Shown: in pieces, positions 1-64,000 of the stretch
Numbering within the stretch: position 1 is the stretch's first letter
Layout: each line of letters opens with the position of its first letter
Assembly: GCA_048013815.1 (NCBI GenBank)
Contig: CM106586.1
Coordinates: 434,001-498,000 of the forward strand
Source of the DNA: Setoptus koraiensis
Lineage: Eukaryota > Animalia > Arthropoda
Direction: 5' to 3'
Length of the DNA: 64,000 nt
Notes under the pieces: generated by a model
The model's input: the letters and a program-made list of their open reading frames with translations, nothing else
Told to the model about the DNA's origin: nothing
Database searches by the model: none
Translations under genes and position numbers: made by a program

Positions 1-928
1 GAACTAAGTATTAACAAGAATAGCTATTTTCTTCTTTGCAAGGATGAATATTCGAATTTTAGAATGTGTGCATATTTATCAACGAAAGAAGATATCGCTA
101 ATCAAGTTAAACTATTCATTTCAGAAAGTCAACTAGCCACAAAGAATAGAGTTCTACAAATATGTACTGATTCAGGAAGTGAGTTTGTTAATAGAAACCT
201 GTCATTATACCTGAAATCTGTTGGAGTAATTCATACACAATCAACACCCTATGTACATCAACAAAATGGATTTATTGAACGTGATGTACGAACCATTGTT
301 GAGAGTGCAAGAACAAATTTAATTAGATCAAATCTTTCGAGAAAATTATGGGACGAGGCCATTGCATGTAGCATTTACACTATGAATCGATCAATCAATA
401 GTAAAAACAAAACAGCAACCCCATACGAATTATGGTTTGGATCAAAGCCATCAGTTTCAAATCTTCACATCTTTGGTGAGGAAGCAGTTGTTCTTGACCA
501 AACTTATAAAACAAAATTTGAACCGCGTGGTCATAAAGTTCGTTTTGTCGGATATACACAGAAATCTAATACATTTAGATTCTTTGATCCGGAGAAGAAC
601 AAAATAATTTGTAGCTGTGACTTCAAGTTCCTCAATACTTATCCAAACTGTTACAACAAAAATGAACACACACAGTCGGATCAATTATTAATCCATGATG
701 ATATAGAGGTCACTCAAGAACATAATGATCTAGCAGATAATTCACAACTTGACGATGACGATTTTCATTCAATTGTTGATAAACCAACAATGGATGTAAT
801 GGAAAATTCATCGGAAAATAATTCTAGTTCTGATCAAATAGGTGCATTGAAACCTACTTCAAGTCTTGGTAAACGTGTTACGTTTAATCTCTCTAAATTC
901 GGTCTTATTAGAGGTAAACAAACAGAAA
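1..928 (+). mobile_element. pol: Ty1/Copia element 1, integrase core (ORF 64-942), cut by a HINE insertion
   Basis: rve motifs CTDSGSEF, QQNGFIER, LWDEAI..SIYTMNRS, TPYELWFG.KP, KFEPRG, FVGY. RT resumes after the gap at 2891, giving Copia order IN-RT-RH. Confidence 0.92.
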
Positions 929-2390
929 ACAAGTTATACTGATTATACCAGTATAAGAGCGCTTAATTTTTCCAGTGAACAATCTTAGAGGTTTGGACAG
1001 TTTATTAAGAAGTGATAAGTGCTAGCTGTCACTAGAAAGTTTTTCAAGAATTTATCCTGGTGAGAACAGTTTCGAAAATTGAACATACTGTGGAAGAACA
1101 TGTGCCACAAAATGGCCTATATCGCCAATACTAGAAACAGAACAGTTTCGAAAATTGCACATAATGTATGGGCACATGTGATCAGAAATCACATGTATTG
1201 AATGAGCTAACATGATCCAGAATTGTCCATAGCGCCAATACTAGAAACAGAAAATTGATAAAACTTGCACAGATCGTGTATGGCACAGTGCTTGCTGTCT
1301 CTAGAAAGTTTCAAGAATTTATCCTGGTGAGAACAGTTTCGAAAATCGCACATAATGTATGGGCACATGTGCCACAATATGGCCTATAGCGCCAATACTA
1401 GAAACAGAAAATTGATAAGACTTGCACAGATCGTGTATGGCACAGTGCTTGCTGTCTCTAGAAAGTTTCAAGAATTTATCCTGGTGAGAACAGTTTCAAA
1501 AATCGCACATAATGTAATACTTGCACAAAATGTTGCGAGCAACATGCACAACACATACACAGAGTATCATCAAAACGGATAGGTGGGAACATGTTCAAAT
1601 ATCACGATATTCACATGTGATCTAGAAATCAGATGTATTGAATGAGTTAACATGATCCAGAATTGCCTATAGCGCCAATACTAGAAACAGAAAATCGATA
1701 AAACTTGCACAGATCGTGTATAGCATCGATCCACCTCTTCACAATACATTAACCTCTGCATGAGCCCGGGACTTAAAATTCAATTCACCTCCCTGAAATG
1801 TGTGTTTGGGAGGTGGACGAACCTTCGAGTCTCAAACTTGTATGTAGGTTGTTGCATGCTCAGGAGGTGAACTTATTGTTTAAGCTCAAGCTAGTCCACC
1901 TCCCAAGCATGAGTCGCCCCACGCTATTTTGAGTAGCTAAACCTATCTCGTTATAGCTTCGGTCCACCTCCTAACTAGACATGAGCCCGAGACTCAAGAT
2001 TCAATCCACCTCCCTAGTAAATGTGTGTTTGGGAGGTGGACGAACTTTCGAATCTCAAGCTTGAGTGTACCTCCCACCTCCCACCTCCCAAGCACATTCC
2101 TGCCTACACACTCACTAAGCACTGATTATGCTAGTGCTAATGTATGCAAGCACACAGCGCGTGACTCTCAAGATCGAAAACTGTGAATATCCACAAATAA
2201 ATCGGTACGTGGATATTCACTGGCATACAAAGTCGGAGTATTCACAAGCACACAGCGCGTGAATCACCATAGCACAATTGGTGAATATCCTATGAAATGC
2301 AAGAATTAAGTATCCACCATCATACCGTGCGTGGATATTCATGCGTGATTTATAGGATCCAACAACACTACATCATAAGCACTTAATTAA
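929..2390 (-). mobile_element. Non-autonomous Helentron/HINE-like element, family A
   Basis: 3' end (reverse complement) ACAAGT-TATACTGATTATACCAGTATA hairpin-GAGCGCTTAATT at 929-970. The 5' end ...CTTAATTAA runs into the gap. Near-identical inverted copy at 54578-56163. Confidence 0.8.
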
Positions 2391-2890
2391 NNNNNNNNNN
2401 NNNNNNNNNNNNNNNNNNNNNNNNNNNNNNNNNNNNNNNNNNNNNNNNNNNNNNNNNNNNNNNNNNNNNNNNNNNNNNNNNNNNNNNNNNNNNNNNNNNN
2501 NNNNNNNNNNNNNNNNNNNNNNNNNNNNNNNNNNNNNNNNNNNNNNNNNNNNNNNNNNNNNNNNNNNNNNNNNNNNNNNNNNNNNNNNNNNNNNNNNNNN
2601 NNNNNNNNNNNNNNNNNNNNNNNNNNNNNNNNNNNNNNNNNNNNNNNNNNNNNNNNNNNNNNNNNNNNNNNNNNNNNNNNNNNNNNNNNNNNNNNNNNNN
2701 NNNNNNNNNNNNNNNNNNNNNNNNNNNNNNNNNNNNNNNNNNNNNNNNNNNNNNNNNNNNNNNNNNNNNNNNNNNNNNNNNNNNNNNNNNNNNNNNNNNN
2801 NNNNNNNNNNNNNNNNNNNNNNNNNNNNNNNNNNNNNNNNNNNNNNNNNNNNNNNNNNNNNNNNNNNNNNNNNNNNNNNNNNNNNNNNNN
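2391..2890. other. Assembly gap (500 N); further 500-N gaps at 24514-25013 and 50143-50642
   Basis: Runs of N. Confidence 1.
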
Positions 2891-2946
2891 CAACTAATTA
2901 TGAAGAAGTTAAACATCGACAGGATGTTGATAAATGGAAAAAGGCG

Positions 2947-5373
2947 ATGAATGAAGAAATAGAATCGATGCACAAAAACAATGTCTGGACACTGGTTGAA
3001 AGACCAGAAGGAGTTAACATTGTTACTAACAAATGGATATTTGTTATTAAAAGAAAGCCAGATGGAAGTATTGATAGATATAAAGCAAGATTAGTTGCTC
3101 GGGGCTTCACACAAATTCAAGGATTTGACTACAATGAAACATATTCTCCAGTAGCATATATGCCATCTATTAGAATGTTGTTTGCTTTCGCATCTGCTCG
3201 AAAACTTAACATTGCTGGATTTGATGTCAAGACAGCATTCTTGAATGGTTATCTAGACGAGAAAATATATATGGAACAACCTGAGGGGTTTAGAGATGAC
3301 TCAGAAAAGGTCTGTTTTTTGAATCGCAGTCTATATGGCCTTAAACAAAGTCCAAGGCAATGGAATATTCGATTTACAAACTTTATAAAATCACTCCGAC
3401 TATCAGAATCTTCAAATGACAAGTGCATCTTCTATCGAAATGATCCAATATTGATTCTTGCAATATATGTTGATGACGGATTATTACTCGCATCAAGTAA
3501 AGAGTCAATTTCTGAAGTTATTGAGAAAATGAAGACCGAGTTCGAAATTCATGAAGTTTCAGTTTCTACGTATTTAGGATTTCAAGTAGAACAATTGAAA
3601 TCAGGTAACATTTTCATACATCAATCGAGTTATATAAACAAAATATTGAAACGATTTAATATGGAAAATTGTAATTCTGTTGATTCTCCAATATCTGACA
3701 ATGTGAGACACATTGAGTTCCAACAACAACTTGACAAAAATATACAGTACAGAGAGGCAGTTGGCTGTCTCTTGTATGCAGCAATTACAACAAGACCTGA
3801 CATAATGTATGCTACCATGAAAGTAAGTTGCAACGTGAGCAATCCTACTGTGCTTGATTGGCTAGCAGTGAAACGTATCTACAGATACCTAAGAGGAAAA
3901 GAGGATTATGGTATATTATATTCAACAACAGAAACACTGCAAGCTTTCTGTGATGCTGATTTTGCAGGTGATACAAAAACAGCTAAATCTACTTCTGGAA
4001 TAATAGTTACAATGTCAGGAGGACCTATTCATTGGCGAAGCCAAAGTCAGAAAATAGTTACTCTTTCCTCTACAGAGGCTGAGCTTGTCAGCCTATGTAC
4101 GGCAGTAAAAGATGTAATTTGGTTAAGAAAATTAGCAACTGAACTCAATATAATCAAAGAAAATCCAACTAGTTTATATTGTGATAATCAGAGCTCAATT
4201 AGACTGGCTCTAAGCGAAACAGTTAGTCAAAGAACACGTCATATGTCTGTAAGGGCTGCTTACCCAAAAGAGCAAGTTACAAACGGTCAAATCAGCATTA
4301 AATATGTAAAAGCAGATGATCAACTAGCTGATGTGCTGACAAAAGCACAAAGTAGCAAAATATTCAAGAAAAACCGAGATAGGATTATATACAAAAAGTT
4401 ATTATTAGCGATGAATATCTTGTTTATGTATTTCTCGACAAACATAATGGCAATTATATTAGAACGTACAGATCCGATTATTTGGCGTCCAACATCGAAG
4501 ATGGTTTATGGAAAGAGGGTTGATTTTAAAGTCATGCTCTTATGGATAAATCCTTGTGACGAATTCAAAAGTCATTCGAACAGTCATCCTCATTGGGAGG
4601 CAAAGCTAAGATGCAATGAGTTATTCCAAAAAGAGTGGGTTGATAATATAGAATCACTGGTTGATTTGTTTCGAGAAATTTCCACTCCACGACAGATAGC
4701 ATTGTTAACTGGACTAACAATTGTTGGTTATCAAATAGTCACAAATTTGATTTCTATAGCAACAAAATATGCACATCCTGACTCCACTACTTCATCGGCA
4801 TATTTAAGTCCAGAACTTCAATCATACAGAACAACACAATCCTCCATGACTGATATTATTTCAAATATGGTTGACAAAATGGGTCTAGTAGATAGTCGCC
4901 TTCATGACCTCAAAGCAGAATATGATAAGAACTGGTATGATTACCATAATCAAGTTTTTGCGATGATAGGAGTTCAGAATGAGATCCTCAAAAAAGGGTT
5001 GAGACTTCAAAATATTCTGAACAAAGCCAATGAGAGACAAGTCTCTATGCCTGATAAAGCTTATCTTATGGATTTTAATAGAACACAGAGATTAAGATTG
5101 TATGATCTTGATATAGATCTATATAGTATTAGGCCTGAATTTACAGAGTTTATATCAGTGAGTAAATTGAAAAATGAAAAAGGTGTTCATCTTCATTTCT
5201 CTGTAATATTGGAGTATCCGGATGCAAAAATTTATCAAGTGGATAGTTTTGATTATTGGAATGTGCTCGAAACACCATTACAATTATTGAAATACACTGG
5301 TAAGCCCTATGTGCTATATGACAAGAAATATAATTGTAGACAGGCACTAGTCGATGAAAAGGCCAACTTAATT
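2947..5373 (+). CDS. pol: Copia 1 RT-RNase H fused in frame to the N-terminal part of an env-like protein
   Basis: KARLVARGF, DVKTAFLNG, LYGLKQSPRQW, YVDD, CDADFA, SSTEAE, ADVLTK. Without a stop it continues into a hydrophobic signal-like stretch (LLLAMNILFMYFSTNIMA) and a Cys-containing ectodomain. Confidence 0.9.
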
Positions 5374-6251
5374 GGGTGTTGTAGCGAATAGTGCCCCAGT
5401 CAGATTTCGATGAAACTTCACACACAGGGCCCGTAGGGCCCAAAAACAATAACCTCGGTGGTCCGGAAGTGCGGAAACTTCCGGTTCCGGTTTTACAAAA
5501 AAAATGAGATACAGGCTTGAAACTCACTATACATGTGAATCAGAGCACGCAGAGTACGATAACGTCAATTTCAAATTTGTCTCACTTCCGGTTGACGAGA
5601 TATCTGGATGAAACCGCTGCAGGGGCGTAGACGGGACGGAATACCCGCGCGCACGAACAAATACGTGCGCTATCAGGCCCATTCTGTTCAACACTTAAGG
5701 ATGCGCAGCTCCTTTTCTGTGCCGGATATATGTTCAGAGCCTTCCATGCGTCCCCATTTCGTTCTTTTTCTATCATTCGTGTATGGATTGCAGTCATGTG
5801 AGCGGAGGGTAGAGGGCGAAGCCCGATACCCGAAGCGCTCATCAACCCTACCCGAAGGGTTCCCGTCGCACGCAGTCGTCGCGGAAGCGACGACGGAGAT
5901 GTGACGGCCTCCAGAATACGAGGCCGCAGGCCGAGTTCTCAGACACACCGCATGTGCAACCCCGAGTGCAGCGAAGCAATAATTTGGTCACTTCCGGTCT
6001 TCTAACCCTAGTAATATCTCTATATCTCGAAAACCGGAAGTTGCACAGAGCTGAAAATTATGTTATTGTGTTCAGCGTAGCTTGAAACGTCTCTGTGGTG
6101 AATTTCAGAGCTCTAGATTCAACTTTATGTAAAACCGGAACCGGAAGTTTCCGCACTTCCGGACCACTTTTCCCGATGGTTCTGGGTCAAGATGAACCCG
6201 TACCTGAAGTTTCATCAAAATCGGGGCGGGGCACTATTCGCTACAACAACC
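5374..6251. mobile_element. Merlin-derived MITE inserted in the Copia 1 env
   Basis: TIRs GGGTGTTGTAGCGAATAGTGCCCC / GGGGCACTATTCGCTACAACAACC; perfect 8-bp TSD ACTTAATT (5366-5373, 6252-6259). Removal restores the frame KANLI-SETCTKQ. Confidence 0.9.
5783..5944 (+). other. Conserved multi-hairpin cassette of about 160 bp (copy 1 of 8; others at 29555, 34975, 36189, 38203, 44701, 48406, 60852)
   Basis: Near-identical sequence in eight MITE/Merlin copies whose surrounding internal DNA differs. Confidence 0.9.
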
Positions 6252-6259
6252 ACTTAATT

Positions 6260-6883
6260 TCCGAGACGTGTACAAAACAAGATTTCATTGACCCTAAATT
6301 GAATGTATGGAAGGAGTCATTGGAATATGCGTTGAACGATTCTATACCACAGGTGAAAATTACCAGACTTTTCAACTACATATATTGCTTTCCGCACAAT
6401 ATAACAATCATGGGACGGCAACAACTTTGCCCATCATCAACTTTCAAGTTACCCGTGGATATAAGCTTTTCTGTACTAGATTTAAAAATTGAAGCTGTCA
6501 CCTTGACGTTAAACATCACAACCAAGGATGTGGTTGTAGATAATCATCATTACAATGAATTCGATACAAATTCACTGAATGAAAGACTACTATTGGACAA
6601 ACAACTGAATTTAACAAAACAAGTCATGCAACTGAAACAGGTGAATAGTGTAATTGAGATTTCACAAAAACGGAAATTATCATGGCTCACTATTATGATG
6701 ATTTTAATTATATATACATTTGCCTTAGCGACATTGGGATGGTTTCTGTTTCGAAAACATTACCACTTCCGAAGAAGTGAAGATATATCGTTACATGCAT
6801 TTCCTCCGTGTCAATCGTGTATCGAACGTAATCGATACATAAGACATTGCCGTAATGAAAATATCGATAATGATATACCTTAG
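6260..6883 (+). CDS. env: Copia 1 env-like protein, C-terminal part with transmembrane helix
   Basis: YCFPHNITI..CP..TFKL motif and TM WLTIMMILIIYTFALATLGWFLF; in frame with 2947-5373 once the MITE is removed. Confidence 0.8.
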   Translation, partial: SETCTKQDFIDPKLNVWKESLEYALNDSIPQVKITRLFNYIYCFPHNITIMGRQQLCPSSTFKLPVDISFSVLDLKIEAVTLTLNITTKDVVVDNHHYNEFDTNSLNERLLLDKQLNLTKQVMQLKQVNSVIEISQKRKLSWLTIMMILIIYTFALATLGWFLFRKHYHFRRSEDISLHAFPPCQSCIERNRYIRHCRNENIDNDIP

Positions 6884-6930
6884 TTGATAATTGTAGTTGA
6901 AGGTTGAGAGATTATGACTTGAGGGGAGCA

Positions 6931-7228
6931 TGTTGAAATATCAAGTCATAACATTGTATCGTATGAATGACATAATCATTCATACGAGACTATGTTATGA
7001 AATAGTCTCGTATAAATGACATAATCATTCATACGTAAATATTATCGATATTGTCATCACAGTCTCGTATGAATGCAATTGATAAACAATCAATAAATTG
7101 CATTCATACGAGACCAGGTCGATCGTTTGGTATAAATACCACCAACAATTGTGTCATAAATAATAGTTTGAAATAAAGGATTAAAACTACAAAGTTAAGT
7201 TTAGTTCAAATTCGAATTATTGTTCACA
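6931..7228 (+). repeat. Copia 1 LTR (TGTTGAA...TTCACA), preceded by a PPT
   Basis: Polypurine tract GAGGGGAGCA at 6921-6930, TG...CA ends, TATAAATA about 7131, AATAAA about 7172, PBS immediately after. Confidence 0.8.
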
Positions 7229-10200
7229 TGGTGTCAGAAGTGGGGTTCGAACCCACGCCCTCATTCGAGGAGCGTGATTCGCTGGAGCGCCACCCAGTGG
7301 CAGCTAACATAGACGCTCCGGGGGAGCGCCAACTACAAATAATCAGAAACGCACATGTTTTGAAACAGCGCCACCCAGTGTCGATCATCACACACGCTCC
7401 GGCGGAGCGCCAACTACAAATAATCAGAGAAATACATGATTCGCTGGAGCGCCACCCAGTGGCAGCTAACATAGACGCTCCGGGGGAGCGCCAACTACAA
7501 ATAATCAGAAACGCACATGTTTTGAAACAGCGCCACCCAGTGTCGGCCAACGCACACGCTCCGGCAGAGCGCCAACTACAAATAATCAGAGAAATACATG
7601 ATTCGCTGGAGCGCCACCCAGTGGCAGCTAACATAGACGCTCCGGGGGAGCGCCAACTACAAATAATCAGAAACGCACATGTTTTGAAACAGCGCCACCC
7701 AGTGTCGATCAACACACACGCTCGGTGCAACTATATTGCCAACGTAATACGGCGTCAAAAAGTCTGGCTTGCTGCTCATAAAGAAAATAACAAAACGGAG
7801 AAAGTTGGCGACTCTATTCTTATTAGTATTCTATACACCAATGTACTTTATTGTTCTGGAATACAACTACAAGCGCGGGATAATTCTACATTCTTATATG
7901 GAACAGTCTTTGAAATGTTTTACATACGCATCTATATCATCAAACGCCCGGTCACCATTGCAATTGCAATAGAACTCTCCAGGATATACATTCTCACTGC
8001 AAAAAAGGTCAAGGTGACCCGGACTATACTCTGGAACAAACACGGATTGCTTACATATACAAGCTCTTACGCAATGATCAAATGTAAAACAAGACGGGAA
8101 CGCCACTGGGAAGCGTTCCATGGCGCTCTTGCTTGGCTGTACATTTATCAAATAAGCAAGCATAAACAGATCACAAATTACTCCAAAGCCAAAATGATCT
8201 TGTATCGGCTTGCAATATCTACCACACAACTCCAAGGAAGCAGTTCTCACGAAGTCGAACCTCCTTTTTACAACAGCAAGAGGCTTATTGTAACTCAATA
8301 TTCTCTCCCTGATTCCTTGAAAATCAGCAACCAAGGCCTCAAAAGTAACATATTGATTACCCAACTGACGGCAGGCCATAGGGCGATAGGTTGTGATCAC
8401 CCGGTTATCGTCAGGACACATGAAACTGAAGCTGTTACCATTGATATACAGAATTCGCTTCTTAGACGGAACCAGCATAAGCAACGAACCATCAGGGCCA
8501 GAGGTGAAGGTTATATCGATGGATTTGTTTCGGCTATCCAGTGTTGGTCCAGATGGGTCTACTGTAAAAGATGGGACATAGATATCCTGCTTCTTCTTGT
8601 CTTTAAGCATCATAGCATATTTGTTTGCTACACTCATAGCATGGCTGATCCAAAAGATAATCGCCTCTCCTACATCGCAACCAAAACCTCCTCTGTTAGG
8701 ATAGAATCGCAATTCCGGGACTTCACAGCCAGCCATGTTATCAGATACGTAGACAGCAAAATCTTCGACAGTTGCGTAGTCACGTATAACAAAAGAGGGC
8801 TGCTTAAAAGGCTTATAATAGTTCCTGGTCCTAGCCGAAGTTCGCCGGGCTTCCGAAACTGCTGCGGTGAAAGTGGTGTTAAGCGAGTCAGAAAGAATAC
8901 AAGGGATATTTCCCAAGTCCCGGGCATCAAAAGAAGGTGGTGGAACCTGGCCAGGTGCTCCATCCACCTCAATGGAACTGGTGACCACATCTCCTTCAAA
9001 AAGAGTGAGGAGCTCCTGCGAAACCTCAAGCTCAATCAACTCTTGACGAGTGAAACCGGCGTAGTGGCGACATTGAGCGCTGGTGACTTCTTCAATGAAA
9101 TAGTTTGTGGTCGCAACATTAGCAGTGGTTGGAAGATAATAAAGCCTAAAACCATCCAAAATTTCGTAAGTGGCAACAGGAAAGGAATAAAGTGCAGAGG
9201 CCAAGCATCTCCATGGAGCATCGTTACATCCCAAGGCAAGCAAATATGCGTGACGTCCAAACATGGGGTTATCAAAGCTATGTCCTGGTCCGAAATGGTA
9301 ACGATTTTTAAAATGGCCAATAAGCTCCTCGGTAATAGATGCTGGGAAGGCAAATCCACGATGGCAGGTATAAAACACTATGCTAATTACAGGTCTAAGC
9401 GGATCCTTGGAAGCCATAATGGCACAGAAAAAATGGCCGTTGTACACTATTGGTTGAATAATTATAGAATGGGTGTCCGTAATAACGACAGGATCGATGG
9501 TGGCTCGCACTCCAAGAGTAATCAATGGCTGAACCATTACAGATTCAAATCCTTGCGAGGCAAAATAACTGGACATGGAACTCACTATAGCATCGGAAGA
9601 GGACTCAGTGTCGATGCAATATGTTGGGTTAGTTCGATCTCGTGGATCATCGCTGGACGTGAGTCGCTGTGGATGAAATCGGACAAAATGCTGAAGAGGA
9701 TGTACCACGGTAGACGGTACTTTGCCTCGGCTGAAGTCATAAAAATTGCGACGAAAGTATGTATTCTTATACTCTTCGGGAGTAGACTCGTCCTCCGCCA
9801 AATTAGCATAATCGGCGCTTTTCCACTTGATTACGGATTCGGAAACGATGGTGAAAATATCTCTAGTCGGGCAGGCTCTGCGGATGTGCCGAGTAATAGC
9901 TTCCATTATTGTTCCAAGAGAGAAAATATCATCAAGAACATCGGCAGTGTTGCACTTAGATGGCGAAGCACTGGGGTCCATCTGCCTGAAGTCCGACCGA
10001 ACATGTATGAAACACCACTTGACAAATCGATAAGAATTCTCCGATGCGGTTTGCAGATTAATAAGACCAGGAATCATCCACCGTGGCAAAGAGATCTGAT
10101 TTTGAAGGGAAAAAATATTCACGCCCTGCAATATGGTGTCCTCAGTTTCCTCTCCGCCATAATTAAGGATACTCTGATGGTTGGTCTTGTAAGAAATCTT

Positions 10201-13200
10201 ATGCTCTCCATAATAGGCTGCAACAATAAAAGTATCCGGAATCGGGATGTGTGGGTTGGACAATATAAAACAAAGACAATCATAATTTCTTGTAAACGCC
10301 TCAGGTATCCTCTTTCCAAACGCTGTAGGAGGCATAAATCGAATACGACGGGAACCAGATATATTGAATGTTCGATGCACATAGTCGTTGAAATAAGCGG
10401 CGATGGAATAGAATTCAGCAGGCCCAATATAATGATAAGGAGGAGGCAAAACATCTGGATCTTCTTTCGCGACAAGATACTCCTGCTGGAAATGTTTCTT
10501 GACGGTCCTTTTTGGCTTTTGATTATTCTCCTCGTCGGACATTGCAGTTGTGATATTTCAGAGATGATAAATAATATAGAATTGGCTGATGAATATGCTG
10601 GATGTTGGCTTAGGATAAATATGCCGGGTTGGGCTGGCGATGAATATTCTGGGTTGCAATTTGGACCTCAGACCAACAAGACCGACACGAGGGAGCGCGA
10701 AATACAATTAATCAGAACAAGACATGTCGAGAAACAACGCCATCATGTGGACACCAACACACACACTCCGGCGGAGCGCCAACTACAAATAATCAGAAAC
10801 GCAAATGTTTTGAAACAGCGCCACCAAGTGGCAGCTAACACACACGCTCCGGCGGAGCGCCAACTACAAATAATCAGAAACGCACATGTTCTGAAACAGC
10901 GCCACCCAGTGGCAGCTAACACACACGCTCCGGCGGAGCGCCAACTACAAACAATCAGAGAAACACATGATTCGCTGGAGCGCCACCCAGTGGCAGCTAA
11001 CATAGACGCTCCGGCGGAGCGCCAACTACAAATAATCAGAAACGCACATGTTTTGAAACAGCGCCACCCAGTGGCAGCTAACACACACGCTCCGGCGGAG
11101 CGCCAACTACAAATAAACAGAAACGCACATGTTCTGAAACAGCGCCACCCAGTGGCAGCTAACATAGACGCTCCGGGGGAGCGCCAACTACAAATAATCA
11201 GAAACGCACATGTTTTGAAACAGCGCCACCCAGTGGCAGCTAACATAGACGCTCCGGGGGAGCGCCAACTACAAATAATCAGAAACGCACATGTTTTGAA
11301 ACAGCGCCACCCAGTGGCAGCTAACACACACGCTCCGGCGGAGCGCCAACTACAAACAATCGGACCCATACCAATTAACATATATAGACACGCGCCAACC
11401 AAAAACTGGTTACGATATGGGTCAATAAGCATCCACCATGGCAACATTCGCTTCATCCAAGCGAACTGTAATAAATCGGCATATGGCAACTCAACCTTAC
11501 TGGATGCAGCAAAAAATAGAAAATGTGATATCATATTAGCCAGCGAAGTCCACACCTCAGCGAGTGGGGTCATCACCGGCTTTCACAGCAGTATTAATAA
11601 TAGAGAGATAATTACTTCGAAAAACGGATATAAACGATGGAAAAAGAGGGCTCAAGCGGTCCTACAGAATCATCTAACACAAAGCAGAAAGAACAAAGAA
11701 TCAAAATGGTGGACTGCTAGACTTAGTCAGTTGAGAACAACTTACAAACAGGCTGCTAGAGCTTTCTACACAGTTGCTCATCAAAACAACGATGAGGTGA
11801 AGATGAATATGGCGAAAGCTCGCAACCTCTATGCTAAGGAAATAAGGATTGCAAAAAGACAATCATGGACCTCATTCGTAGCCCTAAGTTCAAGCATCGA
11901 CGCTTGGAGTGAAGCATACAAGATCATTATGAACAAACGAAAGTTCAAAACATGTATGCAAGCTCTCAAGTTAGACAATGGACAAGAAATCACAGAACCG
12001 TCTTCCATACTTGAGAAGTTCATGGACTCGTTCTTTCCCCAAGATGATCCGCAAACAGACACGGATGAGCAAAAGGAAATCAGGAATGCGAAAAATGATA
12101 GGTACTGGAGCGAATTTCCAAACATAGTAACGAATCAAACAGAAATTGAAACGCTCATAAAAGGCCTTCCCTATAACAAAGCGCCTGGCATGGATGGACT
12201 AACAGGTGAAATACTGAGAGGGATCTCTGCCAAAGTTTCCAAGTATCTCACGCTCATCATCGACAGTTGTCTCAAAACAGGGTACTTCCCACAAACTTGG
12301 AAAGAGGCATATGTAGTCATGATTCCAAAACCAGGAAAGAATGCCGCGACCTTGAAAGGCTGGAGACCTATATGCCTTTTGAACAATATGTCTAAGATTC
12401 TAGATAAAATTATGATAAACAACATCATGATGCAGTTCAGACAAACAACAGGAATTTCACAGGAACAATACGGGTTTGAACCACACAAGTCAACTGTTCA
12501 TGCTGTTAACGAACTAGTTGACACCATCAAAACGAAACGTAAGGAAGGAGTGGTAGCATTAGTATGCTTGGATGTCTCCGGAGCGTTCGATAACGCGTGG
12601 CATCCAGAGATCATCAGCAGACTCAAAGATGCACACATAAGCCACAATCTACTAGAACTACTCAAATCCTACCTAGAAAATAGGAAAGCGACATTAGAAT
12701 ATAATGGGATCACTGCGATAAAACACCCACAAAGAGGATGCCCGCAAGGGTCATCGTCGGGACCAATGTTATGGAACTTGCTATACAACAGCATCATCTC
12801 AATCTCCAACGAGAACAGTGACACAAGAATAATAGCATATGCTGACGATATAACCCTAGTAACCTGGGCACGCACACAGGAACTATTGAGAACTAAAACG
12901 GAAAGAGCAGTTGGACACATAATAAAGCAGGGAAATAAGATCAAACTTAGCTTTGGTCCTGAAAAAACAGAATTACTGTATTACCAACAAGTCCGAGCAG
13001 GCAGTATCCCAGAAATATGCAATCACGACACCCCAGATATAGCTCAATCATTGGCAAATAGACGCCCTCGAATGAAAAATAGCGGTAAAAGGAACGACTT
13101 CACGATAAGGGTAGATAACTACTCTATTCGCGAAGCAAAAACGGCGAGAATACTTGGGGTCTATTTCAACAATCTACTCACATGGACAGATCACATTGAG

Positions 13201-14628
13201 ATTGCTCTCAAAAAGGCAACACAAAAATGGCAGCTGCTCGCTCCTGCATGCAGCAACAAATGGGGATTAAACCCCAGAAGTGCTATCCGCATTTTCGAGG
13301 GGGCAATACAACCAGTATTAACATACGCGTCACCTGTATGGGCGGAGGAGCTGAGATTCGCCAAGACACGAAACATACTAATTAAATGGCAGGAAAGTAA
13401 AGTCACCAGACTATGCAGAGGGTATACAACTATTGCGAAATCCATAGTAAACATCATAAGTGGAATAATGCCTGTCGACTTGTTGATCGAAGGACAAGCC
13501 ATTCAATGGAACACAAACAACATACACGAATACACGTACACATACAAAGGGGACACGGTATCGAACTCCTCAGTGATTGGGAAATGCAAGATAAAAGTCG
13601 AAGCACCAGATATCCACGAGACTGAAAATATACCGGCACACCCGAGCTACTACATCAGAAAGAACAACAAAAGGTCTAGACGCGGTTATGATACCGTTGC
13701 AAAAGAGATCAAAAACGATATAGAACATCATTATATAAGAAGCCGAGAGGATAACGAATATCTATATGCATATCACCTGGACTTGATGACAGGAAGTGAA
13801 ATAAGAACATATAGACTCAAAAAGTATCCCAATTGGAAAGCAAACAGAGTCACCATGCTACTCATAGCGACCGAACACATTATACAGGATGCTAGGAGAA
13901 GGAGACTGCTTCAAAACGACAAGACCTTTCACTTCATCTACTACGAAAATGACATCGGAACAGAATTAAAGAATTTGATTTCAGTTGACCTGGTCAATCA
14001 AGAGTCAGCAAGCGTGATTAGGAAGTACTGGGCCAACAGAAAATATATTAAGTTGCTCGAAATCAAGCAAGGAGACGTATGGCCGGTTGAAGATATCTCA
14101 ACATTTGACATAGACTGCTATAGAGTCAAGGACCACAAACCCAAGATCAAGTTATGGATGCTTGACAAATGGAATGACAGATACATGTCAGAGTCATCAA
14201 AACCAGACTGCTGGGGCAAACACACTCGCCGCATATTTGAGACCGTGTTCGAACGAAAGAAGTGGATATGGGTAACACCTGGCTACAAGATGACTCAGAT
14301 TATGACGAACCACGGGTATTTTAATTATATATTAAACAAATTTGATAAGGCACCATACCCATACTGCGAAAGATGCGCCAGCATCAACATCAGAGCAATT
14401 GATAATGCACATCACTATGTCCTAGAGTGTTCCACATATTCCGAACAAAGGTCAGAGCTAATTAACTATGTTAACCTCAGAGGAATAGGATCGTTAAGAG
14501 GTATAATAGGAGACCGCACAGCCTACTACATGCTCAAAAAATTCATTCATGGTAACAACAAACTGGACAATGTACAAAACACAAGAACCAGAATGGTGCC
14601 AATAATAGACAATAATGAGCATAGCTGA
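7228..14628 (+). CDS. 2466-aa ORF: repeats, antisense-overlapped region, APE remnant, R1-like reverse transcriptase, CCHC knuckle
   Basis: RT motifs KAPGMDG, WKEAYVVMIPKPGK, RPICLL, QYGF, LDVSGAFDN, GCPQGS..GP.LWN, YADD, LGV; C-terminal HGYF..CERC..HYVLEC. N-terminal APE motifs only (IQANCNKS, DIILASEV). Confidence 0.9.
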   Translation: MVSEVGFEPTPSFEERDSLERHPVAANIDAPGERQLQIIRNAHVLKQRHPVSIITHAPAERQLQIIREIHDSLERHPVAANIDAPGERQLQIIRNAHVLKQRHPVSANAHAPAERQLQIIREIHDSLERHPVAANIDAPGERQLQIIRNAHVLKQRHPVSINTHARCNYIANVIRRQKVWLAAHKENNKTEKVGDSILISILYTNVLYCSGIQLQARDNSTFLYGTVFEMFYIRIYIIKRPVTIAIAIELSRIYILTAKKVKVTRTILWNKHGLLTYTSSYAMIKCKTRRERHWEAFHGALAWLYIYQISKHKQITNYSKAKMILYRLAISTTQLQGSSSHEVEPPFYNSKRLIVTQYSLPDSLKISNQGLKSNILITQLTAGHRAIGCDHPVIVRTHETEAVTIDIQNSLLRRNQHKQRTIRARGEGYIDGFVSAIQCWSRWVYCKRWDIDILLLLVFKHHSIFVCYTHSMADPKDNRLSYIATKTSSVRIESQFRDFTASHVIRYVDSKIFDSCVVTYNKRGLLKRLIIVPGPSRSSPGFRNCCGESGVKRVRKNTRDISQVPGIKRRWWNLARCSIHLNGTGDHISFKKSEELLRNLKLNQLLTSETGVVATLSAGDFFNEIVCGRNISSGWKIIKPKTIQNFVSGNRKGIKCRGQASPWSIVTSQGKQICVTSKHGVIKAMSWSEMVTIFKMANKLLGNRCWEGKSTMAGIKHYANYRSKRILGSHNGTEKMAVVHYWLNNYRMGVRNNDRIDGGSHSKSNQWLNHYRFKSLRGKITGHGTHYSIGRGLSVDAICWVSSISWIIAGRESLWMKSDKMLKRMYHGRRYFASAEVIKIATKVCILILFGSRLVLRQISIIGAFPLDYGFGNDGENISSRAGSADVPSNSFHYCSKRENIIKNIGSVALRWRSTGVHLPEVRPNMYETPLDKSIRILRCGLQINKTRNHPPWQRDLILKGKNIHALQYGVLSFLSAIIKDTLMVGLVRNLMLSIIGCNNKSIRNRDVWVGQYKTKTIIISCKRLRYPLSKRCRRHKSNTTGTRYIECSMHIVVEISGDGIEFSRPNIMIRRRQNIWIFFRDKILLLEMFLDGPFWLLIILLVGHCSCDISEMINNIELADEYAGCWLRINMPGWAGDEYSGLQFGPQTNKTDTREREIQLIRTRHVEKQRHHVDTNTHTPAERQLQIIRNANVLKQRHQVAANTHAPAERQLQIIRNAHVLKQRHPVAANTHAPAERQLQTIRETHDSLERHPVAANIDAPAERQLQIIRNAHVLKQRHPVAANTHAPAERQLQINRNAHVLKQRHPVAANIDAPGERQLQIIRNAHVLKQRHPVAANIDAPGERQLQIIRNAHVLKQRHPVAANTHAPAERQLQTIGPIPINIYRHAPTKNWLRYGSISIHHGNIRFIQANCNKSAYGNSTLLDAAKNRKCDIILASEVHTSASGVITGFHSSINNREIITSKNGYKRWKKRAQAVLQNHLTQSRKNKESKWWTARLSQLRTTYKQAARAFYTVAHQNNDEVKMNMAKARNLYAKEIRIAKRQSWTSFVALSSSIDAWSEAYKIIMNKRKFKTCMQALKLDNGQEITEPSSILEKFMDSFFPQDDPQTDTDEQKEIRNAKNDRYWSEFPNIVTNQTEIETLIKGLPYNKAPGMDGLTGEILRGISAKVSKYLTLIIDSCLKTGYFPQTWKEAYVVMIPKPGKNAATLKGWRPICLLNNMSKILDKIMINNIMMQFRQTTGISQEQYGFEPHKSTVHAVNELVDTIKTKRKEGVVALVCLDVSGAFDNAWHPEIISRLKDAHISHNLLELLKSYLENRKATLEYNGITAIKHPQRGCPQGSSSGPMLWNLLYNSIISISNENSDTRIIAYADDITLVTWARTQELLRTKTERAVGHIIKQGNKIKLSFGPEKTELLYYQQVRAGSIPEICNHDTPDIAQSLANRRPRMKNSGKRNDFTIRVDNYSIREAKTARILGVYFNNLLTWTDHIEIALKKATQKWQLLAPACSNKWGLNPRSAIRIFEGAIQPVLTYASPVWAEELRFAKTRNILIKWQESKVTRLCRGYTTIAKSIVNIISGIMPVDLLIEGQAIQWNTNNIHEYTYTYKGDTVSNSSVIGKCKIKVEAPDIHETENIPAHPSYYIRKNNKRSRRGYDTVAKEIKNDIEHHYIRSREDNEYLYAYHLDLMTGSEIRTYRLKKYPNWKANRVTMLLIATEHIIQDARRRRLLQNDKTFHFIYYENDIGTELKNLISVDLVNQESASVIRKYWANRKYIKLLEIKQGDVWPVEDISTFDIDCYRVKDHKPKIKLWMLDKWNDRYMSESSKPDCWGKHTRRIFETVFERKKWIWVTPGYKMTQIMTNHGYFNYILNKFDKAPYPYCERCASINIRAIDNAHHYVLECSTYSEQRSELINYVNLRGIGSLRGIIGDRTAYYMLKKFIHGNNKLDNVQNTRTRMVPIIDNNEHS
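7229..7271 (-). tRNA. 43-nt copy of the 3' half of a mature tRNA-Leu (variable arm, T-arm, acceptor, CCA): extended PBS, not a tRNA gene
   Basis: Reverse complement TCCTCGAATGAGGGCGTGGGTTCGAACCCCACTTCTGACACCA matches the eukaryotic tRNA-Leu (CAA/CAG-type) 3' end and includes the CCA. Confidence 0.85.
7275..7722 (+). repeat. 81-nt tandem repeat block 1 (about 5.5 units)
   Basis: 27-aa period HVLKQRHPVAANTHAPAERQLQIIRNA; each unit holds the hairpin ACGCTCCGG(C/G)GGAGCG. Confidence 0.95.
7894..10542 (-). CDS. 882-aa antisense protein of unknown function (possible tandem Ulp1/CE-clan-like domains plus a C-terminal Zn finger)
   Basis: Intact ATG-to-stop ORF with globular-protein composition; motifs IIIQPIVYNGHFFCAIM, ELCGRYC, YCNC..F..HFKDC. 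Confidence 0.75.
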   Translation of the reverse strand: MSDEENNQKPKRTVKKHFQQEYLVAKEDPDVLPPPYHYIGPAEFYSIAAYFNDYVHRTFNISGSRRIRFMPPTAFGKRIPEAFTRNYDCLCFILSNPHIPIPDTFIVAAYYGEHKISYKTNHQSILNYGGEETEDTILQGVNIFSLQNQISLPRWMIPGLINLQTASENSYRFVKWCFIHVRSDFRQMDPSASPSKCNTADVLDDIFSLGTIMEAITRHIRRACPTRDIFTIVSESVIKWKSADYANLAEDESTPEEYKNTYFRRNFYDFSRGKVPSTVVHPLQHFVRFHPQRLTSSDDPRDRTNPTYCIDTESSSDAIVSSMSSYFASQGFESVMVQPLITLGVRATIDPVVITDTHSIIIQPIVYNGHFFCAIMASKDPLRPVISIVFYTCHRGFAFPASITEELIGHFKNRYHFGPGHSFDNPMFGRHAYLLALGCNDAPWRCLASALYSFPVATYEILDGFRLYYLPTTANVATTNYFIEEVTSAQCRHYAGFTRQELIELEVSQELLTLFEGDVVTSSIEVDGAPGQVPPPSFDARDLGNIPCILSDSLNTTFTAAVSEARRTSARTRNYYKPFKQPSFVIRDYATVEDFAVYVSDNMAGCEVPELRFYPNRGGFGCDVGEAIIFWISHAMSVANKYAMMLKDKKKQDIYVPSFTVDPSGPTLDSRNKSIDITFTSGPDGSLLMLVPSKKRILYINGNSFSFMCPDDNRVITTYRPMACRQLGNQYVTFEALVADFQGIRERILSYNKPLAVVKRRFDFVRTASLELCGRYCKPIQDHFGFGVICDLFMLAYLINVQPSKSAMERFPVAFPSCFTFDHCVRACICKQSVFVPEYSPGHLDLFCSENVYPGEFYCNCNGDRAFDDIDAYVKHFKDCSI
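10740..11358 (+). repeat. 81-nt tandem repeat block 2 (about 7.5 units), same family as block 1
   Basis: Same unit sequence as 7275-7722. Confidence 0.95.
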
Positions 14629-14684
14629 ATGTAGAACCATCAACGGATGCATAGACACTAAAATGTCTTACTCAGAAACTTACA

Positions 14685-15180
14685 TGCACGCTGCCACTGA
14701 GCGTAGGCACTACACGATCAAACTTGAAACAAACACACATAGATATAGACGCTCCCACGGAGCGCACAGTGGTACATACGCAATACGAAATAGAGAACAG
14801 GGCGTAATAATACACGCTCTCACGGAGCGTACGGCAGTGCAAGCATATTTCCACCATATACACATACGAACATGCACGCTGCCAAGGAGCACATGCAATA
14901 CATGACCAAAACTTGCAACAACTCACACTGACATATACGCTCCCACGGAGCGCTTAGCAGAACATACGCAAGATCAGATGGAGAATAGAACATAATAGGA
15001 CACGCTCCCACGGAGCGCACGGCAGTGAATATACGATTACATCATGAACACACACGAACATGTACGTTCAAACTTGGAACAACCAAACATGGATAGATAC
15101 GCTCGCATGGAGCGCTCAAAGGCACATGTGATACCATAAGGAGAACATGGCGCAATCAGACACGCTCCCAAGGAATGCGT
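14685..15180 (+). repeat. Degenerate 3' UTR repeat array, mostly 60-65-nt spacing, around an ACGCTCCCACGGAGCG hairpin
   Basis: Eight hairpin copies at about 14688, 14748, 14814, 14876, 14937, 15002, 15098, 15161. Confidence 0.8.
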
Positions 15181-15251
15181 GGCAGTACACATACGAGTTA
15201 AAGTTTTGAAGATATTAGGTGATACAACAATCAGATAACAAATAATAAAAT

Positions 15252-15468
15252 GAGGTCATCAGACCTCGAAAGAAGAGTGAGCAGCAGTGCGGGCAACTGC
15301 TCACTTGTTTACCTTCCCGCCAGGATCATATAGCGACGACGTCGCTTCAATCATGATCCGGATTCTATTTTGTAATATAATAATCTGTAAGAATAGAATA
15401 AATAAAGGCCAATAAAAAAAAAAAAAAAAACCAACCAACCAACCAACCAGCCATCCAACCAACCAACT
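15252..15468 (+). terminator. Non-LTR 3' end: structured UTR, AATAAA, poly(A) 15414-15430, then (CCAA)n
   Basis: Stems GAGGTC/GACCTC, AGTGAGCAG/CTGCTCACT, GGATCAT/ATGATCC; AATAAA at 15401; A17 tail. Confidence 0.8.
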
Positions 15469-15496
15469 AAAATTCTAACAAATGTAACCAAAATTA

Positions 15497-16115
15497 TTGT
15501 TCTTGTCCATAACAGATACAATGGATACCAACAACCTTTTGGACAAATTGTCAAAGACGGCCATCCTCCTTGAGGAAACGGCATCTGCAATGCGTCAACT
15601 CATTGCCGCTATGCAGCCGCCTACCAAGGCCGACAGTGTTACCAATCTAATTGACATGACACTACAGCCGGTGACAAAATCCACATCAGCATACACATCC
15701 GCATATGAATCGGCATCCGCCTTTCAAACCGCATCACCATCCGCATCACCATCCGCATCACCATCCGCATCAGAATCAGTGGTGAATGATTTCACCTTAC
15801 AAGGACTGATTCCAATGATGCATTCTACGAAACTCAGTGAGTCCATCAGCGTACCGCCTGCGCAGAATGTGGCAAGAATGGTGGATATATTCGAGGGGAA
15901 AATTCCTTCGAAGGATAATGTTCAGGCAGTAGTACCAATTGACGGGGTGAAGGGTGGGAAGGGAACTAGGGTCTTAATAAAGATGAAAGACGGCACAACC
16001 CAAGAGTGCGCATACGCAGATGAAAAGTTGGAATATGGTGATCCTTTGATGAAAGAATATTCGAAATTAAGGAGGAAAATGGCGGATCAGAAAAGATTCA
16101 TCGAAACTGTAGAAA
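15497..16115 (+). pseudogene. Unknown ORF of about 200 aa, 3'-truncated by a HINE end; paralogue at 34091-34644
   Basis: Two diverged copies of the same reading frame, both ending at a HINE 3' hairpin. Confidence 0.55.
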
Positions 16116-16345
16116 ACAAGTAATACTGATCAAATCAGTATTTCGAGCGCTTAATTTTTCGTGTGGACAAGTATTGTTGAAGGATTCAAAGGAGTTCATG
16201 ACAGCCTGTCAACCACTGAACTTTAAAATGTGACCATCGAACATTGACCATCGAACACTGACCACCGAACATCGCACGTGCAGATGGAACTGTCATCAGA
16301 AATTCGAATTTTCAATTTCGAAGTTCGAATTGTGACCATCAAACT
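16116..16345 (-). mobile_element. HINE family B, 3' end and start of its GACCATCGAA minisatellite
   Basis: ACAAGTAATACTGATCAAATCAGTATTTCGAGCGCTTAATTTTT; same as 39037. Confidence 0.8.
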
Positions 16346-16790
16346 TATACTATGGAAACAATACAAATGTATTTGATTATCATCACATCCGCATCGCAAT
16401 AATATTCAAGTTAGATACACGACAAACAGTATATGAATGGCATATTGAGACGGGACGCGGCCCGACTTACTTCTCTCTATCAAAACTCAATGACTTTCTT
16501 CAAACAAATCACACAATTAACACTATCAAGATGATTGCACACAAAAGGCTTAACTAGCAAACACAACGCACGCTTTATTCATTGCTTAGCACAAGAAACA
16601 AGATGTACTTTTCATTGTGTTGCTCCTCTTTATATAATCATTTGTGAATGTTTTATCGGCTTCATCTTATGATGACGATTATCGTGACGTAACGGCTATC
16701 GTCATTATAAGATGGTCGTCATCAGTTTCCCACGCCAAGATGGTGGCTACCGCTATGTGGCTACCACCGTTACACATGCCCCGTCCTCCT

Positions 16791-19700
16791 CTAAGAGTCG
16801 TCCTCGACTTCTTGTTCGCATTTACTATCAATTGGTGCGGTGCTGGTGGTGAGCGCGTGTCTAGATTTATATTTTCGTACGCCAACCCAAGCCAGATAGG
16901 TTGCTATGCCCAGAGTAATCGCAGCAAACAGGACTTGCTGTGTTATGATCAGTGTTCCGATCACCATGTTCTCCTGTGCCTCCCACGCATGAGTGAGTTC
17001 ATCCAAATTCATTGGAGGGCTGAATTTGAACTTAACCAGTTCTACGAGTTCCCTTAACGGGGCGAGGTCTTCCTTAAGGTGAATTTGGCCGAATTCGTAG
17101 GTATGCCCCTCTATTATCACCGGCACGTTAATACCTAACTTGAATGGCTTCGTTGGACACGCGTAAGTTTGATTGTAGATGGATATTTTGTATGGGAAAC
17201 AGTAAACCACAATGCCATCGATATCTGGATAAACTTGTATTACGTCGCTAGGTGTTAGTTTCTCCCTGGCAATTTTCTTAGTGATCCGCCATTGATTTTC
17301 TTGTATTAAATTATCTATGCAGTTAGTGTGTGGGGATAGGTAGGCCATATCTCCATTTATCTCTAAGCCACCGTCGTGTGTAAGAATGGCGCACTTCTTT
17401 TCTGTATTAAATACAAATGTCCTAGGGCCGTTATACTCGATGATATCGTAATAAGAACCGTTTTCCCTGACTATCAGGAACGGTTTTACCTTCATAATCT
17501 TAAGTTTCTTGCTCATTAGGTTAATCGTGAACTCTAGCTCCGCCTGGCTCCTTAGTTCGTCTAATTTGCAGCTTATCGGCTTCCCCGAATTAAGCAGGCA
17601 TTCTCCTGAGCAATAGCTGTTGAGTGGAATAATGCTAAAAATTTGGGGATTGAGTATATCTCTCTGCCAATCTCTCCCGATTGATTCGAGCGAGAGTTTG
17701 AGCGTAGTCAGCCGCGCTATTGCGCTGGCGGTTTTCATTGTGGCGTCCGTATTGTAGTCAATATAACGGAACAGTGTTTGATTCACTTGATCGATTTTGA
17801 CTGCCAGATGTTTTAGTGAATTATCTTGTTCTGCCGCTGATGTTGTTAAATTTTTCATCAGTCCCTTAAGTACTTCCACTTCATTGGTGGCTGCGTTTTG
17901 TGCGGCGTCGATGGAATTAAATTTGACCTCATTTCTAATAGTCGTCGCCACCGTACCAAGAAAGCTCACCGCGAGACTGCCCATTACGAAGGCTGGTGCG
18001 AGTAGTAGCGGGACAATCCGTTTGTGCCGCAGATGTACATCATGTAAGACTGGAGACCTTTTCGAAATTTTGTGTTTGGTAGCGTAGTGTTCATTTAGTA
18101 GGTCTCGCATTTTTTCCACCAGTGGATCACCCTTTTTGACCATTAGTTTGTTGAATTCTTCTCTAATGCTGGCTAAGTCGTGGCTTTTGCTCTGGCGATT
18201 AATTGAAAGCTTGTCGGTAGTTTTGCCCCTTTGTATCTTGCAAAAACTGCGTAGCGGAATCTTCAGGTCCTCCTCGATTATCTGGTAGCAGAAATCTACG
18301 CTTCGTTCAATCGCTTCCTTGTTCCCCATCATCGAATCAGCTGATGTTTCACATGGGTTATCATAGTTGAGCACGACCACTGCTCGTTGATAACCCGTAA
18401 TTACGTTTTCTCCTGTCGGGCTGAATGTGACAAAATTTGTTAGAGTGAATGGGCCCTCCGCTATCACTCCTAACAGTGAAAGGAGGAGTATGATCACCTG
18501 CAGGATGTAGCCCAAATTTCCATACGTAAGTGTTTGTGGGCGAGTTCTTATCCTCCCCGATCTTCTAGGAGTCATAGGGATCACTAAATTAGGGTTGGGT
18601 GCCGGAGTGTTTATAAGAGGAGTCGAATATGTCTCACTATCTGAGCTCTCCTCTTCAGAAGTGTCCAGGTGGGCTTCGTCATTTTGTGCTATCACATCGG
18701 AAGCGGCGTCGTAATCTCCAGAAGGGGAATCGTTAACTAGCTCCGTTGCGTCCGAATCTTCCTCGGTTTGCTCTTTCGATCTGTTTGGAATGGTTCTTTC
18801 GATGAGGTGGAGTTCCTCTTCGGAATCGTCGCTTAGGATTAACTCCTGTGATAGGTCTGCGTTTTGCGAGGTGCTCGGAACCTCTGCATTTGCCTGTGTC
18901 GCTCCGCCTGTGTCTTCTGGGGAGGTCATATTCGCCGTGTCTTGCTGAGAAATTTTTGTTTCGAAGATATGTCGTTCATGGAATTTCTTGATTCTTGATA
19001 CATGGACTGTGTCCCGTTTTGTCTTCCGCAAACCGACGCTCTCTACCTCATAGACGAGTGGGGATAATTGTCTTATAATTTTGAAGGGGCCTTTCCAACG
19101 ATGCAATAGTTCAGTCGATAAACCTATTTTACGGACAGGAGCAGAGACAAGCACCAGTTCATCGGGCTTGAATGTTGCTGTTCGCTTGTTTTTATCGTAG
19201 TTCAATTTTTGCTTATTCGAGGCTCTACGGTTATTCTGCTCCACTATTTCTCGCGCCTTCTCCATGAATCTGACCGTGTTTTGTATATATTGATCATGTT
19301 CCGCGATTCCAGTGGTTCTTATAGCGTAATTTAAGTCAAACGGTAGGACCAAATCCCTAGCATATACCAAGAAAGATGGTGCGAACCCAGTTGACTCGTG
19401 AACTGAAGTATTATAGGCCAACGTCAGGAATGGCAGGCTCATGTCCCAGTCGTCCTGGCGAAAATTAGTCTGTTTCGAGATCATCGTTGCGAATGTTTCA
19501 TTTGCCCGTTCCGTCAGGCCGTTGCATTGAGGATGGTATGACGTCGTTTTCAAATGTTTCGTCGATACCAGGGTGTAAATATCTTCCGCCAAGCGCGAGC
19601 AGAAGTTCGACCCTCTATCCGACAACAAACGAGACGGACTACCATGTCTACACACTATGTTGTCGATAAAAAATCTCGCGGTGTCCCAGGTAGTGGCTTT

Positions 19701-19793
19701 AGGCATCGCTTTGCATTCTACGTACTTAGTAAAATAGTCCGTAGCCAGGATTGTCCACTTGTTTTTACTGGAGGATTCCTTGAAAGGGCCCAT
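16791..19793 (-). CDS. env: Gypsy integrase core and GPY/F fused in frame to an env-like class I fusion glycoprotein
   Basis: SDRGSNF, HPQCNGLTER, WKGPF; internal signal peptide YILQVIILLLSLLGVIAEG; furin site RHKR before the hydrophobic IVPLLLAPAFVMG; C-terminal TM. Confidence 0.85.
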   Translation of the reverse strand: MGPFKESSSKNKWTILATDYFTKYVECKAMPKATTWDTARFFIDNIVCRHGSPSRLLSDRGSNFCSRLAEDIYTLVSTKHLKTTSYHPQCNGLTERANETFATMISKQTNFRQDDWDMSLPFLTLAYNTSVHESTGFAPSFLVYARDLVLPFDLNYAIRTTGIAEHDQYIQNTVRFMEKAREIVEQNNRRASNKQKLNYDKNKRTATFKPDELVLVSAPVRKIGLSTELLHRWKGPFKIIRQLSPLVYEVESVGLRKTKRDTVHVSRIKKFHERHIFETKISQQDTANMTSPEDTGGATQANAEVPSTSQNADLSQELILSDDSEEELHLIERTIPNRSKEQTEEDSDATELVNDSPSGDYDAASDVIAQNDEAHLDTSEEESSDSETYSTPLINTPAPNPNLVIPMTPRRSGRIRTRPQTLTYGNLGYILQVIILLLSLLGVIAEGPFTLTNFVTFSPTGENVITGYQRAVVVLNYDNPCETSADSMMGNKEAIERSVDFCYQIIEEDLKIPLRSFCKIQRGKTTDKLSINRQSKSHDLASIREEFNKLMVKKGDPLVEKMRDLLNEHYATKHKISKRSPVLHDVHLRHKRIVPLLLAPAFVMGSLAVSFLGTVATTIRNEVKFNSIDAAQNAATNEVEVLKGLMKNLTTSAAEQDNSLKHLAVKIDQVNQTLFRYIDYNTDATMKTASAIARLTTLKLSLESIGRDWQRDILNPQIFSIIPLNSYCSGECLLNSGKPISCKLDELRSQAELEFTINLMSKKLKIMKVKPFLIVRENGSYYDIIEYNGPRTFVFNTEKKCAILTHDGGLEINGDMAYLSPHTNCIDNLIQENQWRITKKIAREKLTPSDVIQVYPDIDGIVVYCFPYKISIYNQTYACPTKPFKLGINVPVIIEGHTYEFGQIHLKEDLAPLRELVELVKFKFSPPMNLDELTHAWEAQENMVIGTLIITQQVLFAAITLGIATYLAWVGVRKYKSRHALTTSTAPIDSKCEQEVEDDS

Positions 19794-22700
19794 CCGATAC
19801 CGACCATTTCAAAAGGCCCGCCGACGTTTATGGGAACCAGCTTTCCTGCTGAGAGTGTGGTAGGATGGTTCCTCGTTTGACAATTCTCGCAGCTCCGTAC
19901 GTATGATGAGACTAAATCGCCCATTTTGGGAAAAAAGTATCGCTGCGCTATCTTCTTTTCAGTTTTGAATCGTCCGAGGTGGCCCCCGATTGGGTCGTCG
20001 TGATAAGTTCGCAAGATTTCTTTGACTTTACTCTCTAGGACGCAAACAACCAGGTGGGGACCCGTCTCGGTCGATACTGCTTTGTGTAATAGTCCGTCTA
20101 TTAACACAAAGCCGTCAAGTTTTTCTGACAAGGCGCCTCCATCTGGAGACTCTAAATGTTCAATCTTCTCTTTGAAGTACTCGTCTTTTCGTTGCTCAGC
20201 TGCGAAATTGTCTAGTAACTCAGTGTCCACCGCACAACAATCGACTGGTTGTCTAGATAAGTAATCTGCATCCTCGTGGTGCTTTCCGCTTCTGTACTTC
20301 ACAACGAAATCGTGCCCTTGTAGATCCAATGCCCAGCGTATCAAGCGCGGGGGTAGCTGTTTTTTGTTCCTGATCCAGCACAGGGCGATGTGGTCTGACA
20401 CCACGGTGAATTTGCTTCCACTTAGGTAGTGGGACAGTTTCTTAATGGCCCACACCACTGCCAATAGCTCTTTTTCCGTGATTGAGTAGTTTAGTTCTGA
20501 TTTTTTTAGCGCTCTACTCAAGTAGTAGATTGGATGTAGGCCGTCGCGGAAGTCTTGAAGTAATATCGCTCCTATCCCATCATGACAAGCATCTGTCCTA
20601 AGTTCAAGAGGAAGATTTTCGTCGAAGTGTCGTAGGACAGGAAACTCACATAGTTTTCTCTTGATGGTCTCAAAAGCCAACTGCTCTGGTTCGCCCCAGC
20701 TAAATTTCCTGTCTTTCTTTGTTAGGTCATGCAAGGGCGATGCTATTTCCGAGAACGACTTAATGAACTTACGGTAATAGGAGCTAGACCATAAAAATTG
20801 TCTTACTTCCTTGATGTTTCTCGGCGGATGTTTTTCAGCGATTGCGGCCACCTTCGACGCGTCCATGGCGATTCCGTTGGCACTTATTATATGACCGAGA
20901 AATTGAATAATTTCCACCCCAAAGAGACATTTGGTTGGTTGCAATGTGAGACCGGCCGCTGATATTTCTGACAGTACGAGGAAAAGTGAGTTCGGGAAGC
21001 TGTCGAATGAGTCGCCGAAAACAATTATGTCATCCAAATAAACTAGGCAATGGCCATACTTCACACGAGCGAGTATGGTGTCCATGGCCCGCTGGAAGGT
21101 CGGTGGAGCATTCATAAGGCCGAACGACATCACCTTAAATTGATAAAGTCCGTCGTTAGTATTAAAGGCCGTCTTCTGTTGATCGATACCCCGCACTGGA
21201 ATCTGTAAGTAACCCGAGTTCATGTCTAGTGATGCGAAATACTTTGTGTTTGTTAAGGCACTCAGTAGGTCATCTATGTTGGGCAACGGATAGGTATCCC
21301 GCTCCGTTACCGCGTTGAGGGCCCTATAGTCAACACAGACCCTAGTTTTGCCATTTTTCTTCTTGACCAGTACTACCGGAGAACTCCAGGGTGAGTTAGA
21401 GGGTTCAATAATGCCCATTTCTAACCATTCGGCAATCTGATCTTGGATTTCGCGGCGCTGGGCCGGCGAATAGCGGTATGGGTTGTGCTTGACTGGGGTA
21501 CAGTCTTGAGTACGTATCGCGTGTTCTATTTGATCCGTTAACCCTAAACGATCATTGAAGGAGAATAAGTACTGAAACCCTCTGAGAAGATGTCTAAGTA
21601 ATTCTGTTTGTTCGTTGTCCAAACTGGCTCCAATTTTTAATGTTGCTTCTTTAGCAACATGTAGTTCTTTCAGTTCTGCTTCCACCATATTGACATTGAC
21701 TGCCACTGTCTTACGTTGGCCGTAATTCGTTGTTCGGTAACTGATGTCAGCTTGGCGTGGCGCACTCAAGAATAGTTCAGCTTTTTCGTAGTCTACTATG
21801 GCCCCTGAAGCCGCAGCAAAGTTGCTGCCCAGAAGGCCCTCATGCGACATGCTTTTGACAATGATCATGGTCATGATTATGCTATGGAAACTGCCGCTGG
21901 CCTTGTATTCTACCTTGACATCTACTTCTCCCGTGGTTTCTAGCACACTGTTGCCGACCCCAGAAATCTTGAACATTGTATACGGCCTACCTCTTATATT
22001 GAGTTTCTCGTATGTATCTTGCCTAATCAATGACACAGCTGAACCGGTGTCGAATAGGCAATCGAACTTCGTGTCTTGGATTTTTATCGGTAACATTATA
22101 AGGCTGTGGCGGTTAACGTCCTTAGTACGCCAGTTAGCGCTCGCACTACCGTTAGTGTGGTGAGTGCTTGGCGGTGATCCATAATTTGCTGGCAGTTCGT
22201 TGATGATCGCGTTTGTTTGTTGACTAAATTGGCAAAATCGTGCAACGTGTCCGAAACCCCCGCAATTATAGCATCTTGGTCTACCATCGAAGTTACGCGA
22301 GTTGTTGGATTGACTGAAGTTACGAGCTCTGTTCGGCATAAATGTAGGATTCCCTCTATTGTGAATGGTCAGGCCTGCAGTGGGTGTCTCGTTTGTGGTG
22401 TCTTTCTGCTTTTCCTTCTTTGCTCTAACTCTCGACTCGACTTTCTTGGCTATCTTCAGTAACGCGTCGTAGTTGATCACATCCGTACCCAACAACGCGT
22501 CTCCGTACTCTGGCCTCATGCCTTCAATCACTTTGTCGACGAAGTCGCTTATCTCCATGGTGGTGTCGACTCTGTGGGCCAAGTGTCTCTTGCTCGTTAT
22601 GTAATTCACCATCGATTCGTCTTCACCCTGTTTTCGTTCTTCGAACTTTCGTTGATTGTGCGACTTTTCGTCGCCATCCATGTAGTGGGCTAGTAATTTG

Positions 22701-22999
22701 TTCTTAGCCTGCTCCCAATTTATTGCCTTGCCGTCGATGTTTGAACCACTAATGTCGTCACGGAAAAATTCTCTTGCTGGTCCGCCCAAGTGAACTGGCA
22801 ACTTTTTCAATTTCGTTTCTGCTGACCAATTAAACGAATCAGCCAGAGTTTCGAAATCCGCCATCCAATTCACTATATCGTTTTCAGTATCGCCCTTAAA
22901 GGGAGGTAATCTTGTTGACGGAATCAGACCTGGCGAAATCTGAGAATCAGATTCCCCAGGCTCTGTCTTCTTCACTTCGGAAACGTCCTTATTGACCAT
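19718..22999 (-). CDS. pol: Gypsy Gag-PR-RT-RH and integrase N-terminus
   Basis: CYNCGGFGHVARFC knuckle, LFDTGS protease, YLDD RT, TDAC RNase H, HHCC; frameshift near 19790 splits the integrase (GI/MGP). Confidence 0.93.
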   Translation of the reverse strand: MVNKDVSEVKKTEPGESDSQISPGLIPSTRLPPFKGDTENDIVNWMADFETLADSFNWSAETKLKKLPVHLGGPAREFFRDDISGSNIDGKAINWEQAKNKLLAHYMDGDEKSHNQRKFEERKQGEDESMVNYITSKRHLAHRVDTTMEISDFVDKVIEGMRPEYGDALLGTDVINYDALLKIAKKVESRVRAKKEKQKDTTNETPTAGLTIHNRGNPTFMPNRARNFSQSNNSRNFDGRPRCYNCGGFGHVARFCQFSQQTNAIINELPANYGSPPSTHHTNGSASANWRTKDVNRHSLIMLPIKIQDTKFDCLFDTGSAVSLIRQDTYEKLNIRGRPYTMFKISGVGNSVLETTGEVDVKVEYKASGSFHSIIMTMIIVKSMSHEGLLGSNFAAASGAIVDYEKAELFLSAPRQADISYRTTNYGQRKTVAVNVNMVEAELKELHVAKEATLKIGASLDNEQTELLRHLLRGFQYLFSFNDRLGLTDQIEHAIRTQDCTPVKHNPYRYSPAQRREIQDQIAEWLEMGIIEPSNSPWSSPVVLVKKKNGKTRVCVDYRALNAVTERDTYPLPNIDDLLSALTNTKYFASLDMNSGYLQIPVRGIDQQKTAFNTNDGLYQFKVMSFGLMNAPPTFQRAMDTILARVKYGHCLVYLDDIIVFGDSFDSFPNSLFLVLSEISAAGLTLQPTKCLFGVEIIQFLGHIISANGIAMDASKVAAIAEKHPPRNIKEVRQFLWSSSYYRKFIKSFSEIASPLHDLTKKDRKFSWGEPEQLAFETIKRKLCEFPVLRHFDENLPLELRTDACHDGIGAILLQDFRDGLHPIYYLSRALKKSELNYSITEKELLAVVWAIKKLSHYLSGSKFTVVSDHIALCWIRNKKQLPPRLIRWALDLQGHDFVVKYRSGKHHEDADYLSRQPVDCCAVDTELLDNFAAEQRKDEYFKEKIEHLESPDGGALSEKLDGFVLIDGLLHKAVSTETGPHLVVCVLESKVKEILRTYHDDPIGGHLGRFKTEKKIAQRYFFPKMGDLVSSYVRSCENCQTRNHPTTLSAGKLVPINVGGPFEMVGIGWALSRNPPVKTSGQSWLRTILLST

Positions 23000-24085
23000 T
23001 GTTAAGTATTAGAAAGAAATCCGCACAACAATTTGCAATAAAATTCTGCTCCGCGTTTGCTGCTACCGTGTTGTCGATGTAATACTTTCTATCGAGAGTG
23101 TCTTGGAGAACCAGGTTTGACCACTGAGTCTTTCTCAAAAAACGATTGATTGATTTTTCTTCCCAGTAAAATAGTTCGTTAGAGCGGAGAAAAACTTCAC
23201 TAATCGCAGAGTTCAGTTTTTCTTCACCAAGGATTCTCTGCTTAAATAGTATTACAATCAGGAATAAGTACCTAAGGCTTTGTTTGACCGCTTCAATTCT
23301 GTTTGCCGGAGTATTATTTTCTAACTTCTTTAATGTCTGGAAATACGTAACTACTGTTAACAAATTTATGGATGGAACTGAAAGCACTCGCTCGTTGTAT
23401 CTGCTGTGTCCTGAGAAGTTGAAAGCCAACTTGAGCTAGCGAACCACGGGCTATCAGGACTGAATGGGTTGCTGATAAATTCACCTAAAGTTTGGACTTC
23501 TGATGTGGGGCAGTATCCTAGTAATTCGTTCAGTTTCTCTACCTCTCTGTCTGAGATCTCAGAAACTAGGGATAACTCTAGCTCACTATCTGATATCTCG
23601 CTTAAGTCTAGTTCACTCTTGTTCGCCTCTACTGGGTTTGCTTCGGTCTTATCCGGGGAAGTGTTGTGCCCCGTGGGAACGATATTTCTTACAAATTCTT
23701 CTTTGAGTTGTCTGGCGCGCTCAATGCTTCTGAAGAAAAATCTGTCGTTGTAGAACAACTGTTGTTCGTCTATGCAATATAGTTCGAGTGTTCTTACTTT
23801 CTCTTGGTCGATGGACCGATATGCTACTTTCTTTATTGTTTTTATGTCAAGTTCATTCACTTGGTTGAGTAAGTTATAGAGTGTCTGCTTTTCTCGTGTT
23901 TCCAAGCTTGTATCTTCAGGGTTAGCCAGGCACTTAAGTTCAATCACTGACAGAACGATTTCTGTTTGGTTTATCGACTTCGAAATTAATGTACCGAGCG
24001 GGTGTTCGACGCTCTGTCGTAACAAGCTTATTTTCTGTTCGAGGTTCGCGGTATAAATCTTGAGGTAATCTTCCATGTATCGCAC
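22989..24085 (-). CDS. Two overlapping leader ORFs (239 aa and 146 aa) upstream of gag
   Basis: ORFs 23366-24085 and 22989-23429; the second overlaps the gag ATG. Confidence 0.45.
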
Positions 24086-25013
24086 GGCTTATCTCGAGTA
24101 TCACTGGGCACAGTTATATTATATTTTTTTTTTTCCTCTTTTAGGAAAAGTTTGCGAACTTTCATCCACCCGTTGACGCCAATTGAGACGGGACGCGGCC
24201 CGACTTACTTCTCTCTATCAAAACTCAATGACTTTCTTCAAACAAATCACACAATTAACACTATCAAGATGATTGCACACAAAGGACTTAACTAGCAAAC
24301 ACAACGCACGCTTTGTTTATTGCTTAGCACAAGAACAAGATGTCCTTTTCATTGTGTTGCTCCTCTTTATATAATCATTTGTGGCTGTTTTATCGGCTTC
24401 ATCTTATGATGACGATTATCGTGACGTAACGGCTATCGTCATCATAAGATGGTCGTCATCAGTTTCCCACGCCAAGATGGTGGCTACCGCTATGTGGCTA
24501 CCACCGTTACAATNNNNNNNNNNNNNNNNNNNNNNNNNNNNNNNNNNNNNNNNNNNNNNNNNNNNNNNNNNNNNNNNNNNNNNNNNNNNNNNNNNNNNNN
24601 NNNNNNNNNNNNNNNNNNNNNNNNNNNNNNNNNNNNNNNNNNNNNNNNNNNNNNNNNNNNNNNNNNNNNNNNNNNNNNNNNNNNNNNNNNNNNNNNNNNN
24701 NNNNNNNNNNNNNNNNNNNNNNNNNNNNNNNNNNNNNNNNNNNNNNNNNNNNNNNNNNNNNNNNNNNNNNNNNNNNNNNNNNNNNNNNNNNNNNNNNNNN
24801 NNNNNNNNNNNNNNNNNNNNNNNNNNNNNNNNNNNNNNNNNNNNNNNNNNNNNNNNNNNNNNNNNNNNNNNNNNNNNNNNNNNNNNNNNNNNNNNNNNNN
24901 NNNNNNNNNNNNNNNNNNNNNNNNNNNNNNNNNNNNNNNNNNNNNNNNNNNNNNNNNNNNNNNNNNNNNNNNNNNNNNNNNNNNNNNNNNNNNNNNNNNN
25001 NNNNNNNNNNNNN

Positions 25014-27028
25014 CCGAACACTGACCACCAAACATCAAACGAGCAGATGGAACTGTCATCAGAAAATCGAATTTTCAATTTCGAATTTCGAAGTTCAAGT
25101 GTGACCATCGAACTTCGAAATGTTACCACCGAACTTCGAATTGTGACCATCGAACTCCGGCAGAGAAGCTGAGACTATCATCAGAAAATCGAATTTTCAA
25201 TTTCGAATTTCGAATTGTTACCACCGAACTTCGAAATGTGACCATCGAACTCCGACCCCTGAACACTGACAATCGAACATCGAACGAGCAGATGAAACTA
25301 TCATCAGGAATTCGAATTTTCAATTTCGAATTTCGGAGTTCGAAATGTGACCATCGAACTTCGAATTGTCACCAGCGAACTTCGAATTGTGACCATCGAA
25401 CTCTGTACAAGTACCTGAAACTCGTATCGGAAATTCGAATTTTAAATTTCGAATTTCGAAGTTCGAAATGTGACCATCGAACTTCGAATGATCACCACCG
25501 AACTTCGAATTGTGACCATCGAACTCCGACAGAGCAGATGAAACTATCATCAGAAAATCGAATTTTCAATTTCGAATTTCGAAATGTGACCATCGAACTC
25601 TGACCATCGAACTCTGACCATCGAACTTCGATGAAGCAGATGAAACTATCATCGGAAATTCGAATTTTCAATTTCGAATTTCGAAGTTCGAAATGTGACC
25701 ATCGGATTCTGACCATCGAACTAAGAACACTGACCAACGAACTCTGAACGAGCAGATGAAACTGTCAACAGGAATTCGAATTTTAATTTCAAATTTCGAA
25801 GTTCGAAATGTGACCATCGAACATTGACCAGCGAACACTGAACCACGAACATCGAACGAGCAGCTTATACTATCATCAGAATTCGAATTTTAAATTTCGA
25901 AAACCGAATTGTCATCACCGAACTTTTCACAAATTCGACCAAGTCAAATCTACATAGGATTGCATACGAAATATTTCCGAGTGAAGCGAAAATAGACTAA
26001 GTCGAATCTCCATAAGAATACATGTGTAATGTTGAGGAGAATTTCAGGATTTTCACAAATTTGACTAAGCCAGACCTCCATAGGGTTACATAGTCACGTG
26101 AATAGATTAGCAATAAACACCAAACCAATAGCAACTTAATTAAAATTAAGCGCTTAAAATACCCAAAATACCCAGATCGGAACTACGCCCAGGTCGCTAC
26201 AACAGCCTACAAGTTCTTCAAATTTCTATCGCAGCATGATACACATGTTGATTGCCCACCACTACCGAAATCTGATCATCGAACTTCAACGAAGCAGATG
26301 AAACCCTTATCAGAAATTTGAATTTTCAATTTCGAATTTCGAAGTTCGGAGTTCGAATTGTGACCATCGAACTCTGACCCCCGAACTCTGAACATCGAAC
26401 TCCGACCATCGAACTCCGGCAGAGCAGATGAAACTATCATCAGAAAATCGAATTTTCAATTTTGAATTTCGAAGTTCGAATTGTGACCATCGAACTCTGA
26501 CCATGGAACTACGACCATCGAACTTCGACGAAGCAGCTGAATCTCATTTCAGAAAATCAAATTTTCAATTTCCAATTTCGAAGTTCGAAATTCGAATTGT
26601 CACCACCGAACTCTGACCATAGAACTAAGAACACTGAACCACTAACTTCGAACTAGCAGCTGAAACTCCCATGAGAAATTCGAATTTTCAATTTTGAAGT
26701 TCGATTTGTCACCACCGAGCTCCTCACAAATTCGACCTAGTCAAATCTCCATAGGATTGCATACGAAATATTTTCGAGTAAAGCGATAATAGACCAAGTC
26801 AAATCTACATCGGAATACATGTGTAATATCTAGCAGGATTCTCACAAATTTGACTAAGTCAAACCTCCATAGGATTACATAGTCACGTGAATAAACCTAG
26901 TCATCATCACCACCCCAATAGCAGCTTAATTAAAATTAAGCGCTAAAAAGCACTGATTTGTTCTACCCACGTGAATAAACGTAGCACCCAGACCCATCCC
27001 AATAGCTACTTAATTAAAATTAAGCGCT
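25014..27028 (-). mobile_element. Stacked HINE-B minisatellite bodies with three 5' ends (26155, 26946, 27028) and a Merlin TIR fragment (26156-26218)
   Basis: CTTAATTAAAATTAAGCGCT 5'-end motif occurs three times; GACCATCGAACT / AATTCGAATTTTCAATTTCG repeats. Confidence 0.8.
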
Positions 27029-27149
27029 AATAATGTATATGATATTTATTTAATTAAGCGTAGACAGGAACGAATTTTACTCCCTGTGCGCTCGCCTTAA
27101 CTAGGCGACGCGTAGCGTCGAGCGCACAGGGATGCGGAGCGTTACAAGC

Positions 27150-27348
27150 TCATACAATGTATGTGATATCTGATCACATGTGCCCATACAGTACGTGGCA
27201 TTTTCGAAACTGTTCTCACCAGGATGAATTCTTGAAACTTCCTAGAGACAGCTAGCACTTTTCACTACTTTATAAACTGTCCAAACCTCCAAGATCATTC
27301 ACTGGAAAAATTAAGCGCTCTTATACTGGTATAATCAGTATAACTTGT
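27150..27348 (+). mobile_element. HINE-A 3' portion
   Basis: AATTAAGCGCTC-TTATACTGGTATAATCAGTATAA-CTTGT. Confidence 0.8.
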
Positions 27349-30300
27349 TTCGTTCGAGTTGATGAATATTGTCTTCATATCATCCAATTGCTTTTCTGGT
27401 CTTAGGTGCATATCTAAGACAACTTGAGTCTTTCTACTTGTATCCATATCGTTCAGCGTTCTCGATATAGTGGCAACAACAGCACTTAGAGCAGCTACAG
27501 CTATTGCAGCAACTCCTACATTCTTCTTAACTTTGTTCGATGTACAAATGTCATTCATTTTGTCACCGACCACCTTCTGGAATACATCCTCGCATGTTGT
27601 GGTCATGATTTTATTCATCATATAAATGTCGGTGACATTTCCGAATGAAATTGTGCACGGACTCTTGAATTGCAGGTCTAATTTCACATTCATTTGGCCT
27701 TTTATATGTTTTATTGGCGTCTTGTGCCACAAAACTAAATCTTCCATGGCCATCTCGGACATTTCGGCCGATGAGTTGGCTGTCAGGGCTAGGCATAGAA
27801 GAGAATATAACCCAATAAGTTTGATTAGGGTCATATTCTTCTTCTTGCCTAACACCTTCGTCATTATATCAGCTTTTTGTTCTTCACTTTTTATGTGTTC
27901 GACTTCAAATATTTTCTTTTTGAATGAATCTTTTAGATGGTGATATCTAACATCTATATGTTTGCTTCTCTTACTGAACTCGTCGCTTGATATCAATTTA
28001 ATTGTCGATTGATTATCTATGAAAATTTTTGGACAGGACTGGTCTAATTCAAGTTCTTCTAACACTGATGAACACCATATGAGTTCTTTGGCTGCATCGC
28101 TAGCGGCTATATATTCCGCTTCACAGCTGCTTAAAACCACAATATCTTTGTCGTTTCGATTTGTAGACTATAGGGCCTCCAGACAAGTACATAAGTAGGC
28201 CACTTATAGACTTCCTGTCTGTGACACTTCCCGCCCAGTCGGAGTCTTTGTAAACATTAAGTTGCAGTTGATCTAGTTTCTGATATTTCAGACAGTAATC
28301 TCTTGTTGTGGAGAGATATCTCAGCAGGTGACGAGCTGCCACCCAGTTTTTTTCGTACGGAGAGTTGATGAATCTAGCCAATAGATTCACTGCGAACGTG
28401 ATATCTGGTCTAGACACACAAGCAACATAGTTGAGGCACCCAATTAATTGTCGGTATGGTGCCTCACTAAAAGTGTCTAGATCAGATACGCTGTGAAGAT
28501 TATTTGGGTCAATAATTGGCGTGTAGCAGGGCGAATGTTGTGTCGTACCATATTTGACACAAATCAATTCAGTGTAGCCTCTTTGATGGGCTACAACCAT
28601 TCCATCATCAAACGACAATTCGTAGCCAACAAAGTTATGTAACTCAATAATTTTGATCTCGATTGATTTACTGATTTCATCAATAAACAACTTAGATACA
28701 GTCTTATCTGAAGAGGCCACCAGGCCGTCATCGACATACAGAACCATATACAATGGCTTGTTCATGAAAATATACGCAAGGATCTGAAAATATAGGACGT
28801 ATTTTCAGATCACCTACGATCTGATTGAATCTTTTCCTCCAGCAGAGAGGGGCCTGTTTCAATCCATACAAGGCCTTGTTCAATTTTAGCATGTGGTATT
28901 TGTCACACTCCACTCCCTCTGGTGTTTCTATGTAGATGTCCTCTTCAAGGATGCCGTTAAGAAACGCAGTCTTGACGTCAAACTGTACCACCGAGAGGTT
29001 GAGTTGAGCTATAATAGAGAAGAAAATTTGGGTGTTCTAACGAAGAGCGCCACACTTTGATTTGGATGAAACTCCACACACAGGGCCCGTAGGCCCCCCT
29101 GACAATGCTTTGAGTAGTCCGGAAGTGCGGAAACTTCCGGTTCCGGTTTTACAGAAACTTCAAGATACAAGCATGAAACTCGATATCCAGCTAGATTCAG
29201 ACATGCAGAGCACAATGCTGCCGATTTCGGGATTGTGCAATTCCCGGTTCGTGAGTTATGCAAGGAAAACCGGGTTAGATGAGGAAAAAGTTGGGTTTGG
29301 CCCTGATAAGGGCCGTTTTATCATAGGGTGCTCTCCTCAGCGTGTCGCTCTCATTCATTGCGCGTGATCAAATCTGGCACGTGCGCAATCGATGAAACGC
29401 CGTTATTAGACATGGTGTCAGATATGGTACTTGCGCAATTGATTGGAATTACGTCAATTGGTGAACTGTCAAATCTGACACCTGCGCAATCGATGGGATG
29501 CTGCCAAACCTTCGGCTTCACGGCTCGAGGTCTCATCATCTCTTCTGTTGGCGCATGGATTGCAGTCACGTGAGCGGAGGGTAGAGGGCGAAGCCCGATA
29601 CCCGAAGCGCTCATCAACCCTACCCGAAGGGTTCCCGTCGCACGCAGTCGTCGCGGGAGCGACGACGGAGATGTGACGGCCTCCAAATTACGAGGCCGCA
29701 GGCCGAGTTCTCATACCTATCACAAGCAGAGAGAAGCTAAGGCCTATTTCTGCCATTCCTTGCTGGATTGAATGCGATCTTATCGAGGTACCAAAAATAA
29801 CCCTGAAAAAATACTCGCAATTCCCAAGCGGCTGTCGGGTACCGTGAAACGCCCACTGAGCGGTACCTCGGTTATCTCCGGAACGAGGAATTTCCGCACT
29901 TCCGGACTACCTGTTCGGGTATCGGGCACAATACCCTACCCGAAAATACCCAAAATACCCCAAAAAAAGTGTGGCGCTCTTCGTTAGAACAACCGAAAAT
30001 TCTCATTGAATCGTAACGAACCACAGCAGCGTAAGTCTCGAAAAAGTCTATGCCCTCTCTTTGGGCATAGCCTTTGGCAACAAGCCTAGCTCTAAATTTG
30101 TCGACAGTCCCATTTTTGTTCAGCTTCTTTTTAAAAATCCATCGTGTGCCTAAGGTTTCAATTCCATCTTTTAAAGGCACAACGGCTCATGTTTTATTGG
30201 AGACTAATGATTGTAGTTCATTTTCTATGGCCTCTTTCCACATGCTCTTGTCTTTGCTCTGCATGGCTGCTTTATAATTCTGAGGTTCTATATAAGTTAG

Positions 30301-31910
30301 CCACCCTAGGAAGCCGCTGACGCCACCCTTCTTTATCGACCAAGTCGATGTTCTGATTTCATTGTTGCTTATTTTGTTTGGAGTGGCAACGGCTGCAACT
30401 TTGATTGTATCAGTTGAATCAATGGTATTATTATCCGAAACGTCATTTGTTGACTCATTACATAGCATTGGACTCTCGGCGTTTTCATTAGTTGTTTCAC
30501 AATTTTGTTTGTGATGCTCGGCAAGGGTCTCAAACCTTGGACGTCCAGTCTGCAACTCAATATTATTTCCATCAGTCGACCTGGATTGTGCATTGTTAAT
30601 TTGCACATTGCTTGGCTGGTGTTCAGACATTTCCTCAGTTATATCAACAGATTCAGTATCAGAAGCTGAGAGAGCTTGATTACCTGATCTGATTACAGAG
30701 TTATCAATAACTGATGAAACCACATTCTGTGTATCTATTATTTCCACTTCATTTCCACCATTATCCTCAATAACTGCTCTATCGTTCAAGTAACAATAAC
30801 TTTCATTGAAGTCGACGGGAGTCTCATTATCTTCGACTGTCTCTTTATCAGTTGCGACACCATTGTCGAGTGCTTTGTTATGACTGACAAAAGCCACATT
30901 GCAACTCTTACTAACATCGTTGATTGATAAAGATTCTAAACGTGTTTGACCGTGAGGTGTAACCAACAAAATAGGCATTCAGGGTTTTGGAGTCCCATTT
31001 CGTTAGTTTTCTATCGGTGTCCATCACCTGGACCTCCCGGCCGAATTCTTGTAATATACTAAGGTCGAATTCGTATTTGTGCCATAATTGAAATGGTGTT
31101 TGATCTTTGTTTGATGTGTTTGTTGTTCTATTTAGCGTGAAAACAGCCGTGTAGACGGCTTCTCCCCATAGACTCTTATCCAAGCTACATGCGTTGAGCA
31201 TCGTTCGTGCAGCTTCGATGACTGTACGGTTGGAACGTTCGGCCAAACCGTTCTGTTCAGGAGTATAAGCTGCACTATTTACAAGTTCTATGTGTTCTAC
31301 TAGAAGCAAGGTCATTACTTTTTCATTCAAAAATTCACTGCCTTTGTCAGACCAAAATTTCTGTACTTTTAATTCAGTTTCCGAGTCTACCAAGCTAATG
31401 TATTTAGCGATTGATTCAACGACCTGTGTCTTGCTTGAATTACAATAAACCACCCTATAATGACTGAATTCATTGTTTCCACCGAGACTTACAGGTGATA
31501 CAGGTCCAACCAAGTCGACATGTACAACCTGTCCAATGTGAGTAGCCTTTTCCCTATTAGATATGGGATGGGACACATGCTTCGCCTTGCCACTAGGGCA
31601 CTCAGTGCATGGGCCTCGAGACCGGTCGGTGATGACTATACCTTTCATGCCTTTGTTATGCATACTTCTTATTTTAGGTATGTTTAGATGACATAAAATT
31701 CTATGCCATTCTTCCTCAGTCCTGTTTGTTTTCGATAAGAAAGCTGAATTCGACTTAGGTATCATGTTCAATTTGCAGAGTCCATTTTCAAGTAGAGCAC
31801 CTTGCACCAATACGTGATTATCTTTCATGAAGTCACACCCAGCTTGGTTGAACAAGACCGCGACACCTCTCTTCATGGCACGACCAACCGAAATTAGATT
31901 GGCTGCCATT
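27349..31910 (-). mobile_element. pol: Ty1/Copia element 2 (frameshifted): GAG-pre-IN/IN, RT, RH and the start of an env-like protein
   Basis: SDKGSEF, EQNGLAER, RARLVAKGY, DVKTAFLNG, YVDD, SCEAEY, ADIMTK, followed in frame by a signal peptide and the ...LQFKSPC env motif; both ends cut by HINEs. Confidence 0.9.
29030..29994. mobile_element. Merlin-derived MITE in the Copia 2 RT
   Basis: TIR GG(G/T)TGTTCTAACGAAGAGCGCCACACTTT; TSD GAAAATTT/GAAAATTC. Removal restores YDSMRIF-FSIIAQLNLSVVQFDVK. Confidence 0.9.
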
Positions 31911-34090
31911 TTTAGCGCTTAATTTTAATTAAGTTGCTATTGGTTTGGTGTTTATTGCTAATCTATTCACGTGACAATGTAATCCTATGGAGGTTTGACT
32001 TGGTCAAATTTGTGAGAATCCTGCTAGACATTACACATGTATTCCTATGCAGATTTGACTTGGTCTATTATCGCTTCACTCGAAAATTTTTCGTATGCGA
32101 TCTTATGTAGATTTGACTAGGTCGAATTTGTGAAGAGTTCGGTGGTGACAAATCGAACTTCAAAATTGAAAATTCGAATTTCTAATGGGAGTTTCAGCTG
32201 CTAGTTCGAAGTTAGTGGTTCAGTGTTCTTAGTTCCATGGTCAGAGTTCGGTGGTCACATTTCGAACTTCGAACTTCAATCTTCGAACTTCGAAATTGAA
32301 AATTGAAAATTCGAATTTCTGTTGACAGTTTCATCTGCTCGTTCGATGTTCGACGGTCAGAGTTCGGTGGTCAGAGTTCGATGGTCGCAATTCGAACTCC
32401 GAACATGGGAATTCGAAATTGAAAATTCGGATTTCTGATGACAGTTTCAGCTCCATTGTCGGAGTTCGATGGTCAGAGTTCGATGGTCACATTTCGAACT
32501 TCGAAATTCGAAATTGAAAATTTCATTTCCTGATGATAGTTTCATCTGCTTTGTCGAAGTTTCTTGGTTCAGTGTGCGAAGTTCGATGGTTACAATTGGG
32601 AGTTCGGTGGTCACATTTCGAACTTCGAAATTCCAAGTTGAAAATTCGAATTCCTGTTGACAGTTTCATCTGCTTGTTCGATGTTCGATGGTAAGTGTTC
32701 GATGGTCGGAGTTCGATGGTCACATTTCGAAGTTCGGTGGTAACAATTCGAAATTCGAAATTGAAAATTCGATTTTCTGAAATGAGTTTCAGCTGCTCCG
32801 TCAATGTTCGTGGTTCAGTGTCCGAAGTTCGATGGTTACAATTCGAAGTTCGGTGGTCACATTTCGAACTTTGAAATTTCGAAATTGAAAATTCGAATTT
32901 CTGTTGACAGTTTCATCTGCTCGTTCGATGTTCGACGGTCAGTGTTCGGTGGTCACAATTTGATGGTCACAATTCGAAGTTCGAAATTCGAAAATTGAAA
33001 ATTCGAATTCCTGATGAGAGTTTCAGCTGCTCGTTCGATGTTCGATGGTCAGTGTTCGAAGGTCAGTGTTCGATGGTCAGTGTTTGATGGTCACATCTTG
33101 GACTTAGAAATTCGAAAATTGAAAATTCCAATTCCTGATGATAGTTTCAGCTGCTCGTTCGATGTTCGATGGTCAGAGTTCGATGTTCGATAGTCACAAT
33201 TCGAACTTCGAAATTCGAAAATTGAAAATTTGAATTCCCAATGATAGTTTCAGCTGCATTGTCGGAGTTCGATGGTCAGAGTTCGATGTGCGATGGTCAT
33301 AGTTCGATGTTCGATAGTCACAATTCGATTCTCACAATTTGAACTTCGAAATTTGAACTTCGAAATTCGAAATTCTAAATTGAAAATTCTGATGAGAGTT
33401 TCAGATGCTTGTTCTATGTTCGATGGTCAGAGTTCGATGTTCGACGGTCAGAGTTCGATGTTCGATGGTCACAATTCGAACTTCGAAAATTGAAAATTCG
33501 AATTTCGAATTTCTTATGATAGTTTAATCTGCTCTGTCGATGTTTGATGGTCAGTATTCGATGTCCGAGGTTCGATGGTCATATTCCGAACGTCGAACTT
33601 CGAACTTCGAAATTGAAAATTCGTATTTTCGATACGAGTTCCAGGTGATCGTACAGAGTTCGATGGTCACAATTCGAACTTCGATATTCGAAATTGATGC
33701 ACAATAACTGAGTGTGCGCCATTGACTAATTGGTGTGTCCAACTAAATTACTCATTGTGGCGAAACTGACCATTAGAATCTTACCAAAATCCGTACGCAT
33801 GCAATCAACATGTGAATCATGCTGCGAAAGAAATTTGGAGTCCCAAGTGCTTGTACAGAGTTCGATGGTCACAATTCGAAGTTCGCTGGTGACAATTCGA
33901 AGTTCGATGGTCACATTTCGAACTTCGAGATTCAAAATTGATGCACTATAACAAAGTGTGCGCCATTGACTAATTGGTGTGTCTAACTTGATTACTCATT
34001 GCGGCGAAACTGACTATTAGAATCTTACTAAATTCCATACGCAAGCAATCGACATGTGTATCATGCTGCGATAGAATCAGTATCACTTGT
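31911..34090 (+). mobile_element. HINE-B with minisatellite
   Basis: 5' TTTTAGCGCTTAATTTTAATTAAG; 3' (partly deleted hairpin) ATCAGTATCACTTGT. Confidence 0.8.
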
Positions 34091-34644
34091 TATTTCTACA
34101 GTTTCGATGAATCTTTTCTGATCCGCCATTTTCCTCCTTAATTTCGAATATTCTTTCATCAAAGGATCACCGTATTGCCCTTTAGCATCTGAGTATGCGC
34201 ACTCTCGGTTTGTGCCGTCTTTCATTTGTAATAAAACCCTAGTTCCTCGGCCACCCTTCATATCGACAATTGGTAATACTGCCTGAACCTTAGTCTTCGG
34301 AGGAATTTTCCCCTCGAAGATATCCACCTTTTTTGCCAAATTCTGCGCAGGCGGTACGCTGATGGACTCACTGAGTTTAGTTGAGTGCATCATTGAAATC
34401 AGTCCTTGAAAGGTGAAATCAATGGCCACTGATTCTGATGCGGCATTGGATTGAGATGCGAATGGTGATGCGGTTTGAAATGCGGATGCCGATTCATATG
34501 CGGATGTGTATGCTGATGTGGACTTGGACACCGGCTGTAGTGTCATGTCGATGAGATTATTTACGCTGTCGGCCATAGTAGGCGGCTGCATAGCGGCAAT
34601 GAGTTCGCGCATTGCAGATGCCGTTTCCTCAAGGAGGCGAAACT
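34091..34644 (-). pseudogene. Paralogue of the 15497 ORF, between two HINE 3' ends
   Basis: ORF 34061-34612 aligns with 15497-16123. Confidence 0.55.
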
Positions 34645-34663
34645 GACTAGTAGAATCTTATTA

Positions 34664-35535
34664 GGTTGTTGTAGCGATTAGGTCCCAGCGCCGATCATGA
34701 TGATACTTGCGGTACAGGTTCATCTTGACCCAAAACCATTGGAAAAAGTGGTCCGGAAGTGCGGAAACTTCCGGTTCCGGTTTTACCTAAAGTTGCTTCT
34801 AGAGAGTTGAAACTCACCAGACTGACGTTCTAGATGACGATTAACAGGATGACATAACTTTCAGCTCTTCACCACTTCCAGTTCTCTGGTTATAGCGATA
34901 TCTCTAGAATTGAGAGACCAGAAGTTGCCGAATTCCGGCTCCGCTACACTCAGGGATGAGCCTGCAATTGTTCTTAGAACTCGGCCTGCGGCCTCGTATT
35001 CTGGAGGCCGTCACATCTCCGTCGTCGCTCCCGCGACGACTGCGTGCGACGGGAACCCTTCGGGTAGGGTTGATGAGCGCTTCGGGTATCGGGCTGCGCC
35101 CTCTACCCTCCGCTCACATGACTGCAATCCAAACACAGCTGCAGGCGGGAAGAGTGTGCGAACCAGCCAAAAGAGAATGAGAAAGAAGGGATTAAATGAC
35201 TGAAACAGACGTGAATACAGAGGGCAGCGAGTACGAGGCACAGGATAGGTCCGCTTACCGCAACCGCACAGGCCCGGCCTCACCCTAAAATTTGGTTTAA
35301 CCTCTATATCCTATGAACCGGAAATTAAATCGGATTGATTTTGATCCCATCATGCTCCGCTAGGTGTCCACCATCTGATTCTGAAGTTTCGAAGCTCTAT
35401 CTCAAAATTTTTGCATCTCCGGAACCGGAAGTTTCCGCACTTCCGGACTACTCAATTCATAATAAAGGGCCCTTGTGGGGCCTGTATGTCAAGTTTCATG
35501 ATGATCGGCGCTGGGACCTAATCGCAACAACACCC
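34664..35535. mobile_element. Merlin-derived MITE inside a HINE 3' segment (34645-35756)
   Basis: TIR with core AGCGATTAGGTCCCAGCGCCGATC; perfect TSD TCTTATTA. Confidence 0.88.
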
Positions 35536-35857
35536 TCTTATTAAATTTCGTACGCAAGCAATCGACATGTGTATCATGCTGCGATAGAAAATTGGAGAAC
35601 TTGTATTTATTCTGTCATCTTTTCGGCTACTCTGATCTGACAGGCATAGATGCTTATCTCCGACATGTTGTCACATACTCGCATCTATGTACCAACGATA
35701 CTCGTCTATCTAAAAAATTAAGCGCTCGAGATACTGATCGAATCAGTATCACTTGTTGGTACATGAAGAACGTCATTGACCTCGAGTGTACCTGTTGTAC
35801 CATCTGTGAACGTTGTTTTGAACAGAACTGTACCAATACCCGCAATCTCTAATTCTG

Positions 35858-36630
35858 GGTTATTCTATCTAATAGCGCCACACTTTTTTCGGGGTATTTT
35901 GGATATTTTCGAGTAAGGTATTGTACTCTGATACCGGAATGTGTATTCCGGAAGTGCGGAAATTCCTAGTTCCCGAGATAACCGAGGTACCGCACGGGAG
36001 GCGTTTCTTGATACCCGACAACCGCTAGCGATTTCTGAGGTATTTTTTTAGGGTATTTCCACTATTTTTGGGTAGACAAACTCATTCCAAACTCATCTGG
36101 GTGAGAAAATATCAATAAACAGTTCGGCCAGCGACAAATTTTCCGTAGATTTGAGCTTCGCTGCACTCGAACATAATCCTGAGATTGTTCTGAGAACTCG
36201 GCCTACGGCCTCGTAATTTGGAGGCCGTCACATCTCCGTCGTCGCTCCCGCGACGACTGCGTGCGACGGGAACCCTTCGGGTAGGGTTGATGAGCGCTTC
36301 GGGTATCGGGCTACGCCCTCTACCCTCCGCTCACATGACTGCAATCCATACACGAAAGTAGGTTGTGTAACATACTGCCGAATTCTATTACGATCGCTCA
36401 TTATCTCAAAAACTGGAAGTCCAACAGATATCAAAATGACTTCAACGTGCTCATCATAGTCATATCAGGCTCTATGTTAAGTTTCTAAGCTGTATCTGCA
36501 AGTTTATGTGAAACCGGAACCGGAAGTTTCCGCACTTCCGGACCACTCATAGTATTGTCAGGGGGCCCTGTGGCCTCCATCTGTGAAGTTTCATGAAAAT
36601 CGGAGTGTGGCGCTATTAGATAGAATACCC
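35858..36630. mobile_element. Merlin-derived MITE with non-matching flanks
   Basis: TIR GG(T/G)TATTCTATCTAATAGCGCCACAC; no TSD. Confidence 0.8.
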
Positions 36631-37876
36631 GGTAAATTATGAGATAATAATGGGAAAGAGGTGCAGCAAACGCAACCAAATGAGTACCAAAAAATTGTTT
36701 GAACACACCGAATGCAAGGGGGTCGAAGAAACAATCATTACAAAACCATGTATCCAAATCAAGCACGATGGGCAACTCATCAAAGTTAACTGTCAAGGCC
36801 ACACCATTATTTTAAATAACACCAAACTGGACTGCCCGAGTCACATTTTTTCACTGGATGAAGACACAAACTTTGTTATCGATGGGGAGAGATTCAAATA
36901 CGCCACATCAAATGTCACCAGACGAGTAAAATCCCCAGACATAACCGAAAAGGTGAACCTACAACTGGGAACTTCGAGGAGCCTATTCAAGTCAATCCCA
37001 GCCAGTAAACGGCAGGAGATTGAGGAAAAGCAAGTGGAAGAACAGCTCAAAAGGGATTCCATGGAACTACTCAAAGCAGAAGATGAATGGCATAACCACC
37101 CAAAAGTATTGCTCAACACTGCCCACACGATCATTGACGCAATCGGTGAATATATCGCAATCGCCGTAGGACTACTCTTGGGGTGCCTGTGGATCAAAGC
37201 AAGGGCCAACCGACGCGTTGCAGCCACCTCGACAGGAACCATAATAGTGGGACTAGTACTGTTACCCACCAGTGTCTTCTGCGCAACATCAGAATCTATT
37301 GGCGTACAAATGAGTGCAAATGAGGCCACGGAAGACATAAGACGACTACAGCAACGCATCTATGCAGAAAAATGCAATCCCTGGGATCTAATCTCTGACG
37401 CCTCAGATCTCCGTCGACTCGAGGGAAATGCCTATTATGCGATCAGTCTGACATGCACACTCGCATCTGTGAACATTGAACGTCCGTGCGGAACGCTCAT
37501 GGAGCATATCCCGCTAGTCTATGCTGACAGCGAGGTAGCATACGACGGAGAAGGCGAGTGCCACAACCAGAAAATGCAAAAGCAACATCACCCGATGGCA
37601 AACCGATTTCAAATAGCAACTGAACACATCTGTGGATACAGAAATCAAGAATACTCGTGGAAAAAGCATTTTGGCCAACTACTCGGAGCCGGGTGCATTT
37701 TAGCCAAAAAGATGTTTAACTGCCACTGTCAGGGGAGAGCGATAAACCATCGAATATGGGATGATCACACTACCATAATAATGACGGACTTAATGGTAGA
37801 AGCGAGCACGAGGAACCGATGTAACTGTAGAATGAAGGAGGAACCAGAAGATGAGAGCAGAGTCAGGGGAAATTTC
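36631..37876 (+). CDS. env: Env C-terminus of LTR element 4 plus an extra downstream domain; continues after the Merlin at 43215
   Basis: IKVNCQGHTIILNNTKLDCPSHIFSL matches the env motif; TM YIAIAVGLLLGCLWI; second hydrophobic segment. Confidence 0.65.
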
Positions 37877-39036
37877 GGTTATACTGGAGAATAGCGCCGC
37901 ACTTTTTTTGGGGTATTTTGGGTATTTTTGGGTAGGGTATCGTACCCTGGTACTGGTTTTATTCCGGAAGTGCGGAAATTTCTAGTTCCATTTCCGGAAG
38001 TCCGACTCCCGACAGCCGCTAGCGCCCCCTAGACCTTGCGAGATATTTGATTTCAGGGTAGATTATTGAACTTATCTCGATCAGTCCGAAGTCGACTCCC
38101 GACAGCGCTGGGGATTTGCGGATTCAGGGTATTTTTGACTCGATGCAAGCGCACATAAGCAGGAAGCAGATAAAGGCCTTTGCTTCGCTCGGCTTGTGAT
38201 GGGTCTGAGAACTCGGCCTGCGGCCTCGTAATCTGGAGGCCGTCACATCTCCGTCGTCGCTCCCGCGACGACTCCGTGCGACGGGAACCCTTCCGGTAGG
38301 GTTGATGAGCGCTTCGGGTGCCGGGCTGCGCCCTCTACCCTCCGCTCACGTGACTGCAATCCACACACCGACAAAAGAGATGATCAGACTGCGAACTGGG
38401 ACCATCCCATCGATTGCGCATGTGTCAGATTTGACAGTTCATCAATCAACGTAATTCCGATCAATTGCGCATATTCACCATCTGACAGTAGGTCTAGCAG
38501 CCACGTACTCGATCTTAGCGCATGCGCAATGCCCATGTCGGCAAGAAGTCCCTGTGTGGACGGTTGGGACTCGTACCTGGGCCGTTCAAGTGAATTGACG
38601 GGGCTTGAACGGATGAGCTACGGGGGGCTACCCAATAATGGTGTGGTTAAAACTCGACATGATCATCGCGCACTTTCATTCATGACTATTCGCGCGCTGT
38701 CGAGGCAATTTCGCTCCGATCACCTGTAGACGAACCTGCGGCGCATGTCCGCACTTAAGGATGTAGGTTCCTCACCCGTCAGGGTCACCGCCATTTTTTG
38801 CTGTGTTAAATTTCCATAGACCATTTTGAGCTGTGCCAATACCAAATCTAGGCACAGTTATCTTCGACATGATGTCTGCGCCTAATGCATTGTCAAAGGC
38901 ACTTAAAGCAGTGGACTTTAAATAGGAGTACCACTCTTTGTCCATCCTATCTCTCTCTCAACAGTCTAATAGGATAATTCATTCAATATCTTCTATTCCA
39001 TCTTATCTACTCTTTCTTTCTACAGATCAATTAACT

Positions 39037-40982
39037 ACAAGTAATACTGATCAAATCAGTATTTCGAGCGCTTAATTTTTTGTGTGGACAAGTATTGTTG
39101 AAGGATTCAAAGGAGCTTATGACAACCTGTTAACCAACGAACTTCAAAATGTGACCATCGAACATTGACCATCGAACATCGAACGAGCAGATGAAACTAT
39201 CATTAGGAATTCGAATTTTCAATTTCGAATTTCTAAGTTCGAAATGTGACCATCGAACTCTGACCATCGAATTCTGACCATCGAACTCCGACAGAGCCGA
39301 TGAAACTATCATCAGAAATTCGAATTTTCAATTTTCGAATTTCGAATTGTGACCATCGAACTCTGACCATCGAACTTCGAACTCTGACGATCGAACTTCG
39401 AACTCTGACCATCGAACGAGCACCTGAAACTATCATCAGAAATTCGAATTTTCAATTTTCGAATTTCGAAGTTCGAAATGTGACCATCGAACTCTGACCA
39501 TCGAACTTCGAACTCTGACCATCGAACTCTGACCACCGAACTCTGACCATCGAACTCCGACAGAGCAGATGAAACTATCATCAGAAATTCGAATTTTCAA
39601 TTTTCGAATTTCGAAGTTCGAAATGTGACCATCGAACATTGACCATCGAACTCTGACCATCGAACTCCGACAGAGCAGATGAAACTATCATCAGAAATTC
39701 GAATTTTCAATTTTCGAATTTCGAAGTTCGAAATGTGACCATCGAACATTGACCATCGAACTCTGACCATCGAACTCTGACCATCGAACTCCGACAGAGC
39801 AGATGAAACTATCATCAGAAATTCGAATTTTCAATTTTCGAATTTCGAAGTTCGAAATGTGACCATCGAACTCTGACCATCGAACTTCGAACTCTGACCA
39901 TCGAACATCGAACGAGCACCTGAAACTATCATCAGAAATTCGAATTTTCAATTTTCGAATTTCGAATTGTGACCATCGAACACTGACCATCGAACACTGA
40001 TCATCGAACATCGAACGAGCACCTGAAACTATCATCAGAAATTCGAATTTTCAATTTTCGAATTTCGAAGTTCGAAATGTGACCATCGAACATTGACCAT
40101 CGAACTCTGACCATCGAACTCCGACAGAGCAGATGAAACTATCATCAGAAATTCGAATTTTCAATTTTCGAATTTCGAAGTTCGAAATGTGACCATCGAA
40201 CTCTGACCATCGAACTTCGAACTCTGACCATCGAACATCGAACGAGCACCTGAAACTATCATCAGAAATTCGAATTTTCAATTTTCGAATTTCGAATTGT
40301 GACCATCGAACACTGACCATCGAACACTGATCATCGAACATCGAACGAGCACCTGAAACTATCATCAGAAATTCGAATTTTCAATTTTCGAATTTCGAAT
40401 TGTGACCATCGAACACTGACCATCGAACACTGATCATCGAACATCGAACGAGCAGATGGAAATGTCATCAGAAATTCGAATTTTCAATTTCGAATTTCGA
40501 AGTTCGAAATGTGACCATCGAACTCCGACCACCGAACTCTGGCCATGGAACTTCGAACTCCAACCATCGAACATCGAACGAGCACCTGAAACTATCATCA
40601 GAAATTCGAATTGTCAATTTCGAAGTTCGAAATGTCACCACCGAACTCCGACCATGGAACTAAGAAAACTGAACCACTAACTTTGGACGAGCAGCTAAAA
40701 CTCTTATTAGAAATTCGAATTTTCAATTTTGAAGTTCGATTTGTCACCACCGAACTGCGCACAAATGTGACCTAGTCAAATCTCCATAGAATTGCATACG
40801 AAATATTTTCGAGTGAAGGGATAATAGACCAAGTCGAATCTACATCGGAATACATGTGTAATGTCAAGCAGGATTCTCACAAATTTGACTAAGTCAAACC
40901 TCCATAGGATTACATAGTCACGTGAATAAACGTAGTCATAATCACCACCCCAATAGCAGCTTAATTAAAATTAAGCGCTAAA
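39037..40982 (-). mobile_element. Complete HINE-B with a long GACCATCGAACT minisatellite
   Basis: Both ends intact (3' hairpin plus subTIR; 5' subTIR plus TTAATTAA). Confidence 0.85.
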
Positions 40983-41014
40983 AAATAACTAAACAAAAAA
41001 AAAGACAATTCAAT

Positions 41015-41935
41015 ATGGATCCACTTGGTGGCGTATGGTCGCAGGTTCGCCTGGATCGGGAAGTTAAGCTCTCGGACAAGCGCGCTTGCATAGAATGGTG
41101 CCAGCGGGTAGGCGTAATACCGCAGTCGATACAATGCCGGCGCGACAGGGTAGCGTTCAAGCTATCACCTCGCGCTGACTGTCAGGTGTTCGGCTACTGC
41201 TAGTGGTGCAGCAAGTGCCGCACAAGGAAGGCGTTGGGCGTGGGCACCCCATTCGAAGAGGCCCGTATCGACATCGGCCGGGCATTGGTGATCGCATTGT
41301 GCTTTGCAAACGGCGATACGTATGACAGCACAATCAAGGCGTGTTCATACGACGGTACCGCGCCAGACAGCCATACTATAGCTCACTGGTTCGACTACTT
41401 TAGGAGTCTGACATCTGACTGGGCAGACCGGTACCAGAACCCGTCTACTAAAATAGGCGGACCTGGTCGGGTGGTGCAGATCGATGAAGTTCTGATAGGT
41501 CGTCGCAAGTACCATAGAGGGCGCATGGTCACTGGCCAATGGGTATTAGGCATGATCGACGACAGCGGCGAGCTGCGGCTTGATATTTGCCCTGGAAACC
41601 GCGGAAATCAAGCAGCTCTAATACCATTAACAGAGCGCCACGTTGAGCAGGGATCGGTCATACACACCGACGAGTGGCCTGCGTACAGGGTATTGGATAC
41701 CCTAGGATACACACACAAGACGGTCTGTCATAAGCGTCAATTCGTAGCTGCTGATGGGACACACACACAGCGCATCGAAGCGACTTGGCGATCTCTGCGC
41801 AGGAAATTCACGAAAGGAGGCCATCGGATAGATGACATCTCAGAGCACCTTATCGAATACCTGTGGCGCAGAGACTGCGCACGCTCGAACGACGACCCAT
41901 TCGCCACACTCGTTAGGATGATGCGCATTGAGTAG
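41015..41935 (+). pseudogene. Merlin (DDE_Tnp_IS1595-type) transposase with one premature TAG at 41201
   Basis: Zn-ribbon Cys pairs, VVQIDE, GRRKYHRGR, WVLGM, HTDEWPAY, HTQRIEATW; the two ORF pieces are in the same frame. Confidence 0.88.
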
Positions 41936-42080
41936 GGATCACAAGATCGGACAAACTAAAACGGCCCTTATAAGGGCCAACCCCCAACTTTTAGCACTCT
42001 AACGGTCTATTTTCGAAGCGCAATCTACGGCAGAAGCCCTTTTCAGTCGATTTTACCCGCCGCTGCTTGCGAAAGATGTT

Positions 42081-42969
42081 TTTAGCGCTTAATTTTAATT
42101 AAGTAGCTATTGATGTGGGTCGGATGGATACGTTTATTCACGTGGGTAGAACAAATCAGTGCTTTTTTCAACTAGGAAAAAATAGCACAAGGAAGGCATC
42201 TGGAAGCATCTCGTCGTCAAAGGCACATAACTTGACTGAACAGCGTCATAGCTGAGGATGCACAATTTCTCAGCGATGACACACACAATTAGCACAGTCA
42301 AAGGCACATAACTTGGATGAACAGCGTCATAGCTGAGGATGCACAATTTCTCAGCGATGACACACACAATTAGCACAGTCAAAGGCACATAACTTGGATG
42401 AACAGCGTCATAGCTGAGGATGCACAATTTCTCAGCGATGACACACACAATTAGCACAGTGGAAGGCACATTACTTGGATGAACAGCGTCATAGCTGAGG
42501 ATGCACAATTTCTCAGCAATGACACGTACAATTTGTACAGTAGAAGGCATACATTTGAGTCGCACAGCGTCATTGCTGAGGATCCAGCAGTTCTCAGCAA
42601 TGACACGTTCAAATAGCACTGTCAAAGGCACATAACTTGGATGAACAGCGTCATAGCTGAGGATGCACAATTTCTCAGCGATGACACACACAATTAATAC
42701 TGTCAAAGGCACATAACTTAGTCATACTATAGGATAGCTAAGGAGCGGACATTTCCTTGTAATCTAGCGTTAAATTAGACTAGTTAGCGACGAAAGGCGT
42801 TATATAGTTGTATAGCTGAGATCTCTTGTATTCTCAGCTACTACACTCACATCAACTTATCGAATGCGAGCGTTAACAGGTTGTCATAAACTCTTTTGAA
42901 TCCTTCAACAATACTTGTCCACACAAAAAATTAAGCGCTCGAAATACTGATCTGATCAGTATTACTTGT
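42081..42969 (+). mobile_element. Complete HINE-C with about 84-bp tandem repeats
   Basis: Both ends intact; repeats at 42220-42720. Confidence 0.85.
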
Positions 42970-43289
42970 TACCCGAAAATCTCGCTAACCGGAAGTCGTA
43001 AGAATCTGAATTTGACAGCATCGTGTTAGGCATGCCGTGATCTAGCTGAATGCAGAGTTTCAGCTCTGTATCTCGAATTTTCTGTAAAACCGGAACCGGA
43101 AGTTTCCGCACTTCCGGACTGCTGAAATATTTGTCAGGGGGCCCTGCGGGCCCTGTGTGTTGAGTTTCATCCAATTCGGAGTGCGGCGCTATTCTCCAGT
43201 ACACCCGAAATTTCTCCCTATACAGCAAGCTGTATAGAGAACCGACCTCACCCAGCTAGACCCTAAAAATCGAGAGAACGTGGGGAGAG

Positions 43290-43691
43290 TGTTGTAAGAA
43301 CGTTCTCTCGGTCTACTATTTTTCTACTCTGTGCACACAAAGTGGCACACAACCACAATCGCTGTGCAATTGTATGAAAGGAAGCACAGCACAACTTTTT
43401 GATTTGATTTGTGCTTTCACTTCAGAGAAGAGTACATCAACTATTGTAGTATAATAAACCACCAAAATAAACAGTACATTTTTCAATTACCATTTCAGAA
43501 CGCTCTGTCGAGCCGCGGTTCAGCAGAGAATGGGCGTGCGGGGTTTTCGTACTGTTGTGAAGGATATAAATGCGCTTCTGCGCATGGCTTCACACTGGTA
43601 CTTTTGTAACACCCTGTATCGCAGTCGGTATAAATACCGGCTGCCAAGTAATAATAAAGTTAGTTCCAACTAGACTAGTAGATCCACAACA
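43290..43691 (+). repeat. LTR of element 4 (TGTTGT...ACAACA) with upstream PPT, downstream PBS (TGGAGGTTC, tRNA-Gln-like) and a gag start at 43713
   Basis: GGGGAGAG PPT; TATAAATA at about 43630; MEQQEIIDIVKKSNIPIFD resembles a Copia Gag N-terminus. Confidence 0.75.
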
Positions 43692-43767
43692 TGGAGGTTC
43701 TGCCTCGCCTAAATGGAACAACAAGAAATAATAGATATAGTCAAAAAGTCCAACATACCTATATTTG

Positions 43768-44200
43768 ACAAGTGATACTAATTTCGTCAGTATCTCGAGC
43801 GCTCAATTTTTTGGATGGACGAGTATCGTTGGAATATGGATGCGAGTTTGTGACACCATGTCAGAGATGAACATCTATGCCTGTCAGATCAGAGTAGTCG
43901 GTCAACATGTGTATCACTATTGGAGTACATATGTAGATTACCACACCTACCACCTTTGCAACAAACCGGTTTGTCTGTACTCTACTTATGCCTTGTTATG
44001 CCTATATAAGAACCTGGACACTGCAGTCCTAACTGACATTATGTATCCTGCATCCATTAAATAAAGTATATCAAAAAGCATACGAAATCTCTAATAGTTT
44101 AACAGCCTAATCTCGGCGGAATCAGCCGAATTTGTGTGACAAACTTCCAAGATGAGTGAAAAGAAATCAATATCAATCGTCCGTTTAAACGGCAAAAACT
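43768..44200 (-). mobile_element. HINE 3' portion truncating the gag start
   Basis: ACAAGTGATACTAATTTCGTCAGTATCTCGAGCGCTCAATTTTT. Confidence 0.7.
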
Positions 44201-44217
44201 TCCCTAGTTGGAAATTC

Positions 44218-45185
44218 GGCTGTTGAAGCGAACTGGGCGTAGTTCCGATCTGGGTATTTTGGGTATTTTCAGGTAGAGTATAGTACCCTGATACCCAAAC
44301 AGATATTCATAAGATGTAGAAATTCACGGTTTTCGAGTTACCCGAGATACCGCACAGTGGGCGTTTTGAGATACCCGACGACCGCTGAGAGTCTTCGGAG
44401 CATGCTTGAAGGTATTTCGGGCACTATTTGCGTACATCAGAGAACCCTCATCCCTTTAGAGGTATTCCGGAAATGGAGAATCGACTCGAATTCGAAATAA
44501 CTGGTGTGGGGTATGATGGGTATTCCAGCATAACGCATGATCACCGCTCCAAGGATCGGTTGTTGTAGCGATTAGTGCCCCGCCCTGATTTTGATGAAAC
44601 ATCCTGTACGGGTACATCTTGACGTCTATAAACCGGAAAGAACGGTCCGGAAGTGCGGAAAATTGGAGCTCCGCTTCGCTCGGGAAAGAGTATGCGATGG
44701 GTCTGAGAACTCGGCCTGCGGCCTCGTATTCTGGAGGCCGTCACATCTCCGTCGTCGCTTACGCGACGACTGCGTGCGACGGGAACCCTTCGGGTAGGGT
44801 TGATGAGCGCTTCGGGTATCGGGCTGCGCCCGCTACCCTTCGCTCACATGACTGCAATCCATACACGAACGTAAGTAGAAGAACAGACTGTTCATCGTGA
44901 AGCTGCACATCCGACTGTGAGAATCTCGAGAACCGAAAGTGGCGCAGGCTTTTGTGTTGATCTGTACGGGCCTGCTAGCGCACGTATTTGGTCGATATTC
45001 CGTCCCGTCGTCGCCCTTGCAGCGGTTATTACCAAATATCTTGTGAACCGGAAGATGTAAGAATCAGAAATTGATGTCATCGGAATCATCGTAATCGAAT
45101 CCACCTATGTACTGACTTTCAAGACTGTAGCTCGAAGATTAAGCTAGAACCGGAACCTGTAGTTTCTACACTTCCGGTCCAAACA
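44218..45185. mobile_element. Two truncated, nested Merlin-derived MITEs (starts 44218 and 44558)
   Basis: TIR starts GGCTGTTGAAGCG and GGTTGTTGTAGCG; hairpin cassette at 44701-44862. Confidence 0.7.
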
Positions 45186-45842
45186 AATTTTCATGCATGG
45201 GTGCTCTGTCCACTCTCATGGTTGTTGATACAATTTGTAGACATGGCTACAAGTGCCTGGTTGGCACGATTAGGCAGCGTTTTTGGGCTTGTGTTGGTTC
45301 GGAGGCGGTCAATTGTATCGTTGGTAATAGGTGTTATGTCTAAATTCACCGAAGGGCTAGATATTTGGCGTTTGGTCGGTTAAATTGTTTATATTTTTGA
45401 TTGGAAATTAAATGATGTTAACAGCTTGACGACGTGCGCGCAACTACAGCTTGACGACGCGCGCGCAACTCCCAGTTGGTGTCCTTGTGGTGTCAGTCCG
45501 ATATGCGTCTATGGTTGTGCTTCGGATTGCTTTTGCGATGGCGTTTGCGTTGTTGTTGACTAAAATGGGTGCAATACCTATATTGCCAACTCTTGTGATG
45601 TTTTTTTGCCGATGACGGTACCAATTCTTTACGATAATAATACAAATGATACAAATAATACTCCTTGCGATACAAATAATCATTACTTGCGATATATTTA
45701 CCATAATAATCAATACTAGCAATATTAAATAGCCATTTGCGACAAGACGATATATAACTATTAGCATATAAACCAATATAGCGACTTAATCTATTAGCAT
45801 ATGAACCATTATAACGACCAATTGATAATAAGCGAAATATTT

Positions 45843-47779
45843 TCAAGTTATATTGATTATACCAGTATAAGAGCGCTTAATTAGCGCTTAATTTTAATTA
45901 AGCAGCTATTGGGATGGTTCTGGGCTCTACGTTTATTCACGTGGGTAGAACAAATCAGTGCTTTTTTCAACTAGGAAAAAATAGCACGGTGAAAGCTGTA
46001 CTGTGAGAAATAAACTAGATAAATTTAGAACACTCAAAGCTTACAATGTTGATTAATTGAATTTAGCCATAGAATGCTATTGCGCGTCCACTATAGACGC
46101 GATTAGCACGATCATTGCTGGATGCTAATAGATGGAATTTAGCCAGCAAAAGGCTAGCTGTATACAATTCGGATTCAGTGCATGGAAGCTAGAGGCGTTA
46201 GAACTAGAAGATTGTTAAAGCAGTAGAAGCTATCAGAATGACTATGCTTCTCAGCACTGTTGATTCTGATGTAGATGAAAACTAGACGAGAGTAACACGC
46301 TCAATGCTGCGATGCTACTAGATGAATTCACATAGTGCGCCTTTGTCGTCTGGGGTATGTATTGAAATCATCAATTGTGGCAAAACTAACGATAGAAGTG
46401 CACAATTTTTGCATGCGGTCAGCAGCAATGTCATCTACTATGGGAAAATTTTGAGAAAACCTGGATTAGTTTTTATTATTACTCTGACTCATTGGAAATC
46501 GCACCCTCACACATTGAAAATAAGCACACAACACACGGTTGTTGCGCATTGCGTCTTGGTGTATGTATTTAAATCACTAATTGTGGCAAAATAAAACCGG
46601 TGGAAGTGCATAATTTTTGCATGCAGGCAGCAGGACTTGGACATTTAACTATGGTGAGAAATTTGTGAAACCTGGATCAAGTTTGTGATACTCTTTAGAT
46701 GGTATGAATCGACCAAACGATCAATTTGAATAGCACACCGCACATGAAGCGCGCAGCTTCAACACATAGTACGCCATTGCTTCCGTTGGTGTATGTATTG
46801 AAATATTCAAAGTGGCAAAAACTAACCGATAGAAGTGCACCAATTTCTTGCATGCAGGCAGCGACATGTACATCTAACTAGGTTGAAAATTGAGAACCTG
46901 GATCTTGTTTGTGATACTCTTTAGATGGTATGAAACGACAAACGATCAATTTGATGGCACACCGCACATGAAGCGCGCGCTTCAAACATAGTACGCCATT
47001 GGCGTCTTGGTGTATGTATTGAATTCATCAATTGTGGCCAAAATAAACCGATAGAAGCTGCACAATGTTTGCAATGACCAGGACAGAGACCTGTACATCT
47101 AACTTTGGTGAGAATTTGAGAAACCTGGATCTAGCTTATTATACTCTTTAGATGGTATGAAACGGACCAAACGATTAATTTGGATAGAATACCGCACACG
47201 AGCACATGTGGTATTGCTGAGATCTCTCGTACTCTTGGCACCAAGTATGCATCGTTTCATCGATGCGAGCGCTAATAAGGTTTCATAAACTCTCCTTAAT
47301 TATCAAGATAATGTCTACAATGAAAAAATGATGCGCTCTAAATACTGATTTGATCAGTATTACTTGTTTTTCCAGTGAATGATCTAAGAGGTTTGGACAG
47401 ACTGTCGAGTAGTTTTAAGTGCTAGCTGGATTTATCCTGGTGAGAACAGTTTCGAAAATGGCAGGTACTGTATGGGCACATGTGCTCAATAATGCTCAAA
47501 CCAGCCAAGCACTGATTACGCTTGTGCTTATGTTTGCAAGCACACAGCGCGTGACTTTCAAGGTCAAAAACTGTGAATATCCATCATTAAAACTGTACGT
47601 GAATATTCACTGGCATAAAAGGTCTAAGTATTTACAAGCACACAGCGCGTGACCCAACGTAGCACAATTGGTGAATATCCTATGAAATCCACCATCATAC
47701 CGTGCATGGATGTCCATGCGTGATTTACAGGATCCAACAACACTACATCATAAGCACTTAATTATAATTAAGCTCTAAA
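45843..47779 (-). mobile_element. HINE-A with an oppositely oriented HINE (45882-47367, about 190-bp repeats) inserted in the T-run of its subTIR
   Basis: GAGCGCTTAATT | AGCGCTTAATTTT...ACTTGT | TTTTCCAGTG junctions. Confidence 0.75.
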
Positions 47780-47799
47780 AACAATCTGTCAAGCCTCAG

Positions 47800-49267
47800 T
47801 TGCAACAGCAACATGCGGACAAGGCAGTTCGAAAGCCCCCCATAAGCCTATTTGAAAGCTGCCGAATCTGCCTTGGCGGGTTAAGCCAGCCACGCATACT
47901 CCGGTGTGGCCATATATACTGCCGTGGCTGCATTAGAAATTGGCAGAGAGGGTCGGCTAATAACCCATTTAGGCAGCTAGAGCAGGGCCTCAAAGAGGTG
48001 CCGAGTGTTGTAGCGATTAGTGCCCCAGTCTGATTTCAATGAAACTTCACACACGGGGTCCGTAGGGTCCACAAATGATAAACTTGGTGGTCCGGAAGTG
48101 CGGAAACTTCCAGTTCCGGTTTTACATAAAAATTGAGATACGAACTTGAAACACTCTGCACATCTAGATTAAAGCACGCAGAGTACGATACAGTAAATTT
48201 CAAGCCTGAACAACTACCGGTTCACAAGATATCTTGAGGAAACCGCTGCAAGGGCGGTGACGGTACGGAATATCGACCAAATACGTGCGCTAGCAGGCCC
48301 GTACAGATCAACACAAAAGCCTGCGCCACTTCCGGTTCTCGAGATTCTCACAGTCGGATGTGCAGCTTCACGAAGAACAGTCCGTTCCTCTACTTACGGT
48401 CGTGTATGGATTGCAGTCATGTGAGCGGAGGGTAGAGGGCGTAGCCCGATACCCGAAGCGCTCATCAACCATAACCGAAGGGTTCCCGTCGCACGCAGTC
48501 GTCGCGGGAGCGACGACGGAGATGTGACGGCCTCCAGAATACCAGGCCGCAGGCCGAGTTCTCAGACTCATCACATACTCATCCCTGAGCAGAGCGGAGC
48601 TCCAATTTCTCCGCTTCCGGTCTTCTTACGTCAAATATATCTGTATGTCTGGAAAACCGGAAGTCGCACAGAGCTGAAAATTATGCCATCATATTCAGCT
48701 TGATCAGTAACGTCTCTCTGGTGAGTTTCAGATCTCTAGTTCGAACTTCATGTAAAACCGGAACCGGAAGTTTCCGCACTCCCAGACCAACTTTTCCGGT
48801 TTATTGGGGTCAAGACATACCCGTACCAGAAGTTTCATCAAAATCGGAGCGGGGCACTAATCGCTACAACAACCGAGGTGCCTATATTCGGCACTAGTGG
48901 CTACCAGATAGAGACAAGGAAGGTCATCCGCCTACCAACTTGTCCCCTATGCAGGAGCAGGGTCCGAGTCCCGCCCAAGGGAATACTCTGGGTGGACTTC
49001 CCTCCAGAGGAAGATGGTGGCGCCACCACATCAAATGCCGAGGCTAATCCAGTCGCAGATCCTCAGTGGTATGACGAGAATCTCGATATTAACGTAGAGG
49101 AGGGATCAGAGATGCCGGACGAAGTGTTTCAGCCACCGGAATCCCCGTCACTGGACCCACTCTCCCAGATTGAGTGGCCAGAGCAGCAAACACAACAGAA
49201 ACAGCCACAACAGGAACGACCACAACAGGAACAACCACAACGGGAACAACCACAACAGCAGCAATAA
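47800..49267 (+). pseudogene. RING-finger (C3HC4) gene fragment with an acidic/Q-rich tail, split by a MITE
   Basis: CRIC...CGHIYCRGC (left) and CPLCR (right) are in frame after MITE removal. Confidence 0.75.
48003..48874. mobile_element. Merlin-derived MITE
   Basis: TIR ..TGTTGTAGCGATTAGTGCCCC; perfect TSD GAGGTGCC. Confidence 0.9.
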
Positions 49268-49429
49268 CGGAGCCAACAGGGCCACTTCTTATGGCCAAAG
49301 GAGGCTCCACTAGACCTGGCCCTGAGCTATCTGGGATTATGGATTGTCGGAATCATTGGTGGCACAAACATTTCTGCTGGGTAAGAACCACTTTGGTCTG
49401 CATGGTTACGCAGCAGCTGGTCCCAGCTT

Positions 49430-49660
49430 AGCGAAGAAGATTTATTCATCGGTTGACAAAGAAACGAATCAATTATTAGGCGATGAGAATAAATTATCTG
49501 TCATCAACTGTGGTGAAGATGAATACAGACAGAACTTGAACAATTTAAATTACAAATATGAATCTATCTTTGGTAGACATGATTTTGGCGTTAGGTCAAA
49601 CGATCTTGTCACCTGTTACATATATCTCAAAGAAAATACGGGTGTTCTCCGAAAAGACGA
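49430..49660 (+). pseudogene. Possible Gypsy PR-RT linker fragment
   Basis: LNNLNYKYESIFGRHDFG...LVTCYIYL resembles the pre-RT linker. Confidence 0.4.
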
Positions 49661-49679
49661 CACACTCCGATTTCAATCA

Positions 49680-50142
49680 AACTTCACAAGAACAAATAGA
49701 GTGATCTGGAAGTCCGGAAATCTCTACTTCCGGAGATATGGAAATATGCATTTTTTAGGCCTCAGAGGGGCCTCAGACCTTAAATTTTTGCATGATTGTC
49801 TAGATCCACATGCTATCTATGTGATAGCGTTAAGTTAGATCTTCTACATCAACTCGTTCGCGAGATATTCTACAATAAAGGCAAGTCACACTTCCGGTTT
49901 TAAAACTGATGTTATTTGGCTGTAATACCAACTAGTTACGGTGTCTGAAGCAAACTCACACCCTATATAGAAGAAATCCGATCACGGGCCCCGCCCATTC
50001 GACTCCCAGTCCTCGGGAAGAATCTTTTTCAGTTAGGTTGCCGTCAGTCGTCCCACCGGAGGCCGCAGGCCGTAGGCGTGGACGACTGGAGGCCGAACCC
50101 CTTCTCCAGCCCGAGCCCAAGATGCATGGCAAACGGAAGAGC
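49680..50142. mobile_element. Partial inverted copy of the 57656 MITE subfamily, running into a gap
   Basis: Reverse-complement similarity to about 58140-58560. Confidence 0.75.
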
Positions 50143-50904
50143 NNNNNNNNNNNNNNNNNNNNNNNNNNNNNNNNNNNNNNNNNNNNNNNNNNNNNNNNNN
50201 NNNNNNNNNNNNNNNNNNNNNNNNNNNNNNNNNNNNNNNNNNNNNNNNNNNNNNNNNNNNNNNNNNNNNNNNNNNNNNNNNNNNNNNNNNNNNNNNNNNN
50301 NNNNNNNNNNNNNNNNNNNNNNNNNNNNNNNNNNNNNNNNNNNNNNNNNNNNNNNNNNNNNNNNNNNNNNNNNNNNNNNNNNNNNNNNNNNNNNNNNNNN
50401 NNNNNNNNNNNNNNNNNNNNNNNNNNNNNNNNNNNNNNNNNNNNNNNNNNNNNNNNNNNNNNNNNNNNNNNNNNNNNNNNNNNNNNNNNNNNNNNNNNNN
50501 NNNNNNNNNNNNNNNNNNNNNNNNNNNNNNNNNNNNNNNNNNNNNNNNNNNNNNNNNNNNNNNNNNNNNNNNNNNNNNNNNNNNNNNNNNNNNNNNNNNN
50601 NNNNNNNNNNNNNNNNNNNNNNNNNNNNNNNNNNNNNNNNNNGATACAACACCTGTCCATGATTACTTTAACAGATGTATGAATTATATATCTTGATATT
50701 ATAACATGCCTCTGTCAAGATCTATAATTTCTAATAGACCACATGAATGTTCAATTGTTCGCTCATCGATTCGAGAAAGGATTCAAAAATAGACATGCCT
50801 CCGCTGTACATCAAAACCGTAGCCATTAATCATGGCACATGGTCCATATTGAACAATTTTGCATTTTGTTCGACCTTCTTCGACTGTTGCTGCTATGACA
50901 AAAT

Positions 50905-51878
50905 TGGTTGTACCATCGAATAGGAGCCACGCCCAATTTAGGTATTTTGGGTATTTTTGGGTAGGGTATAGTGCCCTGATACCCGAATGGGTATTCCGGA
51001 AGTGCGGAAATTCTTCGTTACCGAGATTCCCGGGGTACCGCATTCTGGGTATTTCGGGGTATTTGAGGGCATATTGACGGTTCAATCGGCGATACCCACA
51101 CGCGCAGAAATCGGGTAGGGTACTCGCGTCTCTGTGCCGAGGTTAGATGATACCCAGAAGCTCGGGAAAGAGGAAAAATGCAGTTAAACCGAAGAGGCGT
51201 GACCGTTGAGTGCGGCGCGGAGTGAGACTGCGCCCGCAGTTGGTGAGACCACCCATCGATTCCTTGCGCGTGCAAGAAAAGGGGCCGACCCATTCGCATC
51301 TCTGATACAGATGATGAGATTAGAATAAAGGGATATATCCCCACTTTTTACTAATTTACTTCGTTACTCAACCTTCCATCTATACTGGACCCTCTTTCGA
51401 TCTTTACCGACTCGGCCTTCGGCCTCGCGAGCTTGCCTCGCCTCGTGTTGAGGGCTTCGCCCTCAACCCTCGCTCGAACCGACAACCCCGGCCTTCGGCC
51501 GAGTAATTGTCACACATCCGGACACCAGAAACAATGCGAATGCGTGCCCGACACACGGAGAGTCGTGCGATGTTCGATAATACTACTATCATGTAGACCG
51601 GAAGTTGCTCATGGAGTTAAAGTTTAGTATCTGGAGGTCTGGATGCTCTATGAAGCTAAATTCAACTGAACTACAAAGACATCGTTAAGATCTATACAAT
51701 CATGTGAAAATTTTCGGTCTGAGGCCCCTGTGAGGCCCGAAAAATGCACTTTTCCATATCTCCGGAAGTAGAAATTTCCGCACTTCCGGACCACTTTATT
51801 TGATCTTTGGGGCCCCTTCGGGGCCCAGGTGTCGAGTTTGAAGGAAATCGGGCTTGGCTCCTATTCGATGGAACACCC
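50905..51878. mobile_element. Merlin-derived MITE, no TSD
   Basis: TIR GG(T/G)TGT(A/T)CCATCGAATAGGAGCCA; CCGGAAGTGCGGAAA motif at both ends. Confidence 0.8.
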
Positions 51879-51887
51879 TTCGAATTT

Positions 51888-52184
51888 TCAATATTCGATG
51901 CCAGTATTTGGTATTTTCGCATAATAATGATTCGGTAGTAGTGGTGTTAACTTATGCGCTGTAATAATGATTTCAGATGTACGTGGATACTCAGGAATTT
52001 CCGATGATGATATCTCGGCTCCAAAATCGCGAATAAGATCTGCCCTTTCTATTGCATCAGCGTGGACCCACTTATTTTCAGTAGCTCTGCCCAGCAGAGG
52101 AGTCCATACTGAATAACTGACCTCGTATTGTATGTCGTTGTTCACTACTCGTACAGCGATGATTTTTCTGGGAGTGGATGCCAT
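51888..52184 (-). CDS. Small chromodomain-like ORF
   Basis: KIIAVR..NDIQYEVSY..W...NKWV..DAI...LIRDF fits the chromo-fold pattern. Confidence 0.45.
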   Translation of the reverse strand: MASTPRKIIAVRVVNNDIQYEVSYSVWTPLLGRATENKWVHADAIERADLIRDFGAEISSSEIPEYPRTSEIIITAHKLTPLLPNHYYAKIPNTGIEY

Positions 52185-52269
52185 TTATTATTTCTACTGA
52201 ACGTAGTTATGTAGTTATTTTCTTGGTGCGAATTCAGTTGATTGTTTGTGTATTGATTCTGTAGGTTGA

Positions 52270-53908
52270 TTTGATGTTCGAAATGTGACCATCGAACTAT
52301 GTACAAGCATCTGGAACTATCATCAGAAATTCGAATTTTCAATTTCGAAGTTCGAAGTTCGAATTGTGACCACAGAACTCTGACCACAGAACTCTGACCA
52401 TCGAACTTCGAACTCCAACCATCGAACTTCGACAGAGCAGATGAAACTATCATCAGAAATTCGAATTTTCAATTTCGAATTTCGAACTTCGAATTGTGAC
52501 CACAGAACTCTGACCACAGAACTCTGACCACAGAACTCTGACCACAGAACTCTGACCAGACCATCGAACATCGAACGAGCAGCTTAAACTATCATCAGAA
52601 ATTCGAATTTTCAATTTCGAATTTCGAACTTCGAATTGTGACCATCGAACTCTGACCACGGAACTCTGACCATCGAACACTGACCATCGAACATAGAACA
52701 AGCAGCTGAAACTATCATCAGAAATTCGAATTTTCAATTTCGAAGTTCGAACTTCGAATTGTGACCAAAGAACTCTGACCACAGAACTCTGACCATCGAA
52801 CATCGAACGAGCAGCTGAAACTATCATCTGAAATTCGAATTTTTAATTTCGAATTTCGAAGTTCGAACTTCGAATTGTGACCACAGAACTCTGACCACCG
52901 AACTCTGACCACAGAACTCTGACCATCGAACATCGAACGAGCAGCTGAAACTCTTATCAGAAATTCGAATTTTCAATTTTCGAACTCCGAACTTCGAAAT
53001 GTGACCATCGAACTATGTACAAGCATCTGGAACTATCATCAGAAATTCGAATTTTCAATTTCGAATTTCGAACTTCGAATCGTCACCACAGAACTCTGAC
53101 CACGGAACTCTGACCATCGAACTTCGAACGAGCAGCTGAAACTCTTATCAGAAATTCGAATTTTCAATTTCGAACTTCGAAGTTCGAAATGTTACCACCG
53201 AACTCTGACCATCGAACTTCGAACTCCAACCATCGAACATCGAACGAGCAGAAGAAATTTTTATCAGAAATTCGAATTTTCAATTTTCGAACTCCGAACT
53301 TCGAATTGTGACCATCGAACTCTGACCACGGAACTCTGACCATCGAACACTGACCATCGAACATAGACCAAGCAGCTGAAACTCTCATCTGAAATTCGAA
53401 TTTTTAATTTCGAATTTCGAAGTTCGAACTTCGAATTGTGACCACAGAACTCTGACCACAGAACTCTGACCATAGAACTTCGAACTCCAACCATCGAACA
53501 TCGAACGAGCAGATGAAACTATCACCAGAAATTCGAATTTTCAATTTCTAAGTTCGAATTGTCACCACCGAACTCTGACCATGGAACTAAGAACACTCAA
53601 CCACTAACTTTGAACGAGCAGCTAAAACTCTTATTAGAAATTCGAATTTTCAATTTTGAAGTTCGATTTGTCACCACCGAACTGCGCACAAATGTGACCT
53701 AGTCAAATCTCCATAGAATTGCATACGAAATATTTTCGAGTGAAGGGATAATAGACCAAGTCGAATCTACATCGGAATACATGTGTAATGTCAAGCAGGA
53801 TTCTCACAAATTTGACTAAGTCAAACCTCCATAGGATTACATAGTCACGTGAATAAACGTAGTCATAATCACCACCCCAATAGCAGCTTAATTAAAATTA
53901 AGCGCTAA
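52270..53908 (-). mobile_element. HINE-B, 3'-truncated, with minisatellite
   Basis: 5' end motif at 53885-53908; repeats as at 39037. Confidence 0.8.
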
Positions 53909-56900
53909 AAACTGTTGATGGACTATCATCTGACGACTTTTTCTGTCACGAAGTATTTGCAAGCCTACAAAACAGTCTGGACTCATTACTGTCATTTCAA
54001 ATCGAGACTGTAAGTGATCCACCACTCTTTGCAACAACACTTTGTCACAACTGCAGGCCAGGCCATCATCCACATAAATGGCGATAATCAAGATGGCATT
54101 GCCACCCTTGTCTCTTCTTACAAGTATGCAGTTGTCTTTGTTAATTGGCTTCAAATTAAATTGCTCAAGGAACGATACAAAACAAATGTTCCATTGCCTA
54201 GATGCTTGTTTTAGGCCGTAGATAGCTTTCTTCAACTTGCATGCATAATCACCATCTTTTTCGAAACCACGCGGCTGCACCATGTTAATCTCTTCATCAA
54301 GAGTACCATACAAAAACGCCGTCTTAATGTCGAAGTGTAACATATCCATGTTTTCGTTTGTCACAATCGATAATAGGATGCGGATTGAATCCAGTCTAGC
54401 CACTGGCGAGAATGTTTCTTTGAAATCCAACCCCTCGACTTGGCTAAAACCTCGAGCTACTAATCTTGCTTTGTAGCGCTCCACTGAGCCGTTCGTATTC
54501 ATTTTCACTTTGAATAACCATTTGCAAGTCACCAGCTTGCGACCCTTTGGCAATGGGACTAGTTCCCACGTCTCGTTTTTAGCGCTTAATTTTAATTAAG
54601 GGCTTATGATGTAGTGTTGTTGGATCCTATAAATCACGCATGAATATCCACGCACGGTATGATGGTGGATACTTAATTCTTGCATTTCATAGGATATTCA
54701 CCAATTGTGCTATGGTGATTCACGCGCTGTGTGCTTGTGAATACTCCGACTTTGTATGCCAGTGAATATCCACGTACCGATTTATTTGTGGATATTCACA
54801 GTTTTCGATCTTGAGAGTCACGCGCTGTGTGCTTGCATACATTAGCACTAGCATAATCAGTGCTTAGTGAGTGTGTAGGCAGGAATGTGCTTGGGAGGTG
54901 GGAGGTACACTCAAGCTTGAGATTCAAAAGTTCGTCCACCTCCCAAATACACATTTACTAGGGAGGTGGATTGAATCTTGAGTCTCGGGCTCATGTCTAG
55001 TTAGGAGGTGGACCGAAGCTATAACGAGATAGGTTTAGCTACTCAAAATAGCGTGGGGCGACTCATGCTTGGGAGGTGGACTAGCTTGAGCTTAAACAAT
55101 AAGTTCACCTCCTGAGCATGCAACAACCTACATACAAGTTTGAGACTCGAAGGTTCGTCCACCTCCCAAACACACATTTCAGGGAGGTGAATTGAATTTT
55201 AAGTCCAGAGCTCATGCAGAGGTTGATGTATTGTGAGGAGGTGGATCGATGCTATACACGATCTGTGCAAGTCTTATCAATTTTCTGTTTCTAGTATTGG
55301 CGCTATAGGCCATATTGTGGCACATGTAGTGATCGTGGGTGGGTCAAAATTTTGACCCAGCTGGGTCGCCCATTAGGCAACCCAGCGGCTCAACACACGG
55401 GGTTTTAGCGACCCACGGGGTCGACCCACCAACCCCGATACGGGGTTGACCCAGCCGGGTTGACCCCGGGGTTGCAGGGTTGTCGGCGCCGACCCGGGTC
55501 GCCCCGCGTACATGGTGCACAGTAGAGGTTGGATCAAAATATACCCTCTCTATATTCTATTTTATTGCAATAAAGGAATGACACGTTGGAATCTTAGTCG
55601 CCGATCAGGTCTTCGACAGCCTGATCAATATCGAATTCATGGCGAGAATCGGAACTAGTTGATAGCTCCTGATTGACATCATCAAGTTTGAAGTATGTAA
55701 AGAATTTTTCTGACAGACTCTCCGGAATCTCATACATTATGTGCGATTTTCGAAACTGTTCTCACCAGGATAAATTCTTGAAACTTTCTAGAGACAGCAA
55801 GCACTGTGCCATACACGATCTGTGCAAGTCTTATCAATTTTCTGTTTCTAGTATTGGCGCTATAGGCAATTCTGGATCATGTTAGCTCATTCAATACATG
55901 TGATTTCTGATCACATGTGCCCATACATTATGTGCAATTTTCGAAACTGTTCTGTTTCTAGTATTGGCGATATAGGCCATTTTGTGGCACATGTTCTTCC
56001 ACAGTATGTTCAATTTTCGAAACTGTTCTCACCAGGATAAATTCTTGAAAAACTTTCTAGTGACAGCTAGCACTTATAACTTCTTAATAAACTGTCCAAA
56101 CCTCTAAGATTGTTCACTGGAAGAATTAAGCGCTCTTATACTGGTATAATCAGTATAACTTGTTAATGAGAGAATCATATTCTGACTGTAATGCTTTTCG
56201 CCAATTTGAAGCGTCGTCACACGAGATAGACTCCTCATAAGTAGTTGGCTCGTCACCATACACCAACATGGCTTCGGCCATATAACTATTCTTCGAAGCC
56301 AATCGTGCTGAGCGTCTCAGATTCGTGTCATTTTGACCAGTGCCATTATCAACCGAGTCTGGGACCACACTATCGATCTCTGCATCAATTTCAACGTCAT
56401 CTCGAGCACTCTCGAACGACTCGTCTCCATCTGTTATGCTTGCATCTTGTTGTGCAACTTCATGCGTAACTTCACGTGTTGAAACATCTTGAATGCTGTC
56501 AATATATGTATCCAAGGATACATATGTTTGCGTCTCCTTTTCTGACCAATCTAGTGTTTTCGACTCGTCAAAAACGACCTCTCTGGTGATCACAAATTTC
56601 TTGTCTTGTGGGTTATAACATTTATATGTGAAATCCTTTTCGTAACCCACTAGAATTGTCTGCATAGCTCTTGGATCAAGTTTTCTTTGATACCCACTCC
56701 TCTTCTTTTCTTGCATTTTTACTAATGCAAGCGAACCAAAAATTTTAATATGATTCACTCTCGGAACACTTCCGAAGTACAGTTCAAATGAGGTCTTTGG
56801 TTTCGTGTTTTTGTTGACCACTCGGTTTAGTACATAGACTGCAACATTTGCAGCTTCGCCCCAGAGGCACTCGGGCAGGTTTTCATGAATCAGCATCCAT

Positions 56901-57655
56901 CACTGTGCGATTATCTCTCTCAATGAAACCATTCTGCTCCGGTGTGAAGGGAGCAGATGTTTCATGATGGATGCTTTTAACGGTGAGCAACTCCTTTGCT
57001 CTCCCACTCGTCAATTCGCTGACCCTATCACTTACTAGGGTTTTTACTTTGAAGCATCTTGATTCTATCTCACTGATAGTTTGACGTAACGCTTCATACA
57101 TTGCATCTTTGGTCTTGACCATGTGGATGAAGCGATAATTACTGAATTCATCTTTCAGCAAAACGAAATGGTGACTCCCTGCAAATGTCGCCGTGCTAAT
57201 GGGTCCACACATGTCTATGTGTAGGCGCTCGCCTACTACAGTAGCTCTCGGTTGCATTCTTCTTGGGAATGCTTTCCTTGACTGTTTACCCAAATTGCAA
57301 GAAACACACTTAATTAAGTCAATGGATGTGTCTTCTTCCTTCACAGTGGACAGATCTGGAAGTCCCACGACAGACTTCATTTTAGACATCTCCATTATAT
57401 TGGTCATGTTGTTGTGAACAAGTCGTTCATGCCAAAGCTTGAGTTCCTTCTTCTTTGGGTCAGTTGCTTCTGCAGCACATGCCTCCATGGTGTATTCCGA
57501 CTCGTTCTCTTTCAACCATATATGAAGCAATCCTCCCTTACGAAAAGCATGGAACAGCATTTTACCACTTGCTGGGTTAACCATTGTGACCTAATCAGAC
57601 ATGATCTCGCCAGCCATACCACGTTTCATTATTGCACTCTGCGAAATCAAATTTC
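53909..57655 (-). mobile_element. pol: Ty1/Copia element 3 (PR end, IN, RT), interrupted by HINE-A
   Basis: HERLVH, SDRVSEL, EQNGFIER, LWGEAAN, KARLVARGF, YVDD; SEYDSLI|KNETWELVP rejoins after HINE removal. Confidence 0.9.
54578..56163 (+). mobile_element. Complete HINE-A with an internal foreign insertion of about 400 bp (55327-55725)
   Basis: Both ends intact; inverted near-copy of 929-2390. Confidence 0.85.
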
Positions 57656-58653
57656 GGTTGTTCCATCGAACAGCGACCACGCCCAATTTAGGTATTTTGG
57701 GTATTTTTGGGTAGGGTATTGTACCCTGATACCCGAACAGGTATTCCGGAAGTGCGGAAATTCTTCGTTACCGAGATACCCGAGGTACCGCATACTAGGT
57801 ATATTAGGGTATTTGAGTGCATATTGACGGTATAATCGGCCGTACCTTCCCGCACGGACATCGGGTAGGGTACTAACGTTTTCATACCAAGGGTAGATTG
57901 TACCTAGAAGCTCCAGGTAGGAAATAAGAGCGGTCAAACTCAAGAGGCGTGACCAATGCACACGGCACGAATTGAAACCGTGCACAATCACTAAAGGGAT
58001 ATACCCCCAAACTTTTGGGATTCCACCACCGGGAAAGAGTAACACCCCAGGCGAAGCCTGACGTCATAGCCTCGGCCAGGACTCCTACTAATAAAGGTTC
58101 AGGGCCAGAGTTCAAGGCTGTACAATAGCCCTTCCGTCTGCCATTCATCTTGGGCCCTGGCCGGAGGAGGGGTTCGGCCTCCAGTCGTCCACGCCTACGG
58201 CCTGCGGCCTCCGGCGGGACGACTGACGGCCACCTAACTGAAAAAGATGCTTCCAGAGGACTGGGAGTCGAATGGGCGGGGCCCGTGATCGGGCCGGCTT
58301 TCTATCATATAGGGTGTGGACTTGCTTTAGAGACCGTAACTAGTTGGTAGTACAGCCGAATCAGTTTTAGAACCGGAAGTGTGACTCGCGCCTATTGTAG
58401 AATATCTCGCGAACGAGTTGATGTAAAAGATTTATCTTTACGCTATCACATAGACAGCATCTGGATCTAGACAATCATACAAGAATTTGAGGTTTGAGGC
58501 CCCTCTGAGGCCCGAAAAATGCATTTTTCTATATCTCCGTAAGTAGAAATTTCCGCACTTCCGGACCACTTTATTTGTTCTTTGGGGCCCCTTTTGGGCT
58601 CCCGTGTTGAGTTTGAAGGAAATCGGGCTTGGTCGCTGTTCGATGGAACACCC
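57656..58653. mobile_element. Merlin-derived MITE, no TSD
   Basis: TIR GG(T/G)TGTTCCATCGAACAGCGACCA. Confidence 0.82.
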
Positions 58654-59149
58654 GAAGTTCGCTTCAGTGAGGAATTATTTCTTGAAATGTTTGGATTTTG
58701 AAGTAGAAGACATAACAGTGTCACGATTATATCAGTCTGATGCTGGACAGACTTGCTCGTCAGAATCCACACAACAGGTGTGTTATATCATATTCCAAAT
58801 GACGCCTTGGTATCTTTTCTCTTATTATTCAGGTGACGAGATATTTAATCAAATTAACAAGGTGGATCCATTCGCGTGGGGACGCAAGAGAGTTCATGAA
58901 GATCATACTGTTCGCCACGAGGTCGGTTCCTCGCAACTAGTTAGTTCCCAGGCAACTGTAATATATTCTTAAATTTATTTATCCGGCTCATTTGGTCAAG
59001 GACATCAACGACCGTCTGTACGACAGTAAGATCAAGGCTAATGAAGAAGCTGGCATCAAGACGCTATCAAGACCAGATATACTACGTCGGTCGTTAACGG
59101 AGAAGTTTGTCTGTATTGCCACGATAGGATCAACATGTGTAATGTTTAG

Positions 59150-60423
59150 ATCCTTTAACATGGTAATCGAAAGACTCAAATCTCCATAGGGTTAACATGT
59201 GTAATGTTTAGATACTTTAACACAGGAATTGAGAGACTCAAATCTCCATAAGGTTAACATGTGTAATGTTTAGATACCTTAACACAGGAATCGATAGACT
59301 CAAATCTCCATAGGATTAACATGTGTAATGTTTAGATCCTTTAACACGGGAATCGATAGACTCAAATCTCCATAAGGTTAACATGTGTACTGTTTAGATA
59401 CTTTAACACGGGATTTGAGAAACTCAAATCTCCATAGGGTTAACATGTGTAATGTTTAGATACTTTAACACGGGATTTGAGAAACTCAAATCTCCATAGG
59501 GTTATAAGAGCCGAGTATCTACACACGAGACTTGAAATCAATAATCTGTAAACAAGTAAAAGAGCCAGGTATCTACTTCTTCTAAACGATTTTGTACTGT
59601 GTGCTAGGGAGGTGGAGCGACTTAAGTCTAAATCAAGCTGTAGCTTAGTGTGTGCTGAGGAGGTGGAGCGACTTAAGTCTCATTCAGGCTGTAGCTTTCT
59701 GTGTGCCAGAAAGCGTAGCGACTTAAGTCTAAATCAAGCTGTAGCTTACTGTTCGCTGAGGAGGTGGAGTGGCTTAAGTCTCAATTAATGTGTAGCTTAC
59801 TGTGTGCTGAGGGGGTCGAGTGGCTTAAGCTCAATCAAGTTGTAGCTTATTGTGTGCTGGGGGAGGTTGAGCGACTTAAGTCTTAATCAAGCTGTAGCTT
59901 ACTGTGTACTGAGGAGGTGGAGCGACTTAAGTCTCGACTAGTGTGTAGCTTTCTGTGTGCTAGAAAGCGTAGCGACTAAAGTCTAAATCAAGCTGTAGCT
60001 TACTGTTCGCTGAGGAGGTCGAGTGGCTTAAGTCTCAATCAAGCTGAAGCTTACTGTGTGCTGGGGAGGTGGAGCGACTTAAGTCTCAATCGAGCTGAAG
60101 CTTACTGTGTGCTAAGGGGATGGAGCGACTTAAGTCTCATTGAGGCTGTAGCTCACTGTGTGCTAAGGAGGTGGAGCGACTTAAGTCTCAATCAAGCTGT
60201 AGCTTACTGTGTGCTAAGGAGGTGGAGCGACTTAAGTCTCAATCAAGCTGAAGCTTACTGCGTGCTGAGGAGGTGGAGCAACTTAAGTCTCATTCAGGCT
60301 GTAGCTTTCTGTGTGCTAATGAGGGGGCGTGACTCAAAATTGTAGGCTTGTGTGTGGATTGCCTCCTCCATTTAGGATCCAACATCACTACATCATTAGC
60401 GCTTAATTAAAATTAAGCGCTAA
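59150..60423 (-). mobile_element. HINE-D with two minisatellites (about 58 bp, 59150-59505; about 59 bp, 59600-60330)
   Basis: 5' end CTTAATTAAAATTAAGCGCTAAAA at 60403-60425; tandem units visible. Confidence 0.7.
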
Positions 60424-60544
60424 AAACTGTGGCGCTATTATGCACTATACCCCAATCTTCTAAGCAGCGTTTCATAATTGTCCATTCGCTGATTGAGCTT
60501 GTCGATCTCTTCGAGAGTGAGCCGCTGGTTTCTAATGATTTCCC

Positions 60545-61399
60545 GGTTGTTCTAGCGAATAGTGCCACACCCAGATTCTGATGAAACTTCCGGTATAGGT
60601 TCATCTTGACCTCAATAGAACGAAAAAAGTGGTCCGGAAGTGTGGAAACTTCCGGTTCCGGTTTTACCTTAAGTTAGAGCTAGAGATCTAAAACACACCA
60701 TAGTAGCGTTCCAAAAAACGCTAAAAACGATGGCAAATTTTCAGCTCGGTGTGACTTCCGGTTCTCGAAATATTGGCATATTTATTGGTTCGGAAGACCG
60801 AACCAATGACGAATTTCAGCTTCGCTGCACTCGGGGATGAACCTGCGACGGGTCTGAGAACTCGGCCTGCGGCCTCGTAATTTGGAGGCCGTCACATCTC
60901 CGTCGTCGCTCCCGCGACGACTGCGTGCGACGGGAACCCTTCGGGTAGGGTTGATGAGCGCTTCGGGTATCGGGCTTCGCCCTCTACCCTCCGCTCACGT
61001 GACTGCAAACCATGGAAAATTCTTGGTTGAAGAAATTCGACGATAGAAACTGAATTCATCACAATGATGCGTATCATCAAGAATCGGAGAGATATCGGGA
61101 TGAATTGGCGCACGTATACACTCGTGCGCGCGGATGCTTCGTTCCGAGCGGACTACCCGCGCGGCTTTTCATGAATATCTCTAGAACCAGAAGCCACACA
61201 CAAATGAAATCCGTTGTACTCAGCACATCTGCATCCTGCTGTTTATCAAGTTTCATGGCTCTAGCTTGAAGTTTGTGTAAAACCGGAACCGCAAGTTTCC
61301 GCACTTCCGGATTAGCAAATCCGTGGTTTAGGGGCCCTTTGGGGCCCATGTGTGAAGTTTGGTTGAAATCTGAGTGTGGCACTATTCGCTAGAACACCC
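60545..61399. mobile_element. Merlin-derived MITE
   Basis: TIR GG(T/G)TGTTCTAGCGAATAGTGCCACAC; TSD GATTTCCC/AATTTCCC. Confidence 0.88.
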
Positions 61400-64000
61400 A
61401 ATTTCCCTTTTGTAGTCTCTCAAATAATCGCTCCGTTGTTCTAATTTTTTGTCGATTCCTTGATTGAGATCTTCTCATTGTTTTTGGCAGGTGGTGACAT
61501 CCTGTCGTATATAACGAAGGCGATCTGCTGTCGCTTTTGTACAGTTGTGTTTGATCTCCTGTATTGTAAACTGGCATATTGGGTATTTTTGGGCTCATCC
61601 GCACATCGTGGTCTGAAAGACCTGGCCCTGAAGTTAGTGTTGCCAACTTCACATTGCGAAGTGAACGTTCGATCATCCGGGTACCACATTCGGAGCGAGA
61701 AATGTCACTCGGAGCAAGCGTTTGTCGTCGTATCTGTCGTTGAAGTCATTGTTTTGGAAAGTCAGTATCCTGAGTTTCGCTGAATTGTTCCTCTGTCGTT
61801 GATCTGTTTTCGTTGAACGTTGTCGTCGCTGAAAGTATTCTGTCGTTGAAATGATACCAAACCGTCTATCTTGGTGCACTCAACTTGGCTCGCTCTGGTG
61901 CACTTGCAATCTTGGCCCACTCGTCAGTGGTCACGAGTGAGTGTTTTTTTGCTAACAAGGTGACAATCAGAATGATCCAACTATATCCAAGATGCGAGGG
62001 CCAGTGATGAAACAAAGAATTACGAACACTTTTTGTTTGAGAAACATTCCAAATTACATCTATACATCTTTGTTGTGCACCGTTTACAGACGGCCGGAGT
62101 GAGAGAGTGGACCCATGTGGAATCAAATCAGAAAAATCGATAGTAAGCAACAAAAAACTCAGTACTCTCTATTGTCGATATTGTCCAAATGACCATTGTA
62201 GACTAGTTAGAGGACCTGAAAATGTCCATCTTCTCTCATAGAGGGTAATGAAGGTATCTGTAGCATTAAATTATGCATTTATGCAATTGTTAAATACCCG
62301 TTGCACGAAACGTCTTCCCCTTGAAATGTACGCCGAGGAAATGTATAGTCTGCTACACTTGATCTATAGGTAAATACATATTTTTTTTTGAATAGTTCAT
62401 ATGCAGACGTCCCGTATCTCACACAACCAATCCGGTGCATATTCCACTATCAAATGGTGGTCCTTAATGAAAATAAAGTAAACTGCATCCGCGCTTTATG
62501 CATGTTTGCCAGCATTCGCCTGTTCAGTCATCTATTTATCTCGGTGACTCCAAGTAACGTAGTGAGAGCCAAATGTGGGCCAAATGTCGCTAGGTGCTCA
62601 CTTGCGCGCACAAAAATTGCGACTAGCGCAGGCGCAAACAGCGTTGCCGAAGAAACGATTTGGCACTGTCCAAAAAGAGGATCCAAAAACAGTTGGAATC
62701 GGAGAGGATTTGTCATTACCAGTTTGAGATAGACGGTGATGCACACGTACACGCAGACAATATGTTGACAAGTTTGTTTTTCAAATGCAACAGCAACAAC
62801 AAGCAAAACCAATCAGGGCCGCACGCCAACAAAGTTTGATCCGCTTCTAACAGTTTGCAGTTTATCAGTTAACTGGCCTCTTTTAATTGTCAGCAGCAGC
62901 AACAACAGCACCGACAACAACAACAACTACTTGAACAACAAGAATGATAGATATAAGTGAATTAAACATGAACACGTCAGTGAGAATATCAATATGCTTA
63001 TCGGTGTTATTCTAAAAGAACAAAAGTTGGCTGTTAGACGAGTGAACCATTATCAAAAATTTGAATATTTGGACCAACAAAAACTGCAATCCGGTCACAA
63101 CTGTTGTTGTGTAACTAGAGGCATATTGTCAAACACTTGAAAAATAGACGAGGAGCCCCAGCAAGCTCAGCGAGCAAATTTGGCAAGTTCGTTTTATGTA
63201 CTATGAAATAGAAAAAAGTTGCCCAATGTGTGCGTCCCCTCGACTAGGTTAACTTGCCAATGCACACCGGCAATTGATTAAAGTGGTGGTAGCTTGGCTA
63301 GCTAGTTTTAAGCAGTAAATTGGCAACTGCAGTCAATAGCAACAACAACAACAACGGCAACAACGGCAAACAACGATCAATCGGGCAACACAGCGAATGA
63401 ATTATGCTTCAAGGCTTGCATACTAAACTAACTCCCGGGAGCGATCAACTAACGCACATGGATATCTCTTTTTTGAGGTGAGTAAAGCCTGATACCGAGG
63501 TACCTATGCATATATTGTCTCTTCATATATTGCTGTTTGAACGTTTTATCCTCACATACTACTGACATAACCACTGATAATATCGGCAACTATCAGTAGT
63601 GGTAGTAGTAGTAGTATGCAGCAGCACGTAGCAACCGGCGGCAGCAAGTAGCCAAGCATCAGTGGCAAAAGCAGCTAAGTGAATTGGTTGCCAGACTAGC
63701 ATTGGATCATCTAGTCTAGCCAGGGGCTCTCTCACAGCCGCCCAGACAATTCCCAGAAAGTAGAGGCGTGGGTGTGTTTATTCTTTATATTAGGTACACA
63801 TTATTATGATGCAATTGCTAAGCCTTTTTAACACTAAACACCAGACTGTGTTTAGTATGTGTATGTGTATGTGTGTGTATGTGTGTACACAATCAATTTT
63901 ATCATAGTCATTTAGTGAGGCCGGTTAGCTGGTTTTTTTACCAGGCGCTAATGAGCGGTTATGATTGATTACATTACACACATACATTCTGTGTGAGTGG

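Follow-up and report, generated by a model that had tools for sequence, protein, structure and literature searches.

A telomere-repeat LINE of Setoptus koraiensis with a conserved antisense gene codon-aligned to its stop-free sense frame

We analysed a 64,000-nt stretch of the Setoptus koraiensis genome, hereafter the window (GenBank assembly GCA_048013815.1, contig CM106586.1, positions 434,001 to 498,000 of the forward strand). It holds a retroelement of the LINE type on the + strand, inside whose open reading frame a second gene lies on the − strand. The features of this copy, in window coordinates, are as follows.

7177–14628, + strand: element-sense open frame, spanning the two repeat arrays, the antisense gene, an endonuclease remnant, the reverse transcriptase (RT) and a C-terminal CCHC motif
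7228–7272, + strand: 5′ junction, in which the terminus of an LTR-type element lying upstream is followed by sequence complementary to the 3′ end of a tRNA
7286–7723: left array, 5.4 tandem copies of an 81-bp (27-codon) repeat, stop-free in the sense frame
7725–7893, + strand: left flank, reaching from the left array to the antisense stop codon, no in-frame stops
7894–10542, − strand: antisense gene, 882 codons plus stop, predicted tandem CE-clan (Ulp1/SENP-like) protein
10543–10740, + strand: right flank, from the antisense start codon to the right array, no in-frame + stops
10692–11361: right array, 8.3 copies of the 81-bp repeat that makes up the left array, oriented alike and likewise stop-free in the sense frame
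11365–11604, + strand: AP-type endonuclease remnant, N-terminal 73 aa, 77% identity to an intact relative
12322–13011, + strand: reverse transcriptase (Pfam RVT_1, residues 1699–1928 of the ORF, E 2e−32)
14365–14430, + strand: C-terminal Cys/His motif, presumably of the kind found at ORF2 ends of APE-type LINEs
14629–15413, + strand: 3′ UTR, with 188-nt repeats at 14682–15066
15414–15467, + strand: tail and target, poly(A) at 15414–15430 joined directly to ~10 (CCAA)n telomere units

The window copy is defective. Its ATG at 7228 lies inside the junction made by the other element's end and the tRNA-like stretch and is therefore not the native start; read contigs branch at 7231/7232 and 7241, and Copia-type ORFs lie upstream. 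The endonuclease was deleted in frame, with the breakpoint at 11597/11605, where a form present in the public runs has 1045 other letters (net size difference +1038 nt, or 346 codons). Only 73 aa of this AP endonuclease (APE) are left in the window copy, whereas the domain is present in relatives L013, L033, L035, L039, L040 and C2:922721. With a junction for a 5′ end and the endonuclease deleted, the native arrangement is not visible in this copy. Each 81-bp unit of the left array contains a CGCTCC-N3-GGAGCG hairpin motif, and the 3′ UTR repeats carry the same stem with a CAC loop. Across the elements studied, repeat periods in translated parts were multiples of three (81, 102 and 165), whereas the 188-nt period of the 3′ UTR is not. 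The sole − strand AATAAA of the whole element (TTTATT at 7847–7852) falls ~45 nt beyond the antisense stop codon, and the right flank is the presumed candidate region for an antisense promoter and leader.

The geometry described in the first-pass annotation was reproduced. The + ORF (7228–14628) encodes 2466 aa, as claimed, and the 882-codon − ORF sits within it with triplet boundaries identical on both strands. Over 7894–10542 the aligned + frame contains no stop, whilst the remaining two + frames contain 50 and 71; both flanks are likewise open in frame, with 1–6 stops in each other + frame. The − ORF uses TTA, CTA and TCA not once, as first reported, despite encoding 53 Leu and 71 Ser. The setting had been called AT-rich, a description that did not stand: the region measured 40–45% G+C and is not strongly AT-rich.

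This absence of three codons (33–43 expected, none observed; P ~1e−18 to 1e−23) was evaluated against three nulls, based on the window's other transposon ORFs (38.7 expected, log10 P = −20.6), on ORF2 of the same element (~43 expected, by arithmetic on codon counts) and on the use of A at the third positions of the antisense gene itself (33.4 expected, log10 P = −17.6). TTA, CTA and TCA make up ~5% of codons in the other ORFs of the window and so are not rare genome-wide; the general scarcity that had been raised as a possible refutation is absent. Contigs from three public runs cover 7680–10795 with the structure unbroken and both gene junctions spanned, which answers the concern over an assembly chimera. 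The double-open aligned frame is confirmed as real, and is not a product of chance, codon bias, misassembly or viral insertion.

Conservation of this arrangement was observed well beyond the window. The aligned double-open frame recurs in paralogues from this genome (L002/L003/L013, L005, L006, L007 and L009) and in contigs from four other public runs (L010, L011, L037, L035, L039 and L040; 41–54% G+C). When other copies were inspected for + stops, every element-borne relative of the antisense protein proved open in the aligned frame, in several species and at protein identities as low as 22%; the antisense product of L040 matched the family profile at an hhalign E of 1e−45. Where the contig was long enough (L013, L035, L039 and L040), APE and/or RT domains were found downstream of the antisense gene on the opposite strand. 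Antisense ORFs contained 0–2 forbidden codons, compared with 3–6% in the ORF2s of the same elements, and this ban was seen in ~9 independent ORFs. In the homologue L036, which lies outside any aligned frame, 64 of 816 codons (7.8%) are of the forbidden type. Since this homologue uses TTA, CTA and TCA freely, the ban is specific to the overlap, and the earlier proposal that selection keeps the + frame free of stops is supported by both results. The antisense gene is a long-standing part of this LINE lineage, not a one-off cargo.

The relatives also revealed how the stop-free stretch across the antisense gene (the bridge) connects with its neighbours. L040 has an ATGA stop/start overlap between ORF1 and the bridge ORF, and its ORF2 ATG precedes the bridge stop by 19 nt; the corresponding distance in L035 is 5 nt. 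In one relative the stretch is part of an ORF of 4778 aa. In L013 and L039, ~140 nt separate the bridge stop from the first ORF2 ATG, so tight stop/start coupling is not universal.

Two lines of evidence, read variants and homologue divergence, upheld the view that the − ORF represents a genuine and conserved protein gene and that the + translation is without protein-level selection. Among 15 read variants in the antisense ORF, 10 were synonymous for the antisense protein and one for the sense frame, and none created a stop. Identity between homologues was 0.64/0.58/0.41 in the antisense protein's frame versus 0.35/0.34/0.24 in the sense frame, with changes concentrated at the third codon position of the antisense gene. 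Sense-frame identity ranged from 0.17 to 0.35 among homologues versus 0.14 for the non-ambigrammatic control, and mean substitution scores in this frame were ~0 at larger distances. This pattern indicates that amino-acid selection acts on the antisense protein only, the + frame serving as a stop-free bridge.

The antisense protein is predicted, with moderate confidence, to be a homologue of Ulp1-like cysteine proteases with two CE-clan domains in tandem. In a structure search against 48,161 chains, the best 25 matches were all CE-clan (Z 5.1–8.5; residues 33–241 and 306–468), and the best Foldseek matches were also CE-clan but weak (E 0.05). The predicted structure had a mean pLDDT of 58.8, reaching 70–90 locally in the two CE-like domains, and the C-terminal region was less confident. 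No Pfam family, including Peptidase_C48, matched the protein at E 0.01. A C-x-C...H...C motif is conserved; in domain 2, H370 and C439 occur in all 10 sequences compared and H394 in 9 of them. Within these 10 sequences no conserved acidic residue was assigned in domain 2, and no conserved Cys was found in domain 1.

The element lies near a chromosome end and inserts into the telomere repeat (CCAA)n in a fixed orientation. Chromosome-end arrays consist of (TTGG)n/(CCAA)n, and a ~10-kb (CCAA)n array ends ~5 kb before the window start, leaving ~12 kb to the element. In three elements (the window copy and two relatives) the 3′ end, whether poly(A) or plain, is followed by (CCAA)n, and 5′-truncated copies were recovered in reads as contigs starting at 8459 and 8757 directly after (CCAA)n. 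This C-rich target-strand orientation is that of TRAS1. APE and RT domains occurred in 142 LINE ORF2 homologues. The LINE may be termed R1-like, judging by its nearest named matches, which are spider proteins of ~28% identity automatically named 'type-1 retrotransposable element R1'. A gag-like ORF1 was absent from the 5′-incomplete window copy and none was found in relative C2:922721; the ORF1 of L040 encodes two CCHC knuckles, together with a weak coiled-coil match (Pfam E 0.012, below the cut-off).

Taken as a whole, these data are probably best explained by a defective telomere-repeat LINE with a conserved antisense gene and a bridge kept open for the transit of ribosomes. The bridge is cleared of stops through the ban on TTA, CTA and TCA in the antisense gene, at the price, in the aligned register, of synonymous changes alone. 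Ribosomes would load at the 5′ end or at ORF1 of the sense RNA and reach ORF2 only via the bridge; the routes would be a single fused frame, as in the window copy, and stop/start coupling where ORFs briefly overlap, as in relatives. With a stop anywhere in the bridge, an AUG-rich leader kilobases long would keep ribosomes from ORF2, and the RNA would become liable to nonsense-mediated decay. The source of the protease homologue would be a transcript of its own from the antisense strand, starting near or in the right array and ending at the single antisense AATAAA just beyond its stop codon. Passage of ribosomes to the RT, which we infer, fits the relatives in which ORF1, bridge ORF and ORF2 are joined by overlapping stop and start codons. 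The sequence of this element occurred in no RNA run. A 2A-like skipping motif was sought in the fused frame and not found. Counting against transit, a fused bridge places more than 1000 unselected residues ahead of the enzyme. A broader reading, that a whole animal LINE lineage is ambigrammatic, with an antisense CE-clan gene between ORF1 and ORF2 and with ORF2 translated only by straight read-across, is advanced tentatively, at somewhat under even chances; the CE-clan gene of such a lineage is possibly deSUMOylase-like.

The sense frame might instead be open for the sake of the RNA, with continuous ribosome traffic either preventing nonsense-mediated decay or stopping the sense RNA from pairing with the antisense transcript and so entering RNA interference. 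A similar role has been suggested for the reverse ORF of ambigrammatic narnaviruses. We judge this unlikely, though it is the strongest of the alternatives. It would account for the narnavirus-like signature (aligned register, unconstrained reverse frame and clade-wide conservation), an element with an antisense gene necessarily yields complementary RNAs, and the loose junctions of L013 and L039 suit it as well as they suit coupling. However, RNA protection alone leaves unexplained why in every case the bridge either stops at ORF2 or continues into it, by overlap or in-frame fusion. It also overlaps with ribosome transit, because both require the bridge to be translated.

True dual coding, in which the sense polypeptide is itself functional, for example as a disordered RNA-binding or spacer domain, is improbable. 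The stretch does sit in an ORF of 2466 aa here and of 4778 aa in a relative, and contains more Lys, Arg and Ile than the antisense protein does, but 14/15 variants change the sense residue, sense identity remains close to that of the control with substitution scores near zero at distance, and the sense stretch holds no Pfam domain.

Far less probable is an endogenised ambigrammatic narna-like RNA virus, captured by a LINE reverse transcriptase and retaining an inherited double-open frame. Its ~2.6-kb size and register are narnavirus-like and two homologue contigs are ~3 kb long, but the fold is that of a CE-clan protease and not a polymerase, the locus lies in genomic DNA together with a LINE RT, the position relative to APE/RT is constant in diverged LINEs of several species, and homologue contigs end in LINE-like repeats. 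The CE-clan fold, the LINE placement and the existence of a non-ambigrammatic homologue largely refute it. An origin by chance, by general codon bias or by chimeric assembly, favoured only by the prior expectation of an occasional long antisense ORF at random, carries next to no weight and is refuted by P values of ~1e−18 or lower under three nulls, by recurrence in ~9 independent ORFs, by the use of the banned codons in other ORFs of the same elements and of the window, and by three runs spanning the gene and its junctions.

Ambigrammatic narnaviruses, such as Culex narnavirus 1, have a codon-aligned (−0) reverse frame and avoid UUA, CUA and UCA, and it has been argued that this register alone permits purely synonymous stop removal (PMC6884476, PMC8316113, PMC8155312). 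That argument transfers unchanged to the LINE, which shares with them a kilobase-scale, clade-wide aligned stop-free frame of which one direction is without protein-level constraint. Unlike these RNA replicons, the carrier here is DNA, a LINE in an animal genome; selection acts on a CE-clan protease homologue instead of an RdRp; and the unconstrained frame is the element's sense frame, leading into a real enzyme ORF.

TRAS1 and SART1 of Bombyx mori resemble the present LINE in an ORF2 with APE and RT, in poly(A) set directly on the telomere repeat in one orientation, in a gag-like ORF1 with CCHC knuckles (seen in relative L040) and in overlapping stop/start junctions, the SART1 ORFs being linked by UAAUG (PMC3894237). 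They differ in target, which here is the 4-nt (CCAA)n, and lack the 2–4 kb antisense gene with a stop-free bridge before ORF2 and the in-frame tandem arrays that flank it. Mammalian L1 elements also contain antisense ORFs, ~1 kb long, overlapping ORF1 (Ivancevic et al. 2016, PMC5203782). These, like primate L1 ORF0, are antisense-strand ORFs overlapping LINE sense coding, but the L1 antisense ORFs are shorter, show neither a recognised domain nor a recognised fold, and lie over a functional ORF1, whereas here the antisense protein is selected and has homologues outside the overlap, the sense frame being the passenger. An Ulp1-like protease is encoded in sense by Utopia/NeSL LINEs (PMC4640811) and Ginger (PMC2836005). 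These too are mobile elements with a CE-clan protease domain of obscure role, but theirs is part of a sense polyprotein, in contrast to a separate antisense gene with two CE-like domains that Pfam does not detect. Drosophila TART, also a LINE associated with telomeres, has repeats close to its two ends and prominent antisense transcription. Drosophila telomeric elements attach to chromosome ends and do not insert into telomerase repeats, and we know of no report of a long antisense protein gene or stop-free overlap in TART.

Long opposite-strand stop-free overlaps have been regarded as a narnavirus curiosity whose purpose is debated. If the lineage-wide reading is true, this would be, to our knowledge, the first ambigrammatic case outside narnaviruses and the first on DNA, and would provide a genetically tractable setting in which to study why ambigrams exist. 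The signature is now found in an animal retrotransposon lineage where the selected protein can be identified, the unselected frame leads to a known enzyme ORF and a homologue provides a natural control. Because the protein, the enzyme ORF and the control outside the overlap are known, the ribosome-transit hypothesis is testable with DNA constructs. For annotation, giant ORFs of 2,500–4,800 codons in such genomes can be mostly non-protein bridge. LINEs can hold a long-lived antisense-strand gene, and a telomere-repeat-specific LINE for a 4-nt motif is added to those known. If the lineage-wide reading is true, this LINE would make one of its factors from the opposite strand, and that factor may counteract host silencing at telomeres.

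The LINE locus of the window contains the following features.

7228–14628, + strand, 2466-aa sense ORF in the LINE's own frame
7894–10542, − strand, 882-aa antisense ORF lying within the sense ORF
7725–7893 and 10543–10740, flanks of the antisense ORF, open in the aligned + frame
7286–7723 and 10692–11361, arrays of an 81-bp (27-codon) repeat on either side of the antisense ORF, in the same orientation
14682–15066, 188-nt repeats of the 3′ untranslated region

As the first-pass annotation had proposed, the two ORFs share their triplet boundaries. Across 7894–10542 the aligned + frame contained no stops, compared with 50 and 71 in the other two + frames. The flanks, also described there as open, and both repeat arrays were without stops in the aligned + frame only. 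The − ORF was likewise confirmed to lack TTA, CTA and TCA, which are read as stops on the opposite aligned frame (hereafter forbidden codons), amongst its 53 Leu and 71 Ser codons. Usage in the window's other transposon ORFs predicted 38.7 forbidden codons in the − ORF (log10 P of none = −20.6), and arithmetic on the codon counts of the element's own ORF2 predicted ~43. The frequency of A-ending codons in the antisense gene's other codon families (30% for four-fold, 41% for purine two-fold) predicted 33.4 (log10 P = −17.6). Genome-wide rarity of these codons, against which the annotation had suggested a check, was ruled out, as other ORFs of the window and of the same elements use them. Misassembly was ruled out for 7680–10795: contigs of three public runs (X1, X2 and X3) covered this interval continuously, so neither the antisense gene nor its junctions can be attributed to chimeric assembly. 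These runs were compared as contigs, no single one of which spans either repeat array.

Variation amongst the public-run contigs and divergence amongst homologues both bore on which strand codes. Fifteen variants fell within the − ORF, at codon position 3 (10), position 2 (4) and position 1 (1). All ten position-3 variants were silent for the − ORF and changed a residue in the + frame, and none of the 15 created a stop in either frame. Using the same codon alignment of homologues, identity was 0.64, 0.58 and 0.41 in the antisense frame versus 0.35, 0.34 and 0.24 in the sense frame, and antisense codon differences were concentrated at position 3 (0.57 versus 0.22–0.32 at positions 1 and 2). Sense-frame similarity amongst homologues was not above that versus a non-ambigrammatic control. 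These patterns of silent variation and position-3 divergence indicate that the − protein is under purifying selection and that the + frame over it is selected only for openness. This bears out the earlier impression of a real protein on the − strand beneath a non-protein-like + translation.

Pfam returned no match for the antisense protein, for translations of the LINE sense frame across the antisense gene (the bridge) or for the other antisense proteins, and an ESM Atlas feature search with the 882-aa protein gave no usable match. An AlphaFold2 model built from 15 sequences (mean pLDDT 58.8) contained two well-modelled domains. In an exhaustive structural search, the best 25 chains were all CE-clan enzymes (Z 5.1–8.5) aligned to residues 33–241 or 306–468. 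This included SseL, SENPs, XopD, NEDP1, ChlaDUB, CidB, ASFV pS273R, poxvirus I7L and YopJ-type proteins. Foldseek also ranked the CE-clan family top, weakly. In domain 2, H370, H394 and C439 were kept in 9–10 of 10 sequences; domain 1 was without a conserved Cys in these sequences. The C-terminus carried an invariant C-x-C...H...C motif. The protein is thus a predicted CE-clan protease homologue, with two CE-like domains supported by the model.

The 882-aa protein was single-copy in the 48.7-Mb assembly, where distant paralogues were also present, and every one of these sits in a codon-aligned open frame of the opposite strand. A word-index search returned two homologues and a profile search of 1.84 billion representative proteins returned 12, demonstrating that the family is rare. 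The annotation had also called for other copies and orthologues to be examined, and here too the opposite frame was open.

Homologues of the antisense protein and their opposite frames (L013, this genome; all others, contigs of other public runs)
L010: homologue at 39% identity; 0 stops in the reverse aligned frame over the whole 3012 nt
L011: homologue at 58–63% identity; 1 stop in 3359 nt
L037: contig with a homologue; 0 stops in 3297 nt
L035: G+C 54%; antisense frame open for 1408 aa, enclosed by a 1784-aa aligned opposite frame; an endonuclease ORF comes next
L039: RT 58% identical to the window's; two halves of the antisense gene under a 748-aa bridge ORF, upstream of an APE-RT ORF2
L040: RT 29% identical to the window's, G+C 52%; 696-aa homologue (hhalign E 1e-45) under a 1055-aa bridge ORF, upstream of ORF2
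L013: bridge over antisense gene, then endonuclease, then RT

Each of nine antisense ORFs contained 0–2 forbidden codons, compared with 3–6% in the ORF2s of the same elements. In L036, a public-run (Logan) contig whose homologue (4555–7002) lies outside an aligned open frame, forbidden codons numbered 64/816. L036 serves as the natural control: the codon ban holds only for genes lying beneath the sense frame of a LINE. The double-open arrangement therefore belongs to the family and not to one locus. Close to its N-terminus, the L036 homologue carries an extended run of TCA serine codons, and its neighbouring ORFs lacked Pfam domains. It may be a host gene, or the gene from which the LINE-borne one was derived.

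The nearest named relatives of the RT were spider proteins labelled as R1-type elements (~28% identity). At the element's 3′ end, a 17-nt poly(A) is joined directly to ~ten (CCAA) units; two relatives in this genome likewise end at a (CCAA) repeat, and in public-run contigs this repeat also precedes copies cut short at 8459 and 8757. An array of ~10 kb of (CCAA)n, faced by the element's 5′ end, ends ~5 kb before the window. At G000:C2:415000–429000, in the window's own assembly, ~3.7 kb of (TTGG)n, a 500-N gap and ~9.7 kb of (CCAA)n lie head to head; these are two chromosome-end arrays joined by scaffolding, which places the window in a subtelomere. Together, the poly(A)-(CCAA)n junctions, relatives' ends, capped truncations and chromosome-end array identify a LINE specific for telomere repeats, which we take to be of the kind represented by TRAS and SART of Bombyx. 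Both truncations (8459 in X2/X3, 8757 in X1) fall inside the antisense gene and are capped directly by the telomere repeat. Contig depth in X2/X3 was ~7 times greater from 8459 onwards than in the preceding part, and the deeper stretch carried a 1-nt deletion at 9685, so truncated, decaying copies seem to outnumber long ones there.

The window copy is defective, retaining 73 residues of the endonuclease. In all three public runs, a form was found with 1045 letters replacing 7 at 11597/11605; the net difference is 1038 nt (346 codons), meaning that the reading frame survives the deletion. At the ATG at 7228, an LTR-type element upstream ends and sequence complementary to the 3′ end of a tRNA begins. 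Contigs branch at this point, so neither this 5′ end nor this ATG is taken as native. This junction (7180–7272) continues through ~43 nt complementary to the tRNA 3′ part including CCA, longer than a usual primer-binding site, into the LINE repeat array, pointing to an aberrant product of reverse transcription or a switch of template. A tRNA scan of the window found none. Elsewhere, the window is dense in Copia-type and Gypsy-type retrotransposon ORFs (64–5391, 16791–22999, 30187–31909, 56150–57584) and has three 500-N scaffold gaps (2391–2890, 24514–25013, 50143–50642).

L039 carries 102- and 165-nt repeats at places corresponding to the 81-bp arrays. All three array periods are multiples of three; that of the repeat in the 3′ untranslated region, 188 nt, is not. 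A short palindromic hairpin stem, CGCTCC-N3-GGAGCG, occurs once in every 81-bp unit of the two 5′ arrays (7314–7652 and 10845–11345; loops GGG or GGC) and three times in the 3′ repeats (14750–15017; loop CAC), and an analogous motif occurs in the L039 repeats. The stem might act as a promoter module or be recognised by the element's own RT.

Related elements were found along the same contig. An apparently intact relative at C2:922721–937054 (L030, L031) has a single 4778-codon sense ORF that contains APE and RT; under its first ~1314 codons lies a 1335-codon antisense ORF (C2:922658–926662), whose single forbidden codon falls outside the overlap. At G000:C2:940269–948000, the longest double-open stretch met in the analysis, a + ORF of 1875 codons (C2:940941–946565) is codon-aligned in a − frame open for at least 2577 codons. 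Neither frame had a Pfam domain and no RT was found in the part examined. The 1335-aa and 1875-aa proteins matched the 882-aa family weakly, at the same GH motif (hhalign probability 15–29%). Two related ambigrammatic LINE copies form an inverted head-to-head pair at G000:C2:348346–366820 (L012–L014), with antisense genes ~870 bp apart; in the right copy, APE and RT are separated by inserted tandem repeats. By RT, the closest relative in the genome (C2:378362–382865, 75% identity) begins within the 81-bp repeats beside a Gypsy element and carries no information on the antisense gene.

Selection clears stops from the sense frame precisely where it crosses the antisense gene and the flanks of that gene, and in the sole register that costs the antisense protein nothing, an argument previously made for narnaviruses (PMC6884476). 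The bridge leads into ORF2: the two are continuous in a single frame in the window element and the 4778-codon relative, and the ORF2 ATG lies 5 nt (L035) or 19 nt (L040) before the bridge stop. In L040, the stop codon of a gag-like ORF1 with two CCHC knuckles also overlaps the bridge's start codon, as ATGA. ORF2 of SART1 is translated by such stop/start coupling (PMC3894237). No 2A-like ribosome-skipping motifs were found in the sense ORFs, and the stretch occurred in none of the RNA runs. Most likely, ribosomes must traverse the antisense gene in the sense frame to deliver ORF2, and a stop in the bridge would in addition make the RNA a target of nonsense-mediated decay. A separate antisense RNA would be the source of the protease homologue, in line with the position of the sole antisense-strand AATAAA of the 8.2-kb element, ~45 nt past the antisense stop codon. 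The main rival to delivery of ORF2, compatible with the same data, is that ribosome cover protects the sense RNA instead. A functional sense-frame peptide is unlikely, sense-frame similarity being at control level. A narna-like viral insert is excluded, being contradicted by the CE-clan fold, the LINE context and the free homologue in L036, as is chance or artefact.

In the literature searched, 'ambigrammatic' was tied to narnaviruses and a few other viruses only, with no link to retrotransposons in this sense, and antisense ORFs in LINEs were described for L1 only. The closest parallel amongst LINEs is a ~1-kb antisense ORF, with no known domain, over ORF1 in some mammalian L1s (PMC5203782), whereas here the overlap is 2.6–5.6 kb and the antisense gene is the selected one, with a recognisable fold. 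Ulp1-like domains occur in Utopia/NeSL LINEs in sense (PMC4640811), unlike the antisense placement here. The arrangement also differs from known LINE cases in being conserved together with the RT across species, and we rate the element as a LINE with a narnavirus-like coding layout.
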